A stretch of 45,220 nt of DNA, from the IMG/VR virus record IMGVR_UViG_3300010354_000006; one strand, 5' to 3'. The notes below the pieces were generated by a model, which saw only the letters and a list, made by a program, of their open reading frames with translations, searched no databases and was not told the origin of the DNA. The position numbers and the translations under genes are program-made. The stretch is from a virus. This document shows positions 1 through 45,220 of this stretch, in pieces. How positions within the stretch are numbered: position 1 is the first letter of the stretch; every line of letters begins with the position of its first letter.

Positions 1-123
1 AATTAAAAACAGTGCAATTAATTATTAATTTTGTCGTAGTAATAGCTATCCTAGCTGTAGCCGTAACAGTTGGGAGGTACTTGGGATGAGAGAATTAGAC
101 CGCCAAAAATGGCTTCCAGTGGA
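1..123. repeat. Terminal direct repeat; identical copy at 45098-45220, so unit genome is about 45,097 bp
   Basis: First 123 nt of the window are identical to the last 123 nt (read directly). Confidence 0.9.
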
Positions 124-283
124 ATCTAAGCAGGCTATAGAGCTTGTTCAGCTTGAACTACAAAAACAGGGAGTCCAATTTAAAAAACAAATAGGGCTTT
201 TAACAGTTATGTTGTTTGACTTAAGTAAGCCTTATTCGGATGGCTCTAAGTCTTACGATAGGATAATTTTTAGGAAAATTTAA
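86..283 (+). CDS. Hypothetical protein (65 aa); ATG overlaps stop of an upstream 34-aa membrane peptide ORF (ATGA)
   Basis: ORF track; start lies inside the terminal repeat. Confidence 0.4.
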   Translation: MRELDRQKWLPVESKQAIELVQLELQKQGVQFKKQIGLLTVMLFDLSKPYSDGSKSYDRIIFRKI

Positions 284-295
284 CGGGAAGGAAAA

Positions 296-625
296 ATGAA
301 AAAAACAATACTACTATCACTTTTACTTTTAGGTCAAGCTGCACTAGCAGACGTACCTAATCTGCAAATCGCCAGAGATGCTTTGAATATCCACAGAGAG
401 AATCAAAGATACGCAGAAGCTGAGTATCGCAGAGCTAAGAGAAACTACCTAGAGTCTAATAGGCTTTTATCTCAGTCTCAAAGGACTGTAGAGCTAATGG
501 AGAAACTAGAGGAACAGTCTAGATTAACAGCTCTTTCAAGCTCAGAATCGCATACTAGAATAGGGGCTACTTATTACCATGAGCCTAGACTTGCTGAGAC
601 TGGAATCAGGAGGATTGGGAGATGA
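296..625 (+). CDS. Secreted protein of unknown function with N-terminal signal peptide
   Basis: N-terminus MKKTILLSLLLLGQAALA is a typical signal peptide; GGAAGG-like RBS upstream. Confidence 0.5.
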   Translation: MKKTILLSLLLLGQAALADVPNLQIARDALNIHRENQRYAEAEYRRAKRNYLESNRLLSQSQRTVELMEKLEEQSRLTALSSSESHTRIGATYYHEPRLAETGIRRIGR

Positions 626-1098
626 TTGAACTAAATTGCAGTTACGAGGAATCTAAAAAAATTTTTGAACTGGGCTATGATTTTAGTAAAGTTTGCTGGA
701 AAAGCTTGTATGAGTATAGAGATCAATACAACTTAAACCAGACGTTTATTAGAATACACCTCCACGGAACAGGATTATCTTTAACATCTATCGAAGATGA
801 GATAAGTTACCGAATGAGCAAGTATAGGGTTGTTGGTTTAGTTATTCCAATCATCCCAAAAGCAGCTTTGGAGGCGTGCTTGCCCTTAAAGCTAGATGAT
901 TGCTACTGTATATCATTGCAAGAGCCTAAAATAATAAAAAAGTGCTTTTTTAGAAGTATGTATGAGGTTTATGTAAAATCTAAATATTATGACGATCAGT
1001 TATATTTAGATTTCAATAATGCCTATGAATTGTTCCTATGGCTACACGAAAACTACCCAGAAGAGCTTAAAAAAAGATTTGATGAGGTGATGGCATGA
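622..1098 (+). CDS. Hypothetical protein (158 aa)
   Basis: ORF track; start overlaps upstream stop. Confidence 0.5.
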   Translation: MIELNCSYEESKKIFELGYDFSKVCWKSLYEYRDQYNLNQTFIRIHLHGTGLSLTSIEDEISYRMSKYRVVGLVIPIIPKAALEACLPLKLDDCYCISLQEPKIIKKCFFRSMYEVYVKSKYYDDQLYLDFNNAYELFLWLHENYPEELKKRFDEVMA

Positions 1099-1541
1099 TT
1101 AACCAATCATTACTACTATTCATAATCAGCTTGGAAGGCTTCTCCTCTTGTGCTTATTGGGATGTGTCTCAGTGGTCTAATGGCTTTGGTACTAAGGCTA
1201 CCAATAAATGGGAATGTGTAAGCAAAACCGAGGCTAAAAGCCGCATGGTTAAACATTTAGAGCTTGATAGCAAGCATGTACTATCACTATTCCCAAGTGC
1301 CAAGCAGAATGAGCATGACGCACTTGTAAGTTATTGCTACAACGCAGGCAGACATGGCTGCACTAAAGCCGTTAAGCTTGCTGCTAATGGAAATAAGGAC
1401 GGTGCTAGCTGGGTAATGAGACAGAAAGTAAACAAAGGTCTAGCTTCTGAATCAGGACTTAAAAAAAGAAGACTTGCAGAAGTCGCTCTTTTAAATAAAG
1501 AAGATGAAAAGAAAAAATATATTTATCAGGAATATTCTTAA
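1095..1541 (+). CDS. GH24-family lysozyme (P22 gp19 / lambda-type endolysin-like)
   Basis: EGF...AYWD...G.G N-terminal catalytic region, NEHDALVSYCYNAG and C-terminal GLKKRRLAEVALL resemble GH24 lysozyme blocks. Confidence 0.65.
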   Translation: MINQSLLLFIISLEGFSSCAYWDVSQWSNGFGTKATNKWECVSKTEAKSRMVKHLELDSKHVLSLFPSAKQNEHDALVSYCYNAGRHGCTKAVKLAANGNKDGASWVMRQKVNKGLASESGLKKRRLAEVALLNKEDEKKKYIYQEYS

Positions 1542-1543
1542 CA

Positions 1544-1573
1544 TTGACATAACAGCATATGTTATAATATAAT
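1544..1573 (+). promoter_or_regulatory. Sigma70-like promoter: -35 TTGACA (1544-1549), 18-bp spacer, -10 TATAAT (1568-1573), just upstream of the Gam-ERF-SSB operon
   Basis: Consensus hexamers read directly; ATG at 1588 leaves a very short leader. Confidence 0.5.
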
Positions 1574-1587
1574 AAGGAAAGGAAATT

Positions 1588-2034
1588 ATGGAACAGGAAA
1601 AAGAAGCTTTTAAAATAGACGATATAAAAAGCCTTGAATGGTATTTAAGGAAAGTTAGGGAATACAATAGCCGCATTGAAACTATCAAGTCTCAATCAGA
1701 GGCAATGCTTAAGGAAACAGAAGCAAAGCTAGAAAATTTAAATAACAGATTTTCGGCAGAAGCAGAAGCCTTTGCCAGAAGTCAAATAGACTTTAGTAAG
1801 TCTAAGAACCTTAAGACTTTTCAGGGTACTGTTCAGTTTAAATCTTTAGCTCCAAGCATTAAGGTCTATGATAAGGCTTTAATACCTAAAGAGTTTTTTA
1901 AAGAGAAAATTAGCTTAGAGTTAGATAACTCTAAACTAAAAGAAGCCATACTCAAAGATGGTGAAAATATAGAAGGCGTGGAAGCAGTGCCAGCTTGTGA
2001 AAAAATGTACCTTCAATTTGGAGGAAAAGAATAA
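1588..2034 (+). CDS. Mu Gam-like host-nuclease inhibitor protein
   Basis: Resemblance to Mu Gam pattern (F.G.V.FK...P.I.V and C-terminal KEAIL block); sits directly upstream of ERF. Confidence 0.55.
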   Translation: MEQEKEAFKIDDIKSLEWYLRKVREYNSRIETIKSQSEAMLKETEAKLENLNNRFSAEAEAFARSQIDFSKSKNLKTFQGTVQFKSLAPSIKVYDKALIPKEFFKEKISLELDNSKLKEAILKDGENIEGVEAVPACEKMYLQFGGKE

Positions 2035-2036
2035 AC

Positions 2037-2480
2037 ATGCCTAGCATAACCGAAAGCCTGCATAAAATCCAAATGGAGTTAAGATCTCCAAGAAATTTAA
2101 AAAACAACTTTGCTAACTACTTGTATCGTAACGCAGAAAGTATTTTAGCCGCAGTTAAGCCACTTTTAAAGCAAGAGCAGTGCATTTTAACACTGCAAGA
2201 TGAAATGATTTTACTTGGTGATCGCTTTTATCTAAAATCAACGGCAACACTCTCAACTTTGGAAGGTCAAGAGATATCCAAATCAGCTTACGCTCGTGAG
2301 CCATTAAGCAAAAAAGGCTCAGATGAAGCACAGATCACTGGAGCTTGCTCTAGTTACGCCCGCAAGTATGCTTTGTGTGGACTCTTTGCTATTGATGATG
2401 GAGATAGCGACCCAGATTCACAAGAGCCAACGGCAGAAGCAAAGCCATCGGCAAAAATAAAACCAGTTGTAAATTTCTAA
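2037..2480 (+). CDS. erf: ERF-family single-strand annealing protein
   Basis: Blocks AVKPLLK, ILLGDRFYLKSTATL and EAQITGACSSYARKYALCGLFAIDD closely match the conserved N-terminal domain of P22 Erf as recalled. Confidence 0.8.
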   Translation: MPSITESLHKIQMELRSPRNLKNNFANYLYRNAESILAAVKPLLKQEQCILTLQDEMILLGDRFYLKSTATLSTLEGQEISKSAYAREPLSKKGSDEAQITGACSSYARKYALCGLFAIDDGDSDPDSQEPTAEAKPSAKIKPVVNF

Positions 2481-2498
2481 AAAGGAGAAAAACAAAAC

Positions 2499-3215
2499 AT
2501 GAAAGCAGCAGACATAGAAATAGTAATCACAAAACAAGCAGGTTCAGGTGACCTTTATGAAGGTTATCTTTTTTACAAAAAAATAGCCTTGCAGTCAGTT
2601 AAAGGCGAAAAAATAACTTTTGAAGATAAGCAGTCTAAAAAGCCTTCAACTTTTATTAATTTATTCATGGAAGGTAAACCCGTAGAAATAGAGGATTATA
2701 CTAACAGTAAAGGCGAAAAAGGGCAGCGACCTAAGCCAGATATTCAGCTTTGGGCTACAGTTTTTCAAAGTGGTTCAGTGCAGGTTAGAGGTGATTTTAT
2801 TTCTGATTTTGGTTTATTCTACCAAGTGGAAGGATACTTTTCACCTGAAAGAGAAAGTTTTACCGTAAGAGAAAGAATTTATGATAAAAAAAATGAGTAC
2901 GACAATAAAGCTCAATTCAATTTCATTGAAAAATATGCGGAGATAATAACAGATATTCCAGAAGTTGAATATTCTGAGGAAGATTTAGCTTTGTCTGTTG
3001 AGCTTTTCCCTGATGCAGCAGATTTTTACGAAAAATATGCAAGCATTAAGAAAGTTGCTGTCAAAGATTTAGTTAATGCTAATGCTCCTAGATTAATGCC
3101 TGGTGCAGCTAAAAAGAAAGCTCCTGTTACTCAAGGGCAGATTGATTTAGCTAAAGATAATTTAACTAAAGTTAAGGCTAAAAGAGTAGTAGAGACAGAG
3201 GAGATACCATTTTAA
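2499..3215 (+). CDS. Putative single-stranded DNA-binding protein (divergent)
   Basis: C-terminal acidic tail ending EEIPF is the SSB tail motif; position directly after ERF; OB fold not verifiable by eye. Confidence 0.4.
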   Translation: MKAADIEIVITKQAGSGDLYEGYLFYKKIALQSVKGEKITFEDKQSKKPSTFINLFMEGKPVEIEDYTNSKGEKGQRPKPDIQLWATVFQSGSVQVRGDFISDFGLFYQVEGYFSPERESFTVRERIYDKKNEYDNKAQFNFIEKYAEIITDIPEVEYSEEDLALSVELFPDAADFYEKYASIKKVAVKDLVNANAPRLMPGAAKKKAPVTQGQIDLAKDNLTKVKAKRVVETEEIPF

Positions 3216-3505
3216 TGAAATTAAATAATGATATACGCTGTTTAATTGAGACTTTAGTAAATAGAGTCATGGATTTCAACGAAAACTCAAAAGTCGAAAA
3301 AGCAGTAATTCACATTACCGAAAAAGGGATATACCTATTTTTTGATTTTGACCATTGGGTGGATAATTCAGGAATTTGGGGAACTACAGAGAAACAACTA
3401 GCCGAGATGATTTCTTGGCTAGAGGACAAAATAGCTTTATCCCAGAAGGACGAAGTAGACCCTAAAGCCGAGGCTCAAAGAGAGCTAGATAAGGAGCAGA
3501 TATGA
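3215..3505 (+). CDS. Hypothetical protein (96 aa), acidic C-terminus
   Basis: ORF track; ATGA overlap with upstream gene. Confidence 0.45.
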   Translation: MKLNNDIRCLIETLVNRVMDFNENSKVEKAVIHITEKGIYLFFDFDHWVDNSGIWGTTEKQLAEMISWLEDKIALSQKDEVDPKAEAQRELDKEQI

Positions 3506-3795
3506 AAAAAGTAAGAAAAGTTAATCTAGAAATCGGCTCAATAGAAAAGTATCAAAAAAACAATAAGCTACCTGATAATTTTTTGACGATTTTAATTGCT
3601 AGGTACAAAGCAGGAGAAATTAAACCTGTATACAAAAAAATTGAAAAACAAAACAGGAAGACTCACGGACTAACAGCTACTAACGATGAATGGTGTTTTC
3701 TAAAAATGGAAGCTCTTAGAAAAGGGGTTAAAATTGGGGGAGAGGGAGCTGCTGGAATCATTAGGGCTTTAATTAATGGGGATGCAATCGAATGA
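3502..3795 (+). CDS. Hypothetical protein (97 aa)
   Basis: ORF track; overlapping start/stop. Confidence 0.45.
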   Translation: MKKVRKVNLEIGSIEKYQKNNKLPDNFLTILIARYKAGEIKPVYKKIEKQNRKTHGLTATNDEWCFLKMEALRKGVKIGGEGAAGIIRALINGDAIE

Positions 3796-4004
3796 TAAAC
3801 AACGAAAAACAAGACATCATAGAATCGCTTAAATTGGTTCAAGCTATTAGCCTGAAAGCCGCATTAGATGGCGATTATAGAATAGTAGCGGGGATGGAAG
3901 TAATTAAAAATTGCTTGTATGAGTTGGGGTGCATTTTTGAAATTGAGGAAGTTGTAAACCGAAAATTAGCAATCGACAAGCTGGAGAGATGTTTTAAATT
4001 ATGA
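3792..4004 (+). CDS. Hypothetical protein (70 aa)
   Basis: ORF track; overlapping start/stop. Confidence 0.4.
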   Translation: MINNEKQDIIESLKLVQAISLKAALDGDYRIVAGMEVIKNCLYELGCIFEIEEVVNRKLAIDKLERCFKL

Positions 4005-4861
4005 AAAAAATAACAATACTAACTAGCTTACTTGCAGTAGGGCTTAATCAAGCTCAAGCTGCCGTATATCATTGGGACAATGGAAAGAATGCTTACTGGG
4101 CAGGCACTAAGCCAGTGCAGCTAGTGATTGATACTGAATACCCGCAAGAAGTCATCGACAGAGTTTTTGAAATTTTAGAGCCTTATCCGATTGTTTTAAA
4201 AGAAAGGAAAAATATTGATTTAGCTTACGTTCCTGCTGTCAATGAAATAGCCGTAGCTTACGCCAGTATTTACAACAACACAGGAGCTTCTTTTGTAAAC
4301 CCTGCTTACAGATTACCAGATGGAGGGCTTAATCGTGGCTTATGTGCCACTGGTACTGCTTCTAGCGTAGAGCGTTTAGCGTGGATCATTACTCACGAGA
4401 TATTTCACTCTATCGGGATAGATCACATTCAACCTTTTAGGGTAGGTGAAGGTTTAGCAAAACCAAGAGGCTTAATGACAAGTTTTAAACCAAACTTAGG
4501 CTTTCAGCATGACGATTTAAGGGCTTTATCTGAGACTTTAAAAGAAGAGTTTTTAGACGATACTGTAACCGTAAGTGGTACTATCACTCCATTAAAAGGC
4601 ATGGTACTAAACTTTGTTAATGTAGATAGTCCAAAAGACTCAGCTCAAATCGTACCTAGCTATTTTTTTGAAAACAAAACAGAGTATGAGATCAAGAGGC
4701 TAAAGAAAGGCAGGTACTACATAAATGTTACGCCCGTTAAAGGCAGAGCTGGGATTTTAAACTCATTTTCTAAGCCATCTACATACTCTAAGATTAGATA
4801 TTTTAGGGGAAAGAGAATAATAAACATTGATAAAGATAGGGTTTTAAACTTAGAGTTTTAA
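4001..4861 (+). CDS. Secreted metzincin-like zinc metalloprotease
   Basis: Signal peptide MKKITILTSLLAVGLNQAQA and exact HEXXHXXGXXH motif (HEIFHSIGIDH), with a possible Met-turn (GLMTSF) downstream. Confidence 0.6.
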   Translation: MKKITILTSLLAVGLNQAQAAVYHWDNGKNAYWAGTKPVQLVIDTEYPQEVIDRVFEILEPYPIVLKERKNIDLAYVPAVNEIAVAYASIYNNTGASFVNPAYRLPDGGLNRGLCATGTASSVERLAWIITHEIFHSIGIDHIQPFRVGEGLAKPRGLMTSFKPNLGFQHDDLRALSETLKEEFLDDTVTVSGTITPLKGMVLNFVNVDSPKDSAQIVPSYFFENKTEYEIKRLKKGRYYINVTPVKGRAGILNSFSKPSTYSKIRYFRGKRIINIDKDRVLNLEF

Positions 4862-4873
4862 TCAGAGGATTGA

Positions 4874-5053
4874 ATGAAATATAGAGTAGAGATAGACGGA
4901 TACACCAAAACAACTCAATATGCAATTGTCGAAGCAAAATCAAAAGAAGAAGCTATAACTATTTTCAATAAGGGCAAGTTAAATTATGAGTATGATTTTG
5001 AAGATTTTGAGATAGCACAACAAGCTGAACCAATCGCTAGCGAGGAAGAATAA
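4874..5053 (+). CDS. Small hypothetical protein (59 aa), below the ORF-track cutoff
   Basis: ATG at 4874 preceded by GAGGA RBS; stop overlaps next ATG. Confidence 0.3.
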   Translation: MKYRVEIDGYTKTTQYAIVEAKSKEEAITIFNKGKLNYEYDFEDFEIAQQAEPIASEEE

Positions 5054-5280
5054 TGACAGAAGATTTAATTGTGGGTAACTTCTACACATTTAAAAAACAG
5101 CAATTAGTTTACGCAGGCTACCAGAAAGACCCTTATTTTAACAACGATTGGTATAAATTCACAATCGCTAAGCCTATTGAGCTACCAGAACCTTTAGGCA
5201 GTTTAACCGAGATTATTTTGTGGAACAACGAGATAGAAGAATTAAGAAAACCAAATGAAAAAACCAAAGCCACCGATTAG
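5053..5280 (+). CDS. Hypothetical protein (75 aa)
   Basis: ORF track. Confidence 0.4.
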   Translation: MTEDLIVGNFYTFKKQQLVYAGYQKDPYFNNDWYKFTIAKPIELPEPLGSLTEIILWNNEIEELRKPNEKTKATD

Positions 5281-5449
5281 AACTTTAGTTCTTCAAACAG
5301 AAGAAGAATTAAACAAGATCAAGAAAATGTATCCTGAATCTGATTTTGTTAGGTGCATTAAATGGATAGAATTAAGGCTACCAGAGAAGGCTTCTTTAAT
5401 AATTAATGGTAAAAATTATCACCGCTTTAGATTGGAGAGCAAAAAATGA
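5255..5449 (+). CDS. Hypothetical protein (64 aa)
   Basis: ORF track; start uncertain. Confidence 0.35.
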   Translation: MKKPKPPIRTLVLQTEEELNKIKKMYPESDFVRCIKWIELRLPEKASLIINGKNYHRFRLESKK

Positions 5450-5799
5450 AAATTACATACCCAGATTACATCCCAAATTGGAGCGGCTCAAGAGGCAGAG
5501 CATACCCCTCACCAGAAGACATCGCAAGAACGAATCCGCAAGCTAAAGGCTTAAGTGATAAGCAAAGAAAACTTTTACAAAGGCATCATATTGATTTAGA
5601 CCGCATGAACGCAGACCCTAAAAACATACACCTGCTTGACCCTGCGACTCACGAAGCAGTACACCGCCAAGAAAGAGCTTTATCTTCTGCTTTAATTAAA
5701 GCTGGAATTGTCAAGTACGATAAGCAAAATCCACATTATTACATCGCACATCCTCAAGTGAGAAAAATTTTAGAAAAAATGTTTGTGGGGGGTAAATGA
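5446..5799 (+). CDS. Hypothetical protein with HNH-like His/Asn motif (possible nuclease)
   Basis: RHHIDLDRMNADPKNIHLLDPATHEAVH has HH...N...H...H spacing; no Cys zinc ligands, weak call. Confidence 0.35.
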   Translation: MKITYPDYIPNWSGSRGRAYPSPEDIARTNPQAKGLSDKQRKLLQRHHIDLDRMNADPKNIHLLDPATHEAVHRQERALSSALIKAGIVKYDKQNPHYYIAHPQVRKILEKMFVGGK

Positions 5800-6365
5800 T
5801 AATTGTAGGAATCGACCCAGGGATAAAAGGTGGAATAGCTATTATAAATAGCGAATCCCCGAACACGCCAGCAGTTTACCCTATGCCTATTAGGCAAGAA
5901 GAAACTAAAACAAAAAAGAAAGTTAAAGCCTTAACAAAAAAAGAAAAGCTCGCTAAAAAACAAGGTAAAACCATTTATAAAACTAAAAATATCATAGACT
6001 CTAAAGCTTTTTTTGACATCTTGTATGAAGTCATCATGACAACTAGAGATATTGATTTAGTTTTAATCGAGAAACCTTTTTATCTTGGCATAGAATCTAG
6101 GACTTCTACTGCTACTACTGCTGAAAATTACGGACGATTAAGGGGAATCATGGAGTCATGCAAGTTAGATGTTAAAACAGTTAGGCCGCAAGAATGGAAA
6201 AATTACTTCGATTTGCCTGCTGATAAAGGGGAAGCAATAGCTAAGGCTAAAGAGCTATTCCCCTTAGTGAATTTAAAAGCTTCTAATAGGTCAAGAACAG
6301 ACTCAGACGGCATGGCAGAAGCTTTGCTAATAGCAGAATATGGGAGAATTAAAAATGCTAATTGA
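5796..6365 (+). CDS. RuvC-like Holliday junction resolvase
   Basis: N-terminal IIVGIDPGIKGGIAII (RuvC GIDPG block), IEKPF acidic residue, C-terminal DSDGMAEALLIAEYG resembling the RuvC DAADALAIA catalytic block. Confidence 0.7.
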   Translation: MIIVGIDPGIKGGIAIINSESPNTPAVYPMPIRQEETKTKKKVKALTKKEKLAKKQGKTIYKTKNIIDSKAFFDILYEVIMTTRDIDLVLIEKPFYLGIESRTSTATTAENYGRLRGIMESCKLDVKTVRPQEWKNYFDLPADKGEAIAKAKELFPLVNLKASNRSRTDSDGMAEALLIAEYGRIKNAN

Positions 6366-6588
6366 AAAACTTAAAGAAAAACTAAAAGAAATCACAGAGC
6401 CAAGCCTAAAGCTTAATGCTATTAAGGCTTACCTAAGTAGCCACCTAGAAAGCTTTGTAGAAGCCATGATAACCACAGGCTCTAGCGACCACATGAAAAA
6501 GATTGATGAGACTTATAAATATAACTCTAATGGCTATCAGTTTGAGATTAGCATTAAGTTTGAAAAGGATATAGGGTTTAAGAAATGA
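6340..6588 (+). CDS. Hypothetical protein; more likely start at ATG 6355 (GGGAG RBS)
   Basis: ORF track; coiled-coil-like N-terminus. Confidence 0.4.
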   Translation: MGELKMLIEKLKEKLKEITEPSLKLNAIKAYLSSHLESFVEAMITTGSSDHMKKIDETYKYNSNGYQFEISIKFEKDIGFKK

Positions 6589-6624
6589 GATTTTTAATTA
6601 ACTTTTTAAAAGCACTTGGAGTTT
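6584..6624. repeat. 41-bp direct repeat, copy 1 (encodes a truncated 13-aa MRFLINFLKALGV peptide)
   Basis: Matches 6889-6929 with 2 mismatches. Confidence 0.8.
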
Positions 6625-6629
6625 AAAGA

Positions 6630-6893
6630 ATGAGTACAATAGCGAATCTAGAAATATATTTTAGAAATTACAAAGATTGCATTTCCCCATATTTTTGCGA
6701 TAAGGATGAAATTTTATTTATTTGCAAAAAAGAAATTAAAAAAAGAAAGAGGGGTAGCGATGAACCTTTTAAAACTATTTTTATCGGTGGTACAGTGGGA
6801 GAAACTAAAGCTTTCATCGATGGCGTACTTAAGGCTCATTGGTACATAGACAAGTTACTTCAAAGCAAATTAGGCGAGGTCAGGGGAGAATGA
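6630..6893 (+). CDS. Hypothetical protein (87 aa) flanked by the 41-bp repeats
   Basis: ORF track; flanking duplicated junction. Confidence 0.4.
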   Translation: MSTIANLEIYFRNYKDCISPYFCDKDEILFICKKEIKKRKRGSDEPFKTIFIGGTVGETKAFIDGVLKAHWYIDKLLQSKLGEVRGE

Positions 6894-6929
6894 GATTTTT
6901 AATTAACTTCTTAAAAGCACTTGGGGTTT
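6889..6929. repeat. 41-bp direct repeat, copy 2 (start of the intact membrane protein gene)
   Basis: Matches 6584-6624 with 2 mismatches. Confidence 0.8.
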
Positions 6930-7090
6930 TTCTTGGCTATGGATTAGGCAGTTATTTAGTTTTTGAGCTTTTAAAGACTTACGCCGCTTCATTTATACCT
7001 TATTTAATTTGGGTATTTTTCTGGCTTTTGGTTGTTTCTATTTGTGCTTTATGTGCTTCTTGGGCTTGCCACATGGAGAGGACGAAATGA
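6890..7090 (+). CDS. Small membrane protein, holin-like candidate (66 aa)
   Basis: Start moved to in-frame ATG 6890 (track ORF began 6839); two hydrophobic segments. Confidence 0.4.
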   Translation: MRFLINFLKALGVFLGYGLGSYLVFELLKTYAASFIPYLIWVFFWLLVVSICALCASWACHMERTK

Positions 7091-7239
7091 GTAAAGAACT
7101 TGTACTGCAAACTATAGCTATGTTTTTATTGTCATGGCTTTACTGCTATGCTCTTTCAAAAGAAACTTGGCTTAGTGTGATTACTGCCGCTCTGATGGCG
7201 ATTCTTTCTGTTATCAGCTATTACTTTAAAAAAAAGTAG
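7087..7239 (+). CDS. Small membrane protein (50 aa)
   Basis: ATG 7087 after GGAGAGGA RBS (track ORF began 7009); hydrophobic helix. Confidence 0.35.
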   Translation: MSKELVLQTIAMFLLSWLYCYALSKETWLSVITAALMAILSVISYYFKKK

Positions 7240-7422
7240 TATATAATTTTTGTATGAAAGTTAGATCAAAACCAGCACCTAAAAAAACTATGCCAGCTCC
7301 AAAGACTGGTAAAAAATGTAAATAATGGCTTTTTTTGCTAGGAGAAAATGTCAGCAGTGAACTTTTTAAATCGACTATGGGCTTTTATTGAATCTCTTTT
7401 AGAAGCCTTAGAGGAACTTTAA

Positions 7423-7824
7423 ATGCTAGAATTTAGTGAATTTGATTTTAAAAAAGACTTAGAGCCTAATTTTTCGCAAGTCAAATTAACAATGCGTGTA
7501 ACAAAACCGTATCACGTTAAAGTAATTAAACCAAAACATAAGCTTGATGGGGTAACTGCCACAGTACCCGAAGGTTATCTGACTGATGGAATGAGCATAC
7601 CTAAATGGTTACAGCCTGCTATCGGTGAACCCTTTGAAGGCAATACTTTAAGAGCTGCTTTATTTCACGATGCCTTATGCTGCTATCAAATTAAAAGCCA
7701 AAAAATTACACATGGCTTATTTGAATTGATTTTAAAAGAAGATGGCTTCCCTTTTTGGAAACGTAAAGCTGCTTACCTTGCAGTTGTTAGCTGGAACAGG
7801 TTAAAAAATCCCAAATGGAAATAA
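7423..7824 (+). CDS. DUF1353-like protein
   Basis: VPEGYLTDGMSIP ... AALFHDALC resembles the DUF1353 signature (GF.TDG.SIP ... HD). Confidence 0.45.
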   Translation: MLEFSEFDFKKDLEPNFSQVKLTMRVTKPYHVKVIKPKHKLDGVTATVPEGYLTDGMSIPKWLQPAIGEPFEGNTLRAALFHDALCCYQIKSQKITHGLFELILKEDGFPFWKRKAAYLAVVSWNRLKNPKWK

Positions 7825-7926
7825 TGTCATCGCCCTGCATGGTCTCTAAAAACCATATTCTTGACACCAGTAATATGGTTAAAACTTAATCAGCGATTGG
7901 GTTATGTTGTCGGTATGTCGTTGGAA

Positions 7927-7956
7927 TGTCCAGTTTTTAACGTGATAAACTGGACA
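7927..7956 (+). other. Perfect 10-bp stem hairpin (TGTCCAGTTT / AAACTGGACA, 10-nt loop) in a 236-bp ORF-free region
   Basis: Inverted repeat read directly; no T-run after it. Confidence 0.5.
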
Positions 7957-8060
7957 TAATCAAATAACAGTCAAATAAGCAAACGTTCTTCCCAAAACGG
8001 GGATTCCCGTTTCGGGAATAACTAACCCCTACCAAATCAAATAAGAGGTAAAATGTAAGC

Positions 8061-8477
8061 ATGACGATTTTAAACCGCCAATTAACACCTAACATAAGCC
8101 TCTATGAGCTTCTTTACACCCCAACTGTAAACAAAGCTGAAATAGCCCCGCTCATTGAGCAGGCTTGGAGTATTGAGGTAGATAGAAACTTAACTAAACT
8201 TGCTACTGCTTTGCAGATCATTAGAGATTATTTTGGTAAACCTTTAATCATCACGAGTGGCTTTAGACCTGTAACTTGGGAATTAAAAAGAAATAGAAGC
8301 GGTAAATCCCAACATACTAGCGGACTAGCTGCTGATTTTAGGGTCTCAGGCGTGCCACTTTCAGAAGTCTATGCTTTTGTTAATGCGACTTTTAAAAAAG
8401 GTGGTAGAGCTATAAACCCTGTAGCAAATTTTATTCACTTAGATTTAAGACCAGAATATGCCACTTGGACTTATTAA
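8061..8477 (+). CDS. Peptidase M15 family (LAS-type zinc peptidase), endolysin-like
   Basis: SGFRP, SQHTSGLAADF and FIHLD blocks give the H..D...H zinc-ligand pattern of M15 peptidases. Confidence 0.6.
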   Translation: MTILNRQLTPNISLYELLYTPTVNKAEIAPLIEQAWSIEVDRNLTKLATALQIIRDYFGKPLIITSGFRPVTWELKRNRSGKSQHTSGLAADFRVSGVPLSEVYAFVNATFKKGGRAINPVANFIHLDLRPEYATWTY

Positions 8478-8524
8478 CCAAACTTTAAACTCAATAAGGT
8501 AAAAGAAAAGAGTACAACTTAATC

Positions 8525-8560
8525 AGCCCTGCTTGCCCCCAGCTTTGCAGGGCTTTTATT
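8525..8560 (+). terminator. Rho-independent terminator closing the plus-strand block
   Basis: 8-bp stem AGCCCTGC/GCAGGGCT followed by TTTTATTT. Confidence 0.55.
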
Positions 8561-8702
8561 TATAAAGAGCGGTATAATTAAAATAACAGTAGCCGCCTAG
8601 CCTCTGTCTGTTTACAGGTATGCTCAAATAGAGCGGCTCTTTTATTTTTGTGCTATATTAATTCTTGAACCTCTTAAACAAGGTTTTTTCCTTCCTTCAC
8701 AA

Positions 8703-8745
8703 AAGCACTAGGTTTTTTCAATTTTTCCCCTAGTGCTTTTTTTTA
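8703..8745. terminator. Bidirectional terminator between convergent blocks
   Basis: 10-bp stem AAGCACTAGG/CCTAGTGCTT followed by 8 T on plus strand and TTTT on minus strand. Confidence 0.55.
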
Positions 8746-9273
8746 TACCAAAGCATAATAATTGATTTTCTTTTTACCAGTGATACCCTTTTGACTTTTG
8801 CCTTCACCAACTTTCTTAACAATTCCGTGCTTTTTTAAAACTAAAAGCTGCGAATGAATCGTGCTATCTATATTATCTAAATTAGTGAGAACAGATTTAA
8901 TCGCTTCCTTCGCATCTGATCTTGTAAACCATGCCCCATTAGCACCTAGCCTGATAATGCAGTCTTTAACTGCTTGGCTTTCAGGTTTTAAAATAGGAGC
9001 TCTTCTGCCCGTCCAAATTGGTAGAATTTTTGGTTCTTTTTTTGGAAGATTTGCTATGTTTGTTTCTTTTCTTTTCTGAGCTTTAGCTTCCTCTGTAAAG
9101 CTTTTAAATCCTACCGCCCTACATAATTCAAGAAATAAACTTTCATCATGTTTAAAAGGATTGCCAATGGATTTTTCTTTCCAGCTTATAATCAAACCAT
9201 AATATTTATGTTCTGATTCAGTGTAATTATCTAAACCCGATACTCTATTCCCGCTTCCTAGCTTCATGCTCAA
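8743..9273 (-). CDS. Hypothetical protein (176 aa), possible winged-helix C-terminal region
   Basis: ORF track; last gene of minus-strand block. Confidence 0.45.
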   Translation of the reverse strand: MSMKLGSGNRVSGLDNYTESEHKYYGLIISWKEKSIGNPFKHDESLFLELCRAVGFKSFTEEAKAQKRKETNIANLPKKEPKILPIWTGRRAPILKPESQAVKDCIIRLGANGAWFTRSDAKEAIKSVLTNLDNIDSTIHSQLLVLKKHGIVKKVGEGKSQKGITGKKKINYYALV

Positions 9274-9310
9274 ATAGGATAGCTTTCTTTTTAATAAAAA
9301 TCAAGGCTTG

Positions 9311-9616
9311 TTACCTTTCTCTCTGTCTTTCTTCTTTTAAAAACTCTTTAAAATTATCCTTAAGCTCATTTAAAGCAGCAATAACCATGCGAAAATTCTC
9401 TTCAATTTTAATTGTTGATTTTTCTAAGCCTTTAATATCTTTGCCCTGTTCATCAGTCCTAACTTCTAAAGCTAAAATCTTTTTATCTAAAACTTTTAAT
9501 TGTGGCTCTATGACTAAGTTGTAAAAAATAATAAGTACAGTTAATTCACCACCAATGATTGAACCAACAAGCATTAACAATTCATAGGATTTAAAGATGT
9601 ACTCTGTTTCCGTCAT
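9311..9616 (-). CDS. Membrane-anchored coiled-coil protein (101 aa)
   Basis: N-terminal hydrophobic helix then charged helical region. Confidence 0.45.
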   Translation of the reverse strand: MTETEYIFKSYELLMLVGSIIGGELTVLIIFYNLVIEPQLKVLDKKILALEVRTDEQGKDIKGLEKSTIKIEENFRMVIAALNELKDNFKEFLKEERQRER

Positions 9617-10449
9617 TTTAATACTACAGTAACACCGATTTGCTCTTCTGCTTTACCCGATAAGAAAACTTTTAATAAACCGCCTTCAACTTTAACTAAA
9701 TAATTTAAATTCTCAGGATTAACAGGTAATGAAGCACCATTCGTGTTAGACTTTATTCTGTTTTCGCCTAAAAGATTTTGTATTAAGACTCTCAGCTCAG
9801 CATCAAAAAAAGTACCTTGAGACCCCATAGCTGTAATTTGAATTAAAGCTTTGTAGTTAGACTGCTTTAATTCAAATGCTGCTACTTGGGTAAGCTCGCT
9901 GCTAATTAAAATTGTTTCTTTTGTCGGATATTCAGCACCATCTTTACCCTTTTCGCCTTGCTCGCCCTTCTCCCCTTTCTCGCCCTTTAAATCCCCTAAA
10001 TTATTTTTCCATTCTTCAAATAAAGAAGCTAATTCTTTTTTCGCAAAATCATAATCAAATTCTGCATTTAAGCCATCTTTACCATTAATGCCATCTTTAC
10101 CATCTTTACCATTAATGCCATCTTTACCATTTTTGCCATTAACACCATTCTTGCCATCAAGACCATTCAAGCCATCTTTGCCATCAAGTCCGTTTAAACC
10201 ATCCTTGCCATCAAGTCCGTTTAAACCATCTTTGCCATCAGCTCCATTTAAGCCAGCTTCCCCTTGCTCGCCCTTGTCGCCTTTTTGACCCTTGAGCTTA
10301 TCTACTTTTTTCGCTAAAAGCTTTTCAACTTCTTGATTGAAAACGTCTAAAACCCTTTCTTTTAAAGGCTCTTTAAATTCTTCGCTAAATAGTTCACCTA
10401 TTTGAACTAGTCTGTTTTCTATTTTTGCTGCACCCGCTCCGCCTAACAT
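9613..10449 (-). CDS. Collagen-like repeat protein (Gly-X-Y), probable tail fibre
   Basis: Long run of G-X-Y triplets (GKDGLNGLDGKDGLNGLDGK...) encoded by tandem DNA repeats at about 10080-10260. Confidence 0.65.
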   Translation of the reverse strand: MLGGAGAAKIENRLVQIGELFSEEFKEPLKERVLDVFNQEVEKLLAKKVDKLKGQKGDKGEQGEAGLNGADGKDGLNGLDGKDGLNGLDGKDGLNGLDGKNGVNGKNGKDGINGKDGKDGINGKDGLNAEFDYDFAKKELASLFEEWKNNLGDLKGEKGEKGEQGEKGKDGAEYPTKETILISSELTQVAAFELKQSNYKALIQITAMGSQGTFFDAELRVLIQNLLGENRIKSNTNGASLPVNPENLNYLVKVEGGLLKVFLSGKAEEQIGVTVVLK

Positions 10450-10453
10450 GCTA

Positions 10454-10615
10454 ATTTAATCCTTTTAATTGATTTAGTATTGCCTCTGTCTCTTCTATTT
10501 CAGAATTTAATTTGAGAATAGCGTCAATAGCACCCTCTGTTTCTAGAATAACTAACTTCCTGTTTAATGTTTGAAGCTTGTTTTCTGTTAATTTAATTAA
10601 ATCTAAAATCGTCAT
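10454..10615 (-). CDS. Small coiled-coil protein (53 aa), missed by the ORF track
   Basis: ATG overlaps the TGA of the upstream 546-aa gene (ATGA coupling). Confidence 0.3.
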
Positions 10616-12252
10616 ACTAAAACTATAAGCTCCTGCATTTTTGTACTCAAATGTGATTTCAACAAAACCACATCGTATAAGTCAGTGCCATCTATAGCTA
10701 CATAAGCCGCCATTCTATTTCCTACTGCTGCCGTACCAGCTTGAATATCATCTGTCGGTGTGTAGGGAGATAAAACTCTGTTCTTTGCATCGAACCTAAA
10801 AATTTGATTAATTGCAGAAGCTACATAAGCATTAATGTACGTGAACCTACCTTCTCCATTAAATGGGGAATAAGCGGCACTTGCACCCGTTCCCATCGTA
10901 ATTACGTTGCCGTCATAAACTACTGCACCAGTCCATAAACCAGTCGTACCGCCTGCTATGTCAAGCAAGTCTAGTGTTACTGCACTTCCTCTGAAAAAGA
11001 ATAAATGCGAATGTCTAGCGTTTTTTTGTGTGTCTGGTTGGATTCCATACGCAGGACACCAAATGTTCCCAGCAGCATTAGCCGCAGGAGCAGTACCAAA
11101 AAGAGTTGTACTCCAAGTGTTCGCAGCTAAGTTAGTTGTTCCGTTGTTGTAAGCGGCATCGTTATAATTGTACGTATAAGTAGTTGTGTTTGCAGCAGTT
11201 CTTAAAACTAACAAGTTAGGATACTCTATGACATATTTAGCCGTGCTTGAAGGTTGAACAGTCCAGTTTGCACCTAATGTGTAGACAGGACTTGCACCTG
11301 CAGTATGCGAAGCAATATACGCTCTTTGATTGATTGCTGTTGGATTCGTTGTATCTTGAACTATTCTGATCTGAAAATTTCTATACTCATTCGCTAAAAC
11401 TCCAGAATCCCCACCACTAGCTTGACCAGTAATCGTGTTTGCGGTAGTTGCTGTTGCTGTTAGAGCTTTTCTTGACACTAAATTATTATCATACTCAAAA
11501 GTACCTTTGATGAATCCTTCACCTGGATTATGGTTATAAGGAGTGTATTGCTCGTCTAAAGCCACTATAGCCGAATCAGTCGCAGGAGTAGGAAGCCCAG
11601 CAGTTCCACCATTCGCTAGAGTGTTTGCAGCAACTTCGAAACTTCTAAAAGAAGTAGCCACTATAGCACCAGCACTTAGCATAAAAACTCTGCCAGCTAA
11701 AATCTCATACAAGTCTCCATTAGCTGGAGTGAATGTAAGTGCATTATCAAGTATAAAAGTTGGGGTTGTTCCTGCTGTGTTCGCTACAATAAATCTTTCT
11801 TCTACTTTTCCAGCAGCTCTGCCAATAATTCTAATTTTAAAACCATAGTCTCCAGAACCACCACGATTAGCAAGCATGTTAGCTCCTACCGCAGTAATTA
11901 CAGTTGATGTAGGAATACTTGTAGTAGTAGCTCCTGTTGTGATTGTTCCTTTAAGTCCTTGAGATGGAGCAAACACTGTTGCAGCACCAATACCAAAAGT
12001 TCCACCGAGTCCAGGGTTTATCGCTAGTGCTGAACTCTTTGTGATAATGTTAAACCTGTTGAGTGTGGCAGTGGACAGTAAATCATAAACAAAGGGATTT
12101 CTTGAAATGTCTGAGCGTAAATCTGAACATAAGCAAGCACCTGCTGCATGTGCATTTGGAGCTGGAGCTACAGGAATCCACATAGGTCTATCTATTACTT
12201 TTTTAAAATTGTTTGCCATTAACTTATTCTTCCTCTCACTATTTGAGACCAA
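10612..12252 (-). CDS. Putative virion structural protein, Gly/Thr/Ala/Asn-rich (fibre or receptor-binding-like)
   Basis: Composition and position among fibre genes; probable true start at internal MANNFKK. Confidence 0.45.
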   Translation of the reverse strand: MVSNSERKNKLMANNFKKVIDRPMWIPVAPAPNAHAAGACLCSDLRSDISRNPFVYDLLSTATLNRFNIITKSSALAINPGLGGTFGIGAATVFAPSQGLKGTITTGATTTSIPTSTVITAVGANMLANRGGSGDYGFKIRIIGRAAGKVEERFIVANTAGTTPTFILDNALTFTPANGDLYEILAGRVFMLSAGAIVATSFRSFEVAANTLANGGTAGLPTPATDSAIVALDEQYTPYNHNPGEGFIKGTFEYDNNLVSRKALTATATTANTITGQASGGDSGVLANEYRNFQIRIVQDTTNPTAINQRAYIASHTAGASPVYTLGANWTVQPSSTAKYVIEYPNLLVLRTAANTTTYTYNYNDAAYNNGTTNLAANTWSTTLFGTAPAANAAGNIWCPAYGIQPDTQKNARHSHLFFFRGSAVTLDLLDIAGGTTGLWTGAVVYDGNVITMGTGASAAYSPFNGEGRFTYINAYVASAINQIFRFDAKNRVLSPYTPTDDIQAGTAAVGNRMAAYVAIDGTDLYDVVLLKSHLSTKMQELIVLV

Positions 12253-12632
12253 GCAGTTCTTGACCCTGCATAGTTTTGAACGTCTGCGGTATAACCACCT
12301 ATGTTCGTTTGGTTTGTTAAAGTTGTTACAGTGGTTACAGTACCGATAGTATTAATCACTGCCACTCTAATCGCATTAATAGTTCTGTCTAAATAGTTAG
12401 GATATTGAAGAAACTGGGCTATGGTTTTAAGCCATGTTTCTACCCCGTTTACGATAACCTCTAAAGGTGAAGTATTGGTAATGTTTACGGGTATTGGGTT
12501 AGCAGTAGAAATATCATTAGCTACACCATCTTCACCAATAGATATTTTTACACGTTGATATTTAACTCCTGCGACTTCATCAGCCGCTATCTGTGTTCCT
12601 GAACCCTCGGTAATCGTTACGTTATCTGCCAT
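12219..12632 (-). CDS. Hypothetical structural protein (137 aa)
   Basis: ORF track. Confidence 0.4.
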   Translation of the reverse strand: MADNVTITEGSGTQIAADEVAGVKYQRVKISIGEDGVANDISTANPIPVNITNTSPLEVIVNGVETWLKTIAQFLQYPNYLDRTINAIRVAVINTIGTVTTVTTLTNQTNIGGYTADVQNYAGSRTAWSQIVRGRIS

Positions 12633-12772
12633 GTTAATTTGTGTAAGTTAAAGCCAATAAAAGCCCCATTGATTGCCCTGCTAAAGATGGAGTTTCCCCT
12701 GTTACGGCTTGCTCAATCATTAAATCCAATTCTAGGTCTAAACTATTCCCCATTACTTTAAGTTTACTCTAT

Positions 12773-13555
12773 ATGTCTTATAATAAGAACATGAGTTTAT
12801 CTAACCTGTTAGACAAGATAAAAAAAATCCCAGTTCTTAAGAAAAACGAAGAAGAAGAGTTGGCTTCTTGGTTTAATTCCAATGAATTAGCAAGACCAAT
12901 TTATGAAAAGATTTTAATTTATCATAACTTAAGATTGGCTAGGCATATTGCAAATAGATTTATAGACAGGGGTTATGAGCTAGAAGATTTAATTTCAGAA
13001 GCTGTTACAGGTTTAAAGCGTGCTGCTGAAAAGTTTAATCCAAAACTAGGCTATAGATTTAGCACTTACGCTGGGCAATGGATTAACCAACGAATCCAAA
13101 AGTTTATTCAAACTTCTTCAACGATTAAAATTCCCGTATTGAAATATTACGCAATTCAAGAGCTGCATAGCCTACTTAATGTTGAACCACTAGAGACTAT
13201 TAGAGAAAAATTAAAGCTTTCAAAAAATCAATTTAATAAATTATACCAAGCCTACTCAAGCCAATTAGTTGAGTCTATAGATGTACCTTTGAATGACCAT
13301 GAATTAATTAAAGAAAGTATCCCTTTTGCCTCAAAAGAATATGATGATCTTTCGGAAAATTTAGAATACTTCTTATCTCAAATCCCCAAAGATGAATACC
13401 CTATAGTCCTAAGTTATCTAAATCAAGAGTTTACTAAAAATAAACTATGCGAAATTTATAACTTAACCTTTATTGAATTAAATCAAATACTGAACCGCAA
13501 TGTAACCTTCTTAAAAGAATCTTTGCGAGGGGATTACGAAGCCTTAAGACTTTGA
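12773..13555 (+). CDS. Sigma-70 family RNA polymerase sigma factor
   Basis: Region 2 signature ...AAEKFNPKLGYRFSTYAGQWINQRIQKFI... (FSTYA.WWI.Q consensus) and a C-terminal helix-turn-helix-like segment. Confidence 0.75.
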   Translation: MSYNKNMSLSNLLDKIKKIPVLKKNEEEELASWFNSNELARPIYEKILIYHNLRLARHIANRFIDRGYELEDLISEAVTGLKRAAEKFNPKLGYRFSTYAGQWINQRIQKFIQTSSTIKIPVLKYYAIQELHSLLNVEPLETIREKLKLSKNQFNKLYQAYSSQLVESIDVPLNDHELIKESIPFASKEYDDLSENLEYFLSQIPKDEYPIVLSYLNQEFTKNKLCEIYNLTFIELNQILNRNVTFLKESLRGDYEALRL

Positions 13556-13864
13556 TTCAAAGAATCTTAATGTACCATCAGTAGTAGCCCTGATAACTGC
13601 TATATGCGTAATGTTTGAGTCAATACCAAAACTATATACTGCCCCTGCTGCTAGGTACGTGCTTGATGTAGTGGCTACTACCGTACTATCACCAGCTTCA
13701 ATGTAGCAGTTTTGGTCTGCTACCATTGCTGCTAAAATTCTTGTTTTTGAGTTAAATGGTGTCGCATTTCTTGCACTTGTCGCAGTAAAAGAGATTGCGT
13801 GCGTTGCTCCACCTAAAATAGCTACTGGTGTTGCTGATGTTCCTCTTGGTCCTAGTCCGCTCAT
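13544..13864 (-). CDS. Hypothetical protein (106 aa), Ala/Thr/Ser-rich
   Basis: ORF track; 3' end overlaps sigma gene 3' end. Confidence 0.4.
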   Translation of the reverse strand: MSGLGPRGTSATPVAILGGATHAISFTATSARNATPFNSKTRILAAMVADQNCYIEAGDSTVVATTSSTYLAAGAVYSFGIDSNITHIAVIRATTDGTLRFFESKS

Positions 13865-13902
13865 GTTTTAAGTTTATCTCTTTTTACCGCTCTTTTTCAT
13901 AA

Positions 13903-14172
13903 TTAACACTTCCATCTCTTTCTAGCCTTGCAAATCCTTTTTTCAGGGGTTTTAGAACAATCAATATTAAAGTCGTTCATTTGCCCTTTGCTTCTAGCAC
14001 AGTATGATTTCTTCCTAGCTCCGCCTTGTGGTTGAGGTGCTTGCAAGTTAGAACCTGTAGCTGCATTATAAGCTTTACGCCCTTTTTCTGTCAAACCGCC
14101 TTTATTAGATTTATGCTCTTTCTTGAAATTAAAGTTTTCTTTAGCTACTGCTTTGCCTTTATTTGGTTTCAT
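13903..14172 (-). CDS. Small strongly basic Lys/Arg-rich protein (89 aa)
   Basis: Composition read directly. Confidence 0.45.
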   Translation of the reverse strand: MKPNKGKAVAKENFNFKKEHKSNKGGLTEKGRKAYNAATGSNLQAPQPQGGARKKSYCARSKGQMNDFNIDCSKTPEKRICKARKRWKC

Positions 14173-14420
14173 TTCAACCCTTCTAACGCTGCTACCAAAG
14201 CGTTTTTTAAAGTCTCAGGGATTTTACCTGTTTGAAGATCTAACTCAACCTGAGCTTTAATCAGAGACAGATCTTCTTCCGTCAAACCTTCATCATCCAA
14301 GATATAAAGCTCTAAAGCTTTAGACTCTAAAAAATATTTATTCGCTATGTCGAAAAGTGGCGTACCGATTAAAGTCCTTACCAAATTTTTCATTCTAATT
14401 CTATATAACCCTTCTGTCAT
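14169..14420 (-). CDS. Hypothetical protein (83 aa)
   Basis: ORF track. Confidence 0.4.
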   Translation of the reverse strand: MTEGLYRIRMKNLVRTLIGTPLFDIANKYFLESKALELYILDDEGLTEEDLSLIKAQVELDLQTGKIPETLKNALVAALEGLK

Positions 14421-16105
14421 AATAAACCTAAAGCTCCGTTATCATTTAAACTCAACAATGTACTTGATAAAGCCATTCCTACGTACTCCCTTTGAGAGCC
14501 AGATAAACCTAAACCGCCATTAGGGCTTACGTGGTAAGCTTGTCCTGGGATTAGTCCAGAAGCTACCTGAGTACTATAACCCGAGTACATTGAGGATAGA
14601 TTAACTTTTTTTGTCTGCCCCGTAGTTCCAGATTCTGCTGCTATACCTACAGGTAAAGGGTTTGGCAGTACCCTGTTCCCGTAAACATATAATACGGAGA
14701 ACTGAACTGTAGAGCCAAATGTATTATTAATTACGACAAGTATAGGTGTATTAACCGCTCCGTTTTTAACTATGTAGTTTTTACTGTATGATTGGTAAGA
14801 ACCAAATCCGAAAGAGGATACATTGGAATAATAGTTTTGCGAAAAACTTTTTAGTTGTCTCTGCCCTATTCTTGTTACATCTAACAGTAGAGAATTTCTA
14901 TAAATTAAATCCCCGTTTATATTAAGCCTCCAGCCAGCATTAGCCAGAACAGTAGCATCAGGAAATCCGAAACTGTTCTGTCCATCTACTTCTGTAATAG
15001 TAGTTGAATTTACTGTAACTAAACGGGATTGAACACCTCCAGACTGCCCTAGAAATAAATATAGTCCTGAACTTATAGGTTCTACACTAAAACGTCCGTT
15101 AGCATCAGTTCCATAATATAAGTATTCTGCACCAGACCCTGAAAAAGCGGTGCCTGTAATGCCTCGACATAGTATAGCGGTGTCAGTGGATCCGCCTTTG
15201 CGATAACCAAAAAAGCAATTGTTGTTAGTTACATCGTGATAAAACCCTGTATCTTCAGTCGTAGCGGTCTGCCCGTTGTCTGTACCTACTCCAAGTACAG
15301 ACCCAAAAGTCATAGTAGTACCTGATACAGTACCTAAACATGCCTCGTAAGAAGAAGATCCAGCACTGTCTGTCGAATAATAAATAATGTGTTGCCCAGA
15401 TATAGTATCTACAGATAAACCTCTAATCCTACCTCTATCGTTAGTGCTTCCAGAGGCTACTATGTTGTTAGCTGAACCTACTGATATAGAAGTACCTGTT
15501 AAAGTTAAAACTCTTGTCTGTAAAGATGGGCTATCTGATCTAGCATAAACCGCTACTGCAACAGTCCCTGAATGTTTATTTATGCCGAAAGAAGTATTTC
15601 CTGAAGCTGTATTAGATACGTTAGTTGCTACCGATACCGCTGAGCCTACTGTAGGGTTAGCCCCAGATACGTCTATAGCTAAAGCACTTAGTGTATTTGT
15701 TGCTGATCTATACAGCAAAACTGCTGTAGAAGCACCTACTTCAATAAGCTTAGAGCCTAAAGGGGCTGTACCCCACGCTATACCTGTAGCTAATTCTGTA
15801 CTCCAAGTAATATCGCCTGTATTGGGATTTACAGCACCAGTTTTGATAAAGATATTCGTCCCGTTAGTATAAGCGTAAACAAGCTTATTGGTTGTTTCAT
15901 GGAAGCATATAGCACCTTTACCAGTGAATGACGGGAATAGTCGTAAATCTGCAAGTAGATCACCGTTGAGCGGTCTGCCTACTGGAGTTTTAAAAACTTG
16001 TCCATTAGCAGATAAAATTAAAGAATCCCCAGTGTTTACGTTTTCCCCTAGTACGAAATTATGCGAAGTTTTTCCGCTGCTGAATAAATCACTTGCACTT
16101 GCCAT
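14417..16105 (-). CDS. Putative tail fibre / tail spike-like protein (562 aa), Ser/Thr/Gly-rich
   Basis: Composition and position. Confidence 0.45.
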   Translation of the reverse strand: MASASDLFSSGKTSHNFVLGENVNTGDSLILSANGQVFKTPVGRPLNGDLLADLRLFPSFTGKGAICFHETTNKLVYAYTNGTNIFIKTGAVNPNTGDITWSTELATGIAWGTAPLGSKLIEVGASTAVLLYRSATNTLSALAIDVSGANPTVGSAVSVATNVSNTASGNTSFGINKHSGTVAVAVYARSDSPSLQTRVLTLTGTSISVGSANNIVASGSTNDRGRIRGLSVDTISGQHIIYYSTDSAGSSSYEACLGTVSGTTMTFGSVLGVGTDNGQTATTEDTGFYHDVTNNNCFFGYRKGGSTDTAILCRGITGTAFSGSGAEYLYYGTDANGRFSVEPISSGLYLFLGQSGGVQSRLVTVNSTTITEVDGQNSFGFPDATVLANAGWRLNINGDLIYRNSLLLDVTRIGQRQLKSFSQNYYSNVSSFGFGSYQSYSKNYIVKNGAVNTPILVVINNTFGSTVQFSVLYVYGNRVLPNPLPVGIAAESGTTGQTKKVNLSSMYSGYSTQVASGLIPGQAYHVSPNGGLGLSGSQREYVGMALSSTLLSLNDNGALGLL

Positions 16106-16107
16106 AA

Positions 16108-16830
16108 TTAAACTCTCCCTATAGGCGTTATCGCCACATCCCAGTTAGTACCATTACTTGTAATTTCATAAATAGCGTTTATATCCATCGTGAAATTAGC
16201 TGCATCTCCTGCTATTTGCTCTGAGCCTGCTCTTACTAAGGTTGATGGAGTAGCTGTAAAATCTTGCCCTATTGCTGGTTTCACCCTAAAATTAATTGTT
16301 GCAGTTGGCGAAGGTAACTGAACATTTAATCCAGTATTAATAGAATATTGCCCTTTATCAGTAGCGTTAAAGTTAATAGCTTTAGTTTCCCATGGCGTAA
16401 ATGTTCTTGGGTCAGTCCAAGTACCGTTACCCTCTAGCCATGTCGCAGCAGTACCACCAGCAGGAACATTACCAGCAGTAAAAGCCACACTTTGAACATA
16501 GCCTTTAGAAGCTACTTCGGTATCACTAGAGCCATCTGCATAACGTACCTTCCCCGAGCCATTGCAGTCTAAAACTATATCGCCATTTAAAGTAGCTTCA
16601 TTAATCACATTAACTGCAATCGTTGTAAAAGTTTGCAAAGCAGTATAAACACTAGCCACGCCAAGTTGTGGCATTTGATCTGCTATTACATTATTTAAAG
16701 TTATTAATTGACCAAGTAAATAAGAAAAGTTACCATTTGCATCAACTGCATCAATAAAATTACCAGCACCATTAGTAAACGTAGTTAATGAGCTGGATGA
16801 TGGAGTTGTTAAATCGCCTTTAGTTGCCAC
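16108..16830 (-). CDS. Putative fibre-associated structural protein (240 aa); GTG start
   Basis: ORF track; start codon is GTG at 16828-16830. Confidence 0.4.
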   Translation of the reverse strand: MATKGDLTTPSSSSLTTFTNGAGNFIDAVDANGNFSYLLGQLITLNNVIADQMPQLGVASVYTALQTFTTIAVNVINEATLNGDIVLDCNGSGKVRYADGSSDTEVASKGYVQSVAFTAGNVPAGGTAATWLEGNGTWTDPRTFTPWETKAINFNATDKGQYSINTGLNVQLPSPTATINFRVKPAIGQDFTATPSTLVRAGSEQIAGDAANFTMDINAIYEITSNGTNWDVAITPIGRV

Positions 16831-16852
16831 TCTATCTTAAGTTTACTCTAAT

Positions 16853-19800
16853 TTAATAGCCTCTCAACTCTGCAAGTTGTTTTTCTCTCAATTTTTTCTC
16901 TTTAGCTGCTCTGTCTTTTTGCTTTGCTTCAATCGCATTTTCATATTGCTTTCTACCAGCAGGACTCCACGCATATAATGTTTTACCAGCGATAGGAATA
17001 TTATTCACTAAAATCCTAGACAAGAAAGGATTATATTCTTCGCCTGTATCTACTGCCTTCCTGTATTCTTTTACATCGGCATCTAACGCATCAAGCCATG
17101 GAGCTGCAGGCATAATAAAGCTTCCAAACCCTGCCGCTAAACCTTGCTTATCTAACTTGTAAAACATATAAGGATTTACTATTGGTATAAATGTTTGAAA
17201 AGCTGCCTCAACCGCTCTCTCTTCTAAAGATTGATATTCTTCGCTTGTTTTTCCTTTGATTATATCTTTAAAATAATTAATTCCATAGTTTGAACCACCA
17301 ACTAAAACACTAAGAGCAATAGCGTTTCTTAGGGATTCGCCTAATTGTTTAGTGTTTTGTTTGTTTAATCCTTTAGTTGCAATAGATTTAATCCCATTTG
17401 CCATACCACTGTAGACTTCATCTTTAGTGAATTGAAGCATTTTTAAACTAAAGCTTTTTAACGCATAAAAGAATCTTAGGTCTGGAGCTTGTAAGTATCC
17501 AGCAGGCATATCGCTTAAAGATAAAACTTGCGTTCCTGAAAGGCGTTCAAATAAAGCAAGCCCAATGCTATCATCGTCATACGCTTCTTTTAAATCTTTA
17601 GTACGAAAAGCTTGTACCATTCTATCGGCTTCATCTACCCCGAACATGCTTTTTAAATAAGAATATTCTTTATCGAACTTCGCACCTTTTTCTTTTGTAA
17701 AAACATTTTTAAAATAATTAAATCCTGCATTTAACTGTGTTTCTTGCATTAATTTATTCGCTGCCCTAAAACCGTTTATCTTCAAAGCAAAATCAACAAC
17801 TTTACGAACCACGGAAGGATTATCAGCATAATCCGCACCGATACGGGCAATGCCTAAGTCTAAGGTTTTTACAGTCTCAGGGTCAAATGATTGCCCTAAA
17901 CCTTTAATAGTATTCAAAATACCATTCCTATAAGCACTAGTGCCAAGCTCCGTAGCCTGTGTTATTGTACTTTGAATATCATTCAGAGCAGTAAGCAATG
18001 CTCCGTCTTTAGCTAAACGAGCAAAATTAGCTGGCTTTTTAGGACCATTAACAAAACGTGCTGTAAGTAAATCCTTAACCTTAACAACTTGTTCACTTGA
18101 GATTTCATTGTTTTGTCTTAGACTATCTGTAAAAGCACCGACACTTGTAGTTAAATCTGCACCATCCGCTCTACCAAAGAATTTACGACTCTCTATGTCA
18201 AAAGTAGAGCGATTAATATAATTCTCTAATACTGTAGCTGGGTCTTCGTATAAGTCAGAAAGAAAACGCTCGTTCCCTTTAGCATCCTTAAAAATAATCC
18301 CTTCCATCTGTTGAGCCAATCCCGATCTAGGTTTTCTGTTAGAAAGTGTTGGGGTGCTGCCTACTCCACCGTAACCTCTTAAAAACTTATTAGTAAACTC
18401 AATTCGCTCTAGCTCCTCAAGTTCACGCCCAAGTTTTTTTCTTTCTTTAGCTAAAGCTGTATCGTATTCTGTCCTTGTTGCTGGATCAGCTTTTAAATCA
18501 TCTGTGATTTTATCTAAATCAAAAAGTGAACGCCAAGTCTCAACGCTATCTTTTTTAACACTTGTTGGGAAATAATTTTCAATAAAACCTACTTCAAGCC
18601 CCGCTTCGGTTTGTTGTGCATAAAGATCATCAAGGACAGGTCTAACCCCTGTTTCGTATAGTTCCGTTAAAGGTTTATTTATTAATTTCTCAAAATCTCT
18701 TGCGGTGTCTTCCGCCTCTAAAAATTTTAAAGGTACTTTAAATATTGGTGGCAGTTCCTTAAACTGTCGCCCTTCTTTATCAATCTTAGATAAGAAAGCC
18801 ATGATTGCATCATGGTCGCCTTTAATTAAATAAGAGTTAAAAATTTTCTTTTCATTTTTGCTTAATAATTTCCCTAACTTGCTGAATAAAGGCATTGCTT
18901 GAGATAAATGTTTATTTGCAATTTTTGAACTTGCAAATTCAAACTTGCGAAGCTGCCCTGCTAAAGATGGGTTAATGTCTCTTAAAGCTGATATTATTGG
19001 TTGTACTAAAGTATTCCATAAGTTCCCCGCATTTTCAGCAGTTTGAATAATTTTGTTTTTAGGTTTTTTAGTTGCAGTTGGCATTTCCACAGAAGCATCA
19101 CTAATGAAAGCTCCAGTATTTTCAACTTCCGCTTTCCCTACTTCACTTTTCATTTTTGCTATTAACGCTGGATGGCGGTACATCGCTTTATACATATCGT
19201 TTAAAGCTTCTTTTTCTAATTCAGCTCTTGAGATTGTTTTTTCTTCGGTCTCTATAATCGGGTTGCGTTCTGCCTTAAGCTTTGCTAACTGAGAATCAAT
19301 TTGATCTAATTCCTCTTTAGCAATCATTCGATCAATTTCGATATCATCAGCATTACGCAAAACAGGAGTCTCTATTCCCATCTTCTCTCTGTATTCTCTT
19401 AAAGCATCTTTCTTAAATTGACGATTTAAAGCTACTTCTTTTTGTTTCTTTAATGCCTCTCTACGCCTATTTAAATAATCTATCTTATCTTTAACTTCCT
19501 GCTCAAGCTTTTGCTGTTGCTCTAATAAAGCTTGTTTCTTGGCTTGAAAGTCAGATACAGCTTGATTTCTATTTGCATTAGTTACACTAAGCCTAGTATC
19601 TACATCTGATCTAGCTGCATTGTATTCGTCATCTAATGCTTTAAGTCTCTGTTCTTTAAGTTGTTGCTTTTGTAATTCTATGTCTTGCAAACGCTTTGTT
19701 TCTACATCTGCTTTTAATTGATTTATTTCAGCTTGCTTTGCTTCTAATGCTTGTTGTTGTTTTGTCTTTACAGTCTCTATTTGCTTTGCTACTGTTTCTT

Positions 19801-22468
19801 GTAGTTTTTTTAATTTCTCTGGGTAAGTTTTATTTTTAAATTTATTTAATTGCTCTTGTATTTTATTTCGTTGTTCCTCTGCTTTTTTTAAAGATGGGTT
19901 ATCTAAAATAGGTTTTAATGATTCTTTTTGCTGTAAAAGAGATTCAAGGTTTGCTTTTTCTTCTTTTAGCCCCGATTCAAGTTTTCCAATCTTTTCTTTT
20001 GCAAAAGATTTAATATTCGCTATCTTTTTTTGAGTTGCTTCTTTTACTTGATATTTATATTTACCAAGTGCAATGTTCGCCGTTTTAATACTTGGGATTG
20101 CATTTAGCTCTTCTTGCGTTAAAGACTCCCCTGATTTACTACGCTTATCTCGTCTTTTTTGTTTTAAAGCATTAACTTTATCTTCTTGTGCTTTTAATTG
20201 TTGCTCTGCTTTAGTTTTTACTACTTCAATTTGACGATTAGCCGTTTCGTTTATTTCTTTTAATTTTTGTGCATAAAGTTTTTTAGAAGCATCTAGTCTT
20301 TTTTTTGTTGCAGTTATTATTTTCTCTGTTTCATCAAATTTCTCTAACGCCCCTTCTTGCAGGAAATCACGTTTAATTTTATTGTAAGCAATATCAGCTT
20401 CCTCAGAAGCCTCTTCTAATTTTTGCAATTCAAGCTTTAAGGCATCAATTTTTTTTGTTATAAAAACTTTAATATTTTCAACCTTAGTTTTAACTTCGGA
20501 ACTTAAATCTTTTTGAAATTTGTTAAATGAAATTTTATAAGTAGGATCAAGTTTATTTAATTGCTGTTCTGCTAATTCTGTTTGCTTTGCCTTTAAACTT
20601 TTTTCAAAATCAGCTTGAGATGCCGTTAGTTTACTAGCGACCTGCTCTTCAGTTTGCTTAACTGCTTGAGAATATTGACCTTCTAGTTTTTGATTGTTTC
20701 TTTCTAAGCTTTGTAATCTATTTTCAAAATATTGCTTAACTCGTTTTGCTTTTTTTTCTTTACTTACCGAGTCTGGTAAGTTATTAATTTCATCAAGCGA
20801 TTTAGAATACTCTGCTTTAGTTTGTTCAATTTCACGTGCGTAAGATTCTTGCTTCTGTTTAAATTTAATATCAAGTTCTGCAATTTTTGTTTGCCTAGAT
20901 TCTTCTAGCTGAGTTTTTAAACTTTCGTATTTAGTATTTGTTTCTTTTTGAAAAAGATTAAATTCTTCTTCGTAATTTCTTTGTGGTGCCGTTGCTGTTT
21001 CTTGGGAAACAGTTTCGGGAGTTTCAGTGATTTCTACAGGCTCCGTCTCAGCTTGTTTTTTAGCACGTTGATAAGAGTCATTAACTTGCTTCTGTTGTTT
21101 AGCTAAATTCTTTTCTTCTAAATCAAATGGCTTAGTTAATGTACGCTCTTGCTTGTCTATATCAGCTTTCTGTTTAAGCAGGTTTTTTGTTTTCTGTTCA
21201 CTTTCTCTTTGGATTTCAGATACTAATTTATCTTGCTCTGTGTCTATCTGCTTGAAAGCTGTTTGCTTTTCAGCTTCGTACATCTCATTTAAAGTAGATA
21301 CATTCTGCCTAGTCTCTTCTTTAAGCCCTAAACGTGTTTGCTCTTCTGCTAATTGCCCTTGCCTTTGTTCTGTCAAAGACCTAGCTTGCATTAAATCAGA
21401 TTCAATCTTTTCGTATTTTAATGCTGCTGCTGCTTTTGCTTCTTCTGCTGCCCTTGCTTCGTTAGCACCTTTAGCCTTGTATGCTTCTACATTACGTCTA
21501 TTAAATGCTCTTTTTGTTTCAGCTATACCCTTTAAAGATTCTTTACTATTGCCCCTAAAGATAAAGCCTTCTTGCCCTTGAGCCATTCTGCCCGCTTCTC
21601 TTAAAGCTTGCTTGCCGTAATTTTTGGTTAGTGCTGCTCCAATACCTTCTATCGCTCCACCAAACGTAGTATCTATAGCTAAATTTAGAGCTAAGTCTTT
21701 AAGGTTAATGTTCCCCTCTTCGTCCATTGAAGCCGAGAGAGACAATGGAGAACCTGCTATTGTGTTAGCTGCTGCACCTGCTATAAATCTTTTAGTTCCT
21801 GCTTGTGCTATAACTTTTTTAGTTGCTTCTCGTGCTGCTGTGCCTGCAATCCCTTTAGCTGTTAAATCTTTAAATATGTTTGCCGCTAAAGCACCTTCGC
21901 TAGCTGCTCCAAAAGCTTTAGCATAAATTGACCCACCTCCGAGTAACCCAACTACTGTACCAAGTCCAGTAGGTAAATCTTGGAATCCTTGCCCTTCTTG
22001 TATCCCTGTAACATCACTTGCTAAATCTTGTATGAATTGACCAGTTTGAGCTAGACCTTGAGATACAGGGTCTAACTCTCTCTTAACCCTCTCCCTGCCT
22101 GCAAAAGTATCCATCATTAATTCTGCTGGAGATGGAATAGCTTTAGATGCTCCGTATAAAGCTTTAGGAGCTTCTAACATTAAAGCTGGAATCTCTGCTG
22201 CTGATTTAAGCCCTGCTGCTATTGTCTTGCCAGCTATAGGAATGCTTTGTATTGCATCTGCTATGGCTTTTTTTGCATAAGCTCCTGAATTGATACGGTC
22301 AGGGGTTAATTTGCTTGCTGCAAATTGTAATTCATCTGGAGTTAATTCACGTCCAATATCGTCTTGATAACGAGTTAAAGCTGCCTCTGTGTATTTAACA
22401 GCCTGATCTTTTAAAAGTGGATTTATACTTTTAGCTTTTAAATCTTCAATAAAATTTTCAATTCCCAT
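16853..22468 (-). CDS. Very large virion protein (1871 aa) with long central coiled coil; internal/ejection protein or tape-measure-like
   Basis: Uninterrupted 5.6-kb ORF; central Lys/Glu/Gln-rich heptad region. Confidence 0.55.
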   Translation of the reverse strand: MGIENFIEDLKAKSINPLLKDQAVKYTEAALTRYQDDIGRELTPDELQFAASKLTPDRINSGAYAKKAIADAIQSIPIAGKTIAAGLKSAAEIPALMLEAPKALYGASKAIPSPAELMMDTFAGRERVKRELDPVSQGLAQTGQFIQDLASDVTGIQEGQGFQDLPTGLGTVVGLLGGGSIYAKAFGAASEGALAANIFKDLTAKGIAGTAAREATKKVIAQAGTKRFIAGAAANTIAGSPLSLSASMDEEGNINLKDLALNLAIDTTFGGAIEGIGAALTKNYGKQALREAGRMAQGQEGFIFRGNSKESLKGIAETKRAFNRRNVEAYKAKGANEARAAEEAKAAAALKYEKIESDLMQARSLTEQRQGQLAEEQTRLGLKEETRQNVSTLNEMYEAEKQTAFKQIDTEQDKLVSEIQRESEQKTKNLLKQKADIDKQERTLTKPFDLEEKNLAKQQKQVNDSYQRAKKQAETEPVEITETPETVSQETATAPQRNYEEEFNLFQKETNTKYESLKTQLEESRQTKIAELDIKFKQKQESYAREIEQTKAEYSKSLDEINNLPDSVSKEKKAKRVKQYFENRLQSLERNNQKLEGQYSQAVKQTEEQVASKLTASQADFEKSLKAKQTELAEQQLNKLDPTYKISFNKFQKDLSSEVKTKVENIKVFITKKIDALKLELQKLEEASEEADIAYNKIKRDFLQEGALEKFDETEKIITATKKRLDASKKLYAQKLKEINETANRQIEVVKTKAEQQLKAQEDKVNALKQKRRDKRSKSGESLTQEELNAIPSIKTANIALGKYKYQVKEATQKKIANIKSFAKEKIGKLESGLKEEKANLESLLQQKESLKPILDNPSLKKAEEQRNKIQEQLNKFKNKTYPEKLKKLQETVAKQIETVKTKQQQALEAKQAEINQLKADVETKRLQDIELQKQQLKEQRLKALDDEYNAARSDVDTRLSVTNANRNQAVSDFQAKKQALLEQQQKLEQEVKDKIDYLNRRREALKKQKEVALNRQFKKDALREYREKMGIETPVLRNADDIEIDRMIAKEELDQIDSQLAKLKAERNPIIETEEKTISRAELEKEALNDMYKAMYRHPALIAKMKSEVGKAEVENTGAFISDASVEMPTATKKPKNKIIQTAENAGNLWNTLVQPIISALRDINPSLAGQLRKFEFASSKIANKHLSQAMPLFSKLGKLLSKNEKKIFNSYLIKGDHDAIMAFLSKIDKEGRQFKELPPIFKVPLKFLEAEDTARDFEKLINKPLTELYETGVRPVLDDLYAQQTEAGLEVGFIENYFPTSVKKDSVETWRSLFDLDKITDDLKADPATRTEYDTALAKERKKLGRELEELERIEFTNKFLRGYGGVGSTPTLSNRKPRSGLAQQMEGIIFKDAKGNERFLSDLYEDPATVLENYINRSTFDIESRKFFGRADGADLTTSVGAFTDSLRQNNEISSEQVVKVKDLLTARFVNGPKKPANFARLAKDGALLTALNDIQSTITQATELGTSAYRNGILNTIKGLGQSFDPETVKTLDLGIARIGADYADNPSVVRKVVDFALKINGFRAANKLMQETQLNAGFNYFKNVFTKEKGAKFDKEYSYLKSMFGVDEADRMVQAFRTKDLKEAYDDDSIGLALFERLSGTQVLSLSDMPAGYLQAPDLRFFYALKSFSLKMLQFTKDEVYSGMANGIKSIATKGLNKQNTKQLGESLRNAIALSVLVGGSNYGINYFKDIIKGKTSEEYQSLEERAVEAAFQTFIPIVNPYMFYKLDKQGLAAGFGSFIMPAAPWLDALDADVKEYRKAVDTGEEYNPFLSRILVNNIPIAGKTLYAWSPAGRKQYENAIEAKQKDRAAKEKKLREKQLAELRGY

Positions 22469-23316
22469 TATTGTGGTAAAAGTCGATCTAGGTTAGTTAC
22501 TGGCTTAAGTGATGATCTTCTTGAAGCTTGTGTAGTATTTACTGGAGCTGCACTTTGTTGATTTTTCTTAATTTCCTCTTTCGGTCTTGCTACTCCCATT
22601 CCACCGAGTGGAAAGCCATAGGTTTGTCTAAAAGCAAGAGCCTCAGGGGTTAATGCTTTTACTGGAGTACGGAATAATCCTGTACCTAAAAATCCAGTGT
22701 CTCCCTTCTTGTAAGTTGTAACAGTTTGTTTTGGAATAGAAACGCCACGTCCCACTAAAGCCGCAATATCTTCTCTTGGTAAGTCAGAGTCTATTCCTTT
22801 GTCCAAGATATAAGCCTTCCAATTTTTTTCTTTGGTTAATAAACCTTCCGCCTGCTTTTGATTCAATTTAACGGAAGTAGGCAACTCTGGTTTGCCACCC
22901 CTTCCACCACTGCGACCCGTTTCAGGGGATAATCTTTTCATTCTTTCTTTGCGATCATATTCTAATTCAAGTATTTCTTTATCTGCTCCAAGATCAAGTC
23001 CGTGCTTGTAGTTTTCTAAATCCATTCGATTCCCTTGCTTAACACCTTCAAGCCCCATTAACGCTGCATATTTTGCCGCCATCTCTTGTTGGTCTAAATC
23101 GCTTTTTAAAAGAGTAGTACCAAGCTCATTTAACTCGCCAGTAGTAGGGTCTACTAATTGGCTATACTTGTCATAACCTAAGCCGCCTAAAGCTTCTTTT
23201 AAAGCTTCTGCTCTTTGTTTCTTAATCTCTTTTTCAGCGTATTCATCGTAAGCATTGCTAGCTCCACCGATTGCCCCTGCTAAAATTCCCCAGCCTCTAC
23301 CGCCTAATTTCTGCAT
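22468..23316 (-). CDS. Putative internal virion protein (282 aa)
   Basis: ORF track; Gly-rich N-terminus. Confidence 0.45.
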   Translation of the reverse strand: MQKLGGRGWGILAGAIGGASNAYDEYAEKEIKKQRAEALKEALGGLGYDKYSQLVDPTTGELNELGTTLLKSDLDQQEMAAKYAALMGLEGVKQGNRMDLENYKHGLDLGADKEILELEYDRKERMKRLSPETGRSGGRGGKPELPTSVKLNQKQAEGLLTKEKNWKAYILDKGIDSDLPREDIAALVGRGVSIPKQTVTTYKKGDTGFLGTGLFRTPVKALTPEALAFRQTYGFPLGGMGVARPKEEIKKNQQSAAPVNTTQASRRSSLKPVTNLDRLLPQ

Positions 23317-23318
23317 AA

Positions 23319-24500
23319 TTAAAACCCTCCTGTTTGAATCATCCTTGGAGTTGTTTGTATTTTAGCCAAGTTGGTACCACGTGTATCTTGCCTGCCAGCT
23401 TGATCTTTTAAGCCACCATAAATAAATTCAGCAGCAGCAGGATCAGTGAAACCACCATAAGCTGTTGGGGAAACAATACCAGAAGTTAAACTACTAAATC
23501 CACCTGAACCTAATTGAGCTCCAGCACCAAGTAAATTTCTAAATGATTGCCCTCTACGTGCAGCACGAGCATTTAATATATCTTGCCTCATCCCTGCTTG
23601 GCTTGCTTCTAAATCTACTATATTTCTACTTAATGGGTCAAATGCCCCACGCTGTAAAGCTTGATTCGATAAACTAGAAGAACTAAATCCACGCTGCGTT
23701 AAATCGCCCATTGTTCTTTGGAGATCATCTCTTAAAGTTTCTTGAACTCTCCTTCTTCCTAGTGTGTATTGAGAATCTAAATCTGCTTGATCTTGAGCCG
23801 TTAAACCTTCTTGATCCATTGATCCAGTAAGGTTAGAAAAATAATCTCTTAAATTTTGTTTATACTCTAATGCACCTTTAACATCTTCACCGATTAAAGA
23901 TGTTAAATCTCCCATCTCACTGAAAATATCACCAGTGTTTTCTATCCCTTGCCCTCTTAATTCATCAGATGGAGTTGTTAAAAAAGGCTCTTCTTCTGCT
24001 ACTACATATTTCCCAGTAGCAGGATCATATTTATAACCGCCACCAGTCAAGGCTTCCTTGACTAAACCCCTACCCTTTTTGCCAAGCTCACCTTGTCTAA
24101 ATCTTTCAATAAAAGCTTTTTGTTGGGCAGGAGTTTTTGATTGGAAATCTGCCGACTCAGCAATAGCTCTAATCTTGTCATCTTGTCTTTGCTTTCTTGT
24201 TTGTGGGGTTAAACTTCCAATCCCAACCCCTGAACCAGAAGCCACGCCACCTCTAAGGATGTCGCTTCCTCTTTTGAAACCTTGGTTAATATCACTACGC
24301 CCTTTGTTGATATCTGCTTCTGTAATTCCTGATGTGAACTTTGGAGCAGCTCCACCGATAGCACCCTCAGCCGCACCGCCAAGAACACCAGCAACAATCC
24401 CACCAGCTGGACCGGCTACCGCAGTACCAATACCAGTAGCAATAGCTGAACCAACGCCCTTAGTCTTAATATTTGCCGAAGAATTAGCAATTTTAGCCAT
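23319..24500 (-). CDS. Putative internal virion protein (393 aa), Gly/Ala-rich hydrophobic N-terminus
   Basis: ORF track; composition. Confidence 0.45.
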   Translation of the reverse strand: MAKIANSSANIKTKGVGSAIATGIGTAVAGPAGGIVAGVLGGAAEGAIGGAAPKFTSGITEADINKGRSDINQGFKRGSDILRGGVASGSGVGIGSLTPQTRKQRQDDKIRAIAESADFQSKTPAQQKAFIERFRQGELGKKGRGLVKEALTGGGYKYDPATGKYVVAEEEPFLTTPSDELRGQGIENTGDIFSEMGDLTSLIGEDVKGALEYKQNLRDYFSNLTGSMDQEGLTAQDQADLDSQYTLGRRRVQETLRDDLQRTMGDLTQRGFSSSSLSNQALQRGAFDPLSRNIVDLEASQAGMRQDILNARAARRGQSFRNLLGAGAQLGSGGFSSLTSGIVSPTAYGGFTDPAAAEFIYGGLKDQAGRQDTRGTNLAKIQTTPRMIQTGGF

Positions 24501-24517
24501 ATATATTAAGTATAATC

Positions 24518-26167
24518 CTACTCTTTGCCTATGGTTTGAAAATCTATAACAATAGAATCTATAATTACATCTTCGCTATCAGAAGTATGCTCAATAAATA
24601 ACTTTAAATACTTGCCCGTTGGGTTTGCTGGAGTAAATTTTTTAGATATGATTGGCAGTCCTGCACTAGATAGCCATATATCAACACCCCACTCAGCTTC
24701 ACCCCAAAAGCTATTTGGTAATGCAGGGATTTGAACATCCTCTGAGCCAGAAGCACCATTCTCCCAAGTATGTTTTATTTTTACTGTTGTACCGCTAGTA
24801 GAACGTGCATTAACCGTAATATTCGTAATTTGTTTAGTATTGTTTGGTTGCCCAAAATCCAATGTCGCTAACTGATATATAGACTTGATTGCATTTCCGT
24901 TAAAATTAAAACCTTTGTTTGTTTGCAAAAATGCTTTATCTGTTACTATAACCAACTCATTGGTAACTCTATCTAAATAAAATGATCTTAACTTTAATAT
25001 GTTTTCGTCTTCGTCAAACTCTTTAATTAAACTCCACGTTTCGCTAGCAGGTTGATCTCCATAACTTAATACTAAAGCTTGGTCAGGGTATCGTTTTGTT
25101 GTTTTACTTGGAAACCAAAACTGTAATTCACCTTTTAAAGGAAAATTAATTAACCGTCCTCTCTTAAAAACTTCATTATCATATTGCTGCAAAAGAGGAA
25201 ATATCTTATGCGTTAGACCAAAAGGTTTAGCATCTTGGAAATTATCGGTACTTGATAGCTGGAAAATTCGCCCTTGATTGCTTACAAAATAATGGTCATT
25301 GTCGCCTTTAGCTTGAACTAAATATTTACTTAAACACCCTAACTCACTGTTTAAAACTTCAAAAGAAAAATGAGGTTGAGGATAAGCCGTACCAGGGGGA
25401 TTAATTCCCTGCACTACTACGATTTGATTATCACAGTAAACAATTAAATTTTTGTTTGATAAAACTTTTAAAGCTACACTAGGTCTAACTACGGGCATAT
25501 CAACAAAGAAAGCAATATCAAAATCTAACGGGTCATTGGAAGAAAAATTTGATATGTCCCCGATTTTAGAAACATACAGCCTGCGTGGGTTAAAAGCATC
25601 TCCACCTAGCCATATTCTGTTAGCGTGAAATGCTGCGATTGAGGGAAACCCTACCGTACTAGCGACTGGATTCGCTGCTGTGGCGTAAGGGCTTTCATCT
25701 AAATTCCCAGAAGCATTATTATCATTAGTATAAACAGGCGGCCATGTAACTGTAGTTACTGTTTTTTTATAAATATATCTTGGTGCATTTGCTCCATCAA
25801 CTAAAAAATATCCACCGTTAGCTTCTACTCCAATCGGCTCACCAATACTATGCAGTCCAGTCCCGATTATTTCATAAGCTCCAGATACAGGATTAATTAA
25901 ATAAATATTCGGATAACTAACACCGATGATTGAATAATTTAAATCATCATCAGTATATACGTCTACATAATCCCAGCTAATATGACTAGGGAAAGAAAAC
26001 TCAAAAAGATTTTCAAAACCATTAACCTTTTGTAGCCCTGTCTGTGTAACAATTTCAAAGTTATAAGCTCTTGGGGTTTCGTTTAAAGGTAAAGCAATTT
26101 CAGCATCGCGGAGATTTAAACCACCGCTAAAATCATTTATTAGTAGGGTTTGTGTGGCTTCTACCAA
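24518..26167 (-). CDS. Putative tail tube / nozzle structural protein (549 aa)
   Basis: Size and position downstream of capsid genes. Confidence 0.4.
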   Translation of the reverse strand: MVEATQTLLINDFSGGLNLRDAEIALPLNETPRAYNFEIVTQTGLQKVNGFENLFEFSFPSHISWDYVDVYTDDDLNYSIIGVSYPNIYLINPVSGAYEIIGTGLHSIGEPIGVEANGGYFLVDGANAPRYIYKKTVTTVTWPPVYTNDNNASGNLDESPYATAANPVASTVGFPSIAAFHANRIWLGGDAFNPRRLYVSKIGDISNFSSNDPLDFDIAFFVDMPVVRPSVALKVLSNKNLIVYCDNQIVVVQGINPPGTAYPQPHFSFEVLNSELGCLSKYLVQAKGDNDHYFVSNQGRIFQLSSTDNFQDAKPFGLTHKIFPLLQQYDNEVFKRGRLINFPLKGELQFWFPSKTTKRYPDQALVLSYGDQPASETWSLIKEFDEDENILKLRSFYLDRVTNELVIVTDKAFLQTNKGFNFNGNAIKSIYQLATLDFGQPNNTKQITNITVNARSTSGTTVKIKHTWENGASGSEDVQIPALPNSFWGEAEWGVDIWLSSAGLPIISKKFTPANPTGKYLKLFIEHTSDSEDVIIDSIVIDFQTIGKE

Positions 26168-26530
26168 TTACTTACCCCTTCTAAATTTATTATAAAATCG
26201 TGGATCTACGCCTTGCGGTGTTGGGGTTTCATCTTTTAAGATTTGCCCCGTTCCCATATCCATAAAATAATTTCCTACCCAATCCCTGTTTGGCATTCCT
26301 TCTTTCCAATACTTAGACTGCCTAGAGAAAGTTTCATGGTTGGGTAATTTATATTCATCAGTAAAGTGCATTTGATTGTCATAGGCACTAACGTCTTGAT
26401 TTGATTTACCTTTTAAAATTTCATTTTCAAAATAACCTTGCATATCGTAATCGTCAGAAAGAGGAACACCAAAAGCCTTAGCCCATGTATCAAAAAGGTA
26501 TTTTTTTATTTCATCCCTTTTGTTTACCAA
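26168..26530 (-). CDS. Hypothetical structural protein (120 aa)
   Basis: ORF track. Confidence 0.4.
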   Translation of the reverse strand: MVNKRDEIKKYLFDTWAKAFGVPLSDDYDMQGYFENEILKGKSNQDVSAYDNQMHFTDEYKLPNHETFSRQSKYWKEGMPNRDWVGNYFMDMGTGQILKDETPTPQGVDPRFYNKFRRGK

Positions 26531-27234
26531 TTCCTATCCCTTGATCTAACTCTAAATTTCCTACGACCTTTAATCTTTAAATTAAACTTGTTTTTAATAA
26601 TTGCTTTATTTAATGCCTCTTTTGCATCCATATCTAAAAGCTGTCTCCATTCAGGATCGCCTTTAGTTTTTCTTAACCATGCGTGAGTTGCCAAAACTAA
26701 AGCCCTTTGAAAGCTAGTAGGGAAAATAATATTATTTGCTATATTGCTCGCTGTAATTCTAAGCATTTCATAATTGTAAAAAGCTTGAATAGTATAAGCC
26801 GCATCAGGAACAGGAGCTAAATTAACTACTCCCTCGTCAATATAATAATAAAGCGGTCTGCCTTGGTTAGTGTTAATAAACTCTAATTCTTTGCCTTCTG
26901 TCTTAGAACGAGGTAAAATCTCAGAATAGTTTTCTCCTGCTTCAACTAAAACTAATTTAGTTATTAACTGAGGATCCCAGCCGCCTACTGGAGCTGTTAA
27001 AACACTATTGCCTAGTGTAGCTGTTAGATTTTCTACAGGATTATAAAAATCATAATCAGAAGAAGATTCTAAAACCCACTGTACCGCTTGGTTTACGGCT
27101 TGAATACCTTTTAAAGCATTGCCGCTTGTCGCAGATGTTGCTTCAATTAAAGGGATTGGAGAATCAGCCTCCAATCCCCTAGCATCGTTTAATAAATTAA
27201 GATACGTTATTGGCAGTTTTTTGCTCCTCTTCAA
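26524..27234 (-). CDS. Putative head-tail adaptor / tail protein (236 aa)
   Basis: Position only. Confidence 0.35.
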   Translation of the reverse strand: MKRSKKLPITYLNLLNDARGLEADSPIPLIEATSATSGNALKGIQAVNQAVQWVLESSSDYDFYNPVENLTATLGNSVLTAPVGGWDPQLITKLVLVEAGENYSEILPRSKTEGKELEFINTNQGRPLYYYIDEGVVNLAPVPDAAYTIQAFYNYEMLRITASNIANNIIFPTSFQRALVLATHAWLRKTKGDPEWRQLLDMDAKEALNKAIIKNKFNLKIKGRRKFRVRSRDRNW

Positions 27235-28003
27235 ATTGCTCTGAAATCATTTGCTGCAATTCTCCACGATCCTTATTTTGTTTTTTTGCTTTTTGAGTAG
27301 CAGGCATTGCATCCCTAACCGTTTGAGCTTTTTTACCATCGTAATAACTCTTAAGTAATACTTTTAAACCTAGAGATTCAGTTTCTTCTAATGTCTCAGC
27401 TTCAATCGCTTCTCTCTCTTTGATAGCTCCCATTAATTGTTCATACTCTTGTTGAGTTAAAACATACTCACCGCCATCAGAAGATAATTTTCTGCGTCTT
27501 AAAGCATTTTCAAATTCACCCATCTTCATTAATTCTTTGATTAACCATAATGGGAAATGCCAGTTTTTCTGAGAACCCCAATTCTGAATCATAATGTCGG
27601 CAATATCAGGCTCATACCATATCACCTGATCTGATTGAGTTAAGTTTAATTTGTAAAACTCTAATAGCCTCTTAAATGCTTGGTGCATTGGCATATAATC
27701 TACTTCATCCCCACTTCTTTCGATAAGGTTAAAGTAGCGATTTGATGGAACTCTCCATACTGGATTAACCATCCAATTTTTATCTTTTAAATTTGGAACG
27801 CCCCTGTAAACAATTTCTCTAAATTCAGGAGAACTTGCAATAAAATTACATTCATCCCCAAAACCTAAGCGTAATGGAGTTTTATACTCTCCATCTTGAA
27901 CTAAAACTTTTTCCAATAAACCTGTTGCGGGATGCGGTTTATTGTAAAAACGCTTCATATCCCCATCATACTCTAAAGCTCCACCTAATACTAAAAATGG
28001 CAT
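27197..28003 (-). CDS. Hypothetical structural protein (268 aa)
   Basis: ORF track. Confidence 0.4.
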   Translation of the reverse strand: MPFLVLGGALEYDGDMKRFYNKPHPATGLLEKVLVQDGEYKTPLRLGFGDECNFIASSPEFREIVYRGVPNLKDKNWMVNPVWRVPSNRYFNLIERSGDEVDYMPMHQAFKRLLEFYKLNLTQSDQVIWYEPDIADIMIQNWGSQKNWHFPLWLIKELMKMGEFENALRRRKLSSDGGEYVLTQQEYEQLMGAIKEREAIEAETLEETESLGLKVLLKSYYDGKKAQTVRDAMPATQKAKKQNKDRGELQQMISEQFEEEQKTANNVS

Positions 28004-28053
28004 ATCTTCTCCTTACTTGTCTTTAATGCTATTGTTATATTGTTAAGCAAGAA

Positions 28054-28086
28054 AAGAGAGAGGGTTTCCCCTCTCTTTTTTTTCTA
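28054..28086 (-). terminator. Rho-independent terminator immediately after the capsid gene stop
   Basis: Stem GAGAGGGG/CCCTCTCTC with T-rich tract on the minus strand. Confidence 0.5.
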
Positions 28087-29322
28087 TTAGATAGCCACTA
28101 GGTTATTTCTGTAACCTAAAGTCCATGGAGCTTTTACGCATTCTGTAAATGTAGTACCATATTTTTGTTTGATTCCATCACCATCTTCAAATGGAGTACC
28201 AACTTTCTCAAACATTCTCATAACATTGATGATTACGTTATCGTTCATTTGAGGAATGTAAATTACTTCATTGTCTCCAATACCATCAGAAACAAGAGCA
28301 TTTAATTTACAGCCATTAACAAGCATGTGGTAAGCTTGCGATGAACCTAAACCGCCATCAGCGTTTTGTGCGTTTTCTCTTTGGAAACGAACTTGAGATT
28401 GTAAAGCAGATAAGCCATTCTCTGATACATACATATCAATTTCAGTTAGATCCGTTGGTCTAGTAAATACTTTAGGGCCTTGTAATGCTCCACGATCTCT
28501 GAGAGCGATTACGTCAGCTTCTACAGTAGCCTCAGTTAAGCTCGCACTACCACCAGTAACCGTGTATCCACCACCGTTTTCAATGTAGAATTTCACGCCA
28601 CCTGCTTGAGCGCCAGTACCAGAAGTTCTAGTAAAACCATCTGCGGTTAATGGGTTTGAACCCTCTAAGCGAATATCCTTAAGTGCTTTTCTTTCAAGCA
28701 TACGGATTATAGTAGGAAGTAAATTTTCTTCTTGGTTGCTAAAATCCAACTCATTGATACCAGCGTAATTGAATTTACCATTTGCTACTGGACCAGCGAT
28801 TTGAATGTCGTGGAAGAAATTAGAGTAGAAATTGTAATCAGAACCTGCTAATGCTACGTCATTATTTGCCCCGAAACCATCACCAATCTCGCCTGATCTA
28901 TCTGTGAATAGTTGCGTTCCAGAAGCCAAGCTTGTTGGGTCAGAGTAGCCACTTAAAAGCTGAACAGTTAAACTTGTAAATGTTCCATTCACTCCAGTGA
29001 TTAACCACTTTGCACTACCAGATTGATTAACTAATCTTGTTACCCCTGGCTTAATTTCAGTATCAAAAGGGTTAGCTCTTGTCGGTGCGTTTACTGTTAT
29101 AGTTGTAGCACCTGCTGAATAACTACCAGATAAAGTTAATACACCCCTTGAAATTGCTTGTTGAAACCATTGAACTTTAGAACCCATTTTGCTCACAGTT
29201 CTCATGTGTTTCATCAAGAAAGGCGCTCTAACTCCAGAGGTTTTAATGATGTCCGATTGGACATCTTCCATATACGTTCTTGCATCGTTAATTGAAAGAA
29301 CACTATTAATTGGGTTTACCAT
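28087..29322 (-). CDS. Putative major capsid protein (411 aa)
   Basis: Position after scaffold-like gene, size, AAGGAG RBS, followed by terminator; fold not verifiable by eye. Confidence 0.5.
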   Translation of the reverse strand: MVNPINSVLSINDARTYMEDVQSDIIKTSGVRAPFLMKHMRTVSKMGSKVQWFQQAISRGVLTLSGSYSAGATTITVNAPTRANPFDTEIKPGVTRLVNQSGSAKWLITGVNGTFTSLTVQLLSGYSDPTSLASGTQLFTDRSGEIGDGFGANNDVALAGSDYNFYSNFFHDIQIAGPVANGKFNYAGINELDFSNQEENLLPTIIRMLERKALKDIRLEGSNPLTADGFTRTSGTGAQAGGVKFYIENGGGYTVTGGSASLTEATVEADVIALRDRGALQGPKVFTRPTDLTEIDMYVSENGLSALQSQVRFQRENAQNADGGLGSSQAYHMLVNGCKLNALVSDGIGDNEVIYIPQMNDNVIINVMRMFEKVGTPFEDGDGIKQKYGTTFTECVKAPWTLGYRNNLVAI

Positions 29323-29385
29323 TTGTGAAATATCTCCTTAGACTTGCCCCTTTCTTAAGGGGTACATCTAAAGTATATTTCTGTT

Positions 29386-30141
29386 TTATTTATTCAAATT
29401 TAAACCCATCTCTCTAGCTTTAACTGCCATTTGATAAGTTAATTTCCCTTCTTGTCTTGCCCTTGCATATTCTTTTTGAAAATTTATTCTTTCTGTTGCG
29501 TTAAGGCTTGAAGGTTTAACTGCCGTACCGATTGCTCCAGCTTTGGTTTCCTGTGGAGTACCGCCTTTCTCAAATTTCTTAAATACAGATACAAACTTTT
29601 TAGCGTGCCATTTCGTTATGCGTTTTATGTCTTCTGGCGTTAAGATTTTACCTGCTGCTTCTGCTTGTATTCGAGTTTTTATAATTGCAAGCTCTAAAGA
29701 TTCTTGCGCAGAATTAACTAAAAAATCTTTGTTTGGGTTATCCTCTCCGCAAACTTTGTTAATGGAAACATCTACTCCGTCTAAATAAGAATCAATCACT
29801 GCCGCACAAGCATTATAATTTGCTTCTAGCATTTTTTCTTGTTTAGCCATTTGATCTCTTTGATCTAAAAGTTTCTGCATTTCCGCTAAAGTCGCTGCTT
29901 TTTCTGCGGGTTTCTCTTCCTCTTGTTGTGCAGGTTTTTGTTTTTCTGCTTTTAATGCTTCTATTTCTGCGTATAAATCCTTTACTACATTTGGCAATAC
30001 ATTGTCTTCTTGCTTTGTTTCTGGCTCATCTTCTGTTAGCCAGCTTTCAATTCCTTGAGGTTCTTCTGTTGCGGTTTCTTCTGTTGTTGCCTCTGTTCCG
30101 TCAAGGATTTGGTCTTCTGTTACATTTAATTCATCAGTCAT
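29386..30141 (-). CDS. Putative scaffolding protein (251 aa)
   Basis: Acidic N-terminus, coiled-coil, between portal and capsid candidates. Confidence 0.45.
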   Translation of the reverse strand: MTDELNVTEDQILDGTEATTEETATEEPQGIESWLTEDEPETKQEDNVLPNVVKDLYAEIEALKAEKQKPAQQEEEKPAEKAATLAEMQKLLDQRDQMAKQEKMLEANYNACAAVIDSYLDGVDVSINKVCGEDNPNKDFLVNSAQESLELAIIKTRIQAEAAGKILTPEDIKRITKWHAKKFVSVFKKFEKGGTPQETKAGAIGTAVKPSSLNATERINFQKEYARARQEGKLTYQMAVKAREMGLNLNK

Positions 30142-30157
30142 CTTGTCTTACTCCTAT

Positions 30158-30409
30158 CTACTCTTCTTTTGAATTTGTCAATCTATAAACTATTTTTGAC
30201 ACTTTCCCTATCCCGTAAGCTTCTTTTGCCGCCTCTTCGATTGTCAGGTTTAACACTTTAGGCGTAATTGTTGCTTGAGAATCAATATAATCTAAAATAA
30301 ACTGCCATTCACTTGGGTATGTTGTTTTAACTTTTTCGATGGCTCTGTCTAATGAAGCATCAAATTGATTGCTTCCACTTTTAATAAACTTTTGTACTTT
30401 ACCTTGCAT
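30158..30409 (-). CDS. Hypothetical protein (83 aa)
   Basis: ORF track. Confidence 0.4.
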   Translation of the reverse strand: MQGKVQKFIKSGSNQFDASLDRAIEKVKTTYPSEWQFILDYIDSQATITPKVLNLTIEEAAKEAYGIGKVSKIVYRLTNSKEE

Positions 30410-30412
30410 AAC

Positions 30413-32683
30413 TTATCTAAACTTTGGTGGTTGCGCTCCAGGATTTTGAGCATATTTTAATTGCAATTCTTGCTCAAATTCTGCCTGCTGCTGCCTAGCC
30501 GCTTCATCTCTTCTTTTCTCTGCTTCGTCTTTTTTAAGTTTATTTAATGGAATTGATAGAGTTCTAGCAAAATATTCTACCACTGAACTCATATCATACT
30601 CTGCTAATACCTCTGGTGCTGCCTGTAAGAAACCAACAAATTCTTTTAAATTTTGCCTTGCATATTCCTTACTTAAAGTTGTTTTTGAGCCAGTAATTTG
30701 AACATCTGATTCTTTAATTGGGTAAACTAACAAATCGTAATATAAACCTAATGATGGCTCTGGGATTTCTTGAACATTTCTATTAATTTCTTTTTGCTTG
30801 CGTTCAATTTCTTTTTGTTTTAATTTAACATCATTTAAGGCTTGGTCTCGTTGAGCCTTTTCGTTTTGCTCATGCTGCATTTTAAGCTGTTCAATCTCTG
30901 CTGCATTTGGAGTTTGCTCTAAAGTTTCAGGGTTTATCGTAACGTCTGGTGGTACAAAATCTTTAGGTGGAGAAGCTGCAAATTGTTGAAGCTGCTCAAT
31001 CTCTCCGAATAAGCCTTCTATTGTATCTATAATTTCAGAGTTTTTATCAAGTTCGTTTTGATTCTCTTCATAAAACTGCTCATACATTTCTTCTATGCCT
31101 GAATAGTTTAATAAACGCTCAAATAAAGGATTTTCAAGCAATATCGCTTCACGCATTGCAGGATCTTCGATCTCTTCTATTTGTTGTCTTAAAAATTGTT
31201 GAGTTAAAATAATTCGGTTACTAACAGAAGGTTGTAAAACTTCTTCGTCAAATTGGTTAGAAGCATCAACTATATTTAATTGCCCGCTTGATACGACTTC
31301 TTTAATCTCGCTTGCAGAAGTCCGAGAAGAAGTAACCCCCGACATTTGAGCTTTACTTAAGCCTGAACTTTGCTCAACAATATTAGTTACTACCTGCGTT
31401 AAAGCACCATATTGAGAAACCACTTGGTTATATTCAGGTGGAACTAAAGCCTTAACATCAAAGCCTTCATACATTGCCCCTGGCTCAAATGCTGGGATTT
31501 CAGTCCTGTTCTCATAATCATAATCTTGATTGCGAAGGAGATTTAATGGTGGATCGCATAACAAACCAACAACCCTAGAAGTTCCCGAAATTAATTGATT
31601 TAATAATAATTGATGAGACAAGAAAGGTCTAATAAAGCCTTGATGATAAAACACTCCAGGTAAAGTTGTTCCTGCTGCTGCTAAACATATCCCGTGGTCG
31701 TGTGGGCTTACATCTTGATACGCTGCTAAAATAACTAAATTATCTTTAAAGCCAAAAGCTTCTAGGTCTGTTCCCTCTACTGTTTCTGGTGCTTGTATTG
31801 CAGTAACATAAACACCTTTAGCAGTAATTGGGTTTTTGCGATCTTGCCTATCTTCTAAATAAACACTTGGTAAAAATATGTCATAGCAGCGAACTTGTCC
31901 ATAAGGTGCTTGAGTTGCTACATCAGTTAAACGATTAGTTGAGCCAATAAATTCATTATCGCCTAAATCATTGTAGTTTAACACGGGCTTAATTGCTTCT
32001 ATTAATTCAGGGTTTAAATCTTCCCTATTTAATAAATCGCTGTAATTAATATCGTATTCAAGAATTAAATTCGACTCTCTCCAATTATCCGTCATTGGAT
32101 AAATGCTAAATCTTCCGATACCTGGAGTTTTTATATTAACAATATTCTCTGAGGGGTCGTAATAATGAACAATGCCAGTATTGCCATAGGCTACTAGCTC
32201 GGCTATTGCTGCTGAATATTTCTTTTTAAAATTAAATCTTTGATTTTCAGTTTTAATAATATTTATCCAAGCTTGATTAACTTCGGGTAAAAACTTTTTT
32301 AATCCCATCTTGTAAAATTGAGAGCTAAAATTTCTGTTAATATCTACATAATCTCCGCTTGTTGGGAAGCACGCATTTTTAATATTGTTTACCCAAGTCC
32401 TATAAATGCGATAAAGGATAGGGTCTTTTAATGTTGAAAATTCATCAATATCTTCTTCTTCAACAACACGTTCAATTAAATTATCATTGTTAAGTCTTTG
32501 ATAAATTACGCTATTACGATCAGATAAATCAACATCTTCATCTTGCAAGATAACCTTATCTATAATTTCTCTTGCATTGTAAAAATCGTTATTGTTTTTT
32601 ACTGAATTAATTAGGGTATTAATATGACTAGAGAAGGCTTCTAGTTGGCTATCGGGTATTTCGTTTATATCAAGCTTATTCAC
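30413..32683 (-). CDS. Putative portal protein (756 aa) with charged coiled-coil C-terminal extension
   Basis: Size and position between terminase and scaffold/capsid. Confidence 0.45.
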   Translation of the reverse strand: MNKLDINEIPDSQLEAFSSHINTLINSVKNNNDFYNAREIIDKVILQDEDVDLSDRNSVIYQRLNNDNLIERVVEEEDIDEFSTLKDPILYRIYRTWVNNIKNACFPTSGDYVDINRNFSSQFYKMGLKKFLPEVNQAWINIIKTENQRFNFKKKYSAAIAELVAYGNTGIVHYYDPSENIVNIKTPGIGRFSIYPMTDNWRESNLILEYDINYSDLLNREDLNPELIEAIKPVLNYNDLGDNEFIGSTNRLTDVATQAPYGQVRCYDIFLPSVYLEDRQDRKNPITAKGVYVTAIQAPETVEGTDLEAFGFKDNLVILAAYQDVSPHDHGICLAAAGTTLPGVFYHQGFIRPFLSHQLLLNQLISGTSRVVGLLCDPPLNLLRNQDYDYENRTEIPAFEPGAMYEGFDVKALVPPEYNQVVSQYGALTQVVTNIVEQSSGLSKAQMSGVTSSRTSASEIKEVVSSGQLNIVDASNQFDEEVLQPSVSNRIILTQQFLRQQIEEIEDPAMREAILLENPLFERLLNYSGIEEMYEQFYEENQNELDKNSEIIDTIEGLFGEIEQLQQFAASPPKDFVPPDVTINPETLEQTPNAAEIEQLKMQHEQNEKAQRDQALNDVKLKQKEIERKQKEINRNVQEIPEPSLGLYYDLLVYPIKESDVQITGSKTTLSKEYARQNLKEFVGFLQAAPEVLAEYDMSSVVEYFARTLSIPLNKLKKDEAEKRRDEAARQQQAEFEQELQLKYAQNPGAQPPKFR

Positions 32684-33108
32684 ACTTTCTGATTAGCTGC
32701 CATAATTACATTAATATTAGTAAAATGCGTTGCTGTTCCTGCTACTACATATTTTACACGAATAAATTTATTCAGGTTGTTATCCTTTGAATTTAATTTT
32801 TGTTGAAGCGTTGCATCTGGGGAACTTGTCCCTGCTACTACTTGAGTGAATGCTGTTACTACGCTGTTCGCTGGAGTTGTTAATGATACAGTTCTAACTC
32901 TTTCTGCATTAGCTGGATCACCATTTGCATCTATAGTGTCAAATTCTTCTATAGATATATCTAAGGTGCTAACTGTGCCAGTTGTTGATGGCATTAAAAG
33001 AAAAAACGAAATATCTCGCAGGTCTCTTGTTGAGAACCCACGAGAATAAAACGTCCCTGTCGTACTAGGGCTTACGCCATTTAATAGAGCAGTAGTTATA
33101 TCAGCCAT
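32680..33108 (-). CDS. Hypothetical virion protein (142 aa), Thr/Ser/Ala-rich
   Basis: ORF track. Confidence 0.4.
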   Translation of the reverse strand: MADITTALLNGVSPSTTGTFYSRGFSTRDLRDISFFLLMPSTTGTVSTLDISIEEFDTIDANGDPANAERVRTVSLTTPANSVVTAFTQVVAGTSSPDATLQQKLNSKDNNLNKFIRVKYVVAGTATHFTNINVIMAANQKV

Positions 33109-33110
33109 TT

Positions 33111-33710
33111 TTAGTTAGTTGCAGCAGTTGAAGTATCTAGTGCAGATACAACATAATCAACGTGAAGTACAAAAGCACCAGCCGTGAAAGCACCAGATGC
33201 TATTGTCGCGATAAAGTTTCTGTTTGTTGCTGCTTTTGTTACAAACGAAGCTGGAGTTTGTGGAGCAATTACTGCTACATAGCCAGTTGCGTTTAGTGCT
33301 GGAGCAGAAGTCGCTACGACTGCTGTTCTTAGTGCTGTTGCTGCATCAGTTAAACCGATTGCGAATGTTGAAGTTGTTATTGGTAAAAATGCAGTTGTTA
33401 CTTCGACCCAAGCATTAGTGATAACTGCGTTTGCTGGTAGTACGCCGCCTCTAAGTTGAATAGTACCAATAGCTCCGCCATCCGTAGCAAAATTATAGTG
33501 TATTGCTAAACTTTGCTTTAATGTTGCAGTTACACCATTGTAAGATGTAATCGGAGTACCATTTGCAGCGTTAGCACCAACTGCTACGATGTCCGTTCTA
33601 CCTGATGTGATTGGAGCAATAGTATCTTTTGTATCGACTCCAGTAACATCAACTAAATCTGTTGCGTTTGATGCTCTAACGCCAACAATGTTTAAATTTG
33701 TCCTTGCCAT
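33111..33710 (-). CDS. Hypothetical virion protein (199 aa), Ala/Thr-rich
   Basis: ORF track; AAGGAG RBS. Confidence 0.4.
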   Translation of the reverse strand: MARTNLNIVGVRASNATDLVDVTGVDTKDTIAPITSGRTDIVAVGANAANGTPITSYNGVTATLKQSLAIHYNFATDGGAIGTIQLRGGVLPANAVITNAWVEVTTAFLPITTSTFAIGLTDAATALRTAVVATSAPALNATGYVAVIAPQTPASFVTKAATNRNFIATIASGAFTAGAFVLHVDYVVSALDTSTAATN

Positions 33711-33759
33711 GTTTAAAAATCTCCTTAAGGGTAAGTTACACTTTAAGTATATTACTATT

Positions 33760-35349
33760 TTAATAATGCAAAAATTTGCGTTTAGGCTTTGAACTTCGAG
33801 TAATAGTATTATTTTTTAACAAAGGAAATACATTGATAAAAGCATATCCGAGAGCATCCATTAAGTGTTCATAAAACCCATCTTTCTTTGGCTCTTCTTT
33901 AATATGATAAGCCCCCTCTTTTGGCATATCATAAACCCAGCCTGTTTCAAAAGTTTCAACGAATAACCCGTTTCGCTCATCTCCATTTTTAGAAATAAAC
34001 ATTCCCCCCGCAGGATTAACGATGACTCCCATAGCATCACCAATTCTACGAGACATTTTATTTCGTATTGCTATAGCTCTATCTGATGGAGCAGATTTTA
34101 TCCCATGAACTTTACGTTTAAAAAACTTTTCTAATATCTTAAATGCAGGCGGTGCAGTACCTTGACTGTTAGCTGATTTTCCTGCTGGGTCTGCATGTAA
34201 AATATATTCGGCATTGGGGAAATGTTTAGCAATATATTCAGCAATTAAAGCCATGAAATTTTCTAACTCCATATCTTCTGCTAAAATCCCATCATGCAAA
34301 ATGCAGCGATTTAAAGAATCCTTCTGCAAAAATACAACTGCTGGATAATGTGAACCAAAGTCAATTCCGATATGTAAAGGTAAATCTTCATCAAATGGAC
34401 AATCTTTATACGGCTCGCAATGAATTTCTCTAGAAAATTCGGGGATTACAGGTTTGCCAACTGGAACGGTAAACTTAAGTTCGTATTCTTGATCCCAAGT
34501 ATATGTATCTACTCCTGATGCTCCAGGAATTGGCTCACCGTTAGGATAAGCTCCATATCGTTCAGCGTGATACCATTCATCGCTACGTTTAAACGGATTA
34601 GCGGTATAATGAAGCTGTAATACAGTTTGGTTATATTCATTGCGATATTTAGCTAAACCAGTCATTAACTTTTCAATTTGTGAATTTTTAGCAATTTTAG
34701 TTACCAACTCTTGGAATTTAGTACCAAAACGTGGAGTTGATACTAAAGCTGCTCTTCCTCCCCCCTCTAAAGCAGGCTTTAAAGCCTTTAAGTTTTGATC
34801 TACGTTTTGTTGAAAAGCTAACTCATCATAAAAAGCATTAGTAATTGTTAGACCTCTGCATTTATCTGAACCTGATGGCAATGCTGTAATTGTTGAACCG
34901 ATTACAGGATTTCGCATTTCGGAGACTCTAATCTCTTTCCCTTCGGTTAATTTAGGATAAGGGAAGCGAAAATCTAACTTATCATATACCGCTTTACATC
35001 TTGTAGCGATAACCTTTTTAGCTCGATCTTCATTTATTGAAACAATGACATTTTCAGAATAAGGAACAAATAAAAGCTGATGTACCATTAATGTACTAAA
35101 AATATGCGTTGCCATCATACGCCTTGTTTTATTAACAACAATAACTTTATTTTTAAAATATTCATCAATTAAATGCTTAATATAAGCATAAGGCGGAAAG
35201 CGTTTTAATGGACTGCCTCTATCCGATTCATCAATCGTAAAGACCTGTTCGACCATCCAAAGAAAAGGGTCATTTGCCCATTGAGTCATTTTTAAAGTAA
35301 TAAACTCTGGGGTAAAATCTTCATTAGTGTATAGTCTATCTAAAATCAT
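33760..35349 (-). CDS. terL: Terminase large subunit
   Basis: Deviant Walker A-like VVNKTRRMMAT, Walker B-like NAFYDELAF, nuclease-domain-like HIGIDFG / ILHADPAG; size 529 aa. Confidence 0.7.
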   Translation of the reverse strand: MILDRLYTNEDFTPEFITLKMTQWANDPFLWMVEQVFTIDESDRGSPLKRFPPYAYIKHLIDEYFKNKVIVVNKTRRMMATHIFSTLMVHQLLFVPYSENVIVSINEDRAKKVIATRCKAVYDKLDFRFPYPKLTEGKEIRVSEMRNPVIGSTITALPSGSDKCRGLTITNAFYDELAFQQNVDQNLKALKPALEGGGRAALVSTPRFGTKFQELVTKIAKNSQIEKLMTGLAKYRNEYNQTVLQLHYTANPFKRSDEWYHAERYGAYPNGEPIPGASGVDTYTWDQEYELKFTVPVGKPVIPEFSREIHCEPYKDCPFDEDLPLHIGIDFGSHYPAVVFLQKDSLNRCILHDGILAEDMELENFMALIAEYIAKHFPNAEYILHADPAGKSANSQGTAPPAFKILEKFFKRKVHGIKSAPSDRAIAIRNKMSRRIGDAMGVIVNPAGGMFISKNGDERNGLFVETFETGWVYDMPKEGAYHIKEEPKKDGFYEHLMDALGYAFINVFPLLKNNTITRSSKPKRKFLHY

Positions 35350-36233
35350 TCCAGTAATTTTGGCGGTTGATATTTCGCCTCAAGCAATTTTTCTGCTTCT
35401 GCACTTGGTAATTGGTTTTTTTGAGACATTTCTATAATAATTTTATATGCTTCGTCTTGCCCACCCTTAATTTCTTTTTTAGGGGTTAATTGCTCTGTTG
35501 CCTCCCCATACATCTTCATTATTTTTAAACTTTCTTTAAAAACAGTCTCGTGTGAAATCCCGTAAGCTTCTGGGTCATCAATATATTTGCTTATTTTATC
35601 TTGCAACTCTTCTACTGTTTGGGCAAGCTTGGGTATTAATTGCGTATACTTTTCTTTAACTTCTTTATTTTCTGCCATAAGTTCCTCGAATATTTCAGAT
35701 TCAGTTTTGCGTAAAGATTTATCCCTTAAATCCTTAATTAATTCTTGTACTGGTTTAGAACAAGAAATACTTTTTACAGTGCTTTCAGGAATGTTTAATC
35801 TTGTAGCTACCGTCTTATACCCATAACCTTGAGCTAATGCCTTAACTGCTTTTTCGTAAACTTCCTTCCCTAATTCATCGTGCATTTGGGCTTCGGTTTT
35901 TAAAGATTCTTCTTTCTGCTTATTTGCTTCCCTAAACTTACGGAGATAGGCTTTTTCTCCAATCTTAAAACGCTCAGAAAACCCATAGCGGTGCATTATG
36001 TTTAATAAAACAGCTCTAGTTTTTAGTCGATGCCCTTTCTCTCCTAACTTTTCCCCGTAAACTCGCATCGCAATATCCCCAGTTGGTCTAATCTTAGGGC
36101 TTCGGTTTGGGTCTTGGCGGAAAGCAATAAATATTTGCCAAAAATCCTGAATTAATTGATGGTTTAAATGCTCCGTATCAAATATTGGTAATGTTTCGGG
36201 TAATGGCTCAATTCGTTTTACCATGTGTGCCAC
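35346..36233 (-). CDS. Putative terminase small subunit / DNA-binding protein (295 aa)
   Basis: Directly upstream of and overlapping the large terminase gene; helix-turn-helix-like GYKTVATRLNIPESTVKSI. Confidence 0.35.
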   Translation of the reverse strand: MAHMVKRIEPLPETLPIFDTEHLNHQLIQDFWQIFIAFRQDPNRSPKIRPTGDIAMRVYGEKLGEKGHRLKTRAVLLNIMHRYGFSERFKIGEKAYLRKFREANKQKEESLKTEAQMHDELGKEVYEKAVKALAQGYGYKTVATRLNIPESTVKSISCSKPVQELIKDLRDKSLRKTESEIFEELMAENKEVKEKYTQLIPKLAQTVEELQDKISKYIDDPEAYGISHETVFKESLKIMKMYGEATEQLTPKKEIKGGQDEAYKIIIEMSQKNQLPSAEAEKLLEAKYQPPKLLE

Positions 36234-36586
36234 TCCGTTGGGGTTGCAATTAAGTTAATAGTCGCATGACTTCCACTAAGAACATAAGTCGCAGAACCAT
36301 TTACCGTTTGAGAGCTAAAAGGGTCTAAAGTAATACTATGCCCTGAACCATCTTTCATAATAATATAAGTTTGTCCTACTGGAACTGTCGCAAGATCAGG
36401 CAAATTTAAAGTCCTATTTCCCGTAAGATTGTGAAATTCAATAAAATGATCTTGGTTTACTACTATAGTGTAATTAGTATTATCAATTCTACGGTAAATA
36501 TAACGCCCAAGCCTGTGTTCCGTGTTCTTTTCAGAAGCTTTATTAAGATCACCTTTATCTAAATCGTAAAAATTATTAAAAGACAC
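36218..36586 (-). CDS. Hypothetical protein (122 aa)
   Basis: ORF track. Confidence 0.4.
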   Translation of the reverse strand: MSFNNFYDLDKGDLNKASEKNTEHRLGRYIYRRIDNTNYTIVVNQDHFIEFHNLTGNRTLNLPDLATVPVGQTYIIMKDGSGHSITLDPFSSQTVNGSATYVLSGSHATINLIATPTEWHTW

Positions 36587-36598
36587 TGTATCTCCATC

Positions 36599-36817
36599 TT
36601 ACTTTGTTTTATCTTTTTCGTGCAAATGCCTAAGTGCTGTCATTAAAACATAATTTTGCATTTGCATTTCTATTGAAAGTTTATAAACAACTTCTTGTAT
36701 TGTTAATTCTGCTAGATTCGGATTAAATGGAGTATACTCTTCTAACTTCTTGTTTAATTTCTGCAATTCATTAATACAAAAAGGGATTACCCAAGCTTCT
36801 TCATCTTCTTTTCTCAT
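36599..36817 (-). CDS. Hypothetical protein (72 aa)
   Basis: ORF track. Confidence 0.35.
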   Translation of the reverse strand: MRKEDEEAWVIPFCINELQKLNKKLEEYTPFNPNLAELTIQEVVYKLSIEMQMQNYVLMTALRHLHEKDKTK

Positions 36818-37020
36818 TCTTTCTCCTCCAATTCCTCTACCTTCTCCAATAACCTCTTAAGCAAATACTCCCAAGTAACACCCTTAGTCTTGCCAAGCTT
36901 CGTTATCAGCTCTTCTGAAAATTCCCTGCTTATAGAAATTAAATACTTTTCTTGCTTAGGTTTCACTTTTAATCCCCTCTTGTTCATAAATACTAAAAGA
37001 GTAAGACTCACCAGACTCAA
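36814..37020 (-). CDS. Small hypothetical protein; likely start at internal Met (MNKRGLKV...)
   Basis: ORF track; overlaps next ORF. Confidence 0.3.
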   Translation of the reverse strand: MSLVSLTLLVFMNKRGLKVKPKQEKYLISISREFSEELITKLGKTKGVTWEYLLKRLLEKVEELEEKE

Positions 37021-37291
37021 AGCTAGAAGCTTTTAAAAACATTGGCTCATTGTAATACGGTGAACTAGGACGGATACGCTGGTCTATAAAAGTGGGGTTG
37101 CCGTCTTCTACACCAATAAACTTTAAATCCTCATACTCCATATACAACCCTTTACTAATAGGGTTATCAATTCGCACTATATACAATGCACCAATTTTAA
37201 GGTCATCTAGCTTCTTGATTCTTGCTAGATCAAATTCATTCACCATCTTCCACTGCCTTTTTGAAATTACGACCAAATACTCTGGCAACAT
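36956..37291 (-). CDS. Hypothetical protein (111 aa or shorter)
   Basis: ORF track; region has several overlapping frames. Confidence 0.3.
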   Translation of the reverse strand: MLPEYLVVISKRQWKMVNEFDLARIKKLDDLKIGALYIVRIDNPISKGLYMEYEDLKFIGVEDGNPTFIDQRIRPSSPYYNEPMFLKASSFESGESYSFSIYEQEGIKSET

Positions 37292-37466
37292 TATTTAAAT
37301 TGATTAATTCCTCAAATGCCCCAAGGTCTTCTCTAACTACAACCCAAGAAGGTGGGATTATGCCTACTACTTCCGTCCAATCAGTAGCGAAACTGGAATC
37401 AAACTGAAACCTATAACTACTACCAACAGTAAAAGTATCTGTTAAATTTCTTTCCATAATCAACAA
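37236..37466 (-). CDS. Hypothetical protein; track start is TTG, likelier ATG at 37455-37457
   Basis: ORF track; first gene of minus-strand block. Confidence 0.3.
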   Translation of the reverse strand: MLIMERNLTDTFTVGSSYRFQFDSSFATDWTEVVGIIPPSWVVVREDLGAFEELINLNNVARVFGRNFKKAVEDGE

Positions 37467-38195
37467 TATACCACGATATATAAAAATATACCACTGTTAA
37501 TTTAAATATATCTCAGCGGGACTTTATCCTTCTAGCTCTCACTAGCCTGCATTGAAAACTCTAGTCTTTCGGTTTAATCACATAGATTTTTATGTGGTTA
37601 GTTATTGCTTGTTTAAATCGGTTTAAATCAATTTCTTTTTATTCTTGGGATGATTATGGCTTTAATAAGGTTTTCTTTTAACCTGTGGCAGAATAAAGGG
37701 GTTTTGTGAAGTTTTCTAGTTGGTTGTTAGGTTGGTTTATTACATTGCTGAAATTTGAAATTTTTTATGTGTAGCGAGAGGGGATGCAGTGATAATTTAA
37801 AGGGGTGGCATGGGGTAAAGGATGTTACCCGTAAATACTTTTCTGCTTTTATTACTCTAGAATTACCCTTATACAGTGCCATATTCAAGATAACATTATA
37901 TTATCTTAAGTAAGAACGTGATTGTAGAGCCATTTCAGTATGTTGTTAAAGATAATATACAGAAATTAAGGGGTAGCTACCGAGTATTGGGGGGTATCTT
38001 ATAGTGATTAATGATTGATGACTGATGATCTCTCTCTTATATATTCTTTATCGCTTGCATGTGTTACCCTGCTCGACACATTAACATCATTTCTCATTCT
38101 AAACAAAAACGAGAAACGAATAAAACTCATTCTCAGAAAGCAACTATTCAATTTTACCTACCTACTAGTAGGTAAAAGTTATACCTAACAATTAA

Positions 38196-38288
38196 GCCTA
38201 AAGTGGACTATAGGGTTTAATTAATATAAAGTCTAAAGTGGACTATAGGGTTACAGTAGTAATAAAGCCTATAGTGGACTATAGGGTT
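38196..38288. repeat. Three direct copies of a 22-bp motif GYCTAWAGTGGACTATAGGGTT (38196-38217, 38231-38252, 38267-38288)
   Basis: Read directly; 35-36 bp periodicity; adjacent 12-bp palindrome CCTACTAGTAGG at 38161-38172. Confidence 0.85.
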
Positions 38289-38516
38289 ATAAAGGCTTTC
38301 TAATCAACATTCCTTACTTATCGGCGTAACGATTAAAAACAAGCGAGGCTAGTATTAGTATCTTTTTGTTGTTTTACTTATGACATAAGACAATAGAACA
38401 TTAAATATATTTAATATATCACACCATAACTATATAATCCCTTGAAACCTAGTCCAGTAGTGCATTTCAAGGATTTATAAGTTATTTGATTGATAAAAAA
38501 ATATTTAATAAAAGTG

Positions 38517-38544
38517 TTGCTTTCTTATGACATTATGGTATAAT
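38517..38544 (+). promoter_or_regulatory. Sigma70-like early promoter: -35 TTGCTT (38517-38522), 16-bp spacer, extended -10 TGGTATAAT (38536-38544)
   Basis: Hexamers read directly; ATG at 38551 is 6 nt after -10, implying a leaderless transcript. Confidence 0.5.
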
Positions 38545-38550
38545 AGAAGT

Positions 38551-38739
38551 ATGGAAAGAAAACAAATTGTTAGTCAAGAGTTTAGTCTAAGATTCATAGG
38601 CTTTAAAAACATAGTAGAAGCTAACTTAGCTATGTTTACTCAGTATCCAGATACTGATACTGGATACAATTTGTTGCACTCGTGCAACAAAAAAAACAAT
38701 ATAGAGCCATGTGAAGATGGCTTTATTTTTTATTGTTAA
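38551..38739 (+). CDS. Small early protein (62 aa), possibly leaderless
   Basis: In-frame ATG inside track ORF 38527..38739, positioned at predicted transcription start. Confidence 0.35.
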   Translation: MERKQIVSQEFSLRFIGFKNIVEANLAMFTQYPDTDTGYNLLHSCNKKNNIEPCEDGFIFYC

Positions 38740-38748
38740 TTAGACCAA

Positions 38749-38778
38749 GACCTAAGCAAGTCTTTAAACTGCTTAAGG
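38749..38778 (+). promoter_or_regulatory. Intercistronic element A copy 1 (imperfect palindrome overlapping RBS)
   Basis: GACCTAAGCAAGTCTTTAAACTGCTTAAGG; TAAGCA / TGCTTA inverted repeat. Confidence 0.6.
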
Positions 38779-38786
38779 AAAAAGAA

Positions 38787-38942
38787 ATGAAAAACAATCA
38801 ACTAATAGAAAAATACAATATCACAGCTAAGGATATAGCAGTAATCGAGGATCATCTTCATTATGGTTATGGTTACGAGTATTTAGAAGCTAGGTTCAGT
38901 TTCTCTGAGTTAGAGGTAATTCTAGACACTTGGAGCATTTAA
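38787..38942 (+). CDS. Small early protein (51 aa)
   Basis: ATG at 38787 after AAGGAAAAAG RBS; track ORF began at TTG 38733. Confidence 0.35.
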   Translation: MKNNQLIEKYNITAKDIAVIEDHLHYGYGYEYLEARFSFSELEVILDTWSI

Positions 38943-38952
38943 TTATTAGGAT

Positions 38953-38982
38953 GACCTGAGCAAGTCTTTAAACTGCTTAAGG
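38953..38982 (+). promoter_or_regulatory. Intercistronic element A copy 2
   Basis: GACCTGAGCAAGTCTTTAAACTGCTTAAGG. Confidence 0.6.
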
Positions 38983-38991
38983 AGTAAAGAA

Positions 38992-39225
38992 ATGAAAAAA
39001 TTTGACCACTTAAAAAACATTAAAAGCCTGCTAAACCAGCAGTTGAAAAAGCATGGGTTAAAACTACCTGTGCATGCTGAGCTGAAAGACATGGCTATTT
39101 TGTCTGATATCTTAGCAGGTAGGATTACAGAAATAGACTTAGCTTTTGCGATAGCAAAGATAGAGTCAAGAGCTGATAAGGCTTGTATAGCAGCTAGCAA
39201 AGTAACAGAAAGGGAGAGTAAGTAA
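38992..39225 (+). CDS. Hypothetical early protein (77 aa)
   Basis: ORF track. Confidence 0.4.
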   Translation: MKKFDHLKNIKSLLNQQLKKHGLKLPVHAELKDMAILSDILAGRITEIDLAFAIAKIESRADKACIAASKVTERESK

Positions 39226-39477
39226 ATGACGATATATTACGCAATAAGCCGAGACATTAAAGAAGCTCAAACAGGGCTTAATAGAATAAGTCACTTAGAT
39301 GATTATTCAGGAACTCCAGAAGAGAAATTAAACGATTTAATCGATGACCACTTAAACTACGTGAATGTATGGAGTGGCAGTTTAGATTTTGCTTACAGCA
39401 GTACAAGTAAGTTTCCTGAATCGGAAAGGTATATTTTAATAACTGAGACTGACACTGGCTTAAAAAGAATTCAATAA
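39226..39477 (+). CDS. Hypothetical early protein (83 aa)
   Basis: ORF track; ATG follows upstream stop. Confidence 0.4.
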   Translation: MTIYYAISRDIKEAQTGLNRISHLDDYSGTPEEKLNDLIDDHLNYVNVWSGSLDFAYSSTSKFPESERYILITETDTGLKRIQ

Positions 39478-39483
39478 ACCAAA

Positions 39484-39512
39484 GACCTAGCAAGTCTTAA
39501 AACTGCTTCAGG
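39484..39512 (+). promoter_or_regulatory. Intercistronic element A copy 3
   Basis: GACCTAGCAAGTCTTAAAACTGCTTCAGG. Confidence 0.55.
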
Positions 39513-39522
39513 AGATAAAAAA

Positions 39523-39936
39523 ATGACAATTAAAATACAAATCGATAAAAAAATATTAGAAGCTGATAGCTTGGCGGTATTAGCTTATAGTGTCGAGAAG
39601 GAAATTAACAAAATACTAGAAATTAAAGAAAGTAGTTACCTTGCAACTCTCTCAATTAAAAGCATGTTACAGGGCTTGCAAGTCTATTCTAATTATCATA
39701 AAAATCTTTCAGCTGATGATTATGAACATTATTGTAGCAATGGTACTTTTAAATTAAACCTACACGAGGAATTAGATGACCCAAAATTAGATTTTCCTCT
39801 GGTGGTCTCACGTTCCATAGATTTATGGCTACAAGGTACTAATGAACCTAAGTTAATAGTCTCTTTCAGAAATGACAATAACCAGCTAGTCATAGATGAT
39901 GAGAACTTGAATAAACTAGATTCATACTTTGCTTAA
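39523..39936 (+). CDS. Hypothetical early protein (137 aa)
   Basis: ORF track. Confidence 0.45.
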   Translation: MTIKIQIDKKILEADSLAVLAYSVEKEINKILEIKESSYLATLSIKSMLQGLQVYSNYHKNLSADDYEHYCSNGTFKLNLHEELDDPKLDFPLVVSRSIDLWLQGTNEPKLIVSFRNDNNQLVIDDENLNKLDSYFA

Positions 39937-40003
39937 AACTATCAGCTAACCGATTCTACACCATCTCAACGGCATGGTGTAGAACTGGTAAGCACCAGTT
40001 AAA
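39937..40003 (+). ncRNA. Intercistronic element B copy 1: conserved leader, 11-bp stem hairpin (39954-39964 / 39974-39984), second short hairpin, then RBS
   Basis: TTCTACACCAT / ATGGTGTAGAA perfect stem; ACTGGT-AAGC-ACCAGT second hairpin. Confidence 0.55.
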
Positions 40004-40023
40004 GAAAAAAGGAAAATAAAAAA

Positions 40024-40707
40024 ATGAATAACTACATAGGTGTCTTAATAAAAAGAAAAAATGGCATATTGACTAATGCTACTTGCTTAGGAATAAGAGA
40101 GTTAATTAAGAACAATAGCCATAACTCGGTATGGTTACAAGCAAATGGTAAATGTTCTTACGGACACTATGCTAAAAAGCATACTGATGGTTATCTATAT
40201 AGCCATGAAGAGTATACGGATAATTGGGATGGTGCAGTATATTCAACAACATTAAAATATTATCCTACCAGTAAACCAGTTCAAATGACAAAATGGCAAC
40301 TAGAAAGAGATCAGATTGAAAAGAAAGAAGATTTACTAGAATCAGCTAAGATATTTTTACGTAACTTGAGCAAAGAATTAATAGAAATAGAAAAATTCAA
40401 TCAGCTAGTATCTGAAGGAATTAAGCAAGATAAAAAAATAACGGGTAGTGAATTAGTATTTTTAGCTGATTACTACAAGGTAGATATTCCCATTAGAACT
40501 CGTGGTTATTATTTAAATAAATTACACAGGGTAACAGCTACTGAGATTAAAGATAAAGAAGTTTCAAGGATTAGTTACCTTGCTGAAGGTAAATTAAATA
40601 GAGATATTCTTTATAGAACATTAGATTTGATCATAAATGAAATGTATCCAGAAGAGGTTACAGTAAAAGAGCAAGAAACTTTCAATCGATTATTTAAAGT
40701 TGCATAG
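40024..40707 (+). CDS. Hypothetical early protein (227 aa)
   Basis: ORF track. Confidence 0.5.
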   Translation: MNNYIGVLIKRKNGILTNATCLGIRELIKNNSHNSVWLQANGKCSYGHYAKKHTDGYLYSHEEYTDNWDGAVYSTTLKYYPTSKPVQMTKWQLERDQIEKKEDLLESAKIFLRNLSKELIEIEKFNQLVSEGIKQDKKITGSELVFLADYYKVDIPIRTRGYYLNKLHRVTATEIKDKEVSRISYLAEGKLNRDILYRTLDLIINEMYPEEVTVKEQETFNRLFKVA

Positions 40708-40776
40708 AACTATCATCAAGCTAACCGCTTCTAGCATATCTAATAGCATATGCTGGAACTGGTTATCACCAGATAA
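40708..40776 (+). ncRNA. Intercistronic element B copy 2: same architecture, stem 40729-40739 / 40748-40758 with compensatory changes
   Basis: TTCTAGCATAT / ATATGCTGGAA (one G-U wobble); CTGGT-TATC-ACCAG. Confidence 0.55.
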
Positions 40777-40791
40777 AGGAAAAAGGAAAAA

Positions 40792-41199
40792 ATGAAAATG
40801 ATTAAAATTAATTATGAAATAGATATAGATTTAATAGTTTCTTTTTTAAAAAGAGCTACACACAGTAGGAATAAGTCTAAAAAAAATAATTCTATAGAAT
40901 TAACTATAGAAGACTGCCATGAAATAAGTGAGCTACTTCACGATTTTACTCCAAAGAGAATCTTCTCTCAAACCAATAGCGAATGTGAATTAATAGATAC
41001 TATGTTCGCTAAAGAAGTCTTAAGAAAACTTCCATTTTTAGCTAAGTGTGAAGGATTTGAGATGGAAAACGGGCTTTTAAGTTCTCTTTCCTATAATTTA
41101 TTTCAGTTTTTAGCTGGAAATTTTGTTTTAGGTGAAACATCTCGTTTAGAATCTGTCAAAACAAAAGCCAATAATAGTTTTTTAGAATTTATTAAATAA
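40792..41199 (+). CDS. Hypothetical early protein (135 aa)
   Basis: ORF track. Confidence 0.45.
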   Translation: MKMIKINYEIDIDLIVSFLKRATHSRNKSKKNNSIELTIEDCHEISELLHDFTPKRIFSQTNSECELIDTMFAKEVLRKLPFLAKCEGFEMENGLLSSLSYNLFQFLAGNFVLGETSRLESVKTKANNSFLEFIK

Positions 41200-41215
41200 A
41201 AGGAAAAATAAACAA

Positions 41216-41536
41216 ATGACAACAATGGAACACACAATAAAAACAACAATAGAAACTATCGAAGGCGTAAGCGATTACAGCTTATTCGCAGTGGACGAAG
41301 CAATTGACTCGCTGGAATTCCAAAAAAGATTAAGTTATGGCTATGCCAAAAATAAACTTAATTTTGAAATAGATTTAATTAATTACTTTAAAAGTCATCC
41401 AAATTTCAACAATATGTGGAACTGTTATAGCTTTGATGAGGAGGACAGCGAAGAGCCAATTAACGTAGAATTTGAATTTGAATTTGAGCTGGAAGATTTA
41501 CCGCAACACTTGCAAGATGGTTACGAAAGTTTTTAG
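41216..41536 (+). CDS. Small highly acidic protein (106 aa) with EFEFEFELED tract
   Basis: Composition read directly. Confidence 0.45.
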   Translation: MTTMEHTIKTTIETIEGVSDYSLFAVDEAIDSLEFQKRLSYGYAKNKLNFEIDLINYFKSHPNFNNMWNCYSFDEEDSEEPINVEFEFEFELEDLPQHLQDGYESF

Positions 41537-41605
41537 AACTATCATCAAGCTAACCGATTCTAGCACTTACTAATCCAAGTGCTGGAACTGGTTATCACCA
41601 GATAT
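41537..41605 (+). ncRNA. Intercistronic element B copy 3: stem 41558-41568 / 41577-41587 with compensatory changes
   Basis: TTCTAGCACTT / AAGTGCTGGAA (one G-U wobble); CTGGT-TATC-ACCAG. Confidence 0.55.
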
Positions 41606-41618
41606 AGGAAAAAAACAA

Positions 41619-41756
41619 ATGACAATATTCAAAACACAACACGATTTAATGAATGATGAGTATTACTTAGAGATACTGGGAATTAGAGTATCCAATGCGA
41701 TAGCTAATTTCTTGGTTAGATTAGGAGTTATTCAAGAGAACGAAAATATTTAGAGC
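41619..41756 (+). CDS. Small hypothetical protein (45 aa), below the ORF-track cutoff
   Basis: ATG directly after element B copy 3. Confidence 0.25.
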
Positions 41757-41790
41757 GAGGATTCAGGAAAAGAAAAAAGGAAATTTAATT

Positions 41791-42054
41791 ATGGTATACA
41801 AAATAGACGAAAAAGAAAACTGTAAAGTTAGAGAAGTTTCTGAATATTTAAGTCGTAAGGGTTACGACAAGGGAATTAACCCTAAATTTAAAGTAGGGGA
41901 TGTTATCCAGTTCCTAACTGGTTATGATTATAACATTCTCGCTGAAGCCAAGATTAAGGGTATAAACGGAAATGATTTATATGTTTACAATGATGCTTAT
42001 TGGTTCGCGATTCAGGACAATGAGCAAAGGAAAATAAAAATCATTCAAGCTTAA
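41791..42054 (+). CDS. Hypothetical early protein (87 aa)
   Basis: ORF track; AAAGGAAA RBS. Confidence 0.4.
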   Translation: MVYKIDEKENCKVREVSEYLSRKGYDKGINPKFKVGDVIQFLTGYDYNILAEAKIKGINGNDLYVYNDAYWFAIQDNEQRKIKIIQA

Positions 42055-42057
42055 ACC

Positions 42058-42147
42058 CAGCCAAAATTTTTAATTTCAGTTGCCTGTATTATAAAGGCAA
42101 CTGGTTCTGATGGTAAAACAAATGACAACAGCCAAAATTTTTAATTT
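42058..42147. repeat. 19-bp perfect direct repeat CAGCCAAAATTTTTAATTT (42058-42076 and 42129-42147) with an 8-bp stem hairpin between (42077-42084 / 42096-42103)
   Basis: Read directly. Confidence 0.8.
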
Positions 42148-42293
42148 TGGAATAAAGTTTTAATTCCCTCGAATAAGGGGGAATTAAAAGCAGTCAAGTA
42201 ATCCTTGACAGCTCAACTATTCGAGATTATCGAATACTTGGATAATCAAGCCTAGAGCTACTATCATTAGGTTGAGTAATCTAGAGTAAATAG

Positions 42294-42577
42294 TTTTCCG
42301 TCTTTTCCGTCATATCTTTTTACTTTCCGTCAAAATGACGAAAGCTATAATACAAGCCTAGTCCGCCTATCCAGTCTTTTCCGTCTTTTCCGTCATTTCC
42401 GTAATGAATAAGTGAAGTTATAAATAATAATATATATATACATATTGATTAATTATTTCATTTATTTATTTTTCTAGACGAAAATGACGAAATGACGGAA
42501 AAACTCTCGATAAGTATACCTAGTCTATATTATAGAGTCCGTCAAACTATGACGGAAAACACTCAAATGACGGAAAA
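42294..42577. promoter_or_regulatory. Putative origin of replication: TTTTCCGTC iterons (42294-42302, 42303-42311, 42323-42331, 42377-42385, 42386-42394), AT-rich core (42411-42476), inverted GACGGAAAA iterons (42494-42502, 42551-42559, 42569-42577)
   Basis: Read directly; lies in an 800-bp ORF-free region upstream of the helicase gene. Confidence 0.6.
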
Positions 42578-42727
42578 CTAGAAACAGATGAGCAAGCTAG
42601 TCAAATATCCTGCAAGCTCGACAGAGCAGCTCGTAAGAGCGGGGGTATTTAAGTTGCGGCTCAACATAAAAACAAATTAAACTAATTACTAAGTTACTTG
42701 TTAGATAAATCTGATATATATATAAGT

Positions 42728-42853
42728 ATGAAGAAATCGGGATTAAATATCCACCTGGAAACAATAGAAAAGCTGAAAGAGTTTAAACCAAGTGGTGTAA
42801 CTTGGGATTATTTTTTATTGGAGTTGCTGAAAGCTTGGGTAGCTAAAGGTTAA
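42728..42853 (+). CDS. Small ORF (41 aa), possible ribbon-helix-helix-like regulator between origin and helicase
   Basis: ATG to TAA read directly; no clear RBS. Confidence 0.25.
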   Translation: MKKSGLNIHLETIEKLKEFKPSGVTWDYFLLELLKAWVAKG

Positions 42854-42857
42854 TCGA

Positions 42858-44600
42858 ATGAAAAATGAACAAGCTTTATTGGGTGCTATTCTTCAGCACG
42901 CAGAATGTAAGTATTTAATCTATGAATTAAAAGCTGATTATTTTTCAAATGACGATAATCGCAAAGTCTTTTTAGCTATGCTGGCATTGCATAATGCTAA
43001 TGAACCTATAGAAATATTCACAGTTAAAAGCAAGGTAGAAGAACTAAATTATTCTGATCTGCTTGGATACATTGAACTATTAAGAGACGTAGCAGATATT
43101 CCATCTAATGTTAGATTCACTCTTAAAAGAATTTTCAAGGCATATAAAGCTAAAGAAGAAAAAAGAATTAAAAGCGAAATAAAATTTCACCAAGATGATT
43201 TACCCAAAGTTCAATCCTTAATTCAAGAGTTTAATGAGCTTAACAAATTAATCGCATTAGACGAAATTAAATTACTCGGTAAAAACAAGGAATCCCAAGC
43301 TCAATTTTGTTTGCAGGATATACTGCCATCACCATTATATGCCTATCTATATGGCATTTCCTCAGTTCCATACAAAGACTTCCCAGTAGAAGCAGCATTC
43401 AGTTTATTTCTTTCCATAGTGGGCAGTCTAGCGGGTACTAAATTCACTATTTCACACCGAAGACACAAAGAACATGCTTTTTGGTGGTCTATGGTGGGTT
43501 TACCCGTAGGATCAGGCAAAACACCTATCTTAAATAACCTAATGAAGCCCTTAACAGTCTTGCAGTACGAAGCTTTAGAAGTTTATAAACAGCAGCTTAA
43601 AGAATTTCAAGAAGTTAAAAAGAAAAAGAAAAAAGATACTTCTCTTGAGGAATTTCAAGAGGAATTACCAGAACCTAAAAGAAAAAGATTTTATTTATCT
43701 GATTCAACAATGGAGACTACATTGAAAGCTCACTCAGATAACCCTAATGGGCTTTTATGGGTCAAGGATGAGCTTAAAGGTCTCTTTAATTCTCTTGGTG
43801 CTTATAAGGGTGGACGGGGAGAAGATAAAGAAACATTACTGTCACTAGGTGCAGGTACTTTTATTTCAGTAGCTAGAAAAGAAACAGATATTGAACTCGT
43901 CAAATCGGCTATTAGCCTCACTGGTGGGATTCAACCTCAAGTATTAAAAGATTTATATTCCAAAGATGGAGATAAAGATAACGGCTTATGGCAGAGATTC
44001 GCCTATATTATCCACGAAACAGTATCAAGAGAAAAAAACCCAGACGATGTAGTCTTAAATGATTCGATATTAACTAAGCTCTATTCCCATATTATTAGCT
44101 CAGAGGGTGCTAGCTTAGTCTTTGCTGATTATGATTATGTCGAATGGGTATCAGATTATTTTAATGAAGAGATAGATAAAGCTCCAACACCAGCAATGCA
44201 AGCATATTACACTAAATGCTTTGGGTTTTTCTTAAGGCTTTCTATTTTGTTGCATATTCTTGATTCGCACTTCTCTTATCTGTCTTACGATAGACCAGTT
44301 AGCAGAACTACCAGCGAAAATGCTTTTTCCTTAATTGTGGCTTACATTTCCCATGCTGAAAAACTATTTTATGTTAAAACCATCAAAAGCAAAGATCAAC
44401 AATTTATCAATAAAATTCTTGATAAGCCTTTAGCTAAAAGAACAATTAATGAAATCGCTAAAACTATTACTCAACGTGTTGATAAACCTTCTGATTATGC
44501 CCGCTATCTATTTGAGCTTATGCAAGAAGCAGGCTTAGGTACTATCAACAAAACCAACGGCAAAAACTGGCAATTCGCTTTAAAGGGAGAAACAATATGA
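42858..44600 (+). CDS. Replicative helicase / replication initiator with DnaB-like N-terminal domain and Walker A P-loop
   Basis: N-terminus NEQALLGAILQHAE...FSNDDNRKVFLAML...EPIEIFTV matches DnaB N-terminal pattern; P-loop VGLPVGSGKTPIL. Confidence 0.55.
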   Translation: MKNEQALLGAILQHAECKYLIYELKADYFSNDDNRKVFLAMLALHNANEPIEIFTVKSKVEELNYSDLLGYIELLRDVADIPSNVRFTLKRIFKAYKAKEEKRIKSEIKFHQDDLPKVQSLIQEFNELNKLIALDEIKLLGKNKESQAQFCLQDILPSPLYAYLYGISSVPYKDFPVEAAFSLFLSIVGSLAGTKFTISHRRHKEHAFWWSMVGLPVGSGKTPILNNLMKPLTVLQYEALEVYKQQLKEFQEVKKKKKKDTSLEEFQEELPEPKRKRFYLSDSTMETTLKAHSDNPNGLLWVKDELKGLFNSLGAYKGGRGEDKETLLSLGAGTFISVARKETDIELVKSAISLTGGIQPQVLKDLYSKDGDKDNGLWQRFAYIIHETVSREKNPDDVVLNDSILTKLYSHIISSEGASLVFADYDYVEWVSDYFNEEIDKAPTPAMQAYYTKCFGFFLRLSILLHILDSHFSYLSYDRPVSRTTSENAFSLIVAYISHAEKLFYVKTIKSKDQQFINKILDKPLAKRTINEIAKTITQRVDKPSDYARYLFELMQEAGLGTINKTNGKNWQFALKGETI

Positions 44601-44998
44601 ACGACCTAGCAGAAATCCAAGCAGAACTAAAAGAACTCCATCAAGAGTTTTTAGATTACGCTGAAAAAATTAAAGATGTTAGCCGTAGACTAGGCTTACT
44701 GGTCAAAGATTCCGATAACGCTATCCTGAAATGGCAAGTACACCATTACTGGCTAAACAATGTTGATCGCAAATTTAAAATCCTAGACGAAGAGCTAGAT
44801 AATGAGATCGCAGCTCCATTTAGTGCTTTACCACCAGTTACAGCAAACCCTATCTACAAGGACTTAACCCTTAAGATCGAGGCTTTCAGGCTCTTGAATC
44901 CTGACATAGATGAGCTAGAAGCACAAAAGAGAATTTCTAAGATCGTTAAAGAGCATGTCCAAAGCAGAAGGCACAAGCAGGGAGAGGAAAAACAATGA
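44597..44998 (+). CDS. Hypothetical protein (133 aa)
   Basis: ORF track; ATGA overlap with helicase stop. Confidence 0.45.
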   Translation: MNDLAEIQAELKELHQEFLDYAEKIKDVSRRLGLLVKDSDNAILKWQVHHYWLNNVDRKFKILDEELDNEIAAPFSALPPVTANPIYKDLTLKIEAFRLLNPDIDELEAQKRISKIVKEHVQSRRHKQGEEKQ

Positions 44999-45027
44999 AA
45001 AAAGAAATAAAAAATCAGCTAAAGAGT

Positions 45028-45036
45028 TGATATAAT
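45028..45036 (+). promoter_or_regulatory. Extended -10 promoter element TGATATAAT
   Basis: TGnTATAAT read directly, about 45 nt upstream of the ATG at 45082. Confidence 0.4.
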
Positions 45037-45081
45037 ATCATAAGACGTGGAATAATAACTAAAGAAGGAAAAGAAAACAAA

Positions 45082-45186
45082 ATGAACGAACTAGAAGAAT
45101 TAAAAACAGTGCAATTAATTATTAATTTTGTCGTAGTAATAGCTATCCTAGCTGTAGCCGTAACAGTTGGGAGGTACTTGGGATGA
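45082..45186 (+). CDS. Small membrane peptide (34 aa, single predicted TM helix); stop overlaps ATG of the 65-aa ORF (equivalent to 86..283)
   Basis: AAGGAAAAG RBS; hydrophobic core IINFVVVIAILAVAVTV. Confidence 0.3.
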   Translation: MNELEELKTVQLIINFVVVIAILAVAVTVGRYLG

Positions 45187-45220
45187 GAGAATTAGACCGC
45201 CAAAAATGGCTTCCAGTGGA
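45098..45220. repeat. Second copy of the 123-bp terminal direct repeat
   Basis: Exact match to 1-123. Confidence 0.9.

Follow-up and report, generated by a model that had tools for sequence, protein, structure and literature searches.

A probable exported two-domain metzincin of phages, encoded by a gene that moves as a single-gene cassette

Background

To our knowledge, exported proteases are rare among described phage genes, and Mtz-Tim of Listeria is the one studied case. In this system, known from Listeria monocytogenes and Listeria prophages, a phage-derived secreted metzincin alters the cell envelope and enhances phage lysis (Boichis et al. 2021, PMC8235301). Mtz acts on the envelope of Gram-positive hosts and is encoded by an accessory gene of prophages, downstream of the holin-lysin genes and adjacent to the gene of a TIMP-like lipoprotein partner (PMC8235301).

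Matrixins (MEROPS M10A), such as karilysin of Tannerella forsythia and the vertebrate MMPs, have a pro-domain with a cysteine switch (PRCGxPD), an aspartate switch, or another latency peptide and a catalytic domain of ~160 aa, in which the third His of the zinc motif is followed by Ser. MMPs also contain calcium sites and a structural zinc site formed by three His and an Asp in the S-loop. Archaemetzincins (AmzA) are cytoplasmic and possess a second zinc site of four Cys. Finally, a group of bacterial proteins of ~310-340 aa (e.g., P0204 of Terriglobales, P0105, and P0106) combines PF00413 with PF13620. The protease analyzed here differs from all of them.

The phage genome

The window (the whole stretch of DNA analyzed, 45,220 bp, 35.8% G+C) carries an exact direct terminal repeat of 123 bp at 1-123 and 45098-45220 and thus represents the complete genome of an uncultured aquatic phage (~45.1 kb; circularly assembled or terminally redundant). 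It encodes terminase, portal/adaptor, tail-fiber, Erf, Gam-like, RuvC-like, HNH, and DnaB/DUF3987 helicase proteins. The terminal repeat and these genes agree with the preliminary description, which had called the protease phage-encoded. No tRNA genes or Rfam families were found in the window, and RNA families and repeats around the protease gene did not rise above chance.

JGI, ENA, and Logan assemblies also contain the window sequence. JGI's assembly of the same sample has the genome in two pieces, contigs of 42,747 bp and 2,433 bp (loci L002, L003, and L017). The shorter one equals window positions 3465-5897 exactly, i.e., the protease gene and its small neighbors; such a split would be expected if several phage genotypes in the sample had this segment in common but not its flanks. 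At 12773-13555 (+), inside the (-)-strand structural block, lies the gene of a protein of the sigma-70 family (Sigma70_r2, E 6e-14), possibly a sigma factor with which the phage transcribes its late genes. A 1,871-aa protein devoid of family matches (16853-22468, -) and an SU10-type adaptor protein (26524-27234, -) suggest that the phage is a podovirus, one of whose internal or tail proteins is very large. In a relative of the window phage (locus L004), a gene of the Acb2/Tad1-hairpin family, which we take to be of the anti-CBASS/Thoeris sponge type, lies at 10618-10869 (-) near a DUF1353 gene.

The protease gene and its export signal

The reading frame with the motif HEIFHSIGIDH is present exactly as previously claimed, and its N-terminus has the layout of a signal peptide:

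4001..4861, + strand: protease gene (ATG start, 286 aa; 85 homologous clusters, dN/dS ~0.07)
4001..4060, + strand: predicted Sec/SPase I-type signal peptide, residues 1-20 (MKKITILTSLLAVGLNQAQA), with an n/h/c layout read from the sequence

The ATG overlaps the stop codon of the upstream gene (ATGA), which points to translational coupling between the two. In a search of 5.8 billion proteins, at least 85 clusters of homologs (58-100% identity) were found, all of them metagenomic; they carry neither Pfam domains nor informative names. At least 12 homologs are located on near-complete contigs of 41-52 kb, and IMG/VR holds six copies. The family was seen only on viral-looking contigs. Isolate phages yielded no copy (tblastn of the protease and a bacterial homolog against 50,697 phage records), nor did the genomes of 185,579 cellular species. 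Two clades are distinguishable among the relatives, an AVYHW type and an EVYRW type, named here after the mature start.

Comparison with an 82%-identical copy gives a dN/dS of ~0.07, with dS near saturation. An ungapped comparison with the copy of a T7-like podophage (locus L008) was discarded, as an indel makes it invalid. The gene is real and under purifying selection.

The N-terminus (MKKITILTSLLAVGLNQAQA/AVYHW) comprises a basic n-region, a hydrophobic core of 12 residues, and an AXA site. Cleavage is predicted between A20 and A21, after AQA20, by inspection and by a pattern count over relatives. Among relatives with a readable junction, the mature start [AE]V[YH][HRQ]W is nearly always preceded by three residues in a small/x/small pattern (AQA 43, SSA 21, VSA 17, SNA 5, and others). 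The first 20-45 residues of the relatives vary freely in sequence and length, yet they are hydrophobic, and conservation starts right at the predicted cut. With its n-, h-, and c-regions and small residues at -3 and -1, the N-terminus is thus predicted to be a Sec/SPase I signal peptide, in agreement with the earlier claim.

Zinc motif, fold, and domain organization

The predicted mature protein is composed of a catalytic and a C-terminal domain, with the following features:

4061..4549, + strand: predicted metzincin catalytic domain, residues 21 to ~183, no pro-peptide
4394..4426, + strand: zinc-binding/catalytic motif HEIFHSIGIDH, residues 132-142 (H132, E133, H136, G139, H142), in 101/101 relatives
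4475..4477, + strand: Met159, candidate Met-turn methionine (RGLMTS), invariant in 101/101 relatives
4511..4516, + strand: D171-D172, start of helix C, counterpart of DD in the matrixin 'DDxxGIxxLY' helix
4556..4858, + strand: predicted C-terminal beta-sandwich, residues ~186-286, transthyretin / CarboxypepD_reg type (profile, hhalign, models)

HEIFHSIGIDH fits the consensus HExxHxxGxxH, which is kept in all 101 full-length relatives and in all 56 rows of a joint alignment with bacterial matrixin-like proteins. The six-frame translation of the window contains a single copy of the extended motif and 300 shuffles none, while the short HExxH occurs twice, against ~2 expected. In each of the full-length relatives, a Met lies exactly 17 residues past the third His, within [RK][GP]LM[TV]S, and Met159 lines up with the Met of the bacterial (PF00413-bearing) proteins. 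D171-D172 is likewise invariant in the 56-sequence alignment (and in 101/101 relatives) and stands at the start of a helix (170-180) in both structural models. Altogether, the invariant columns of the joint alignment are H132, E133, H136, G139, H142, M159, D171, D172, and G193.

Structure prediction had been proposed as a check of the protease fold. Two AlphaFold models (pLDDT 67 and 66, pTM 0.62 and 0.68) both show the metzincin order of elements: a strand, helix A, four strands, helix B bearing HExxH, a loop, helix C, and a beta-sandwich. The catalytic domain would accordingly consist of beta1, helix A, beta2-5, the active-site helix B, the Met-turn loop, and helix C. Residues 142-166 in model 1, including the Met-turn loop, and 90-118 in model 2 are poorly predicted, and at pLDDT 66-67 both models are of moderate quality. 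Beta-strands fill residues ~186-286 in both. The assignment of this region to the CarboxypepD_reg type is based on a profile match to the CarboxypepD_reg repeats of P0104 and on hhalign, which pairs it with the PF13620 part of the bacterial homologs. A T9SS sorting signal was considered for this domain and rejected, as neither Por_Secre_tail nor TIGR04183 was found in 28 members (Pfam, NCBIfam, E up to 10).

Remote homology and relationship to known metzincins

Direct family matches of the protease are confined to Pfam M57 and Reprolysin_4, both sub-threshold, and neither a PHROG nor an NCBIfam model was matched. PF00413 does not hit the window protein; 23 of 28 relatives do give a match to it, always below its gathering threshold, with a best E of 0.0011. 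The family profile finds no PDB chain even at E = 10.

Kinship becomes visible through intermediate sequences. An hmmsearch of 1.84 billion representatives with the family profile returned only four proteins: the family's own representative, the CarboxypepD_reg-repeat protein P0104 (profile positions 180-250), P0105, and P0106. The latter two match across the catalytic and C-terminal parts (E ~5e-5). P0106 passes Pfam Peptidase_M10 (32 bits vs 24) and continues with a CarboxypepD_reg-like domain. When the protease family is compared by hhalign with P0106, with P0105, and with 25 aligned bacterial PF00413+PF13620 proteins, the probability is 95.6-96.1%; this bacterial alignment in turn leads to karilysin, MMP-3, -9, and -12 in the PDB (E 1e-17 to 1e-14). 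One bacterial homolog is named 'matrixin family metalloprotease' by one source; none of the bacterial homologs matches a PHROG. Judged by profile comparison, the nearest kin of the protease are bacterial matrixin-like (M10) + CarboxypepD_reg proteins.

Both groups share the order of parts, i.e., a signal peptide, a short linker with a conserved Trp at its end, a catalytic domain, and a beta-sandwich. Neither group departs from HExxHxxGxxH, the Met, the helix-C DD, or the Gly with which the sandwich begins, whereas overall identity is just 14-21%. The phage proteins remain below the Pfam thresholds for both PF00413 and PF13620. Their third His and Met are separated by 16 residues, compared with 7 in the bacterial proteins, owing to a 9-residue insertion; long loops also occur in a few bacterial members.

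The metzincin fold, the zinc motif, the helix-C DD, and a catalytic domain of similar size are common to the phage protease and M10A matrixins. The position of the matrixin Ser after the third His is occupied by Gly (53), Ile (37), Val (9), or Thr (2) in the 101 phage relatives. The pro-domain and its cysteine/aspartate switch are missing: ~17 residues without Cys separate the signal cut from the first strand. The structural zinc site of MMPs is absent as well, with no His between residues 26 and 131. Since it lacks the pro-peptide, the structural zinc site, and the Ser, the protease belongs to a new, apparently phage-restricted metzincin branch beside M10 and is not, on its sequence, a bona fide M10A matrixin. 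The extended zinc motif, the downstream Met, and the modeled catalytic fold place it in the metzincin clan (MA(M)), with export and activity predicted. The protease had been described before as metzincin-like, a view to which the motif, the remote homology to matrixin-bearing bacterial proteins, and the predicted fold all lend weight. It is very probably an exported two-domain metzincin.

An improbable alternative is that the protein is not an exported protease at all. It would then be some other zinc hydrolase (archaemetzincin-, YbeY-, or SprT-like), located in the cytoplasm or anchored in the membrane, or else a binding protein that has kept the motif. Weak NCBIfam matches do exist, to YbeY in 15 members of the family and to archaemetzincin in 8, as does a single weak match to Pfam SprT-like; in some relatives, moreover, the N-terminus is a hydrophobic stretch of 27 residues, a possible membrane anchor. 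These matches are, however, sub-threshold and centered on the common H..H..G..H helix, and an anchored form would face the periplasm anyway. Unlike AmzA, the protease has a signal peptide and lacks the Cys4 site, the mature part containing exactly one Cys in 88 of 96 relatives. The catalytic Glu and the Met, invariant in 101 sequences under strong purifying selection, argue for catalysis.

Gene neighborhood and mobility

The protease gene lies in a (+)-strand block of tightly packed or overlapping genes that starts at 1588 and comprises the Gam-like gene, Erf, five small genes, the protease gene, HNH, and RuvC. This block is preceded by a perfect promoter match:

1544..1573, + strand: sigma-70 consensus promoter TTGACA-18-TATAAT, 12/12, between the GH24 lysozyme and Gam-like genes

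This is the probable start of an operon whose first gene is the Gam-like one (1588) and which extends past Erf and the protease gene as far as RuvC. The idea of a moron with its own promoter and terminator found no support: neither element is evident, the gene begins within the stop codon overlap with its upstream neighbor, and promoter-like matches in the vicinity are weak (9/12).

Besides the window's own group of 41-48 kb phages, the gene occurs in a T7-like podophage and in a 52-kb phage that encodes ribonucleotide reductase (RNR), giving three phage backgrounds in all. Among relatives within the window's group, the place of the protease gene is constant while the recombination genes around it are swapped (AAA_24 or Erf; RusA or RuvC). 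On the contig of the T7-like podophage (L008), the protease is 71% identical, compared with 34% for the helicase. In the 52-kb phage (L013, IMGVR_UViG_3300034166_000764), the gene lies at 3001-3861, adjoins the RNR small-subunit gene, and shows 84% amino acid and 81% nucleotide identity. The phage is otherwise unrelated: nucleotide similarity coincides exactly with window positions 4001-4862, ending at the ORF borders, and only one neighbor is weakly related. The protease gene thus moves as a single-gene cassette between unrelated phages.

In all three backgrounds, the gene is found amid early/middle DNA-metabolism genes (Gam/Erf/RuvC, helicase, or RNR), with no partner gene traveling along and never adjacent to holin or endolysin genes. 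This is consistent with the preliminary description, which had placed it in the early region, outside the usual lysis machinery. That a free-standing gene is conserved as a cassette suggests that the target of its product is supplied by the host and not by the phage.

Candidate lysis genes are located elsewhere in the window:

1095-1541, + strand: GH24 lysozyme (family match)
6839-7239, + strand: two overlapping small ORFs encoding proteins with two transmembrane segments, holin-like in appearance
8061-8477, + strand: Peptidase_M15_3 (family match)

The lysozyme and the M15 peptidase are the two peptidoglycan hydrolases of the window, with 6.5 kb between them. Together with the small two-transmembrane proteins and the experimental precedent of Mtz (PMC8235301), they would fit an accessory lysis factor, whereby the protease would process a specific envelope protein, and the resulting product or the loss of an outer-membrane tether would sensitize the wall or outer membrane to endolysins, in place of missing spanins. 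A scan of the window found no lipobox ORF as an o-spanin candidate, which would agree with this, but the scan was crude and spanins may have been missed. Mtz, as it is described, and the phage protease share Sec/SPI-type export, HExxHxxGxxH/D, and the Met-turn. The phage protease differs from Mtz in the absence of a partner gene, the early/middle position, the probably diderm host, and the extra C-terminal domain. Neither immediate neighbor (3792-4004 and 4874-5053) encodes a signal peptide or lipobox expected of a TIMP-like partner, and the neighbors differ in the other backgrounds. With no TIMP-like or lipoprotein gene adjoining in any background, and with the gene set apart from holin and endolysin genes, an accessory lysis factor on the Mtz model is unlikely.

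A second exported protein

The preliminary description had also drawn attention to a second signal-peptide protein nearby:

296..625, + strand: 109-aa protein, predicted to be exported; signal-peptide-like N-terminus MKKTILLSLLLLGQAALA/D; 33 homologous clusters

This protein is real. Its signal peptide and its C-terminal ETGIRRIGR are conserved, with a helical part in between, and its 33 clusters apparently all belong to the phage group of the window (relatives on the contigs of loci L004, L006, and L009). In the variant P0249, which is 38% identical overall, the signal peptide and ETGIRRIGR are almost unchanged, and this pattern suggests a conserved docking peptide. Its pairing with the protease, in contrast, did not hold. 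The gene lies 3.4 kb from the protease gene, upstream of the promoter at 1544-1573; the following gene (622) begins before it ends and itself runs into the GH24 lysozyme gene (1095). It therefore belongs to another transcription unit, translationally coupled towards the lysozyme. Those parts of L008 and L013 that were fetched contain no homolog, and the 109-aa protein encoded beside the protease gene in L008 is unrelated to it in sequence. A functional pair of the two proteins was therefore rejected.

Host

The window phage has no close isolate relative: its TerL is only 24-30% identical to those of isolate phages, which infect many different hosts, and the capsid-region protein, lysozyme, and helicase have no isolate-phage matches. 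The terminase (33760-35349, -) has a 64%-identical relative with syntenic neighbors (30-51% identity) at 50-55 kb of a 358-kb contig (L016), in a region of 36.6% G+C. The contig belongs to the marine particle-associated MAG DT-Caenarcaniphilales-1 ('Candidatus Caenarcanales bacterium DT_14', Melainabacteria). This region is possibly a prophage related to the window phage and constitutes the single host lead. Viruses have been independently linked to Caenarcaniphilales MAGs by Luo et al. (PMC9122931).

The small single-domain endolysins, together with the Melainabacteria prophage relative, suggest a diderm host. In such a host, a Sec signal alone would deliver the enzyme to the periplasm and not outside the cell. 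The earlier characterization of the protease as secreted is therefore retained as regards the export signal, while the destination is probably periplasmic.

In heterotrophs such as Terriglobales, the bacterial homologs are secreted proteases of an ordinary kind, and a related prophage is present in a MAG. The protease might consequently be seen as a metabolic helper, digesting periplasmic or external proteins for amino acids or rendering some service to a lysogen. This is very improbable, as the MAG and genome collection with the prophage relative contains no homolog of the protease, the ORFs scanned in the window include no integrase or lysogeny module, and neither transporters nor peptidase partners accompany the gene.

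The particle-associated lifestyle of the Caenarcaniphilales MAG is also in line with a role after lysis. A periplasmic store of enzyme would be released with the progeny and degrade matrix or particle proteins, the S-layer, or receptor-bearing debris, and virions would disperse instead of being lost on debris. Such a role would be analogous to that of the MMP and enhancin proteases of insect viruses. The lack of a pro-peptide and the binding-type beta-sandwich recall secreted bacterial proteases. In the BFVD viral structure library, nothing was matched at E <= 0.001, and the weak matches include an entomopoxvirus MMP-like protein (E 0.015), which is not significant. Moreover, open water would soon dilute what a single burst releases, and the role has no need of an early/middle gene position, so that action after lysis is unlikely.

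Proposed function

From these features, we infer the activity, localization, timing, and target of the protease. It is probably a catalytically competent metzincin zinc endopeptidase that cuts host envelope proteins in the periplasm during infection, a reading to which we assign a probability of about one half. Cleavage of envelope proteins is suggested by the movement of the gene as a single unit between unrelated phages. The gene would be transcribed with the early/middle recombination genes, probably from the promoter at 1544-1573. The product would be exported through Sec and lose its 20-residue signal peptide; in the absence of a pro-peptide, it would be active once folded and loaded with zinc. 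In a diderm host, a two-domain protease of ~29 kDa would thus be present in the periplasm well ahead of lysis. There, the C-terminal beta-sandwich would dock on an envelope component, while the catalytic domain would cleave host envelope proteins.

Two benefits to the phage are conceivable. Removal of surface or periplasmic proteins bound by other phages or by the phage's own progeny would result in exclusion or receptor destruction. Alternatively, looser connections between the outer membrane and the wall would aid release; a related option is that the protease replaces spanins by cutting outer-membrane tethers. A lysis helper would be expected late and next to the lysis genes, where the protease gene is not, which argues against release. 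The early/middle position thus leads us to favor exclusion or receptor removal slightly.

Several considerations weigh against cleavage of envelope proteins during infection. We know of no protease serving in superinfection exclusion. An early-made, unregulated periplasmic protease could harm the infected cell. In addition, both structural models are only of moderate quality, the protein falls below the Pfam M10 threshold and has no sequence match in the PDB, and the genome that supplies the single host lead has no copy of the protease.

A more far-reaching version is offered tentatively. The early-made periplasmic metzincin may constitute a new exclusion or receptor-destroying factor, making the infected cell, and later its debris, unusable by competitors and keeping the debris from trapping progeny. 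Unrelated phages that share a host group, possibly Melainabacteria, might then trade the cassette.

Conclusions

The protease represents a distinct family outside existing protein models, which is under strong purifying selection and has moved into at least two other phage types. Its exact movement as a single gene is a pattern typical of genes acting on the host or on competitors. The general idea of a phage-derived envelope-directed metzincin has one experimental precedent (PMC8235301), while the phage-borne branch itself is new. Were the enzyme only a generic released protease, its importance would be modest. If its target is an envelope protein, phages of diderm hosts would be using proteolysis to remove receptors or to disrupt the outer membrane, and the protease would also offer biochemistry a compact, pro-peptide-less metzincin scaffold.

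Follow-up and report, generated by a model that had tools for sequence, protein, structure and literature searches.

Genome and gene order

The window, by which we mean the whole 45,220-nt stretch of viral DNA analysed, is a complete tailed-phage genome that encodes a large terminase, a collagen-like tail fibre, and tail proteins. Its ends (1-123 and 45098-45220) are identical over 123 nt, so that it represents a circular or terminally overlapping assembly of a genome of 45,097 bp unique length, with a G+C content of 35.8%. The locus considered here belongs to a plus-strand operon that runs, in order, through an HNH endonuclease gene (5446-5799), a RuvC-like Holliday junction resolvase gene (5796-6365, with RusA in the same position in some relatives), a 77-aa gene (6355-6588; 82 aa if read from the ATG at 6340, and hence called the 77/82-aa gene), the short stretch termed the scar below, an 87-aa gene (6630-6893), genes for membrane proteins of 66 aa (6890-7090) and 50 aa (7087-7239), a DUF1353 gene, and an M15 endolysin gene. 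The HNH gene thus lies two genes upstream of the scar. Two further plus-strand genes add to the recombination context: one for an Erf-like single-strand annealing protein (2037-2480; phrog_155, E = 3.6e-32) and one for a Mu Gam-like DNA end-protection protein (1588-2034).

We found no cultured relative: megablast of positions 5400-8500 against 50,697 phage records gave no match, tblastn with the 87-aa protein gave none among the phage records, and the large terminase matches phage relatives only at <30% identity. The sole genome match is a 1.6-kb contig of a cyanobacterial MAG. The relatives used for comparison are about 30 related contigs, designated by L numbers, all of them metagenomic. In some of these a gene with an Acb2/Tad1 hairpin domain, of an anti-defence sponge family, lies between the DUF1353 and endolysin genes (L016 5919-6164, L021 3433-3684, and L047 ~3251, on the minus strand); no Acb2/Tad1-domain gene is present at the equivalent place in the window (7824-8061).

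The window contains several other kinds of repetitive sequence. The 278-aa collagen-like tail fibre gene (9613-10449, minus strand) has long stretches with 9-nt periodicity. Three tandem 35-nt repeats (ATWAAGYCTAWAGTGGACTATAGGGTT..) at 38191-38296 lie in the large non-coding region that separates divergent gene blocks, and are iteron- or operator-like. An 82-nt direct repeat (38749-38830 and 38953-39034; 71% identical overall, with a near-identical core of ~45 nt, GACCTRAGCAAGTCTTTAAACTGCTTAAGGA..AGAAATGAAAAA) precedes a 51-aa ORF (ATG 38788) and a 77-aa ORF (38992) in succession, and is thus another duplicated gene start flanking a small gene. Finally, an intergenic repeat of 50-100 nt occurs three times (39982-40031, 40705-40805, and 41534-41634), each time ahead of one of three successive genes, and consists of a hairpin, GAACTGGTnAnCACCAG, followed by a ribosome-binding region, a layout like that of PeSL-type regulatory cassettes.

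A 41-nt direct repeat encloses the 87-aa gene

The 87-aa gene is enclosed by two copies of a 41-nt direct repeat: AATGAGATTTTTAATTAACTTTTTAAAAGCACTTGGAGTTT at 6584-6624, and a second copy at 6889-6929 that carries C for T at 6910 and G for A at 6925 (39/41 identical). The repeat is real and non-random, since a comparable pair arose in 0/100 dinucleotide shuffles and the window holds these two copies only, with no third at up to three mismatches. Copy 1 consists of the preceding A and nucleotides 1-40 of the 66-aa gene, that is, a truncated copy of the neighbouring gene's start that stops after 13 codons; the resulting stump ORF, MRFLINFLKALGV (6585-6626), ends in TAA at 6624-6626. Its ATG at 6585 overlaps the stop TGA (6586-6588) of the 77/82-aa gene, whose 3' tail GGGTTTAAGAAATGA (6574-6588) forms an ATGA junction. 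Copy 2 is the start of the intact resident 66-aa gene, whose ATG at 6890 is overlapped by the TGA of the 87-aa gene and after which the 50-aa gene is the next member of the ATGA-coupled chain. The 66-aa and 50-aa proteins are hydrophobic, with 19-aa Kyte-Doolittle maxima of 2.5 and 2.0, respectively. The first-pass annotation had described a duplicated 41-bp gene junction, each copy containing an ATGA overlap and the first 13 codons of a membrane protein, with one copy left as a 13-aa remnant and the other running on into the intact protein; the repeat and its reading frames agree with this description throughout.

The 77/82-aa gene is found in about 25 related contigs at 75-97% identity and in every case ends in ..GFK(K/E) and an ATGA overlap. 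In this gene and in the 66-aa gene alike, the part best conserved among the relatives is the first 30 nt (mean pairwise identity 0.90-0.98). Promoter-like or terminator-like sites were absent from positions 6300-7100, Rfam and tRNA scans gave no match, and both junctions, like the scarless one, folded no better as RNA than shuffled sequences (z = +1.2).

The copy ahead of the 87-aa gene ends in a novel joint

The bases that follow copy 1 (TTTAAAGAATGAG; GTTT followed by AAAGAATGAG at 6621-6634) are the 3' tail of a 77/82-aa gene. The tail fragment, GAGTTTAAAGAATGA at 6619-6633, is a remnant of the 3' end of a donor gene with the allele AAAGA, which differs at two positions from the AAGAA of the window's own 77/82-aa tail (TTTAAGAAATGA, 6574-6588); the corresponding tail allele, TTTAAAGAATGA, is present in L039, L042, L043, and L022. 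The illegitimate joint itself, GGAGTTTAA (6618-6626), lies in a 9-nt microhomology, GGRGTTTAA, shared by the 66-aa gene (codons 12-13) and the 77/82-aa gene (3' tail, GGGGTTTAA), and since codons 11-13 of the 66-aa gene read CTTGG(A/G)GTTT, the switch falls within GGRGTTT(AA). Judged by its sequence, the scar is chimeric, consisting of a 66-aa gene head and a 77/82-aa gene tail. We also considered whether it could be the deletion remnant of a second full 66-aa gene and rejected this candidate, as the bases after the stump match the 77/82-aa tail and not the junction of the 66-aa and 87-aa genes in L018.

Genomes of the donor type can be recognized among the relatives. In L015, L020, L021, L044, L047, and L053 the 87-aa gene comes immediately after the 77/82-aa gene, the two overlapping at ATGA, and the donor-type junction, GGGGTTTAAAGA followed by ATGAGTAC, occurs in L047, L053, and L022. 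Two of these contigs (L047 and L053) read GATGTGGGGTTTAAAGA directly before ATGAGTAC and then continue into the same 87-aa allele without the scar. The inserted unit thus appears to derive from sibling phages with the 87-aa gene directly behind the 77/82-aa gene, the tail end of the latter having been retained at 6619-6633. Furthermore, L047 and the scar-bearing L048 form a near-isogenic pair, with only 2 mismatches over 1,770 nt to the right and a single one over the final ~900 nt to the left. What separates them is a segment of exactly 200 nt, made up of a 52-aa gene and the 40-nt head, with GGGGTTTAA and GGAGTTTAA as its borders, a pattern characteristic of an illegitimate event mediated by microhomology.

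Relatives with a single junction copy

We write 82-66 and 82-87 for arrangements in which the 77/82-aa gene runs directly into the 66-aa or the 87-aa gene. The 82-66 order, with a single junction copy, is found in nine related contigs (L002, L018, L035, L036, L037, L040, L042, L043, and L045). The comparison proposed in the first-pass annotation, an alignment with relatives that lack the 87-aa gene, therefore gave the single copy predicted there, and the presence of both copies in all relatives, which had been named as evidence against an insertion, is not what we find in this group.

The closest relative on the left flank is L035, which is 98.6% identical to the window (8/578 mismatches) up to position 6614 and from there carries its own 66-aa gene. 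Beyond the insert, on the right, 53/567 positions differ (9.3%, compared with 1.4% on the left; Fisher p = 5e-10), so that relatedness switches at the scar, as expected of a recombinant; in this right-hand region L040 is 96% identical to the window. The exact left parent is not among the sampled genomes, as L035 has TTAGCGGTTT where copy 1 has CTTGGAGTTT.

The 87-aa gene and its protein

Homologues of the 87-aa protein (67-92% identical) are limited to this phage group and always lie in this region. Codon differences are split about evenly between synonymous and non-synonymous ones, and from its sequence we read the gene as being under moderate purifying selection; residues 1-70 of the protein are conserved and the C terminus is variable. 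The protein is soluble and the gene is an acquired one, with a G+C content of 33% next to 34-35% in its neighbours. Searches of Pfam, PHROGs, NCBIfam, and PADLOC gave no match for the 87-aa, 77/82-aa, and 50-aa proteins and sub-threshold matches only for the 66-aa protein. A profile search of the 87-aa protein against PDB sequences returned chance-level matches only (best E = 0.0025 over 37 residues), and an AlphaFold2 model from a 9-sequence alignment has a mean pLDDT of 59.

The 309-nt block occurs in several genomic backgrounds

Further scar-bearing contigs were found by exact-protein look-up; an IMG/VR search for the novel joint returned only the same phage. The block formed by the stump, the tail fragment, and the 87-aa gene (6585-6893) is identical at 309/309 positions in the window, L048/L052, and L051, copy 1 likewise being base-identical in these contigs. 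The 45-nt scar is shared without change by the window, L050, L048, L052, and L051, and the 87-aa gene is identical at 264/264 positions in L050, L048, L052, L051, and the scarless L047, with one mismatch in L053.

The surroundings of the block differ. Upstream of the scar lies the 77/82-aa gene in the window and L050, a 52-aa gene in L048 and L052, and a 93-aa gene in L051; downstream, the 66-aa allele is of the window type in L050 and 72-73% identical to the window's in L048, L052, and L051. The 93-aa gene of L051 (404-685, MREPNLDP..) has its last six codons inside the 66-aa head, in another frame, where it ends in ..YDEIFN and a stop codon, so that by its reading frame this upstream gene would need the head copy to be complete. 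The identical block in differing backgrounds indicates that the illegitimate joint arose once and that later exchanges then carried the block into at least three backgrounds. Its identity at every site, moreover, points to recent spread by recombination and not to selection on a 13-residue peptide.

Gene-end duplications recur in the phage group

Short duplications of gene ends are found elsewhere among the relatives. A copy of the 77/82-aa gene tail, 25-26 nt long, flanks a 90-aa form of the gene in L021, L044, and L034, and L044 and L045 differ by a precise 269-nt indel. The first 18-38 nt of the 77/82-aa gene are repeated ahead of one or two extra genes in L002, L026, and L037. The tail of the gene (GATGTGGGGTTTAARGAATGA, ..DVGFKE) occurs three times in L022 (3761-4475; also in L023): as an orphan remnant before an 87-aa homologue, at the 3' end of that homologue, and at the 3' end of an unrelated 134-aa gene. 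In L016 (3943-4005) an in-frame internal deletion has cut the 77/82-aa gene to 20 codons (MLIEKLKEKLREIKDVGFKE) while its start and its ATGA-coupled end are kept. Overall, the interval between the 77/82-aa and 66-aa genes holds at least six different genes across the relatives.

Some further features of these loci were noted. In L037 (1679-2424), genes of 171, 69, and 77 aa in a row share a 38-nt start made up of a ribosome-binding site and the MLIEKF head, which indicates two successive insertions, each with duplication of the head. The L022 contig also carries an IS1595 transposase, a ScaI-type restriction-modification pair, and an IS605 OrfB/TnpB gene. In three contigs (L030 3231-3620, L041 685-1089, and L015 4258-4644) an unrelated N-terminal domain (MKIEDLIIGKDYLYK..) has been fused in frame ahead of the 66-aa gene, whose start codon is replaced (..NLTRFLINF..), giving a product of 128-134 aa. 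The resolvase position is occupied in all loci by either RusA or a RuvC-like gene, and in L027 (2469-3011) the RuvC-like gene ends with a RusA C-terminal tail (..EEKSRLEVDQARRIFDAN), which places a resolvase replacement breakpoint, too, just inside a gene end.

Proposed origin of the repeat

We consider it very probable that the 41-nt repeat is a recombination scar that was formed, and then spread, in two steps. The initial proposal that the 87-aa gene was inserted by recombination with duplication of the junction is thus upheld as far as the recombination scar is concerned, but not in the sense of an autonomous cassette with a target-site duplication. From the sequence, the initial step would have been a single illegitimate microhomology joint, in which nucleotide 40 of the 66-aa gene (..CTTGGAGTTT) was joined to the 77/82-aa tail (GGGGTTT followed by AAAGAATGA) directly ahead of the 87-aa gene in a sibling phage. 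The likeliest route would be an intermolecular unequal crossover between a genome in which some gene X precedes the 66-aa gene (X-66) and an 82-87-66 genome. Its product would run from X through the 66-aa stump, the tail fragment, and the 87-aa gene to an intact 66-aa gene, leaving the flanking genes and all ATGA overlaps intact. Excision of a circle of ~305 bp and its re-insertion by a single crossover would give the same product as the unequal crossover.

In the second step, the 309-nt block, whose distribution among diverged members of the group is described above, would have been moved between them by homologous recombination, with breakpoints in or beside the short head repeat and the 87-aa gene. 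The window would then have taken its left arm from an L035-like 82-66 phage and its right arm, which begins with the 87-aa gene, from another lineage. The Erf-like annealing protein, together with a RuvC or RusA resolvase, probably carried out this short-homology exchange; Erf-type recombinases are reported to be active on diverged sequences (PMC3945230). The 13-codon ORF is a by-product of the joint, and as GGAG lies 8 nt and its TAA 3 nt ahead of the ATG at 6630, it may relay coupled translation to the 87-aa gene.

A broader reading is possible, which we put forward tentatively and regard as rather doubtful: that three coding modules, two of them from the 77/82-aa gene (its first 18-38 nt and its last 21-25 nt) and one from the 66-aa gene (its first 40 nt), serve both as natural homology arms and as adaptors for translational coupling, and that small accessory genes thereby behave as cassettes. 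If so, a gene with a duplicated module could be excised, possibly as a circle of ~300 bp, and re-inserted beside any gene bearing the module through the Erf-like system. Such an arrangement would parallel the T4 PeSL system at the level of coding sequence and would account for the 309-nt block in at least three backgrounds.

Alternative explanations

Were the scar arrangement the older one, the single-junction and 82-87 relatives would be deletion derivatives, formed through the repeats or the 9-nt microhomology, and nothing would have been inserted here. Direct repeats of 41 nt are good deletion substrates, the difference between L047 and L048 is most simply explained in one step as a 200-nt microhomology deletion, and the same insertion/deletion ambiguity is acknowledged for Island3/Brujita. 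We nevertheless think this polarity unlikely: the change in divergence between the two flanks of L035 shows that it is not a simple deletion derivative, the 82-66 order occurs in nine diverged lineages and the 82-87 order with 87-aa alleles that are themselves only 67-92% identical, whereas the scar is found with one allele only and is base-identical, and a full 66-aa gene is needed as the source of the stump either way. Template switching within one 82-87-66 genome, in which its own 66-aa head was copied to the 82-87 junction during replication or repair, would produce the observed topology and would be helped by microhomologies at both ends (AATGAG and GGGTTT). It is distinctly improbable, however, given that the tail fragment has the allele of other phages in place of the window's own, that copy 1 differs from the resident copy at 2/41 positions yet is identical to copy 1 in other backgrounds, and that the divergence of L035 switches at the scar.

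The repeat could also have been kept for its function, with the stump under selection as an upstream ORF or leader peptide controlling how the 87-aa gene is translated. The ATGA-coupled start of the stump and the spacing of its TAA and of GGAG before the ATG at 6630 would suit such a role, as would its presence in three genomic contexts, in one of which (L051) the 93-aa gene ends inside the head. We give this explanation very little credence, because the same 87-aa allele lacks the stump in L047 and L053, the whole block is identical including synonymous sites and so carries no selection signal, and RNA folding revealed no significant structure. Insertion of a transposon, homing element, or integron-type element with a target-site duplication is suggested by an extra gene flanked by a direct repeat and by the nearby HNH endonuclease gene, but terminal inverted repeats were not found (5-14/30 matches), neither a transposase nor an integrase is present, and the insert matches no family. 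A duplication of 41 nt is far longer than those made by transposases, and the length is not fixed, being 41 nt here and 18-38 nt at other sites; as for homing, the HNH gene does not co-vary with the insert, being present in L037, L040, and L036, all without the 87-aa gene. Nor is the scar an assembly artefact: it was recovered in independent assemblies from JGI, Logan, and ENA and in several samples, and the joint homology of only 9 nt is shorter than assembler k-mers. Element insertion and artefact alike are, in our view, extremely improbable.

Comparison with known systems

The two-step origin favoured here can be set beside several known kinds of gene acquisition in phages. Morons of lambdoid phages (Juhala/Hendrix) carry their own promoter and terminator and often have a deviant base composition. 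The 87-aa gene resembles them as an extra gene between two genes that are adjacent in relatives, but it shows no promoter or terminator signal, has the G+C content of its neighbours, and is translationally chained to them through ATGA or TAA-N3-ATG; having no promoter or terminator of its own, it is not a moron in the strict sense.

The closest precedent is gene 68 of mycobacteriophage Island3, a small gene absent from a close relative and flanked by direct repeats of ~50 bp (Pope et al. 2011, PMC3029335). The Island3 repeat comes from the end of a neighbouring gene, and the authors read the arrangement as recombination near gene boundaries, with ambiguity between insertion and deletion (PMC3029335). 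Both loci thus share an extra small gene, a repeat derived from a neighbouring gene's end, and the same ambiguity of direction. In Island3, however, the repeat stems from the 3' end of the upstream gene and supplies the C terminus of the inserted gene, as in L021, L044, and L034, whereas the repeat of the window stems from the 5' end of the downstream gene and survives as a 13-codon stump. Furthermore, donor-type genomes, the microhomology joint, and its later spread are all visible in the window's group, unlike in Island3.

A functional analogue is the PeSL-mediated modular shuffling of T4-type phages, in which mini-circles are involved (Arbiol et al. 2010, PMC2839356). There, as here, small dispensable genes of a hyperplastic region lie between short direct repeats, which also bound the indels seen among close relatives, and a circle with one repeat and the gene would account for re-insertion. 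PeSLs, however, are intergenic cassettes of a promoter and a stem-loop terminator dispersed through the genome, whereas the window repeats are coding gene ends with ATGA overlaps, with no promoter, terminator, or significant fold and in two copies only. For the subsequent spread, the relevant comparison is the relaxed homologous recombination by Rad52-like annealing proteins described for E. coli temperate phages (De Paepe et al. 2014, PMC3945230). The window phage encodes such a protein of the Erf-like type and its mosaic borders likewise lie in short residual homology; the homologies used in the E. coli temperate phages are longer diverged ones, and activity of Erf on the 40-nt heads seen here is what we infer.

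The locus is thus a clear new example of a known process, illegitimate and then short-homology recombination giving mosaic genomes, and no new kind of system. Most stages of the gain of a phage accessory gene can be followed in sequences that differ by a few bases, from a relative similar to the left parent and a genome of the donor type, through the microhomology joint and two near-isogenic contigs that differ in the segment, to the later spread of the block. The locus therefore lends itself well as a natural test case for the frequency with which illegitimate joints give rise to new gene orders and for the way in which residual homologies of 20-40 nt then spread them.

Follow-up and report, generated by a model that had tools for sequence, protein, structure and literature searches.

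Does a phage gene that encodes a collagen-like fibre on tandemly repeated DNA change the length of its fibre? Length-polymorphic collagens whose Gly-X-Y arrays lie on tandem DNA repeats are known from BclA of Bacillus anthracis and from Scl1 and Scl2 of Streptococcus pyogenes, and in BclA the length of the rod sets the length of the filament. The initial annotation of the gene described here had claimed an array that expands and contracts and can alter fibre length or host range. The window, by which we mean the whole 45,220-nt stretch of DNA that was analysed (GC about 35%), carries an exact 123-nt direct terminal repeat (1-123 = 45098-45220), which indicates a complete phage genome, circularly assembled or terminally redundant, of about 45.1 kb. 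It is the genome of an uncultivated freshwater phage, podovirus-like, for which no close isolated relative was found: among isolated phages the terminase has only distant homologues (≤29% identity) and the MCP candidate has none.

The annotated feature coincides exactly with a single minus-strand open reading frame. Its ATG lies 2 nt past the stop of an upstream 54-aa gene, and its own stop overlaps the ATG of a downstream 101-aa gene (ATGA). The gene and the parts of its product, from the N-terminus on, are as follows.

9613..10449, minus strand: complete fibre gene, 278 aa, ATG start (ORF list; same gene call on JGI contig Ga0129336_10000078)
10291..10449, minus strand: conserved N-terminal segment, aa 1-53, with AF2 helices of low confidence
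10066..10290, minus strand: main collagen run, aa 54-128, 25 uninterrupted Gly-X-Y triplets (triplet count, Pfam)
9985..10065, minus strand: hinge AEFDYDFAKKELASLFEEWKNNLGDLK, aa 129-155, with a predicted helix at aa 133-150 (relatives compared)
9931..9984, minus strand: second collagen run, aa 156-173, 6 triplets, rich in KGE/KGD (triplet count)
9616..9930, minus strand: C-terminal domain, aa 174-278, an eight-stranded beta-sandwich in the predicted model

The description of the locus as a collagen-like fibre gene is borne out by these 25 + 6 triplets and by a match to the Pfam Collagen family (PF01391, E=1e-14) of 54.5 bits against a gathering threshold of 27.2; Pfam found no domain other than Collagen in the protein. 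The main run is devoid of proline, with mostly K or L at X and mostly D or N at Y, and its 75 residues would be about 21 nm long if a triple helix forms. An antisense ORF within it (10088-10288, plus strand, MPSLPSLPL...) was rejected as a by-product of the repeats, since the minus-strand frame and its flanking domains are conserved in all relatives.

The gene is indeed built on tandem DNA repeats, as first annotated. Tandem Repeats Finder reports imperfect 9/27-bp units, with a 27-bp period at 10081-10259 (6.6 copies, 81% matches, score 141) and mutually overlapping 9-, 18- and 54-bp solutions that span 10068-10259. The extent originally given, about 180 bp, fits the repeats but understates the Gly-X-Y region, which runs over 10066-10290 plus 9931-9984; likewise, the repeat motif given as DGKDGLNGL holds as a Gly-X-Y pattern, but the units on the minus strand read DGLNGLDGK, a circular permutation of it. 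The two near-identical copies that had been noted are present: the 26-mer TTGCCATCAAGTCCGTTTAAACCATC occurs exactly twice, with starts at 10178 and 10205, where the chance expectation for such an exact 26-mer pair in the window is about 2e-6. They form the following pair.

10178-10204 and 10205-10231: two adjoining 27-bp units, 26/27 identical, each encoding GLN-GLD-GK(D) (repeat finding)

The two units differ solely at the 27th base, a synonymous AAG/AAA change, and represent the most recent duplication or conversion in the array. Near-identity is limited to them: the remaining units are imperfect, with 76-81% identity at a 27-nt offset, the longest exact repeat in the array is 26 nt, and synonymous differences separate most units. 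The 27-bp periodicity is also lineage-specific, reaching 76% at a 27-nt offset in the window and being weaker or of other periods in relatives. A separate 27-bp repeat (21765-21836, 2.7 copies, 77% matches) lies within a 1871-aa gene (16853-22468) that has no family match.

If such an array were prone to slippage, triplet number should vary among related genomes, the comparison that the initial annotation had itself put forward as a check. Eight collagen-type members, including the window, were counted for triplets in the main run and for protein length.

Window: 25 triplets, 278 aa
L002: 25 triplets, 278 aa
L027: 26 triplets, 278 aa
L028: 26 triplets, 282 aa
L029: 23 triplets, 278 aa
L032: 25 triplets, 278 aa
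L033: 25 triplets, 283 aa
L018: 26 triplets, 281 aa

Three near-identical genomes from different samples (window/L003, L002 and L030, 99-100% identical) have 25 triplets each; the genes of L002 and L030 are both 99% identical to that of the window, the L030 contig stopping at aa 213, and the gene on JGI contig Ga0129336_10000078 is identical to it. Five diverged collagen-type relatives (about 50-77% amino acid identity) have 23, 25, 25, 26 and 26 main-run triplets in proteins of 278-283 aa. L027 has gained a triplet in the first run and lost one in the second, so that the total is unchanged, and L029 has two fewer triplets yet five additional residues in its N-terminal segment. Repeat number differing among close relatives or populations, as at a hypervariable locus, was not observed. 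The count is instead almost constant across relatives, a conservation that rests on few lineages because the family is very small (about a dozen sequences). With triplet number nearly constant down to about 50% amino acid identity, expansion and contraction are unsupported at the level of relatives, and the near-invariance of repeat number within this sample is the outcome that the annotation had named as counting against its own claim.

Few properties of the protein are as well conserved as triplet number, even as the sequence of the repeats turns over. The window and L002 genes differ at 12 nucleotides, 5 of which fall within 12 nt (permutation P about 6e-5), at the following position.

10150..10161, minus strand: 12-nt patch, gene positions 289-300 (window/L002 comparison, permutation test)

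In L002, the 24 nt at gene positions 283-306 recur exactly at 319-342, and the patch is the footprint of a conversion between array units that left the length unchanged. A more thorough turnover is found in L018, whose N-terminus and hinge match the window at 81-98% and 90-92% nucleotide identity (the hinge at 96% in amino acids) and whose collagen matches at only 38-57%; its rod is proline-rich and, judged by sequence comparison, is a replaced one. The hinge is 74-96% identical to that of the window in 7 of the 8 relatives compared (44% in L024), and in the diverged clade it is more conserved than the flanking domains.

The ends of the protein recombine as well. In L028 the N-terminus is 84% identical to that of the window in amino acids but the C-terminal domain, which groups with that of L029, is 32% identical, and the mosaic break falls in the rod or hinge region. 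The C-terminal domain has been exchanged among lineages, with a junction in or beside the rod, a module mosaicism typical of receptor-binding proteins. The rod and hinge look like an exchange junction between N-terminal (virion-side) and C-terminal (host-side) modules, which matters for host-range prediction from metagenomic phage genomes. In three further relatives, the collagen itself is replaced wholly or partly by sequence that is not Gly-X-Y: L021 (P0004, 339 aa) has a 136-residue stalk and L024 (P0003, 354 aa) a 157-residue stalk, both without Gly-X-Y, and L043, after correction for an apparent frameshift, has 15 triplets, a helical motif and 8 more triplets. The P0003 stalk gave sub-threshold matches to amphipathic-helix apolipoprotein models, which suggests a helical stalk.

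In assemblies, the fibre genes of relatives are frequently disrupted (L043:220-1127; L042:4001-4233; L017, L036). The frame of L043 shifts near codon 35, codon 45 of L042 is an in-frame stop and the L042 contig terminates in the array, and the L017 and L036 contigs terminate at or within it. Such breaks may be genuine defects or may stem from sequencing or assembly. On another contig, which also bears Phage_portal and Phage_Mu_F genes, a stand-alone 60-aa protein (P0013, L044:1715-1897) resembles the N-terminal segment of the fibre (E=2e-7, 32% identity) and could be either a small module in its own right or a match by chance.

The replaced stalks allow physical lengths to be compared across different rod chemistries. 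We estimated rod length by allowing 0.286 nm for each Gly-X-Y residue and 0.15 nm for every other one, with the non-collagen parts assumed to be helical; Ghosh et al. work with 2.9 Å per residue and found 111 residues to measure 30 nm (PMC3368898). Under these assumptions, the first stalk Gly and the C-terminal domain are 28.4-32.3 nm apart in all ten measured members, while the same span comprises between 113 and 192 residues. The collagen-type members, of which seven distinct sequences were measured, have spans of 113-122 residues that are nearly all collagen, L043 has 139 residues in which the collagen is interrupted by the extra helical motif, and L021 and L024 have 180 and 192 residues that are almost all non-Gly-X-Y and presumably coiled coil. 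It is conceivable, and we put it forward tentatively as something short of probable, that the rod is a length-defined spacer in which physical length and not chemistry is under selection, collagen and coiled coil being interchangeable at about 1:2 residues. If this were true, the fibre family would be a natural experiment on virion geometry fixing fibre length, and confirmation of collagen and coiled-coil rods of equal length would make it a compact system for studying geometric constraint on fibre length. The feature worth following is that rod length appears to be conserved whether the stalk is collagen, mixed or non-collagen.

What the two ends of the fibre do has to be read from predicted structure. 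The N-terminal segment, 30-84% identical across the family, is a putative virion-attachment or trimerisation segment in which no resemblance to known tail-attachment domains was found. Its predicted helix at aa 28-52 (AF2, low confidence) ends in ...KLKG where the collagen begins, and a helix ending in ...LKG precedes both collagen runs and looks like a helix-to-collagen junction. The full-length AF2 monomer model is poor (pLDDT 49) and usable for helix positions only. It shows one helix at aa 28-52, another at aa 133-150 and a beta domain beginning at aa 177 (aa 177-277), with pLDDT <50 over aa 48-131.

The C-terminal domain, a putative distal binding knob, was modelled separately by AlphaFold from an alignment of 7 sequences, with a pLDDT of 77. 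The best fold matches of this predicted model are tail fibres, tailspikes and baseplate proteins, with head decoration proteins not among the best, and the predicted domain is similar in fold to the gp9/Kp9-gp42-like tail-fibre beta-sandwich domain, a match to be read with the seven-sequence model in mind and with small beta-sandwiches being common folds. Foldseek with the whole-protein model returned the same set plus T4 gp9, and matches in BFVD included collagen-repeat proteins, major-tropism-determinant N-terminal domain proteins and cyanophage tail-fibre-like proteins. A PDB sequence search with the C-terminal domain returned nothing at E≤10.

Outside its collagen, the fibre protein is, by sequence, almost an orphan. 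PHROG matches to 'tail fiber' and 'collagen like minor tail' families (5073, 8745, 1806; E 1e-19 to 1e-23) are confined to the collagen part (aa ~40-190), and NCBIfam models for Scl1, Scl2 and Lcl score 56.6, 51.7 and 41.7 bits, all below their cut-offs of 400, 325 and 500, on Gly-X-Y sequence only; because both sets of matches span only the collagen part, they are uninformative on the remainder of the protein. Against 50,697 phage records, tblastn with the fibre protein gave no match because the low-complexity filter strips the collagen, the N-terminal, hinge and C-terminal sequences had no homologue, and megablast with 9000-13000 gave no match. An exhaustive HMMER search with the C-terminal domain against 1.84 billion representatives recovered six proteins, of which the repetitive P0006 (1643 aa) was set aside as spurious. 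In word-indexed searches of proteins, the C-terminal domain, an alignment of it and the alignment of the N-terminus each brought up only 1-4 fragments, and scans of IMG/VR and metagenomes contributed a few further loci. Matches in bacterial genome contigs (L039-L041: Lachnospiraceae, Dialister, Gardnerella) were limited to the Gly-X-Y region and its immediate flanks, with the C-terminal domain unmatched, and so give no clue to the host.

The position of the gene bears on where in the virion the product might sit. The relevant genes of the window are these.

8061-8477: M15 endolysin
9311..9616, minus strand: downstream 101-aa protein with a hydrophobic N-terminal segment and a charged tail (ORF list, relatives)
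10451..10615, minus strand: upstream 54-aa gene, part of an exchangeable cassette
10612..12252, minus strand: upstream 546-aa ORF (535 aa as called on the JGI contig)
12219..12632, minus strand: 137-aa gene, first of the cassette
26524-27234: SU10-type adaptor
33760-35349: terminase large subunit

The fibre gene occupies the far end of the late region, away from the adaptor and nozzle genes and beside lysis-type genes. Downstream of it, every relative has a 101-134-aa protein, then a 143-176-aa protein and the convergent M15 endolysin. Its position is kept while the cassette ahead of it is swapped: the 137 + 546 + 54 aa arrangement of the window occurs also in L002 and L032, L018 and L019 have 65 + 280 + 80 aa, and in L023 the gene upstream is 617 aa or longer. 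The freshwater cyanophages MinM1, B3 and B23 encode homologues of the 546-aa protein (60-63% amino acid identity), as does S-CRM01 (39%), and in S-CRM01 the homologue sits between two genes annotated as collagen-repeat 'tail fiber'; no literature on phage MinM1 was found. The three-gene cassette (10612-12632, minus strand) is common to MinM1, B3, B23 and S-CRM01 (with L001, L037 and L038); it has the look of a host-recognition cassette exchanged horizontally, and may be a hint that the host is a cyanobacterium. Pfam, PHROG and NCBIfam returned nothing informative on the neighbouring genes (137, 546, 54, 101, 176, 562 and 240 aa), and a PDB sequence search with the 546-aa neighbour gave only noise.

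Several other features of the window came to light. A Sigma-70 region 2 gene (12773-13555, plus strand; Pfam E=6e-14) lies antisense within the late structural region, is 90% conserved in L027 and L032, and is absent at that position in L018. A 562-aa gene (14417-16105, minus strand) that follows the 1871-aa gene is 94% conserved in L018, but no counterpart could be detected in the corresponding place in L027; the phage group thus has a second RBP-like position that is exchangeable. Just upstream of a DnaB-N/DUF3987 helicase-like gene (42858-44600), at least 7 direct copies of TTTTCCGTC-like 9-mers, plus inverted copies (GACGGAAAA), occur at 42294-42408 and 42548-42588 and are probably replication-origin iterons. 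Between the leftward late and rightward early genes, three tandem 35-nt repeats with the core CTAAAGTGGACTATAGGGTT (38191-38296) may be operator or promoter repeats. An 80-nt element is present at 40705-40784 and 41534-41613 (85% identity between copies), each copy straddling the end of an early gene (40024-40707 and 41216-41536) and the short gap after it, and ending in AGGAAAAA, a ribosome-binding-like motif.

Our preferred explanation, which we consider probable, is that the gene encodes a homotrimeric virion fibre, probably tail-associated, with a collagen rod, a hinge and an exchangeable knob, and with a rod length that is held constant. Frequent slipped-strand events that change triplet number, fibre length and host range, on the pattern of BclA and Scl1/Scl2, would find a substrate in the adjoining 26/27-identical units and the 76-81% periodicity, the conversion patch shows that array units do interact, and the contigs that end within or just before the array (L017, L036 and L042) could be taken the same way. 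Such a contingency-type locus is nevertheless very unlikely given three 99-100% identical populations that do not differ in length, 23-26 triplets and 278-283 aa in relatives down to about 50% identity, the compensated triplet of L027, a longest exact repeat of only 26 nt and synonymous differences between most units.

Constant length is equally what would be expected of a structural spacer elsewhere on the virion, such as a fixed-length head fibre or a neck or collar whisker serving non-specific adhesion or environmental sensing, for which the phi29 head fibres, T4 fibritin and lactococcal collar-whisker proteins are analogues. The very short N-terminus, a gene position that is conserved while adjacent cassettes (the 562-aa gene and the 137/546/54-aa genes) are exchanged, and the roughly 14 kb and antisense sigma-factor gene that separate the fibre gene from the adaptor and nozzle genes all fit such a role. 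The best structural matches are, however, to tail fibres, tailspikes and baseplate proteins and not to head decoration, and the C-terminal domain is swapped between lineages in the manner of receptor-binding domains, so that we regard a head or neck fibre as unlikely. Least credible, to the point that we give it hardly any weight, is a protein that is not part of the virion at all, a secreted or cell-surface collagen mimic or a lysis-associated product encoded beside holin-like and endolysin genes. Translational coupling to the downstream membrane protein, the nearby M15 endolysin and the sub-threshold NCBIfam matches to the Scl1, Scl2 and Lcl adhesins would agree with it, but those matches are far under their cut-offs (57 bits against 400) and confined to Gly-X-Y sequence, a signal peptide or anchor is not evident in the sequence, the fold matches point to tail fibres, and the genome-collection matches (L039-L041) stop at the flanks of the Gly-X-Y region, short of the C-terminal domain.

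A tail-associated fibre, a location to which the fold matches of the predicted model and the late-region gene position lend only indirect support, could work as follows. The helical N-terminus (aa 1-53) would fix the fibre to the virion and align three chains in register. The rod would be a 75-residue, proline-free collagen triple helix (about 21 nm) joined by the conserved 27-residue helical hinge to the 6-triplet collagen segment, and the eight-stranded beta-sandwich (aa 174-278) would be the distal knob of a fibre that takes part in host-surface binding. The 27-bp periodicity of the DNA would be a trace of unit duplication and conversion within the array. Selection would hold the rod, measured between the first stalk Gly and the knob, nearly constant at about 30 nm, while the rod sequence is homogenised or replaced and the N- and C-terminal modules are recombined across it.

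Phage fibres with collagen-like rods were already known in the 1990s, and the gene adds no new principle in this respect. By analogy, the fibre may work like the collagen-like side-tail and tail-fibre proteins of the EPcl type and of PHROGs 5073 and 1806. Such phage proteins were treated by Smith et al. 1998 (as cited in PMC3368898), and EPclA-D are the collagen-like proteins of E. coli O157:H7 prophages, among which EPclA/B are trimeric, hinged, dumbbell-shaped side-tail proteins of collagen and coiled coil (PMC3368898). The window protein shares with the EPcl/PHROG collagen fibres the layout of an N-terminal domain, a Gly-X-Y rod, a short alpha-helical trimerisation or hinge element and a C-terminal globular domain, as well as a collagen rich in charged residues and domains that recombine as modules. 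It is much shorter than these, however, its rod lacks proline, and Pfam finds in it none of the PfN, PCoil and PfC-type domains of EPcl; with no homology outside the Gly-X-Y region to PHROG 5073/1806 or EPcl-type proteins in PHROG, tblastn and Pfam searches, it is not, by sequence, a member of these families beyond that region.

Two other phage fibres resemble it in part. The type I tail fibre gp42 of Klebsiella phage Kp9 (PDB 7xy1) and gp9-type baseplate/tailspike beta-sandwich domains resemble the predicted C-terminal domain in fold, at 10-16% sequence identity only and with no match at sequence level, and gp42, unlike the window fibre, has no collagen rod; the Kp9 preprint does not describe the domains of gp42. 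In S-CRM01, g23 ('tail fiber protein; collagen triple helix repeat domain protein') lies directly downstream of the homologue of the 546-aa protein and has its parts in the same order, a collagen run, an interruption, a short collagen run and a beta-rich C-terminus of about 115 aa. The two proteins align only in their Gly-X-Y parts, and g23 differs in its length of 376 aa, in its G-x-Q/G-P-Q type collagen and in belonging to a T4-like myovirus.

The contrast is sharpest with the length-polymorphic collagens with which we began. Unlike BclA and Scl1/Scl2, the window family has a nearly invariant number of triplets and NCBIfam scores far below the cut-offs, and its protein carries neither an LPXTG anchor nor a C1q-like domain. 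That a fibre gene is built on tandem DNA repeats does not in itself imply variation in length.

Follow-up and report, generated by a model that had tools for sequence, protein, structure and literature searches.

Introduction

What is a lone gene for a sigma-70-family factor doing on the plus strand of a phage arm that is otherwise read from the minus strand, and what might its product direct? The window examined here, meaning the whole stretch of 45,220 nucleotides that was analysed, represents a complete phage genome of ~45.1 kb that has a 123-bp terminal repeat and carries terminase, portal-like and tail-fibre genes. A sequence-only reading of this DNA had singled the gene out as the only plus-strand one in a 29-kb minus-strand block, and it is indeed the sole non-shadow plus-strand ORF between positions 8743 and 37888, pointing against the tail genes of the late arm. 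About 13% of sequenced phages carry a sigma factor (PMC9429907), and since phage sigmas are common and takeover of the host RNA polymerase is classic, the presence of such a gene is in itself unsurprising. Phage sigmas as a kind are already known; what is new here is an isolated and very divergent sigma lineage in an unusual, conserved gene arrangement.

Results

A divergent sigma factor in a small phage clade

The ORF of 260 aa that had been described at 12773–13555 (+) exists. However, comparison with the relatives indicates that the true, conserved start is the ATG at 12791, not that at 12773. In relatives L002 and L004 the upstream ATG lies outside the reading frame or has a stop after it, and extension to it is possible in this genome only, whereas the ATG at 12791 (MSLS...) is common to all lineages and gives 254 aa, a length that most database members share. 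Read from this start, the gene occupies 12791–13555 (+) and encodes regions 1.2, 2.1–2.4 and 3, a 3.2 linker and a divergent region 4.

Together with a gene of 106 aa, the sigma gene forms a fixed two-gene cassette within a small clade, whose members are uncultivated phages with genomes of about 40–45 kb. No GenBank phage matched positions 12000–14500 by megablast, the putative capsid protein gave no tblastn match, and the large terminase found matches at ≤30% identity. Neither a phage RNA polymerase nor another recognisable transcription factor was found among the larger proteins scanned; the genome contains no tRNAs, and no Rfam family was found anywhere in the window. When genome contigs were searched for a host, the sole match was a Melainabacteria sigma with 23% identity. 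A metagenome scan with the clade alignment was discarded, its patterns being too degenerate; it returned one unrelated 408-aa sigma of cellular type.

That the product is a phage-encoded member of the sigma-70 family, as had been proposed from its region 2, is borne out by profile HMMs, profile–profile alignment and a structure model. Residues 49–113 of the ORF, which include FSTYAGQWINQRIQ, match the Pfam model Sigma70_r2 (PF04542; E=6.4e-14, 51.9 bits against a cutoff of 24), residues 48–250 match the NCBIfam sigma-70 superfamily model TIGR02937 (61.8 bits, above its cutoff of 42.9), and residues 11–250 match PHROG 351, 'RNA polymerase sigma factor' (E=4e-35), which with PHROG 21612 (generic sigma factor) provided the only matches in a PHROG scan of the protein. 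Solved sigmaS and sigmaA chains were matched by phmmer, down to E=4e-19, and hhalign joined the clade alignment to cellular sigmas over 238 columns, from region 1.2 to region 4.2, with 99.8% probability. The helices of an AF2 model (pLDDT 76.5, with the 3.2 linker at low confidence) match sigma2, sigma3 and sigma4, and Foldseek matched the model full-length both to sigmaS and sigmaA in holoenzyme (E~1e-9) and to 44 viral sigma factors. Within region 2, residues N52, R54, L55, F96, S97, T98, Y99, A100, W103 and Q106 are invariant with cellular sigmas. Divergent as it is, the gene product has the full set of sigma-70-family regions, 1.2, 2, 3 and, by alignment and model, 4, and the gene is under strong purifying selection (dN/dS 0.03–0.13, at dS of about 0.8–1.6 for pairs of diverged lineages). 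Since identity to any cellular sigma is ≤36%, and the clade forms a single, isolated 50%-identity cluster among 1.84e9 representatives, the gene is not a recent host capture.

A degenerate -35-recognition helix

The two profiles proposed earlier as a check on family membership behaved differently. Region 2 was found, as described above, whereas Pfam Sigma70_r4, like r4_2, was undetected on the isolated C-terminus even at E≤10. Region 4 was recovered only via full-length models, profile–profile alignment and the structure model, in which sigma4 consists of three or four helices at pLDDT 85–92. In region 4.2 the cellular TRERVRQI aligns to TFIELNQI, so that the canonical DNA-contact residues are absent; the positions that we take to be equivalent to R584, E585, R586 and R588 are replaced, as are those in region 3.0 that presumably correspond to H455 and E458. 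Alignment and model together indicate a region 4 whose fold is present and whose -35-recognition helix is degenerate, its basic residues having been lost. Region 1.2 reached only E=0.02 in Pfam, and Pfam r3 was undetected in the protein, region 3 being visible only by hhalign and in the structure model. A two-domain, group 4 (ECF) type was rejected because a sigma3-like helical domain (residues ~122–162) and a region 1.2-like N-terminus were both aligned and modelled. A T4 gp55-type family was likewise rejected, given that PHROGs 351 and 21612 alone were matched and no gp55-type Pfam family was reported.

The lost basic residues of region 4.2 could mean that the protein is unable to initiate at all. 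It would then be a sigma-like binder of RNA polymerase, acting as a decoy or competitor against the host sigma in shut-off, or titrating an anti-sigma or a defence sensor. Such a role would suit the missing DNA contacts and the failure of Pfam to detect r3 and r4, as well as the Q that, in our own alignment, stands at what we take to be W433 of E. coli sigma70. We nevertheless regard it as quite improbable. The invariant residues listed above are those of regions 2.1–2.4 for core binding and for -10 recognition and melting, the full sigma3/sigma4 fold is modelled, with sigma4 at high confidence, and the W433 position commonly varies in alternative sigmas.

In size and domain layout the protein resembles group 3 sigmas, yet it scored below the cutoff of each subfamily model. 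The values were 87 bits against 378.7 for the RpoS equivalog TIGR02394, 82.5 against 384.5 for cyanobacterial RpoD (TIGR02997), 75 against 354 for RpoD_Cterm, 70–73 against 241–323 for RpoH and 61.4 against 234 for SigBFG (TIGR02980). The second-best NCBIfam match was MzaA, the sigma of the MZA anti-phage system (~726 aa), at 85.8 bits against 800 and confined to the sigma part of that model (positions 460–687).

These affinities bear on a second possibility, namely that the protein is an auxiliary factor directed at the host, which alters the expression of part of the host's regulon (stress, stationary phase or dormancy), as has been suggested for the SigF/SigG-like sigmas of Bacillus phages, while a host sigma reads the phage late genes. 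Its best sequence and structure matches are indeed RpoS and group-1/2 sigmas, the best viral structure match is SigF of Bacillus phage Eldridge, and phage SigF/SigG-like sigmas can act on host sporulation networks, one of them being perhaps non-essential (PMC9429907). However, the RpoS and SigBFG scores fall far short of their equivalog cutoffs, the distance from cellular sigmas and the single isolated cluster speak against a recent host capture, and the -35-recognition helix is unlike that of any host type. Moreover, the gene is a core gene in all relatives that cover the region, and it encodes the sole recognised transcription factor of a genome without a detectable RNA polymerase. We therefore consider an auxiliary role unlikely.

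A fixed convergent overlap

Convergent with the sigma gene lies the clade-restricted 106-aa gene (13544–13864, −). The overlap of 12 bp between the two stop-proximal coding ends (13544–13555), which had been noted before, proved to be identical in all related loci examined (L001, L002, L004–L010 and L014–L016). Locus-to-window blastn matches show the 106-aa gene kept together with the sigma gene where flanking genes have been replaced. Its dN/dS is 0.10–0.16 for diverged pairs; the value of 0.34 for the near-identical pair of window and L005 comes from too few substitutions to be informative. The protein has no Pfam or PHROG match and is beta-rich, and its structure model was of too low quality (pLDDT 50.5) to support a fold search. 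One relative at 39% occurs in a bacterial contig of 45% GC, unlike the phage. Roles as an anti-sigma or a gp33-like co-factor were considered and dropped, there being no evidence for either. At the overlap itself we found neither an intrinsic terminator nor a hairpin above chance (z about 0).

A perfect TTGACA-18-TATAAT in the DUF6321 gene (14094–14065, −) is probably coincidental. It encodes a conserved peptide, LTEKGRKAYN, and in L014 it decays through synonymous changes to TTAACA...TACAAT.

A conserved late-strand motif as candidate promoter

Upstream of late genes, where the sequence-only reading had suggested a search for promoter motifs, lies a low-copy, strand-specific and conserved motif, TAWACTTWA, at six intergenic sites, all on the minus strand. 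The first, TAAACTTAA at 12758–12766 (context AGAGTAAACTTAAAgtaATG), lies upstream of a small ORF, back-to-back with a TATAAT of the sigma gene 12 bp away. The same sequence recurs at 13868–13876 (AGAGATAAACTTAAAacATG), directly upstream of the 106-aa gene, and at 16837–16845, upstream of a 240-aa gene. Two sites read TATACTTAA, one at 24506–24514 upstream of a 393-aa gene (L014 position 737) and one at 33743–33751 in the gap that separates the large terminase gene from a 199-aa gene. The sixth, TATACTTTA at 29369–29377, lies upstream of a 411-aa gene for the putative major capsid protein; after it comes a leader containing a hairpin and a Shine-Dalgarno sequence.

Eight of the 11 exact matches to TAWACTTWA fall within the late arm, on its late strand, and six of these eight are in gaps, which account for 1.8% of the arm (binomial P~2e-9); the total is not above chance (11 against 8.0 expected), so it is the placement alone that is significant. 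A longer 11-mer, TTTAAGTTTAC, allowed two mismatches, occurred at chance level (52 against 51 expected) and was set aside, only the exact strand- and position-specific core being meaningful. Motif sites are found at orthologous positions in L002, L004, L005, L014, L020, L021, L023 and L026, and the two late-strand motifs that flank the sigma gene keep a constant distance from it in every lineage. At four of the six sites a start codon is 6–9 nt away; one such start is GTG, which counts against leaderless translation there. Promoters of phage-encoded sigmas are typically well conserved and low in copy number (PMC4331800), and we consider TAWACTTWA a candidate cognate promoter of the phage sigma. 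TAWACT would also be acceptable as a -10 element to host sigmaA, as an auxiliary role for the phage sigma would require of the late genes, and the motif could thus be host-read, or else bound by another factor.

An invariant gap on the divergent side

On its other side the sigma gene had been described as diverging from its neighbour through a spacer of 140 bp. The divergent arrangement stands, but the supposed spacer (12633–12772) holds a conserved small ORF on the minus strand (12634–12753), of 39 aa here and 15–52 aa in relatives. It shows an in-frame 3-bp indel in L001/L005 and synonymous substitutions across a conserved N-terminus, MxNxLDLELDLM. Its stop abuts the next start (TAAcATG), that of a 137-aa gene (12219–12632, −) which is the first gene of the distal tail-fibre region downstream of sigma on the late strand and has no family match.

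The real gap between the divergent starts is 37 bp (12754–12790), and it does not vary between lineages that are close to saturation at synonymous sites. The block that runs from TTTAAGTTTA into ATGAG is unchanged and free of indels in five lineages (dS about 1–1.5), while the sequence further upstream is unrelated in L004. It contains a candidate -10 element for the sigma gene, TATAAT (12779–12784, +), invariant in the five lineages and 6 nt upstream of the ATG at 12791. A weak -35-like hexamer, TTTAAG (12757–12762, +), stands 16 bp upstream of TATAAT and overlaps the minus-strand motif; it matches the -35 consensus at 3 of 6 positions and fell below the threshold of a consensus promoter scan. 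Genome-wide, consensus sigma-70 promoters are not enriched (14 against about 32 in shuffles). As TATAAT lies only 6 nt before the ATG, a leaderless sigma mRNA is suggested. No Shine-Dalgarno sequence precedes the sigma start, although this is weak evidence for a leaderless mRNA because about 40% of the genome's genes lack a clear one. RNA structure at the 5′ end of the gene is not above chance (z about 0).

Does the reversed orientation carry regulatory meaning? The sigma gene might simply be a plus-strand gene of the early arm, cut off from it by inserted late-strand tail-fibre genes, with the overlap reflecting genome compaction. It does lie on the early-arm strand, and in L014–L016 the late-strand genes lying between it and the convergent endolysin gene that ends the early arm number just two (133 and 161 aa), compared with seven here; the neighbourhood is also a variable hotspot that carries HNH and Endonuclease VII genes in relatives. 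Set against this are the promoter-like block at the sigma start, which is invariant in all lineages including L004 with its unrelated upstream sequence, and the overlap and the spacings to both flanking motifs, which are likewise fixed in all of them. We regard an orientation without regulatory meaning as a serious reading, if somewhat less than an even prospect. It concerns the idea of a switch alone and is compatible with the main claim that we make below.

Discussion

The most likely role of the phage sigma, judged from its sequence and setting, is to redirect the host RNA polymerase to the late genes, and the programmed redirection put forward earlier is plausible. In the mechanism that we propose, the sigma gene would have its own promoter, TTTAAG-16-TATAAT, in the invariant 37-bp gap, from which the host holoenzyme would read it as a leaderless mRNA, independently of the surrounding late operon. 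The protein would then bind the host core RNA polymerase and bring it to late-strand promoters with the candidate consensus (A)GAr-TAWACTTWA, which has a -10-like TAnnnT element and no shared -35. Such a -35-less consensus fits a protein that keeps the residues for -10 recognition and melting but whose region 4.2 helix is without basic residues. Two of the candidate promoters (13876 and 12766) flank the sigma gene. From 13876, late transcription would run antisense through it, since no terminator intervenes; the site at 12766 is 12 bp from the sigma -10, and two polymerases would be unable to bind there together. Both flanking sites would thereby limit sigma synthesis once late transcription runs. 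We lean towards this explanation as a whole, comprising the gene's own promoter, binding to the host core, targeting of late-strand promoters and limitation by the flanking sites.

The antisense switch suggested by the sequence-only reading fits the anatomy, with no terminator and with fixed overlap and promoter spacing. A fuller version would be a compact, self-limiting switch, its spacing conserved to the base pair, in which a host-read leaderless sigma mRNA beginning at the ATG at 12791, -35-less AGAr-TAWACTTWA promoters, several leaderless or near-leaderless late mRNAs, occlusion of the sigma promoter from 12 bp away and terminator-free antisense transcription through the 12-bp overlap and across all of sigma would combine to shut sigma off; in all these particulars together it seems doubtful.

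The locus is valuable as a small and clean test case, with a single isolated sigma lineage, a 45-kb genome without a detectable RNA polymerase, six candidate cognate promoters and a degenerate -35-recognition helix. Its conserved layout predicts negative feedback via promoter occlusion and antisense transcription. If true, the model would extend the known repertoire by a full-length phage sigma that is independent of a -35 and by an antisense switch centred on a sigma gene, and would supply a new orthogonal sigma/promoter pair.

Several parts of the model have precedents. T4 gp55, a late sigma that works with gp33 and the sliding clamp, reads a -10-type element only (TATAAATA), with no -35, and this -35-less recognition matches the candidate motif proposed here. 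However, gp55 is minimal and sigma2-like, lacking both sigma3 and sigma4, whereas the present sigma has all domains, and a gp33-like partner is not evident. Closely spaced divergent early and late promoters that are mutually exclusive are known from A2c/A3 of phi29, a regulator translated from a leaderless mRNA from PRM-cI of lambda, and damping of a regulator by antisense transcription from the oop and paQ RNAs of lambda. These precedents involve no sigma gene, and all three devices are here proposed from sequence.

Closer in general plan are phiEco32 (gp36) and phage 7-11 of the Kuravirus group, which like the present phage are medium-sized, carry a single sigma-70-family factor and lack their own RNA polymerase. 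There, early genes are read by host sigma, and the middle and late promoters that the phage sigma serves are few, highly conserved and low in copy number; both phages also encode an anti-sigma or RNA polymerase inhibitor, and their sigma gene is co-oriented within an early or functional gene cluster (PMC4331800). In contrast, no inhibitor was recognised here, the gene lies in the tail-fibre region in reverse orientation, and its product includes regions 1.2 and 3; apart from general family membership (PHROG 351) it shows no specific sequence kinship to the phiEco32 and 7-11 sigmas. In Bacillus phage SPO1, gp28 and gp33/gp34 effect a temporal switch from host sigmaA to phage sigmas (PMC13401047), a cascade in a large genome as opposed to one sigma in 45 kb.

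The closest phage proteins are the SigF/SigG-like sigmas of Bacillus phages such as Eldridge and, at 29.7% identity across 92% of the query, the rpoD-like product of Microcystis phage MaAM05, all of them three-domain proteins. Identity to these is nevertheless ≤30%, and the present protein stays below every NCBIfam subfamily cutoff. The phages that carry them are jumbo or large myoviruses of 150–270 kb, in which the sigmas are perhaps auxiliary (PMC9429907). Among cellular factors it is RpoS and the other group-2 sigmas that the protein most resembles, in its best sequence and structure matches and in an extent that runs from region 1.2 to region 4.2 with no region 1.1.

A sigma factor gene in a genome of two opposed arms

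Because its first 123 bases recur at its end, the window represents a complete, circularly assembled genome of ~45.1 kb. Its G+C content is 35.8%, and no close relative was present among 50,697 GenBank phage records. The early arm, on the plus strand, starts at ~38.0 kb, crosses the junction and ends at 8.5 kb; it encodes an ERF recombinase, a Gp157/Gam-like protein, a lysozyme, a DnaB/DUF3987 helicase and an M15 peptidase. The late arm, on the minus strand, begins at 37.9 kb and reaches 8.7 kb, its products including the large terminase, a portal-like 756-aa protein, a 1871-aa protein, a collagen-like tail fibre and a putative capsid protein. The tail-fibre gene (9613-10449, -) carries a repeat array of 9-nt period in 15 copies (family D1), and a strong intrinsic terminator (28004-28086, -; AGAGAGGG-gaaa-CCCTCTCT plus T-run) lies directly 3' of the 411-aa putative major capsid gene. 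Searches of the window for tRNAs and Rfam families came up empty, and the proteins scanned included no detectable RNA polymerase or integrase.

The divergent control region separating the arms contains three tandem 35-bp repeats (38191-38296), each with the inverted repeat CCTATAGTCCACTATAGG, which could be an operator or origin iterons. Three copies of GACCTRAGCAAGTCTTTAAACTGCTTAAGGA (38749-38780, 38953-38984 and 39483-39514; families D3/D8) lie immediately 5' of early plus-strand genes, possibly as a common 5'-UTR or regulatory element. Three further early genes are preceded by a repeated intergenic hairpin, GAACTGGT-tatc-ACCAG (39982-40003, 40756-40777 and 41585-41606; families D4/D6), followed by an A-rich Shine-Dalgarno region; an 80-nt repeat (40705-40784/41534-41613) accompanies the hairpin copies. 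A perfect consensus TTGACA-18-TATAAT (1544-1573, +) lies ahead of the Gp157-like gene, in sequence that is genuinely intergenic.

The sequence-only reading had proposed that the late arm harbours a single plus-strand gene, encoding a sigma-70 family factor. Indeed, the ORF at 12773-13555 (+) is the sole credible plus-strand gene within the 29-kb minus-strand arm, and its assignment was borne out. The protein matched Pfam Sigma70_r2 above the gathering score (E=6.4e-14), the NCBIfam sigma-70 superfamily model above cutoff (residues 48-250) and PHROG 351, 'RNA polymerase sigma factor' (E=4e-35, residues 11-250), while phmmer aligned it with solved sigmaS and sigmaA chains from region 1.2 into region 4.1 (down to E=4e-19). 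The Pfam check suggested by that reading succeeded for region 2 alone; regions 1.2, 3 and 4 stayed below threshold, even when each segment was searched by itself. A profile of the phage clade aligned with one of cellular sigmas, spanning region 1.2 through all of region 4.2 (238 columns, 99.8% probability). The AlphaFold model (mean pLDDT 76.5) contained the helices of sigma2, sigma3 and sigma4, with values >85 in sigma2 and sigma4 and <50 solely in the expected 3.2 linker. In Foldseek it matched sigmaS/sigmaA in holoenzyme structures (E~1e-9), as well as 44 predicted viral sigma factors, end to end.

Within regions 2.1-2.4 the phage protein retains the residues that are invariant in cellular sigmas. 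The region 4.2 recognition helix departs from them: where cellular sigmas have TRERVRQI, it has TFIELNQI. The region 3.0 positions that we take, from the conventional residue numbering, to recognise extended -10 sites are also replaced. From the domain alignment and model, the residues kept in regions 2.1-2.4 and the altered 4.2 helix, we conclude that this is predicted to be a complete sigma with intact -10 recognition and melting apparatus, and that its -35 reading head resembles no characterised type. A rival reading is that the protein is a decoy that binds RNA polymerase without initiating transcription.

Conservation and neighbourhood of the sigma gene

The 260-aa ORF is real; its start at 12773 did not stand. 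Relatives with 91% and 76% protein identity have the equivalent ATG out of frame or with a stop after it, whereas the ATG at 12791 (MSLS...) is common to all lineages, and database members are mostly annotated at 254 aa. The supposed 140-bp spacer contains a minus-strand ORF (12634-12753), leaving 37 bp between the divergent starts. We regard this small ORF as coding, since its N-terminus (MxNxLDLELDLM) is kept through synonymous changes, a 3-bp indel in 98% relatives is in frame, and its stop adjoins the next start (TAAcATG). As for the 12-bp convergent overlap with the 106-aa gene (13544-13864, -), it was confirmed, and all related loci show the same geometry; neither an intrinsic terminator nor above-chance RNA structure was found between the two genes.

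Between lineages dS is ~0.8-1.6 and dN/dS 0.03-0.13, so the sigma gene is under strong purifying selection. Its family is isolated. A word-indexed search of 5.8e9 proteins gave clusters at 98%, 90% and 76% identity, with the next best at or below ~36%, and exhaustive HMMER against 1.84e9 representatives returned nothing below E=1e-30 beyond its own 50% cluster and a single fragment. It reached none of the NCBIfam equivalog or subfamily cutoffs, scores for RpoS, RpoD, RpoH, SigBFG and MzaA all falling far short. The 106-aa protein is confined to the same clade; it had no family match, and its structure model was too poor for fold search.

In DNA matches of related loci to the window, the sigma and 106-aa genes make up nearly the whole conserved block, the flanking genes being replaced, and in relatives HNH and Endonuclease VII genes adjoin the pair. 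This neighbourhood is a gene-exchange hotspot. The homing-endonuclease-type HNH_3 and Endonuclease_7 genes lie at 8128-9010 in L005, with equivalents in L006-L010; at the same place the window has a DUF6321 gene, an 83-aa gene and a 562-aa gene. In L014-L016, two late-strand genes separate sigma from the end of the early arm. A rival account, concerning orientation alone, is that the direction of sigma is a historical accident of fibre-gene insertion. Near the endolysin gene, L014 (13514-13759) and L016 (5902-6147) have a gene whose 81-aa product weakly matches the Acb2/Tad1-hairpin (anti-defence) family of Pfam.

A candidate late promoter motif

The 37-bp gap is unchanged, without indels, in five lineages (the window, L005, L002, L014 and L004), and the sequence immediately upstream of it in L004 is unrelated. 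On the plus strand it carries TATAAT (12779-12784), 6 nt before the ATG at 12791 with no Shine-Dalgarno sequence, which is the geometry of a leaderless mRNA as read from sequence; it is preceded at 16 bp by a weak -35-like element, TTTAAG. The opposite strand reads AGAGTAAACTTAAAgtaATG, a motif also found ahead of the 106-aa and 240-aa genes in all lineages, with variants TATACTTAA or TATACTTTA ahead of the 393-aa, 411-aa (capsid-like) and 199-aa genes; relatives have these, too, at orthologous positions.

The total count of the consensus, TAWACTTWA, is not above chance in the window (11 observed versus 8.0 expected). Eight of the 11 matches lie on the late strand of the late arm, six of them intergenic, where gaps make up 1.8% of the arm (P~2e-9). 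The motif stands anywhere between 6 and ~45 nt ahead of the start codon, a spread that favours a promoter-type element over a ribosome-binding signal. The sites before the capsid-like and 199-aa genes (29323-29385 and 33711-33759, both -) have a common extended pattern, TTGMAT-N14-TATACTTWAGWTGTA, conserved in L019-L026; after it come a leader that includes CCCTTAAG (hairpin or palindrome) and a strong Shine-Dalgarno sequence. In being low-copy and highly conserved, TAWACTTWA resembles the promoters described for phage-encoded sigma factors (PMC4331800).

A perfect TTGACA-18-TATAAT (14065-14094, -) inside the DUF6321 gene, which faces the 106-aa gene and runs antisense to sigma, is probably coincidental, since its sequence codes for the conserved peptide LTEKGRKAYN and synonymous changes weaken it in L014.

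The phage thus has a conserved, selected and complete sigma-family protein and no detectable RNA polymerase. We propose that host holoenzyme would transcribe the gene from its own TATAAT promoter, and that the product would steer host core polymerase to the six TAWACTTWA sites heading head, tail and fibre genes. Two sites would feed back on sigma, the one at 13876 through antisense read-through and the other through occupancy 12 bp from its -10. That the protein is a late-gene sigma seems to us somewhat the better bet; the full self-feedback switch is unlikely. The earlier suggestion of a redirected host polymerase and an antisense switch is reasonable and now sharper, and is still a candidate mechanism. 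A rival to a late-gene role is an auxiliary, host-directed one, as suggested for SigF/G homologues of Bacillus phages (PMC9429907).

Comparison with known sigma factors

A sigma homologue is encoded by ~13% of phage genomes (PMC9429907), and the protein described here therefore belongs to an already known kind. In function, its closest analogues would be phiEco32 gp36, the 7-11 sigma, T4 gp55 and SPO1 gp28/gp34, whereas RpoS-like sigmas, the rpoD of Microcystis phage MaAM05 (29.7% identity) and SigF of Bacillus phage Eldridge come closest in sequence and fold.

Follow-up and report, generated by a model that had tools for sequence, protein, structure and literature searches.

Comparison of an uncultured SU10-like phage with its relatives suggests that six short sites in its late gene cluster are probably late promoters, which would give leaderless or near-leaderless mRNAs and would probably be specific for the sigma factor that the phage itself encodes. 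The genome studied is complete (45.1 kb, 35% G+C), and the window, that is, the whole stretch of DNA analysed, has 45,220 nucleotides. The sites, the sigma gene and its candidate promoter are located as follows.

Site 1: 12758..12770, minus strand, AGAG-TAAACTTAA, with the hexamer TAAACT running from 12766 to 12761
Site 2: 13868..13881, minus strand, AGAGA-TAAACTTAA, 3 nt upstream of ATG 13864 of a 106-aa gene (13544-13864)
Site 3: 16837..16849, minus strand, AGAG-TAAACTTAA, 6 nt upstream of GTG 16830 of a 240-aa gene (16108-16830)
Site 4: 24506..24514, minus strand, TATACTTAA after AGGAT, 5 nt upstream of ATG 24500 of a 393-aa gene (23319-24500)
Site 5: 33743..33751, minus strand, TATACTTAA after AGTAA, in the gap that follows the large terminase gene
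Site 6: 29369..29377, minus strand, TATACTTTA after AGAAA, in the gap that precedes the putative major capsid gene (28087-29322)
Sigma gene: 12791..13555, plus strand, phage sigma-70-family gene of 254 aa (Pfam Sigma70_r2, 6e-14; PHROG 351, 4e-35)
Candidate sigma promoter: 12779..12784, plus strand, perfect TATAAT followed by 6 nt and ATG 12791, of host type and leaderless type

A sequence-only reading of this DNA had reported three copies of the motif, and all three were confirmed (plus-strand letters TTAAGTTTACTCT at 12758-12770 and 16837-16849, and TTAAGTTTATCTCT at 13868-13881, the last with a 1-nt insertion relative to the other two). It had also placed copies in short intergenic gaps, and indeed all of these three lie in short non-coding gaps just 5' of minus-strand start codons. 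On the minus strand they read (A/G)GAG(A)-TAAACTTAA. The conserved core is TAWACTTWA, that is, TA(A/T)ACT-T(A/T)A, and the CTCT end of the plus-strand motif, AGAG on the minus strand, is variable (AGAG, AGGA, GGAG, GAGG or AGAA). Relaxing the motif to this core raises the total from three sites to six by adding 24506-24514, 29369-29377 and 33743-33751, which precede the 393-aa gene, the putative major capsid gene and the gene after the terminase. The consensus over the six sites is an AG-purine-rich stretch, then TA(A/T)ACT, then T(A/T)A.

The earlier claim that such recurrence is very unlikely by chance needs to be divided. As a raw count the excess is modest: the 13-mer with at most one mismatch has 2 matches versus 0.36 expected, and 2 were reached in 3 of 100 shuffles, while the genome-wide count of TAWACTTWR (15 versus 12.4 expected) is not above chance and only its placement is unusual. 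It is position and conservation that make the motif non-random. The minus strand of the late region has eight matches to TA[AT]ACTT[AT]A, and six of them fall in the non-coding gaps, which account for 1.3% of the region; the corresponding binomial P of 1.6e-10 is optimistic because the core pattern was defined after the sites were seen. Of the nine gaps in the late cluster, six contain the core.

The six sites have the character of a -10 element, each being a gene-sense TANNNT upstream of a gene. TA[AT]ACT is invariant at the six sites and in all relatives, with T-12, A-11 and T-7 fixed, while both flanks vary (TAA, TTA or TAG downstream). No -35 hexamer at 16-18 bp upstream is shared across the six sites, nor is any base common to them upstream of about -17, and the TG extension at -15/-14 is absent, AG standing in its position. 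The sole -35-like match, TTGAGA-16-TAAACT at site 3, is displaced in L039 by an insertion of about 45 nt between the upstream stop codon and the motif, which shifts everything upstream of AATTAGAG and leaves AATTAGAGTAAACTTAA intact. Therefore, no element at a fixed -35 distance is required, and without -35 and TG the six sites fall in the -35-independent class lacking the TG extension. The same geometry occurs in this genome with consensus boxes: TATAAT + 6 nt + ATG at the sigma gene and at 38551, TAAAAT + 6 nt + ATG at 8061 and TGgTATATT + 7 nt + ATG at 37457.

In the proposed mechanism, TA(A/T)ACT would act as a -10 element without -35 or TG, and RNA polymerase would begin transcription about 7 nt past the hexamer. 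Such a start would fall on the ATG/GTG or 1-3 nt before it at sites 1-4, and thus produce leaderless or near-leaderless mRNAs. The spacing from hexamer to start codon at these four sites is 7, 6, 9 and 8 nt without a Shine–Dalgarno (SD) sequence, which is the leaderless-type layout of a -10 element about 6-9 bp before the start; sites 5 and 6, with SD leaders, do not have it. There, transcripts with leaders of 32-46 nt and normal SD sequences would be expected. At site 5, ATG 33710 is 32 nt downstream with AAGGAG (33726-33721) in between; at site 6, the 46-nt leader contains a hairpin, CCCCTT-aaga-AAGGGG (29362-29347), and AAGGAG (29339-29334). With such distances and SD sequences of their own, the motif at sites 5 and 6 cannot belong to a ribosome-binding site.

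At site 1, ATG 12753 lies 4 nt downstream of the motif and opens a short ORF (12634-12753, 39 aa). The arrangement of motif, 4 nt and ATG/GTG is kept in all relatives, the ORF behind it varying from 7 to 50 aa; the LDLELDLM peptide shows synonymous changes, and the start codon stays 4 nt after the motif whatever ORF follows. In the divergent intergenic region around site 1, only ATTATA and TAAACTTAA are invariant. Two start codons speak against strictly leaderless translation, namely the GTG 9 nt after the hexamer at site 3 and the GTG at site 1 of L002, both of which are poor starts.

The sequence-only reading had counted lack of conservation in related phages among the signs that would refute it; all relatives that carry the sigma gene have the motif at matching positions. 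Sites 2 and 3 bear it at every locus where the sigma gene (76-100% identity) is present. At site 2 it is kept though the upstream gene differs among relatives (an HNH_3 gene, a DUF6321 gene and others), and site 4 is kept in 8 related contigs. At site 5, TATACT is invariant in 11 sequence variants, followed by TAA or TTA, and L028 (58% identity) also has TATACT after its terminase gene. Site 6 is kept in relatives as well, with TATATT...ATGTA in its place in the distant L038.

Every locus that covers these two sites and has no sigma gene there carries a host-type box instead, about half of each sigma-less genome having been read. In these more distant syntenic relatives, ordinary extended -10 boxes (TGnTAGAAT, GGGTACAAT, TATAAT) stand at homologous gene starts, 6-8 nt before ATG; in L045-L049 the boxes are TAGGGTAGAAT, TAGGGTACAAT, GTGGTAGAAT, GGTATAAT or TGATAAAAT, again followed by 6-8 nt and ATG, and the gene-sense hexamers at the matching places are TAGAAT, TACAAT and TATAAT. 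Of 85 gene starts in sigma-less relatives, 12 have a TAnnnT whose end is exactly 6 nt from ATG, versus 0-6 starts at each of the other offsets from 0 to 20 nt.

Because these gene-sense -10 boxes occupy the same places, the elements are best read as driving sense late transcription. The earlier proposal of plus-strand promoters for antisense transcription does not hold: the hexamer is on the minus strand, 6-9 nt before late-gene starts (32-46 nt at two sites). A plus-strand function, as promoters of antisense RNAs or as binding sites of a regulator, could appeal to the reverse complement of TAAACTTA, which contains TAAGTT and so also fits TAnnnT, and to the overlap of this reading at site 1 with the -35 region of the sigma promoter. 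However, TATACTTAA at sites 4 and 5 gives TAAGTA, which is not -10-like, no plus-strand ORF or structured RNA follows the motif, and the homologous boxes in relatives (TAGAAT and others) are readable only in gene sense. Moreover, the motif is non-palindromic and all six copies have one orientation, that of the genes, which together with the -10-like invariant positions also disfavours regulator sites. We consider a plus-strand function highly improbable.

The same evidence bears on two readings in which the motif acts in RNA. The first is a translation-initiation enhancer for genes without a good SD sequence, similar to the epsilon element of T7 gene 10, which is UUAACUUUAA (PMC9590205). UAAACUUAA resembles it, both being short and A/U-rich with the core AACUU in common and lying near starts of highly expressed phage late genes; the region here is A/U-rich and unstructured, and at four sites, which have no more than a weak run of purines upstream, the start codon follows after 3-6 nt. 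However, epsilon lies upstream of a strong SD sequence in a long leader, whereas four copies here replace the SD position, with no SD sequence downstream of the motif at sites 1-4, and two copies are distant, 32-46 nt from ATG with strong SD sequences of their own. The positions that do not vary are the ones expected in a -10 hexamer, and sigma-less relatives substitute textbook -10 boxes at a fixed 6 nt rather than another A/U-rich enhancer, which argues against membership of the epsilon class. Site 1 also has no upstream gene in the same orientation to supply the transcript, unless by antisense read-through of the sigma gene. Hence, we regard an enhancer as quite improbable, and do not accept the motif as an epsilon member; the likeness is a resemblance only.

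The second is a processing site, at which an endonuclease would cut polycistronic late mRNA just before start codons. The copies do lie in gaps of one long same-direction cluster and are A/U-rich and single-stranded. Yet neither a conserved structure nor a known RNA family was found, site 1 comes after a gene of the opposite strand, and cleavage would leave the -10-type invariants and the canonical -10 replacements in relatives unexplained. Of the readings considered, we give processing the least credence.

In accordance with the promoter reading, the phage has its own candidate for the factor that would read the motif. Region 2 of the sigma protein aligns with structures of RpoS, RpoD and SigA and resembles group 1/2 sigmas. 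Most of its -10-reading residues are retained (FSTYAGQWINQRIQK versus FSTYATWWIRQTIER in RpoS), and its first W and several specificity positions are changed; region 4 was undetected by Pfam. The promoters would most likely be read by host core polymerase with this sigma (12791-13555). A recurrent motif unlike the host consensus is present only where the sigma gene is present, and the sigma carriers form one clade, with at least 63% identity in the 240-aa protein. This co-occurrence therefore represents one evolutionary event, not many independent ones. A protein search found no sigma homologues at 39-76% identity, which makes a diverged copy elsewhere in the sigma-less genomes unlikely. The earlier suggestion that the motif is a signal for transcription, probably linked to the phage sigma, fits all of these findings.

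An alternative is that the host primary sigma reads the minus-strand promoters, with or without the help of a phage activator, and that the phage sigma has other targets or another role. TAAACT and TATACT agree with TATAAT in 4-5 of their 6 bases, the capsid-gene site of L038 carries TATATT, and the gaps would be explained without any further recurrent motif. In addition, sigma-less L046 and L048 have TGnTAAACT + 6 nt + ATG before a 109-aa homologue of the 106-aa gene at site 2, and therefore the host sigma can probably use the hexamer TAAACT. However, sites with neither TG nor -35 would be very weak for a primary sigma, and the consensus host-type boxes of this genome lack the additional bases that the sites share (C at hexamer position 5, then T-W-A). 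Restriction of the motif class to places where the sigma gene is present also opposes this alternative, and a phage sigma needs cognate promoters, for which the late-cluster gaps have no other recurrent candidate. We judge reading by the host sigma unlikely, and keep the phage sigma as the preferred reader.

The sigma gene is inverted inside the late cluster, its 3' end overlapping the 106-aa gene by 12 nt (13544-13555). Its start is most likely ATG 12791 rather than ATG 12773: MSLS opens all sigma homologues, and a reading frame begun at the upstream ATG meets a stop in L004. Given this conserved start, the motif ends 20 nt before the sigma gene and not 2 nt, as had been supposed. TATAAT + 6 nt + ATG at the sigma gene is kept in L002, L004, L039-L044 and L050, and the gene itself would be expressed from this host-type promoter. 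Site 1 stands back to back with it, the two -10 boxes lying 12 bp apart on opposite strands, so a late promoter that is occupied should block use of the sigma promoter. Late transcripts that begin at site 2 would moreover cross the sigma gene in antisense. Promoter exclusion and antisense transcription would together lower sigma synthesis once late transcription is on. Promoter function, start points, dependence on the phage sigma and this feedback are all what we infer from sequence comparison.

A tentative scenario, which we hold to be possible rather than probable, is that a lineage of SU10-like podoviruses captured a group-1/2-like sigma, rewrote all of its late promoters, kept the leaderless layout and acquired a built-in off-switch for sigma. 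If so, host-type TGnTAGAAT boxes became the private box AGAG-TAAACTTAA, in hosts that were possibly Melainabacteria, non-photosynthetic relatives of cyanobacteria. The off-switch would consist of the inverted sigma gene, the back-to-back overlapping promoter pair and antisense late transcription. Such a history would offer a natural, datable case of co-evolution of sigma and promoter, together with a self-limiting circuit.

Late promoters of T4, read by gp55, have the sequence TATAAATA. The sigma gp36 of phiEco32 reads a single 9-bp element with the consensus TAATGTATA (PMC4331800). The present phage resembles both in its phage-encoded sigma-70-family gene, in a -10-region motif of about 9 bp without -35 that recurs before structural genes, and in host-type promoters at early and sigma genes; with phiEco32 it also shares an SU10/phiEco32-like structural module (SU10_adaptor in the window and SU10_MCP in L047). 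However, TAWACTTWA matches neither TAATGTATA nor TATAAATA, suggesting similar working and a different promoter family. The sigmas of phiEco32 and 7-11 have been reported to be no more than distant relatives of the sigmaA family (PMC4331800), whereas the sigma here resembles groups 1/2. Further differences from phiEco32 and T4 are that four of the six predicted promoters abut a start codon, that the sigma gene is inverted within the late genes, and that the promoters here are predictions from sequence.

In Deinococcus-Thermus, a -10 motif TANNNT adjoining ORFs drives leaderless genes (PMC12340547), and Thermus phage phiYS40 has leaderless middle and late mRNAs (PMC3594737). These systems have in common with ours two classes of gene starts, one with a GGAG-type SD sequence and one with TANNNT a few bp before the ORF, as well as a fixed spacing of 6-9 nt, -35 independence and use at late phage genes. 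They differ in that ours is a 35% G+C uncultured phage whose sole host clue is Melainabacteria, and in that the box of the sigma-carrying clade includes further conserved bases and probably has a phage sigma, not the host sigma, as its reader. The predicted promoters would combine a known type, that read by a phage sigma, with the layout of a -10 box next to the ORF.

A re-scan of the window confirmed three copies of the motif, reading TTAAGTTTACTCT at 12758-12770 and 16837-16849 and TTAAGTTTATCTCT at 13868-13881. Recent duplication of a longer segment was ruled out, as the flanks of the copies are unrelated. By count alone the motif is only mildly unusual: with at most one mismatch, the 13-mer gave 2 matches against 0.36 expected, and 2 were reached in 3 of 100 shuffles. 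Taken as reverse complements, the three copies lie 3-6 nt upstream of minus-strand gene start codons, and the core TAWACTTWA gives six sites on that strand:

Site 1, 12758-12770, minus strand, before a short ORF: AGAG-TAAACTTAA-agta-ATG
Site 2, 13868-13881, minus strand, before a 106-aa gene (13544-13864): AGAGA-TAAACTTAA-aac-ATG
Site 3, 16837-16849, minus strand, before a 240-aa gene (16108-16830): AGAG-TAAACTTAA-gataga-GTG
Site 4, 24506-24514, minus strand, before a 393-aa gene: TATACTTAA, 5 nt before ATG 24500
Site 5, 33743-33751, minus strand: TATACTTAA, 32 nt before ATG 33710
Site 6, 29369-29377, minus strand: TATACTTTA, 46 nt upstream of the putative capsid gene's ATG; a leader hairpin and AAGGAG come next

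Of the 8 matches to TA[AT]ACTT[AT]A on the late region's minus strand, 6 fell in non-coding gaps, which account for 1.3% of that region (binomial 1.6e-10, an optimistic value because the pattern was picked after the sites had been seen), and six of the nine gaps in the late cluster hold a copy. The first 123 nt of the window (1-123) recur exactly at its end (45098-45220), leaving 45,097 unique bases (~45.1 kb); the window is therefore a complete assembly, either circular or terminally redundant, and scanning it amounts to a genome-wide scan. At this scale the 9-mer showed no excess (15 versus 12.4 expected), and its placement alone is non-random. The observation of the sequence-only reading is confirmed, while its interpretation has the strand and direction of the motif wrong. 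Two additional sense-strand copies of TAAACTTAA lie inside coding sequence, at 27640-27648 and 30534-30542 on the minus strand (genes 27197-28003 and 30413-32683), and may be either internal promoters or chance matches.

Alignment of the six sites left only TA.ACT-T.A in common, with AG 4-5 nt upstream, and no shared -35 or UP-like element was found upstream of them. The motif could also have marked an RNA structure or a known RNA family, and neither was found: folds of 91-nt windows around five sites were no better than shuffles (z -0.5 to +1.3) and had no structure in common, while searches of the window for known RNA families and tRNAs returned none. We infer that the minus strand carries six late promoters: leaderless mRNAs, or mRNAs with 1-3-nt leaders, would come from four of them, and leaders with a Shine-Dalgarno (SD) sequence from the other two. 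The putative capsid gene has a strong SD, and an intrinsic terminator lies behind it at 28076-28057.

These sites belong to a minus-strand block (8743-37457) of terminase, portal-sized, capsid, SU10-type adaptor and tail genes, which is broken by a single plus-strand gene, encoding a sigma-70-family protein. All homologues of this phage sigma start with MSLS, and in one relative (L004) the frame opened by the upstream ATG is closed by a stop codon; the gene therefore most likely starts at ATG 12791, and not 2 nt after the motif as had been proposed. A perfect TATAAT (12779-12784) stands exactly 6 nt before this ATG, a layout kept in all relatives.

No close cultured phage was found and GenBank phages gave no useful DNA match; the terminase is only 24-30% identical to its matches there, and the 393-aa protein has no match. 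Many relatives were, however, drawn from IMG/VR and metagenome contigs, and conservation could be checked there: the motif occurs at the same positions in every sigma-carrying locus (sigma 76-100% identity). At site 1, with non-coding sequence to either side, ATTATA (the sigma -10 box) and TAAACTTA(A/G) alone are fixed, whereas the spacer and the purine run (AGAG, AGGA, GGAG, GAGG, AGAA) vary. A start codon 4 nt past the motif is always retained, although the ORF that it opens has 7, 13, 15, 19, 39-40 or 50 codons. The site 2 motif is unchanged although the upstream gene varies, and at site 3 one relative (L039) carries a ~45-nt insertion directly upstream of AATTAGAGTAAACTTAA. All 11 variants of site 5 keep TATACT, with variation in the bases that follow; TATACT likewise follows the terminase gene in L028 (58% identical). 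L050 (70% identity) carries sigma and has the TAAACTTAA/TATACTTAA set. The sigma search gave no homologues between 39% and 76% identity, and a single locus from a metagenome scan with the sigma alignment (L037, 31% identical) was set aside.

The 240-aa protein encoded after site 3 belongs to a wide family, which led to five relatives (L045-L049; 45-68% identity) whose late genes follow the same order, SU10_MCP and SU10_adaptor domains included. No sigma gene was found in them at the syntenic place or elsewhere in the ~20 kb read per locus. Their homologous gene starts bear ordinary extended -10 boxes, 6-8 nt before ATG:

Sigma-less box: TAGGGTAGAAT-gtaatt-ATG
Sigma-less box: TAGGGTACAAT-gtaggt-ATG
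Sigma-less box: GTGGTAGAAT-8 nt-ATG
Sigma-less box: GGTATAAT-aaactt-ATG
Sigma-less box: TGATAAAAT-agagcc-ATG
Sigma-less box: GTGATAGTAT-gatagt-ATG

Of the 85 gene starts in these loci, 12 have a TAnnnT that ends exactly 6 nt ahead of ATG; the other offsets between 0 and 20 nt are represented 0-6 times each. Host-type boxes at homologous starts indicate that the motif positions are probable promoter positions for leaderless mRNAs, and by this comparison the sigma-carrying clade would have swapped the host-type box for its own. Antisense promoters reading the plus strand, as first proposed, are contradicted by orientation, start-codon spacing and these homologous boxes; plus-strand promoters or operator sites also do not fit the uniform orientation and the TATACTTAA variants. 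A translation enhancer like T7 epsilon was considered too: the motif resembles UUAACUUUAA (PMC9590205), but sites 5 and 6 do not fit such a role, nor do the -10 boxes that take the motif's place in relatives. Before the last late-cluster gene (~170 aa), many relatives with or without sigma (L045-L050, L039, L043; e.g. L047 17195-17266) keep a block TTTGCAATAAATATGTAAAGCCTTTTATCATATTGGTT-ATG, which is consistent with a classical -35/-10 promoter whose end lies 7 nt from the ATG.

The reader of the six late promoters would probably be core polymerase with the phage sigma. Reading by the host primary sigma is possible, as TGnTAAACT is used in sigma-less L046 and L048, yet the six sites are without TG and without -35. 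In the phage sigma, FSTYAGQWINQRIQK aligns with RpoS FSTYATWWIRQTIER (region 2.3/2.4); most residues that read the -10 element, by comparison with E. coli sigma-70, are retained, while the first tryptophan differs, as do several of the specificity positions. Pfam region 4 was not detected in the C-terminal region, which is too diverged. A retained but altered region 2 and an undetected region 4 fit a promoter that is -10-like, altered and -35-independent, and a link between motif and sigma factor is plausible.

At site 1, 12 bp separate the late hexamer (12761-12766, minus strand) from the sigma TATAAT (plus strand), which should leave no room for two polymerases at once. After site 2, the 106-aa gene shares 12 nt with the 3′ end of sigma, so that late transcripts would run antisense through sigma. 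Promoter exclusion combined with antisense transcripts suggests that late transcription may turn sigma synthesis off. The short ORF right after site 1 (12634-12753, minus strand) varies in length and sequence among relatives, from 7 to 50 codons; its LDLELDLM is kept in one subgroup with synonymous changes, and the next gene begins 1 nt past its stop codon or overlaps it. This arrangement suggests that a leaderless mini-ORF could serve translational coupling to the next gene.

Judged by layout, leaderless-type starts occur outside the late promoter class too:

38536-38553, plus strand, host-type -10 box: TGgTATAAT-agaagt-ATG (6 nt), ATG 38551
8049-8063, plus strand, host-type box before the Peptidase_M15 lysin gene: TAAAAT-gtaagc-ATG (6 nt), ATG 8061
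37455-37473, minus strand, host-type -10 box: TGgTATATT-gttgatt-ATG (7 nt), ATG 37457

The majority of remaining genes have a GGAG-type SD or are translationally coupled. Several other repeats were noted. GTGGTATATT occurs twice in tandem at 37465-37500, and three tandem copies of AAGCCTAAAGTGGACTATAGGGTT with ~35-nt spacing (38191-38296) resemble operator or iteron repeats; these three are part of the 1-kb non-coding stretch 37458-38550 that separates the divergent gene blocks. A ~50-nt element, GACCT(A/G)AGCAAGTCTT(T)AAACTGCTTAAGGAG, precedes small plus-strand genes three times (38736-38787, 38940-38991, 39470-39521), with TAAACT 17 nt before ATG in two of the three copies; these may represent weak sites belonging to the late promoter class, another kind of signal or gene heads that were duplicated. 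Between sites 3 and 2 lies a hypervariable cassette (13903-16105; between the 240-aa and 106-aa genes in L029-L036 and L039-L050), whose set of small genes changes from relative to relative: HNH_3, Endonuclease_7, DUF6321 or a 400-560-aa protein. In the window, the 89-aa DUF6321 gene (13903-14172) shares 83-84% DNA identity with cyanomyoviruses S-SRM01 and P-SSM7 across 60-70 nt, and contains a perfect TTGACA-18-TATAAT on the minus strand (14094..14065).

The sole host clue is L038 (JABSOS010000004.1, 41895-63469 of 358477), whose structural module is syntenic with that of the window (terminase 64% identical, 35% G+C) and which forms part of a 358-kb scaffold from a Candidatus Caenarcanales (Melainabacteria) MAG, suggesting a prophage and a possible host lineage for the phage group. 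Its capsid-gene site reads TATATT...ATGTA versus TATACT...ATGTA in the window, and no motif was found at its post-terminase site.

If our reading is true, a phage sigma family so far uncharacterised, from an uncultured phage group, gains its cognate promoter, and a complete transcription map follows, with host-type promoters for the early and sigma genes and six private late promoters. Sigma-less sister phages, with host-type boxes at the same gene starts, offer a clean natural comparison of how promoter specificity may be exchanged with leaderless expression preserved. Sigma and its promoter are also, as a pair, a candidate orthogonal expression module. The closest functional analogue is the phiEco32/7-11 group, which has SU10-type structural genes in common with this phage and whose sigma recognises one 9-bp element, TAATGTATA, ahead of middle and late genes (PMC4331800). 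In Deinococcus-Thermus, a -10 motif adjacent to the ORF was shown experimentally to drive leaderless genes (PMC12340547), and the predicted late-promoter layout here matches this pattern. Thermus phage phiYS40 has leaderless middle and late mRNAs (PMC3594737), and the leaderless late mRNAs predicted here would, if true, extend such expression beyond Thermus phages. The motif sequence and the sigma type differ from those of these known systems.

Follow-up and report, generated by a model that had tools for sequence, protein, structure and literature searches.

A probable ejection-protein block ending in an 1871-residue helical protein in an uncultured short-tailed phage

Three consecutive genes, encoding proteins of 393, 282 and 1871 aa, probably form the internal-virion (ejection) protein block of an uncultured short-tailed phage, with the 1871-aa giant as a candidate IVP-D/gp16-like large ejection protein. 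The window, meaning the whole stretch of DNA that was analysed, is the 45,220-nucleotide IMG/VR virus record IMGVR_UViG_3300010354_000006. An earlier note, made from the sequence alone, had read this trio as an ejection module of the T7 gp14-16 or P22 type. This reading is supported by the gene order, the predicted fold of the C-terminal domain of the giant (C-dom), the neighbours of the C-dom gene at the locus L001, and the enzymes carried by relatives. According to the ORF list, the three genes lie consecutively on the minus strand, as had been described. The genes of the block and of its surroundings are as follows.

26524..27234, minus strand: podovirus (SU10)-type head-to-tail adaptor, 236 aa (Pfam PF24175)
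24518..26167, minus strand: nozzle-like tail protein, 549 aa, directly upstream of the trio (PHROG matches)
23319..24500, minus strand: 393-aa ORF, ATG start
22468..23316, minus strand: 282-aa ORF, ATG start
16853..22468, minus strand: 1871-aa giant ORF, ATG start
14417..16830, minus strand: 240-aa and 562-aa proteins, directly 3' of the giant, Ser/Thr/Gly/Asn-rich

The minus-strand late operon begins with TerL (phrog_2, 6.7e-28), followed by a 756-aa protein in which the C-terminal ~80 residues alone match T7-type connector PHROGs, and these only weakly (8.9e-7). Between this protein and the adaptor stand a coiled-coil protein in the scaffold position and then a capsid-sized protein, which matched no family in the PHROG and Pfam scans. 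A terminator-like hairpin lies 3' of the capsid-candidate gene, and no promoter or terminator excess was found in the sequence scan. From the adaptor onward, the order is adaptor, 120-aa ORF, nozzle-like protein, and the proteins of 393, 282, 1871, 240 and 562 aa. The adaptor matches the Pfam family SU10_adaptor at E 1.2e-7 (32.8 bits against a curated cut-off of 27), and the nozzle-like protein matches PHROG 5107 (3.3e-14), PHROG 376 'tail protein' (2.4e-7) and PHROG 15566 (6.2e-5). Comparison of the nozzle and adaptor families with their T7, LKA1 and RIO-1 counterparts by hhalign gave nothing. A link of the nozzle-like protein to the 575-957-aa proteins of another clade, obtained by iterative HMM search, had a clean hhalign probability of 0.1 and was therefore rejected as profile drift; an 'N-terminal' result of that search, contaminated with full-length hits, was likewise set aside. 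Within the trio, the first two genes are separated by a 2-nt gap, and the stop codon of the second overlaps the ATG of the giant in a TAATG junction. Judged from position and composition, the 240-aa and 562-aa proteins, for which PHROG and Pfam scans returned no family, are probably fibre or spike proteins, and the fibre-like genes 3' of the trio include a collagen-like fibre of 278 aa. No tRNA was found. Ten matches in genome contigs were all to MAG contigs (Proteobacteria-labelled bins and others); none was to an isolate genome, and for this reason the host is not reliably given by these matches.

According to composition, structure prediction and comparison with relatives, the giant can be divided as follows.

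21449..22468, minus strand: residues 1-340, Gly/Ala-rich N-terminal region (composition, AF2)
19088..21448, minus strand: residues 341-1127, charged helical region rich in Lys/Glu/Gln and variable in length (composition, periodicity, AF2)
19649..20548, minus strand: internal duplication of ~150 residues, aa 641-790 against 791-940 (Smith-Waterman against shuffles)
16856..19087, minus strand: residues 1128-1871, all-alpha C-terminal domain, C-dom (BLASTP, profile, AF2, Foldseek)

C-dom occupies 744 residues in the giant and ~650-740 residues in the family at large, a large family newly defined here and found so far in uncultured phages (about 2,900 clusters). BLASTP connects it to P0002 (E 2e-37) and P0003 (4e-37) over ~710 residues. 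A profile of the domain retrieved 2,928 representative metagenomic clusters at E<=1e-3 (clusters at 50% identity), and C-dom was found at 54 IMG/VR loci. The motifs of the family, NYFP(R/T), IExRKFFG, Q..D and MPxxYL...R.FY.LK (with NYFP, IExRKFFG and MPxxYL invariant), are present in the giant, whose C-dom also contains weakly hydrophobic stretches (aa 1715-1733, 1755-1770 and 1775-1792) and a Lys/Arg-rich tail. C-dom has no Pfam match at E<=1, does not belong to the Pfam LPD families and is absent from PHROGs. Searches of 50,697 GenBank phage records by tblastn gave no match with the giant, the 955-aa member of L021 or P0017, and a match with P0002 through its ART domain only; the ART domain led to the giants of Octadecabacter BD virus 1 and Limnohabitans DC33, which do not have C-dom and were rejected as members.

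Structure prediction and Foldseek comparison, which had been proposed earlier, matched the C-terminal domain of the giant to predicted internal virion proteins. C-dom was modelled by AF2 as essentially all helix (pLDDT 78, pTM 0.79), and 47 matches at E<=1e-3 were obtained in BFVD, with TMq of 0.3-0.66. The best of these is a family member (2e-19, TMq 0.66). Next come proteins that bear the name internal virion protein C/D or that of internal core protein, from Aeromonas PS (4e-8), LIMElight (3e-7), RSB3, LKA1 (gp48, 5e-6, TMq 0.46), BB8, Acibel007, Cota and CB5A, and 'large polyvalent protein-associated' and SLT-domain proteins are also included. Almost all of the named matches are internal virion, core or polyvalent proteins. 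As a specificity control, the same model gave nothing better than E 0.6 against about 350,000 PDB chains.

The surroundings of C-dom genes in other clades point in the same direction. There, the C-dom gene stands one to three genes 3' of tail-tubular A/B-type proteins (phrog_394 at 1e-34, phrog_376 at 6e-101 and 6e-91, and phrog_5107/10775, which are common to the studied phage), and the protein in the nozzle position has its strong matches to phrog_376 and phrog_15566 (1e-101, 1e-91). At L001, the C-dom gene follows weak Pfam matches to T7 gp13 (E 0.002) and gp14 (E 1.3e-5), both under the curated cut-offs, and an 837-aa gene occupies the gp15 position before it.

In nearly all of the best 150 of the 2,928 clusters, C-dom sits at the extreme C-terminus, and the proteins that carry it have 950-3,400 aa. 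Enzymes in these relatives stand upstream of C-dom: among the long members scanned, ART-PolyVal was present in 10 of 22, and others contain LPD1, LPD5, SNF2 with Helicase_C, Eco57I methylase or GGDEF. Such domains belong to the injected 'polyvalent proteins' described by Iyer et al. 2017 (PMC5512222). The giant itself could be an injected cargo or effector of this polyvalent type, with C-dom serving packaging and exit only and building no channel; the helical array would in that case act in the cytoplasm or the envelope (for example as a decoy or scaffold, or in nucleoid binding), and the conduit would be made from the 393-aa and 282-aa proteins alone. That relatives place ART, SNF2 helicase, methylase or GGDEF in the corresponding slot argues for this, as does the argument of Iyer 2017 that such proteins are injected effectors (PMC5512222), and the helical region bears 160-340-aa indels among near-identical phages, as expected of a non-architectural insert. 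However, Pfam scans found no enzymatic or known effector domain in the giant, and C-dom resembles models of IVP-D, which in T7 is a channel component (PMC8954989). A cargo role in place of a channel role is thus considered unlikely, and the two are not exclusive, as N4 gp50 is both.

Upstream of C-dom, the giant is modelled with lower confidence. Globular regions had been expected at both of its ends; this holds for the C-terminal 744 residues, whereas the N-terminal 340 residues are not clearly globular, with an AF2 pLDDT of about 25-45 for residues 56-335. This N-terminal region (Gly+Ala 28%, with uncharged stretches at aa 165-183 and 228-248) is conserved in close relatives only, and profile comparison with the N-termini of 111 other family members detected no relation. 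The giant contains 11.6% Lys, 9.6% Glu and 6.4% Gln overall, and residues 345-1100 contain 38% K/R/E/D, 10% Gln, 1.2% Gly and 1.7% Pro, so that the Lys/Glu/Gln-rich character ascribed to its long region was borne out. The 'very long coiled coil' of the same description was partly right. Long helices are predicted by AF2, about ten separate ones of 64-101 residues each across residues 309-1068, but no clean heptad accompanies them: hydrophobic periodicity peaks at 3.6-3.67 residues (z 5.2-6.5) against 3.5 (z 3.4), and shuffles mostly reach or exceed a crude heptad score of the region. Mean pLDDT for the model of residues 1-1140 is 54, with values of 70-90 at residues 500-960. The predicted structure of the middle is an array of helical hairpins rather than one long rod.

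Length differences among the giants of close relatives fall in this helical region. Residues ~486-845 are missing from L006, P0004 and P0001, and residues ~660-805 from L004, whose giant is short by about one ~150-residue unit. The internal duplication scores up to z 9.4, each copy being roughly one two-helix unit; it is ancient, with no repeat left at the DNA level, and no DNA-level repeats were found in the trio region. PHROG and Pfam, including their tape-measure families, returned no match for the giant. Pfam scans detected no lytic transglycosylase or other muralytic domain in the three proteins, and SLT, lysozyme and peptidase domains were absent from the giant at E<=1, in agreement with the earlier failure to recognise a transglycosylase motif in it. 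The sole lysozyme recognised among the scanned proteins is encoded by a separate 148-aa gene (1095-1541, plus strand).

As it has a long helical region and its gene stands directly before fibre-like genes (240 aa, 562 aa and the collagen-like 278 aa), the giant could also be read as an external tail fibre or needle with a long alpha-helical coiled-coil shaft, the 393-aa and 282-aa proteins being fibre-attachment or assembly proteins, and a noise-level PDB match of the giant is to a short tail fibre (E 0.47). This is very unlikely, as C-dom is all-alpha and lacks a beta-rich receptor-binding module, the periodicity of the middle differs from a heptad and the predicted helices are broken. Moreover, relatives have cytoplasm-acting enzymes where the giant has helices, and the BFVD matches of C-dom are internal virion proteins, not fibres.

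The two smaller proteins of the trio are recognised by position and by their Gly/Ala-rich segments. The 393-aa protein is Gly/Ala-rich (Gly 15.0%, Ala 10.7%), as had been noted, with uncharged Gly/Ala-rich stretches at aa 15-44 (Kyte-Doolittle 1.36), 84-101 and 322-352, the first of which is located as follows.

24369..24458, minus strand: aa 15-44 of the 393-aa protein, GVGSAIATGIGTAVAGPAGGIVAGVLGGAA, N-terminal 30-residue uncharged Gly/Ala segment

Insertion of this segment into a membrane is putative. The 282-aa protein has a similar Gly/Ala-rich uncharged segment at aa 8-23, GWGILAGAIGGASNAY, and both segments are weakly hydrophobic and not classical transmembrane helices. Each of the two is thus a small protein encoded just 3' of the nozzle gene with a predicted membrane-inserting segment. 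Homologues of the 393-aa protein are confined to its own phage lineage, and their position in the gene order never changes; 25 have 75-89% identity, and more distant ones are P0248 (41%) and P0249 and P0250 (34-37%). Likewise, homologues of the 282-aa protein occur only in its own lineage and in the same position, with 30% identity to the 248-aa protein of L064. Even in diverged relatives the trio is kept in place, with 451, 232 and 1282 aa in L063 and 369, 248 and 948+ aa in L064, in both cases preceded by an SU10_adaptor gene and by a homologue of the nozzle-like protein with 545-546 aa.

Neither small-protein family matched Pfam at E<=1 across 20 family members, and the PHROG scan gave no match for the 282-aa protein. 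Comparisons with the same-position families of other C-dom clades (BLASTP, hhalign) gave nothing, and hhalign found no link to the T7_gp14-like 184-aa protein of L001. No relation to gp14 or gp15 (IVP-B and IVP-C) was detectable. The sizes of these are ~200 aa for gp14 and 430-980 aa for gp15. A one-to-one equation of the 393-aa protein with gp14 and the 282-aa protein with gp15 is not demonstrable, because the two are orphans and an order of 393 then 282 aa does not fit these sizes. They are assigned as candidate small ejection proteins by position and hydrophobic Gly/Ala segments.

The proposal that the giant could equally be the tape measure protein of a long-tailed phage, its length setting that of the tail, fits its size, helical charged middle, Gly/Ala-rich hydrophobic segments and variable length among relatives, as well as one weak PHROG tape-measure match of the neighbouring 393-aa protein (E 0.0016, within a low-complexity region), but it is rejected as highly improbable because the adaptor is of podovirus SU10 type above the Pfam cut-off, the protein upstream of the trio is nozzle-like, scans of the late genes (PHROG, Pfam) recognised none for a tail tube, sheath, chaperone or baseplate, the giant matches no tape-measure family, the fold matches of C-dom are podoviral internal proteins, and relatives of the giant carry ART, helicase or methylase domains.

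Compared to T7 gp16 and other IVP-D proteins, the giant is likewise the last and largest gene of a block between adaptor/nozzle and fibre genes, is large and essentially all-alpha (AF2, residues 1-1140 and 1128-1871), and has weakly hydrophobic C-terminal segments and a basic tail; the predicted C-dom fold resembles predicted models of LKA1 gp48, LIMElight and RSB3 (Foldseek E 4e-8 to 1e-3). In contrast to gp16, the giant has the ~790-residue helical array and the Gly/Ala-rich N-terminus where gp16 has its N-terminal half, the N-terminal lytic transglycosylase is absent, and C-dom matches no solved gp16 structure. An N-terminal lytic transglycosylase is a feature of the T7 type only, absent in P22 and Sf6. 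Sequence comparison of C-dom with T7 gp13-16, LKA1 gp44-48, RIO-1 gp36-46 and SU10 gp6-24 (hmmsearch, hhalign) was not significant, nor was the best result, the hhalign match to a 24-sequence LKA1/phiKMV gp16 alignment (E 0.032, probability 1.6%), which is colinear over 309 columns. IVP-D homology is usually undetectable without joint HMMs (PMC4819975).

The giant is not a new principle, because Hardies et al. 2016 (PMC4819975) showed IVP-D homologues with foreign domains and coiled-coil-like segments. Large examples are phiRIO-1 gp37 (1607 aa), H66 gp60 (methylase) and N4 gp50 (vRNAP) (PMC4819975), which, like the giant, carry a variable and very large additional segment on a conserved helical ejection module and have helical, coiled-coil-scoring sequence. 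No sequence link of C-dom to RIO-1 gp37 was found, the extra segment of the giant is non-enzymatic, and in RIO-1 the IVP-D gene precedes that of IVP-C. The polyvalent proteins of Iyer, Burroughs, Anand, de Souza and Aravind 2017 (PMC5512222) have at least two disparate effector or enzymatic domains in one polypeptide. The giant shares C-dom with proteins that contain ART-PolyVal, LPD1, LPD5, SNF2 and Eco57I domains and are predicted to be injected along with the DNA; these C-dom-sharing relatives qualify as polyvalent, whereas the giant has no effector domains. The adaptor of the Kuravirus SU10 falls in the same Pfam family, each of the two phages has a sigma-factor gene, and SU10 gp20-gp24 ('internal virion protein', 'DNA injection protein' and the 1473-aa gp24) also form a multi-protein end block closing with a giant. 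However, the SU10 block stands after the fibres and not directly after the nozzle, and neither the trio nor C-dom has detectable similarity to SU10 gp16-gp24. P22 gp7, gp20 and gp16 are also three consecutive helical proteins 3' of tail genes, with membrane-active segments and no muralytic domain. Their sizes of 229, 471 and 609 aa are unlike those of the trio, and the family scans detected no similarity.

For the trio as an ejection block, we infer packaging in the virion, ejection, membrane insertion and a role for the helical array. The three genes would be expressed as a tightly coupled unit 3' of the adaptor and nozzle genes, and their products would be packed in the capsid, probably on the portal. 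On adsorption, these proteins would leave through the portal-nozzle channel before the DNA and would form a transient conduit by refolding in the envelope. Its small membrane-active parts would be the 393-aa and 282-aa proteins, in a role analogous to T7 gp14/gp15 or P22 gp7/gp20, and its gp16/IVP-D-type large component would be the giant, with C-dom as the core ejection and anchoring module of the family. The segment upstream of C-dom would be a variable slot, which in relatives holds enzymes that would be delivered to the cytoplasm. In the giant it holds long amphipathic helices in an array of roughly 790 residues, the length of which would change by the gain and loss of two-helix units. This array and the Gly/Ala-rich N-terminus would most likely act together to lengthen or line the periplasm-spanning part of the conduit, or the capsid core. 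It is an unlikely suggestion that the array is neither filler nor cargo but a modular length-setter for the ejected conduit or capsid core, an 'internal tape measure' of the trans-envelope channel, in which ~150-aa two-helix units would be gained or lost to tune the reach of the N-terminal membrane-active region from the C-terminal anchor. If this were true, the array would share the slot used by relatives to bring enzymes into the host.

Among the virion proteins of short-tailed phages, none are less conserved or less annotated than the ejection proteins. The trio is most likely a module of an ordinary kind, here unannotated and with an unusually long helical form. C-dom marks the gp16-type gene in many metagenomic podoviruses and is useful for their annotation. 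It also explains the place at which ART, helicase, methylase and GGDEF 'polyvalent' cargo is attached, and to this cargo slot the giant adds a length-variable version made of helical repeats.

Three consecutive genes on the minus strand of the window, which carries one long late operon on that strand, probably make up a podoviral ejection block. The 1871-aa giant would be its component of internal virion protein D (IVP-D) type, the type of T7 gp16. The three ORFs named in the earlier note, at its sizes, were all present in the ORF listing:

23319-24500, minus strand: ORF of the 393-aa protein, ATG start
22468-23316, minus strand: ORF of the 282-aa protein, ATG start
16853-22468, minus strand: ORF of the 1871-aa giant, ATG start

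The first two genes are 2 nt apart, and the 282-aa gene ends in a stop codon that overlaps the giant's ATG (TAATG), which suggests translational coupling of the latter pair. Residue counts bear out the described composition, with 15% Gly and 10.7% Ala in the Gly/Ala-rich 393-aa protein and abundant Lys, Glu and Gln in the giant, where 38% of the residues from 345 to 1100 are charged and 10% are Gln, with almost no Gly or Pro. No lytic transglycosylase motif had been recognised in the giant, and indeed no muralytic domain was found in the three-protein module; of the proteins scanned, only the product of a separate 148-aa gene (1095-1541, plus strand) was recognised as a lysozyme.

The giant can be divided into three parts, residues 1-340, about 341-1127, and 1128-1871. 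The first part contains 28% Gly/Ala, with uncharged stretches at 165-183 and 228-248. It had been taken for a globular region, but is not evidently globular because AF2 models it with very low confidence (pLDDT about 25-45). Of the very long coiled coil proposed for the middle part, the long, charged and helical character stands, whereas the periodicity is non-heptad and the helices are broken. A crude heptad score seldom exceeds that of shuffles, and hydrophobic periodicity peaks at 3.6-3.67 residues (z 5.2-6.5) as against 3.5 (z 3.4). About ten helices of 64-101 residues each, with short breaks between them, are predicted by AF2, with a pLDDT of 70-90 for residues 500-960. The best description of the middle is not a single rod but an array of long amphipathic helices or hairpins. 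This part includes an old duplication of about 150 residues (641-790 against 791-940, z 9.4 over shuffles), of which no DNA-level repeat remains. The proposed globular C-terminal region was recovered: residues 1128-1871, here named C-dom, are modelled as a confident all-alpha fold (pLDDT 78.4, pTM 0.79), with weakly hydrophobic stretches at 1715-1792 and a tail rich in Lys/Arg.

Close relatives differ in the length of the giant (1871, 1827, 1709 or 1528-1534 aa). The shorter forms lack residues of about 486-845 or 660-805, the smaller indel being one unit of the internal duplication. Because all length differences are indels within the helical region, the helical array is a tolerant modular insert, occupying the place of the relatives' enzymes. 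In the IMG/VR locus L004, the giant is about 99% identical across coil and C-dom and strongly divergent over the first 140 or so residues, while in L005 the coil is kept and C-dom is just about 60% identical. Such mosaicism, seen in the sequences of L003-L006 and of the metagenomic cluster proteins P0001 and P0004, suggests intragenic recombination.

A word-indexed search with C-dom covering 5.8 billion proteins returned just three relatives: a partial but close homologue whose helical region is shorter, and two proteins of about 1,280 aa that have C-dom alone in common with the giant (E 2e-37 and 4e-37; 23-24% identity over about 710 residues). When 1.84 billion cluster representatives were searched exhaustively by profile, 2,928 clusters came out at E<=1e-3, including 2,142 at E<=1e-30. 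For almost all of the top 150 of the 2,928, C-dom lies at the extreme C-terminus of proteins mostly 950-3,200 aa long. In IMG/VR, 54 loci encode it in proteins of 955-3,432 aa, and UViG_3300010370_000070 is 100% identical to the window over the match to this domain. The longest of these proteins, from L023 (1835-12133), has an N-terminal part of 2,722 residues. Other representatives reach about 3,190 aa (P0128), with SNF2, Eco57I or GGDEF domains. No match was found to C-dom among Pfam and PHROG families, nor by tblastn of three members against 50,697 GenBank phage records, in which a fourth member matched through its ART domain only. Just ten matches, all MAG contigs, were seen among 185,579 species genomes; the bins with relatives are mostly labelled Proteobacteria, and all are bins, with no isolates.

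In a Pfam scan of 22 long members, 10 carried ART-PolyVal, and further domains were LPD1, LPD5, SNF2 with Helicase_C, Eco57I methylase and GGDEF. This repertoire is that of the phage "polyvalent proteins", which have been argued to be injected together with DNA (Iyer et al., PMC5512222). It is conceivable, at rather low probability, that the giant too is injected cargo with no part in building the channel, an explanation which overlaps with that of an ejection block. As an ejection-block component, the giant would have a helical array and Gly/Ala-rich N-terminus that either extend the structural part or act as non-enzymatic "cargo".

Comparison of the C-dom model with BFVD, in which both sides are predictions, gave 47 matches at E<=1e-3. 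The best is a member of the C-dom family (2e-19, TMq 0.66). Nearly all of the lower named matches are labelled "internal virion protein C/D", "internal core protein" or "protein inside capsid D" and come from Autographiviridae and similar podoviruses, such as Aeromonas PS (4e-8), LIMElight (3e-7) and LKA1 gp48 (5e-6), whose gene occupies the gp16 position. The matches in RSB3, BB8, Acibel007, Cota and CB5A belong to this group as well. Also matched were "large polyvalent protein-associated domain" proteins and a single SLT-domain protein. TM-scores are modest (0.3-0.5). Since the matched annotations are specific and the PDB control was empty, a chance origin of these model-based matches seems unlikely. 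Profile comparison gave no significant match: by hhalign, about 180 C-dom sequences aligned colinearly over 309 columns with a 24-sequence LKA1-type gp16 alignment, at only E 0.032 and a probability of 1.6%, and profile tests against T7 gp16 and RIO-1 gp37 gave nothing. [quoted passage not shown] The BFVD matches, the all-alpha C-terminus, the non-heptad and broken helices and the enzymes borne by relatives make it very unlikely that the giant is an external coiled-coil fibre.

The C-dom gene also lies within an internal-virion block in several other clades. In L001 it is preceded by genes of 263, 1246, 169, 184 and 837 aa, of which the 169-aa gene matches T7 gp13 (E 0.002) and the 184-aa gene T7_gp14 (E 1.3e-5, 25.6 bits against a cut-off of 27), an order equal to that of T7 gp11-12-13-14-15-16. 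L014 and L022 encode tail proteins strongly matching phrog_394 and phrog_376 (1e-34; 6e-101) three genes ahead of it. In L021 it is two genes past proteins matching phrog_10775 and phrog_5107, PHROGs also matched by the window's adaptor and 549-aa protein. Two genes upstream of the C-dom gene in L025-L045, a family of 575-957 aa bears the conserved C-terminal motif "CWVAREVYG..NP.W..FR.W"; an iterative search had raised its kinship with the 549-aa protein, and a clean hhalign comparison finds none.

Upstream of the trio on the same strand are a large terminase (phrog_2, 6.7e-28), a 756-aa protein weakly matching T7-type connector PHROGs (8.9e-7, over the C-terminal 80 or so residues only), a coiled-coil protein in the scaffold position, and the following:

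28087-29322, minus strand: 411-aa capsid candidate, by position only
28057-28076, minus strand: terminator-like hairpin of 8 pairs and a T-run, directly 3' of the capsid-candidate gene

Terminators in this region do not exceed the number expected by chance. Because the hairpin recalls by position the T7 terminator after gene 10, transcription of the tail and ejection genes, by read-through past it, may be lower. A 268-aa protein is encoded between the capsid candidate and a 236-aa adaptor, which exceeds the Pfam curated threshold for SU10_adaptor (32.8 bits against 27). After a 120-aa ORF comes the 549-aa nozzle-like protein, matching tail PHROGs 5107, 376 and 15566. Downstream of the trio are 240-aa and 562-aa Ser/Thr/Gly-rich proteins and a collagen-like fibre protein. 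None of the late genes scanned looks like one for a tail tube, sheath, tail-assembly chaperone or baseplate; the layout is that of a short-tailed phage. With adaptor and nozzle of podovirus type and no long-tail gene among these late genes, the suggestion that the giant is a tape measure protein is the least probable, with hardly any likelihood left.

The 393-aa and 282-aa proteins are both orphans. Neither matched Pfam, including T7_gp14, or the same-position families of other clades. Close homologues of the 393-aa protein number 25, and three more are distant (41%, 34% and 37% identity); homologues of the 282-aa protein were found within this phage set too. Gene context is available for two diverged relatives, L063 and L064, whose arrangement is identical to that of the window: SU10_adaptor, a nozzle-like homologue (545-546 aa, 42-54% identity), then the trio, with a gene of about 190 aa after the adaptor in L063 only. 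The trio proteins are 451, 232 and 1282 aa in L063, and 369, 248 and 948+ aa in L064. The block diverges fast, as seen from the 1282-aa protein, which no longer scores against the C-dom HMM while keeping the Gly/Ala-rich N-terminus, the charged helical stretch and the motif "EIYFPRGW". In L064, the giant homologue (6757-9603, 948 aa) stops after the first third of C-dom, and a new ORF begins 16 nt past its end and runs to the contig end (9619-10350); either the gene is split or the contig has an assembly or frameshift error. Gly/Ala-rich uncharged N-terminal stretches occur at aa 15-44 of the 393-aa protein and aa 8-23 of the 282-aa protein. From their position, trio conservation and these segments, we infer that both are ejection proteins.

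Other features of the window are:

12773-13555, plus strand: sigma-70-family gene (Pfam Sigma70_r2 6.4e-14; phrog_351 4e-35)
9613-10449, minus strand: collagen-like (Gly-X-Y) tail-fibre protein (many PHROG fibre matches, best 1.1e-22)
13903-14172, minus strand: 89-aa protein (strong DUF6321 match, 2e-18)
1095-2480 and 42858-44600, plus strand: modules with family matches

The sigma-70-family gene lies on the opposite strand amid minus-strand late and fibre genes; SU10-type kuraviruses likewise encode a sigma factor and have the adaptor family in common with the window. A 673-aa protein of L021 has a collagen-like stretch similar to the fibre protein, and the DUF6321 gene is among small genes between fibre-like genes. 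The plus-strand modules encode a phage lysozyme (4.2e-12), a Gam/Gp157-like protein, an ERF single-strand annealing protein (3.4e-32) and a DUF3987 plus DnaB-N helicase/primase-like protein (4.3e-41); no RNA polymerase was recognised among ten plus-strand proteins scanned. Shine-Dalgarno-like motifs precede 34 of the 50 ORFs and G+C is about 35% over the whole window, which argues against a Bacteroidota host.

Podoviral internal virion or ejection modules with a variable giant IVP-D are already known. Two things are new: a large C-terminal domain family, annotated in neither Pfam nor PHROGs, has been delineated, and in one of its members the cargo slot holds a helical array of about 790 residues and variable length.
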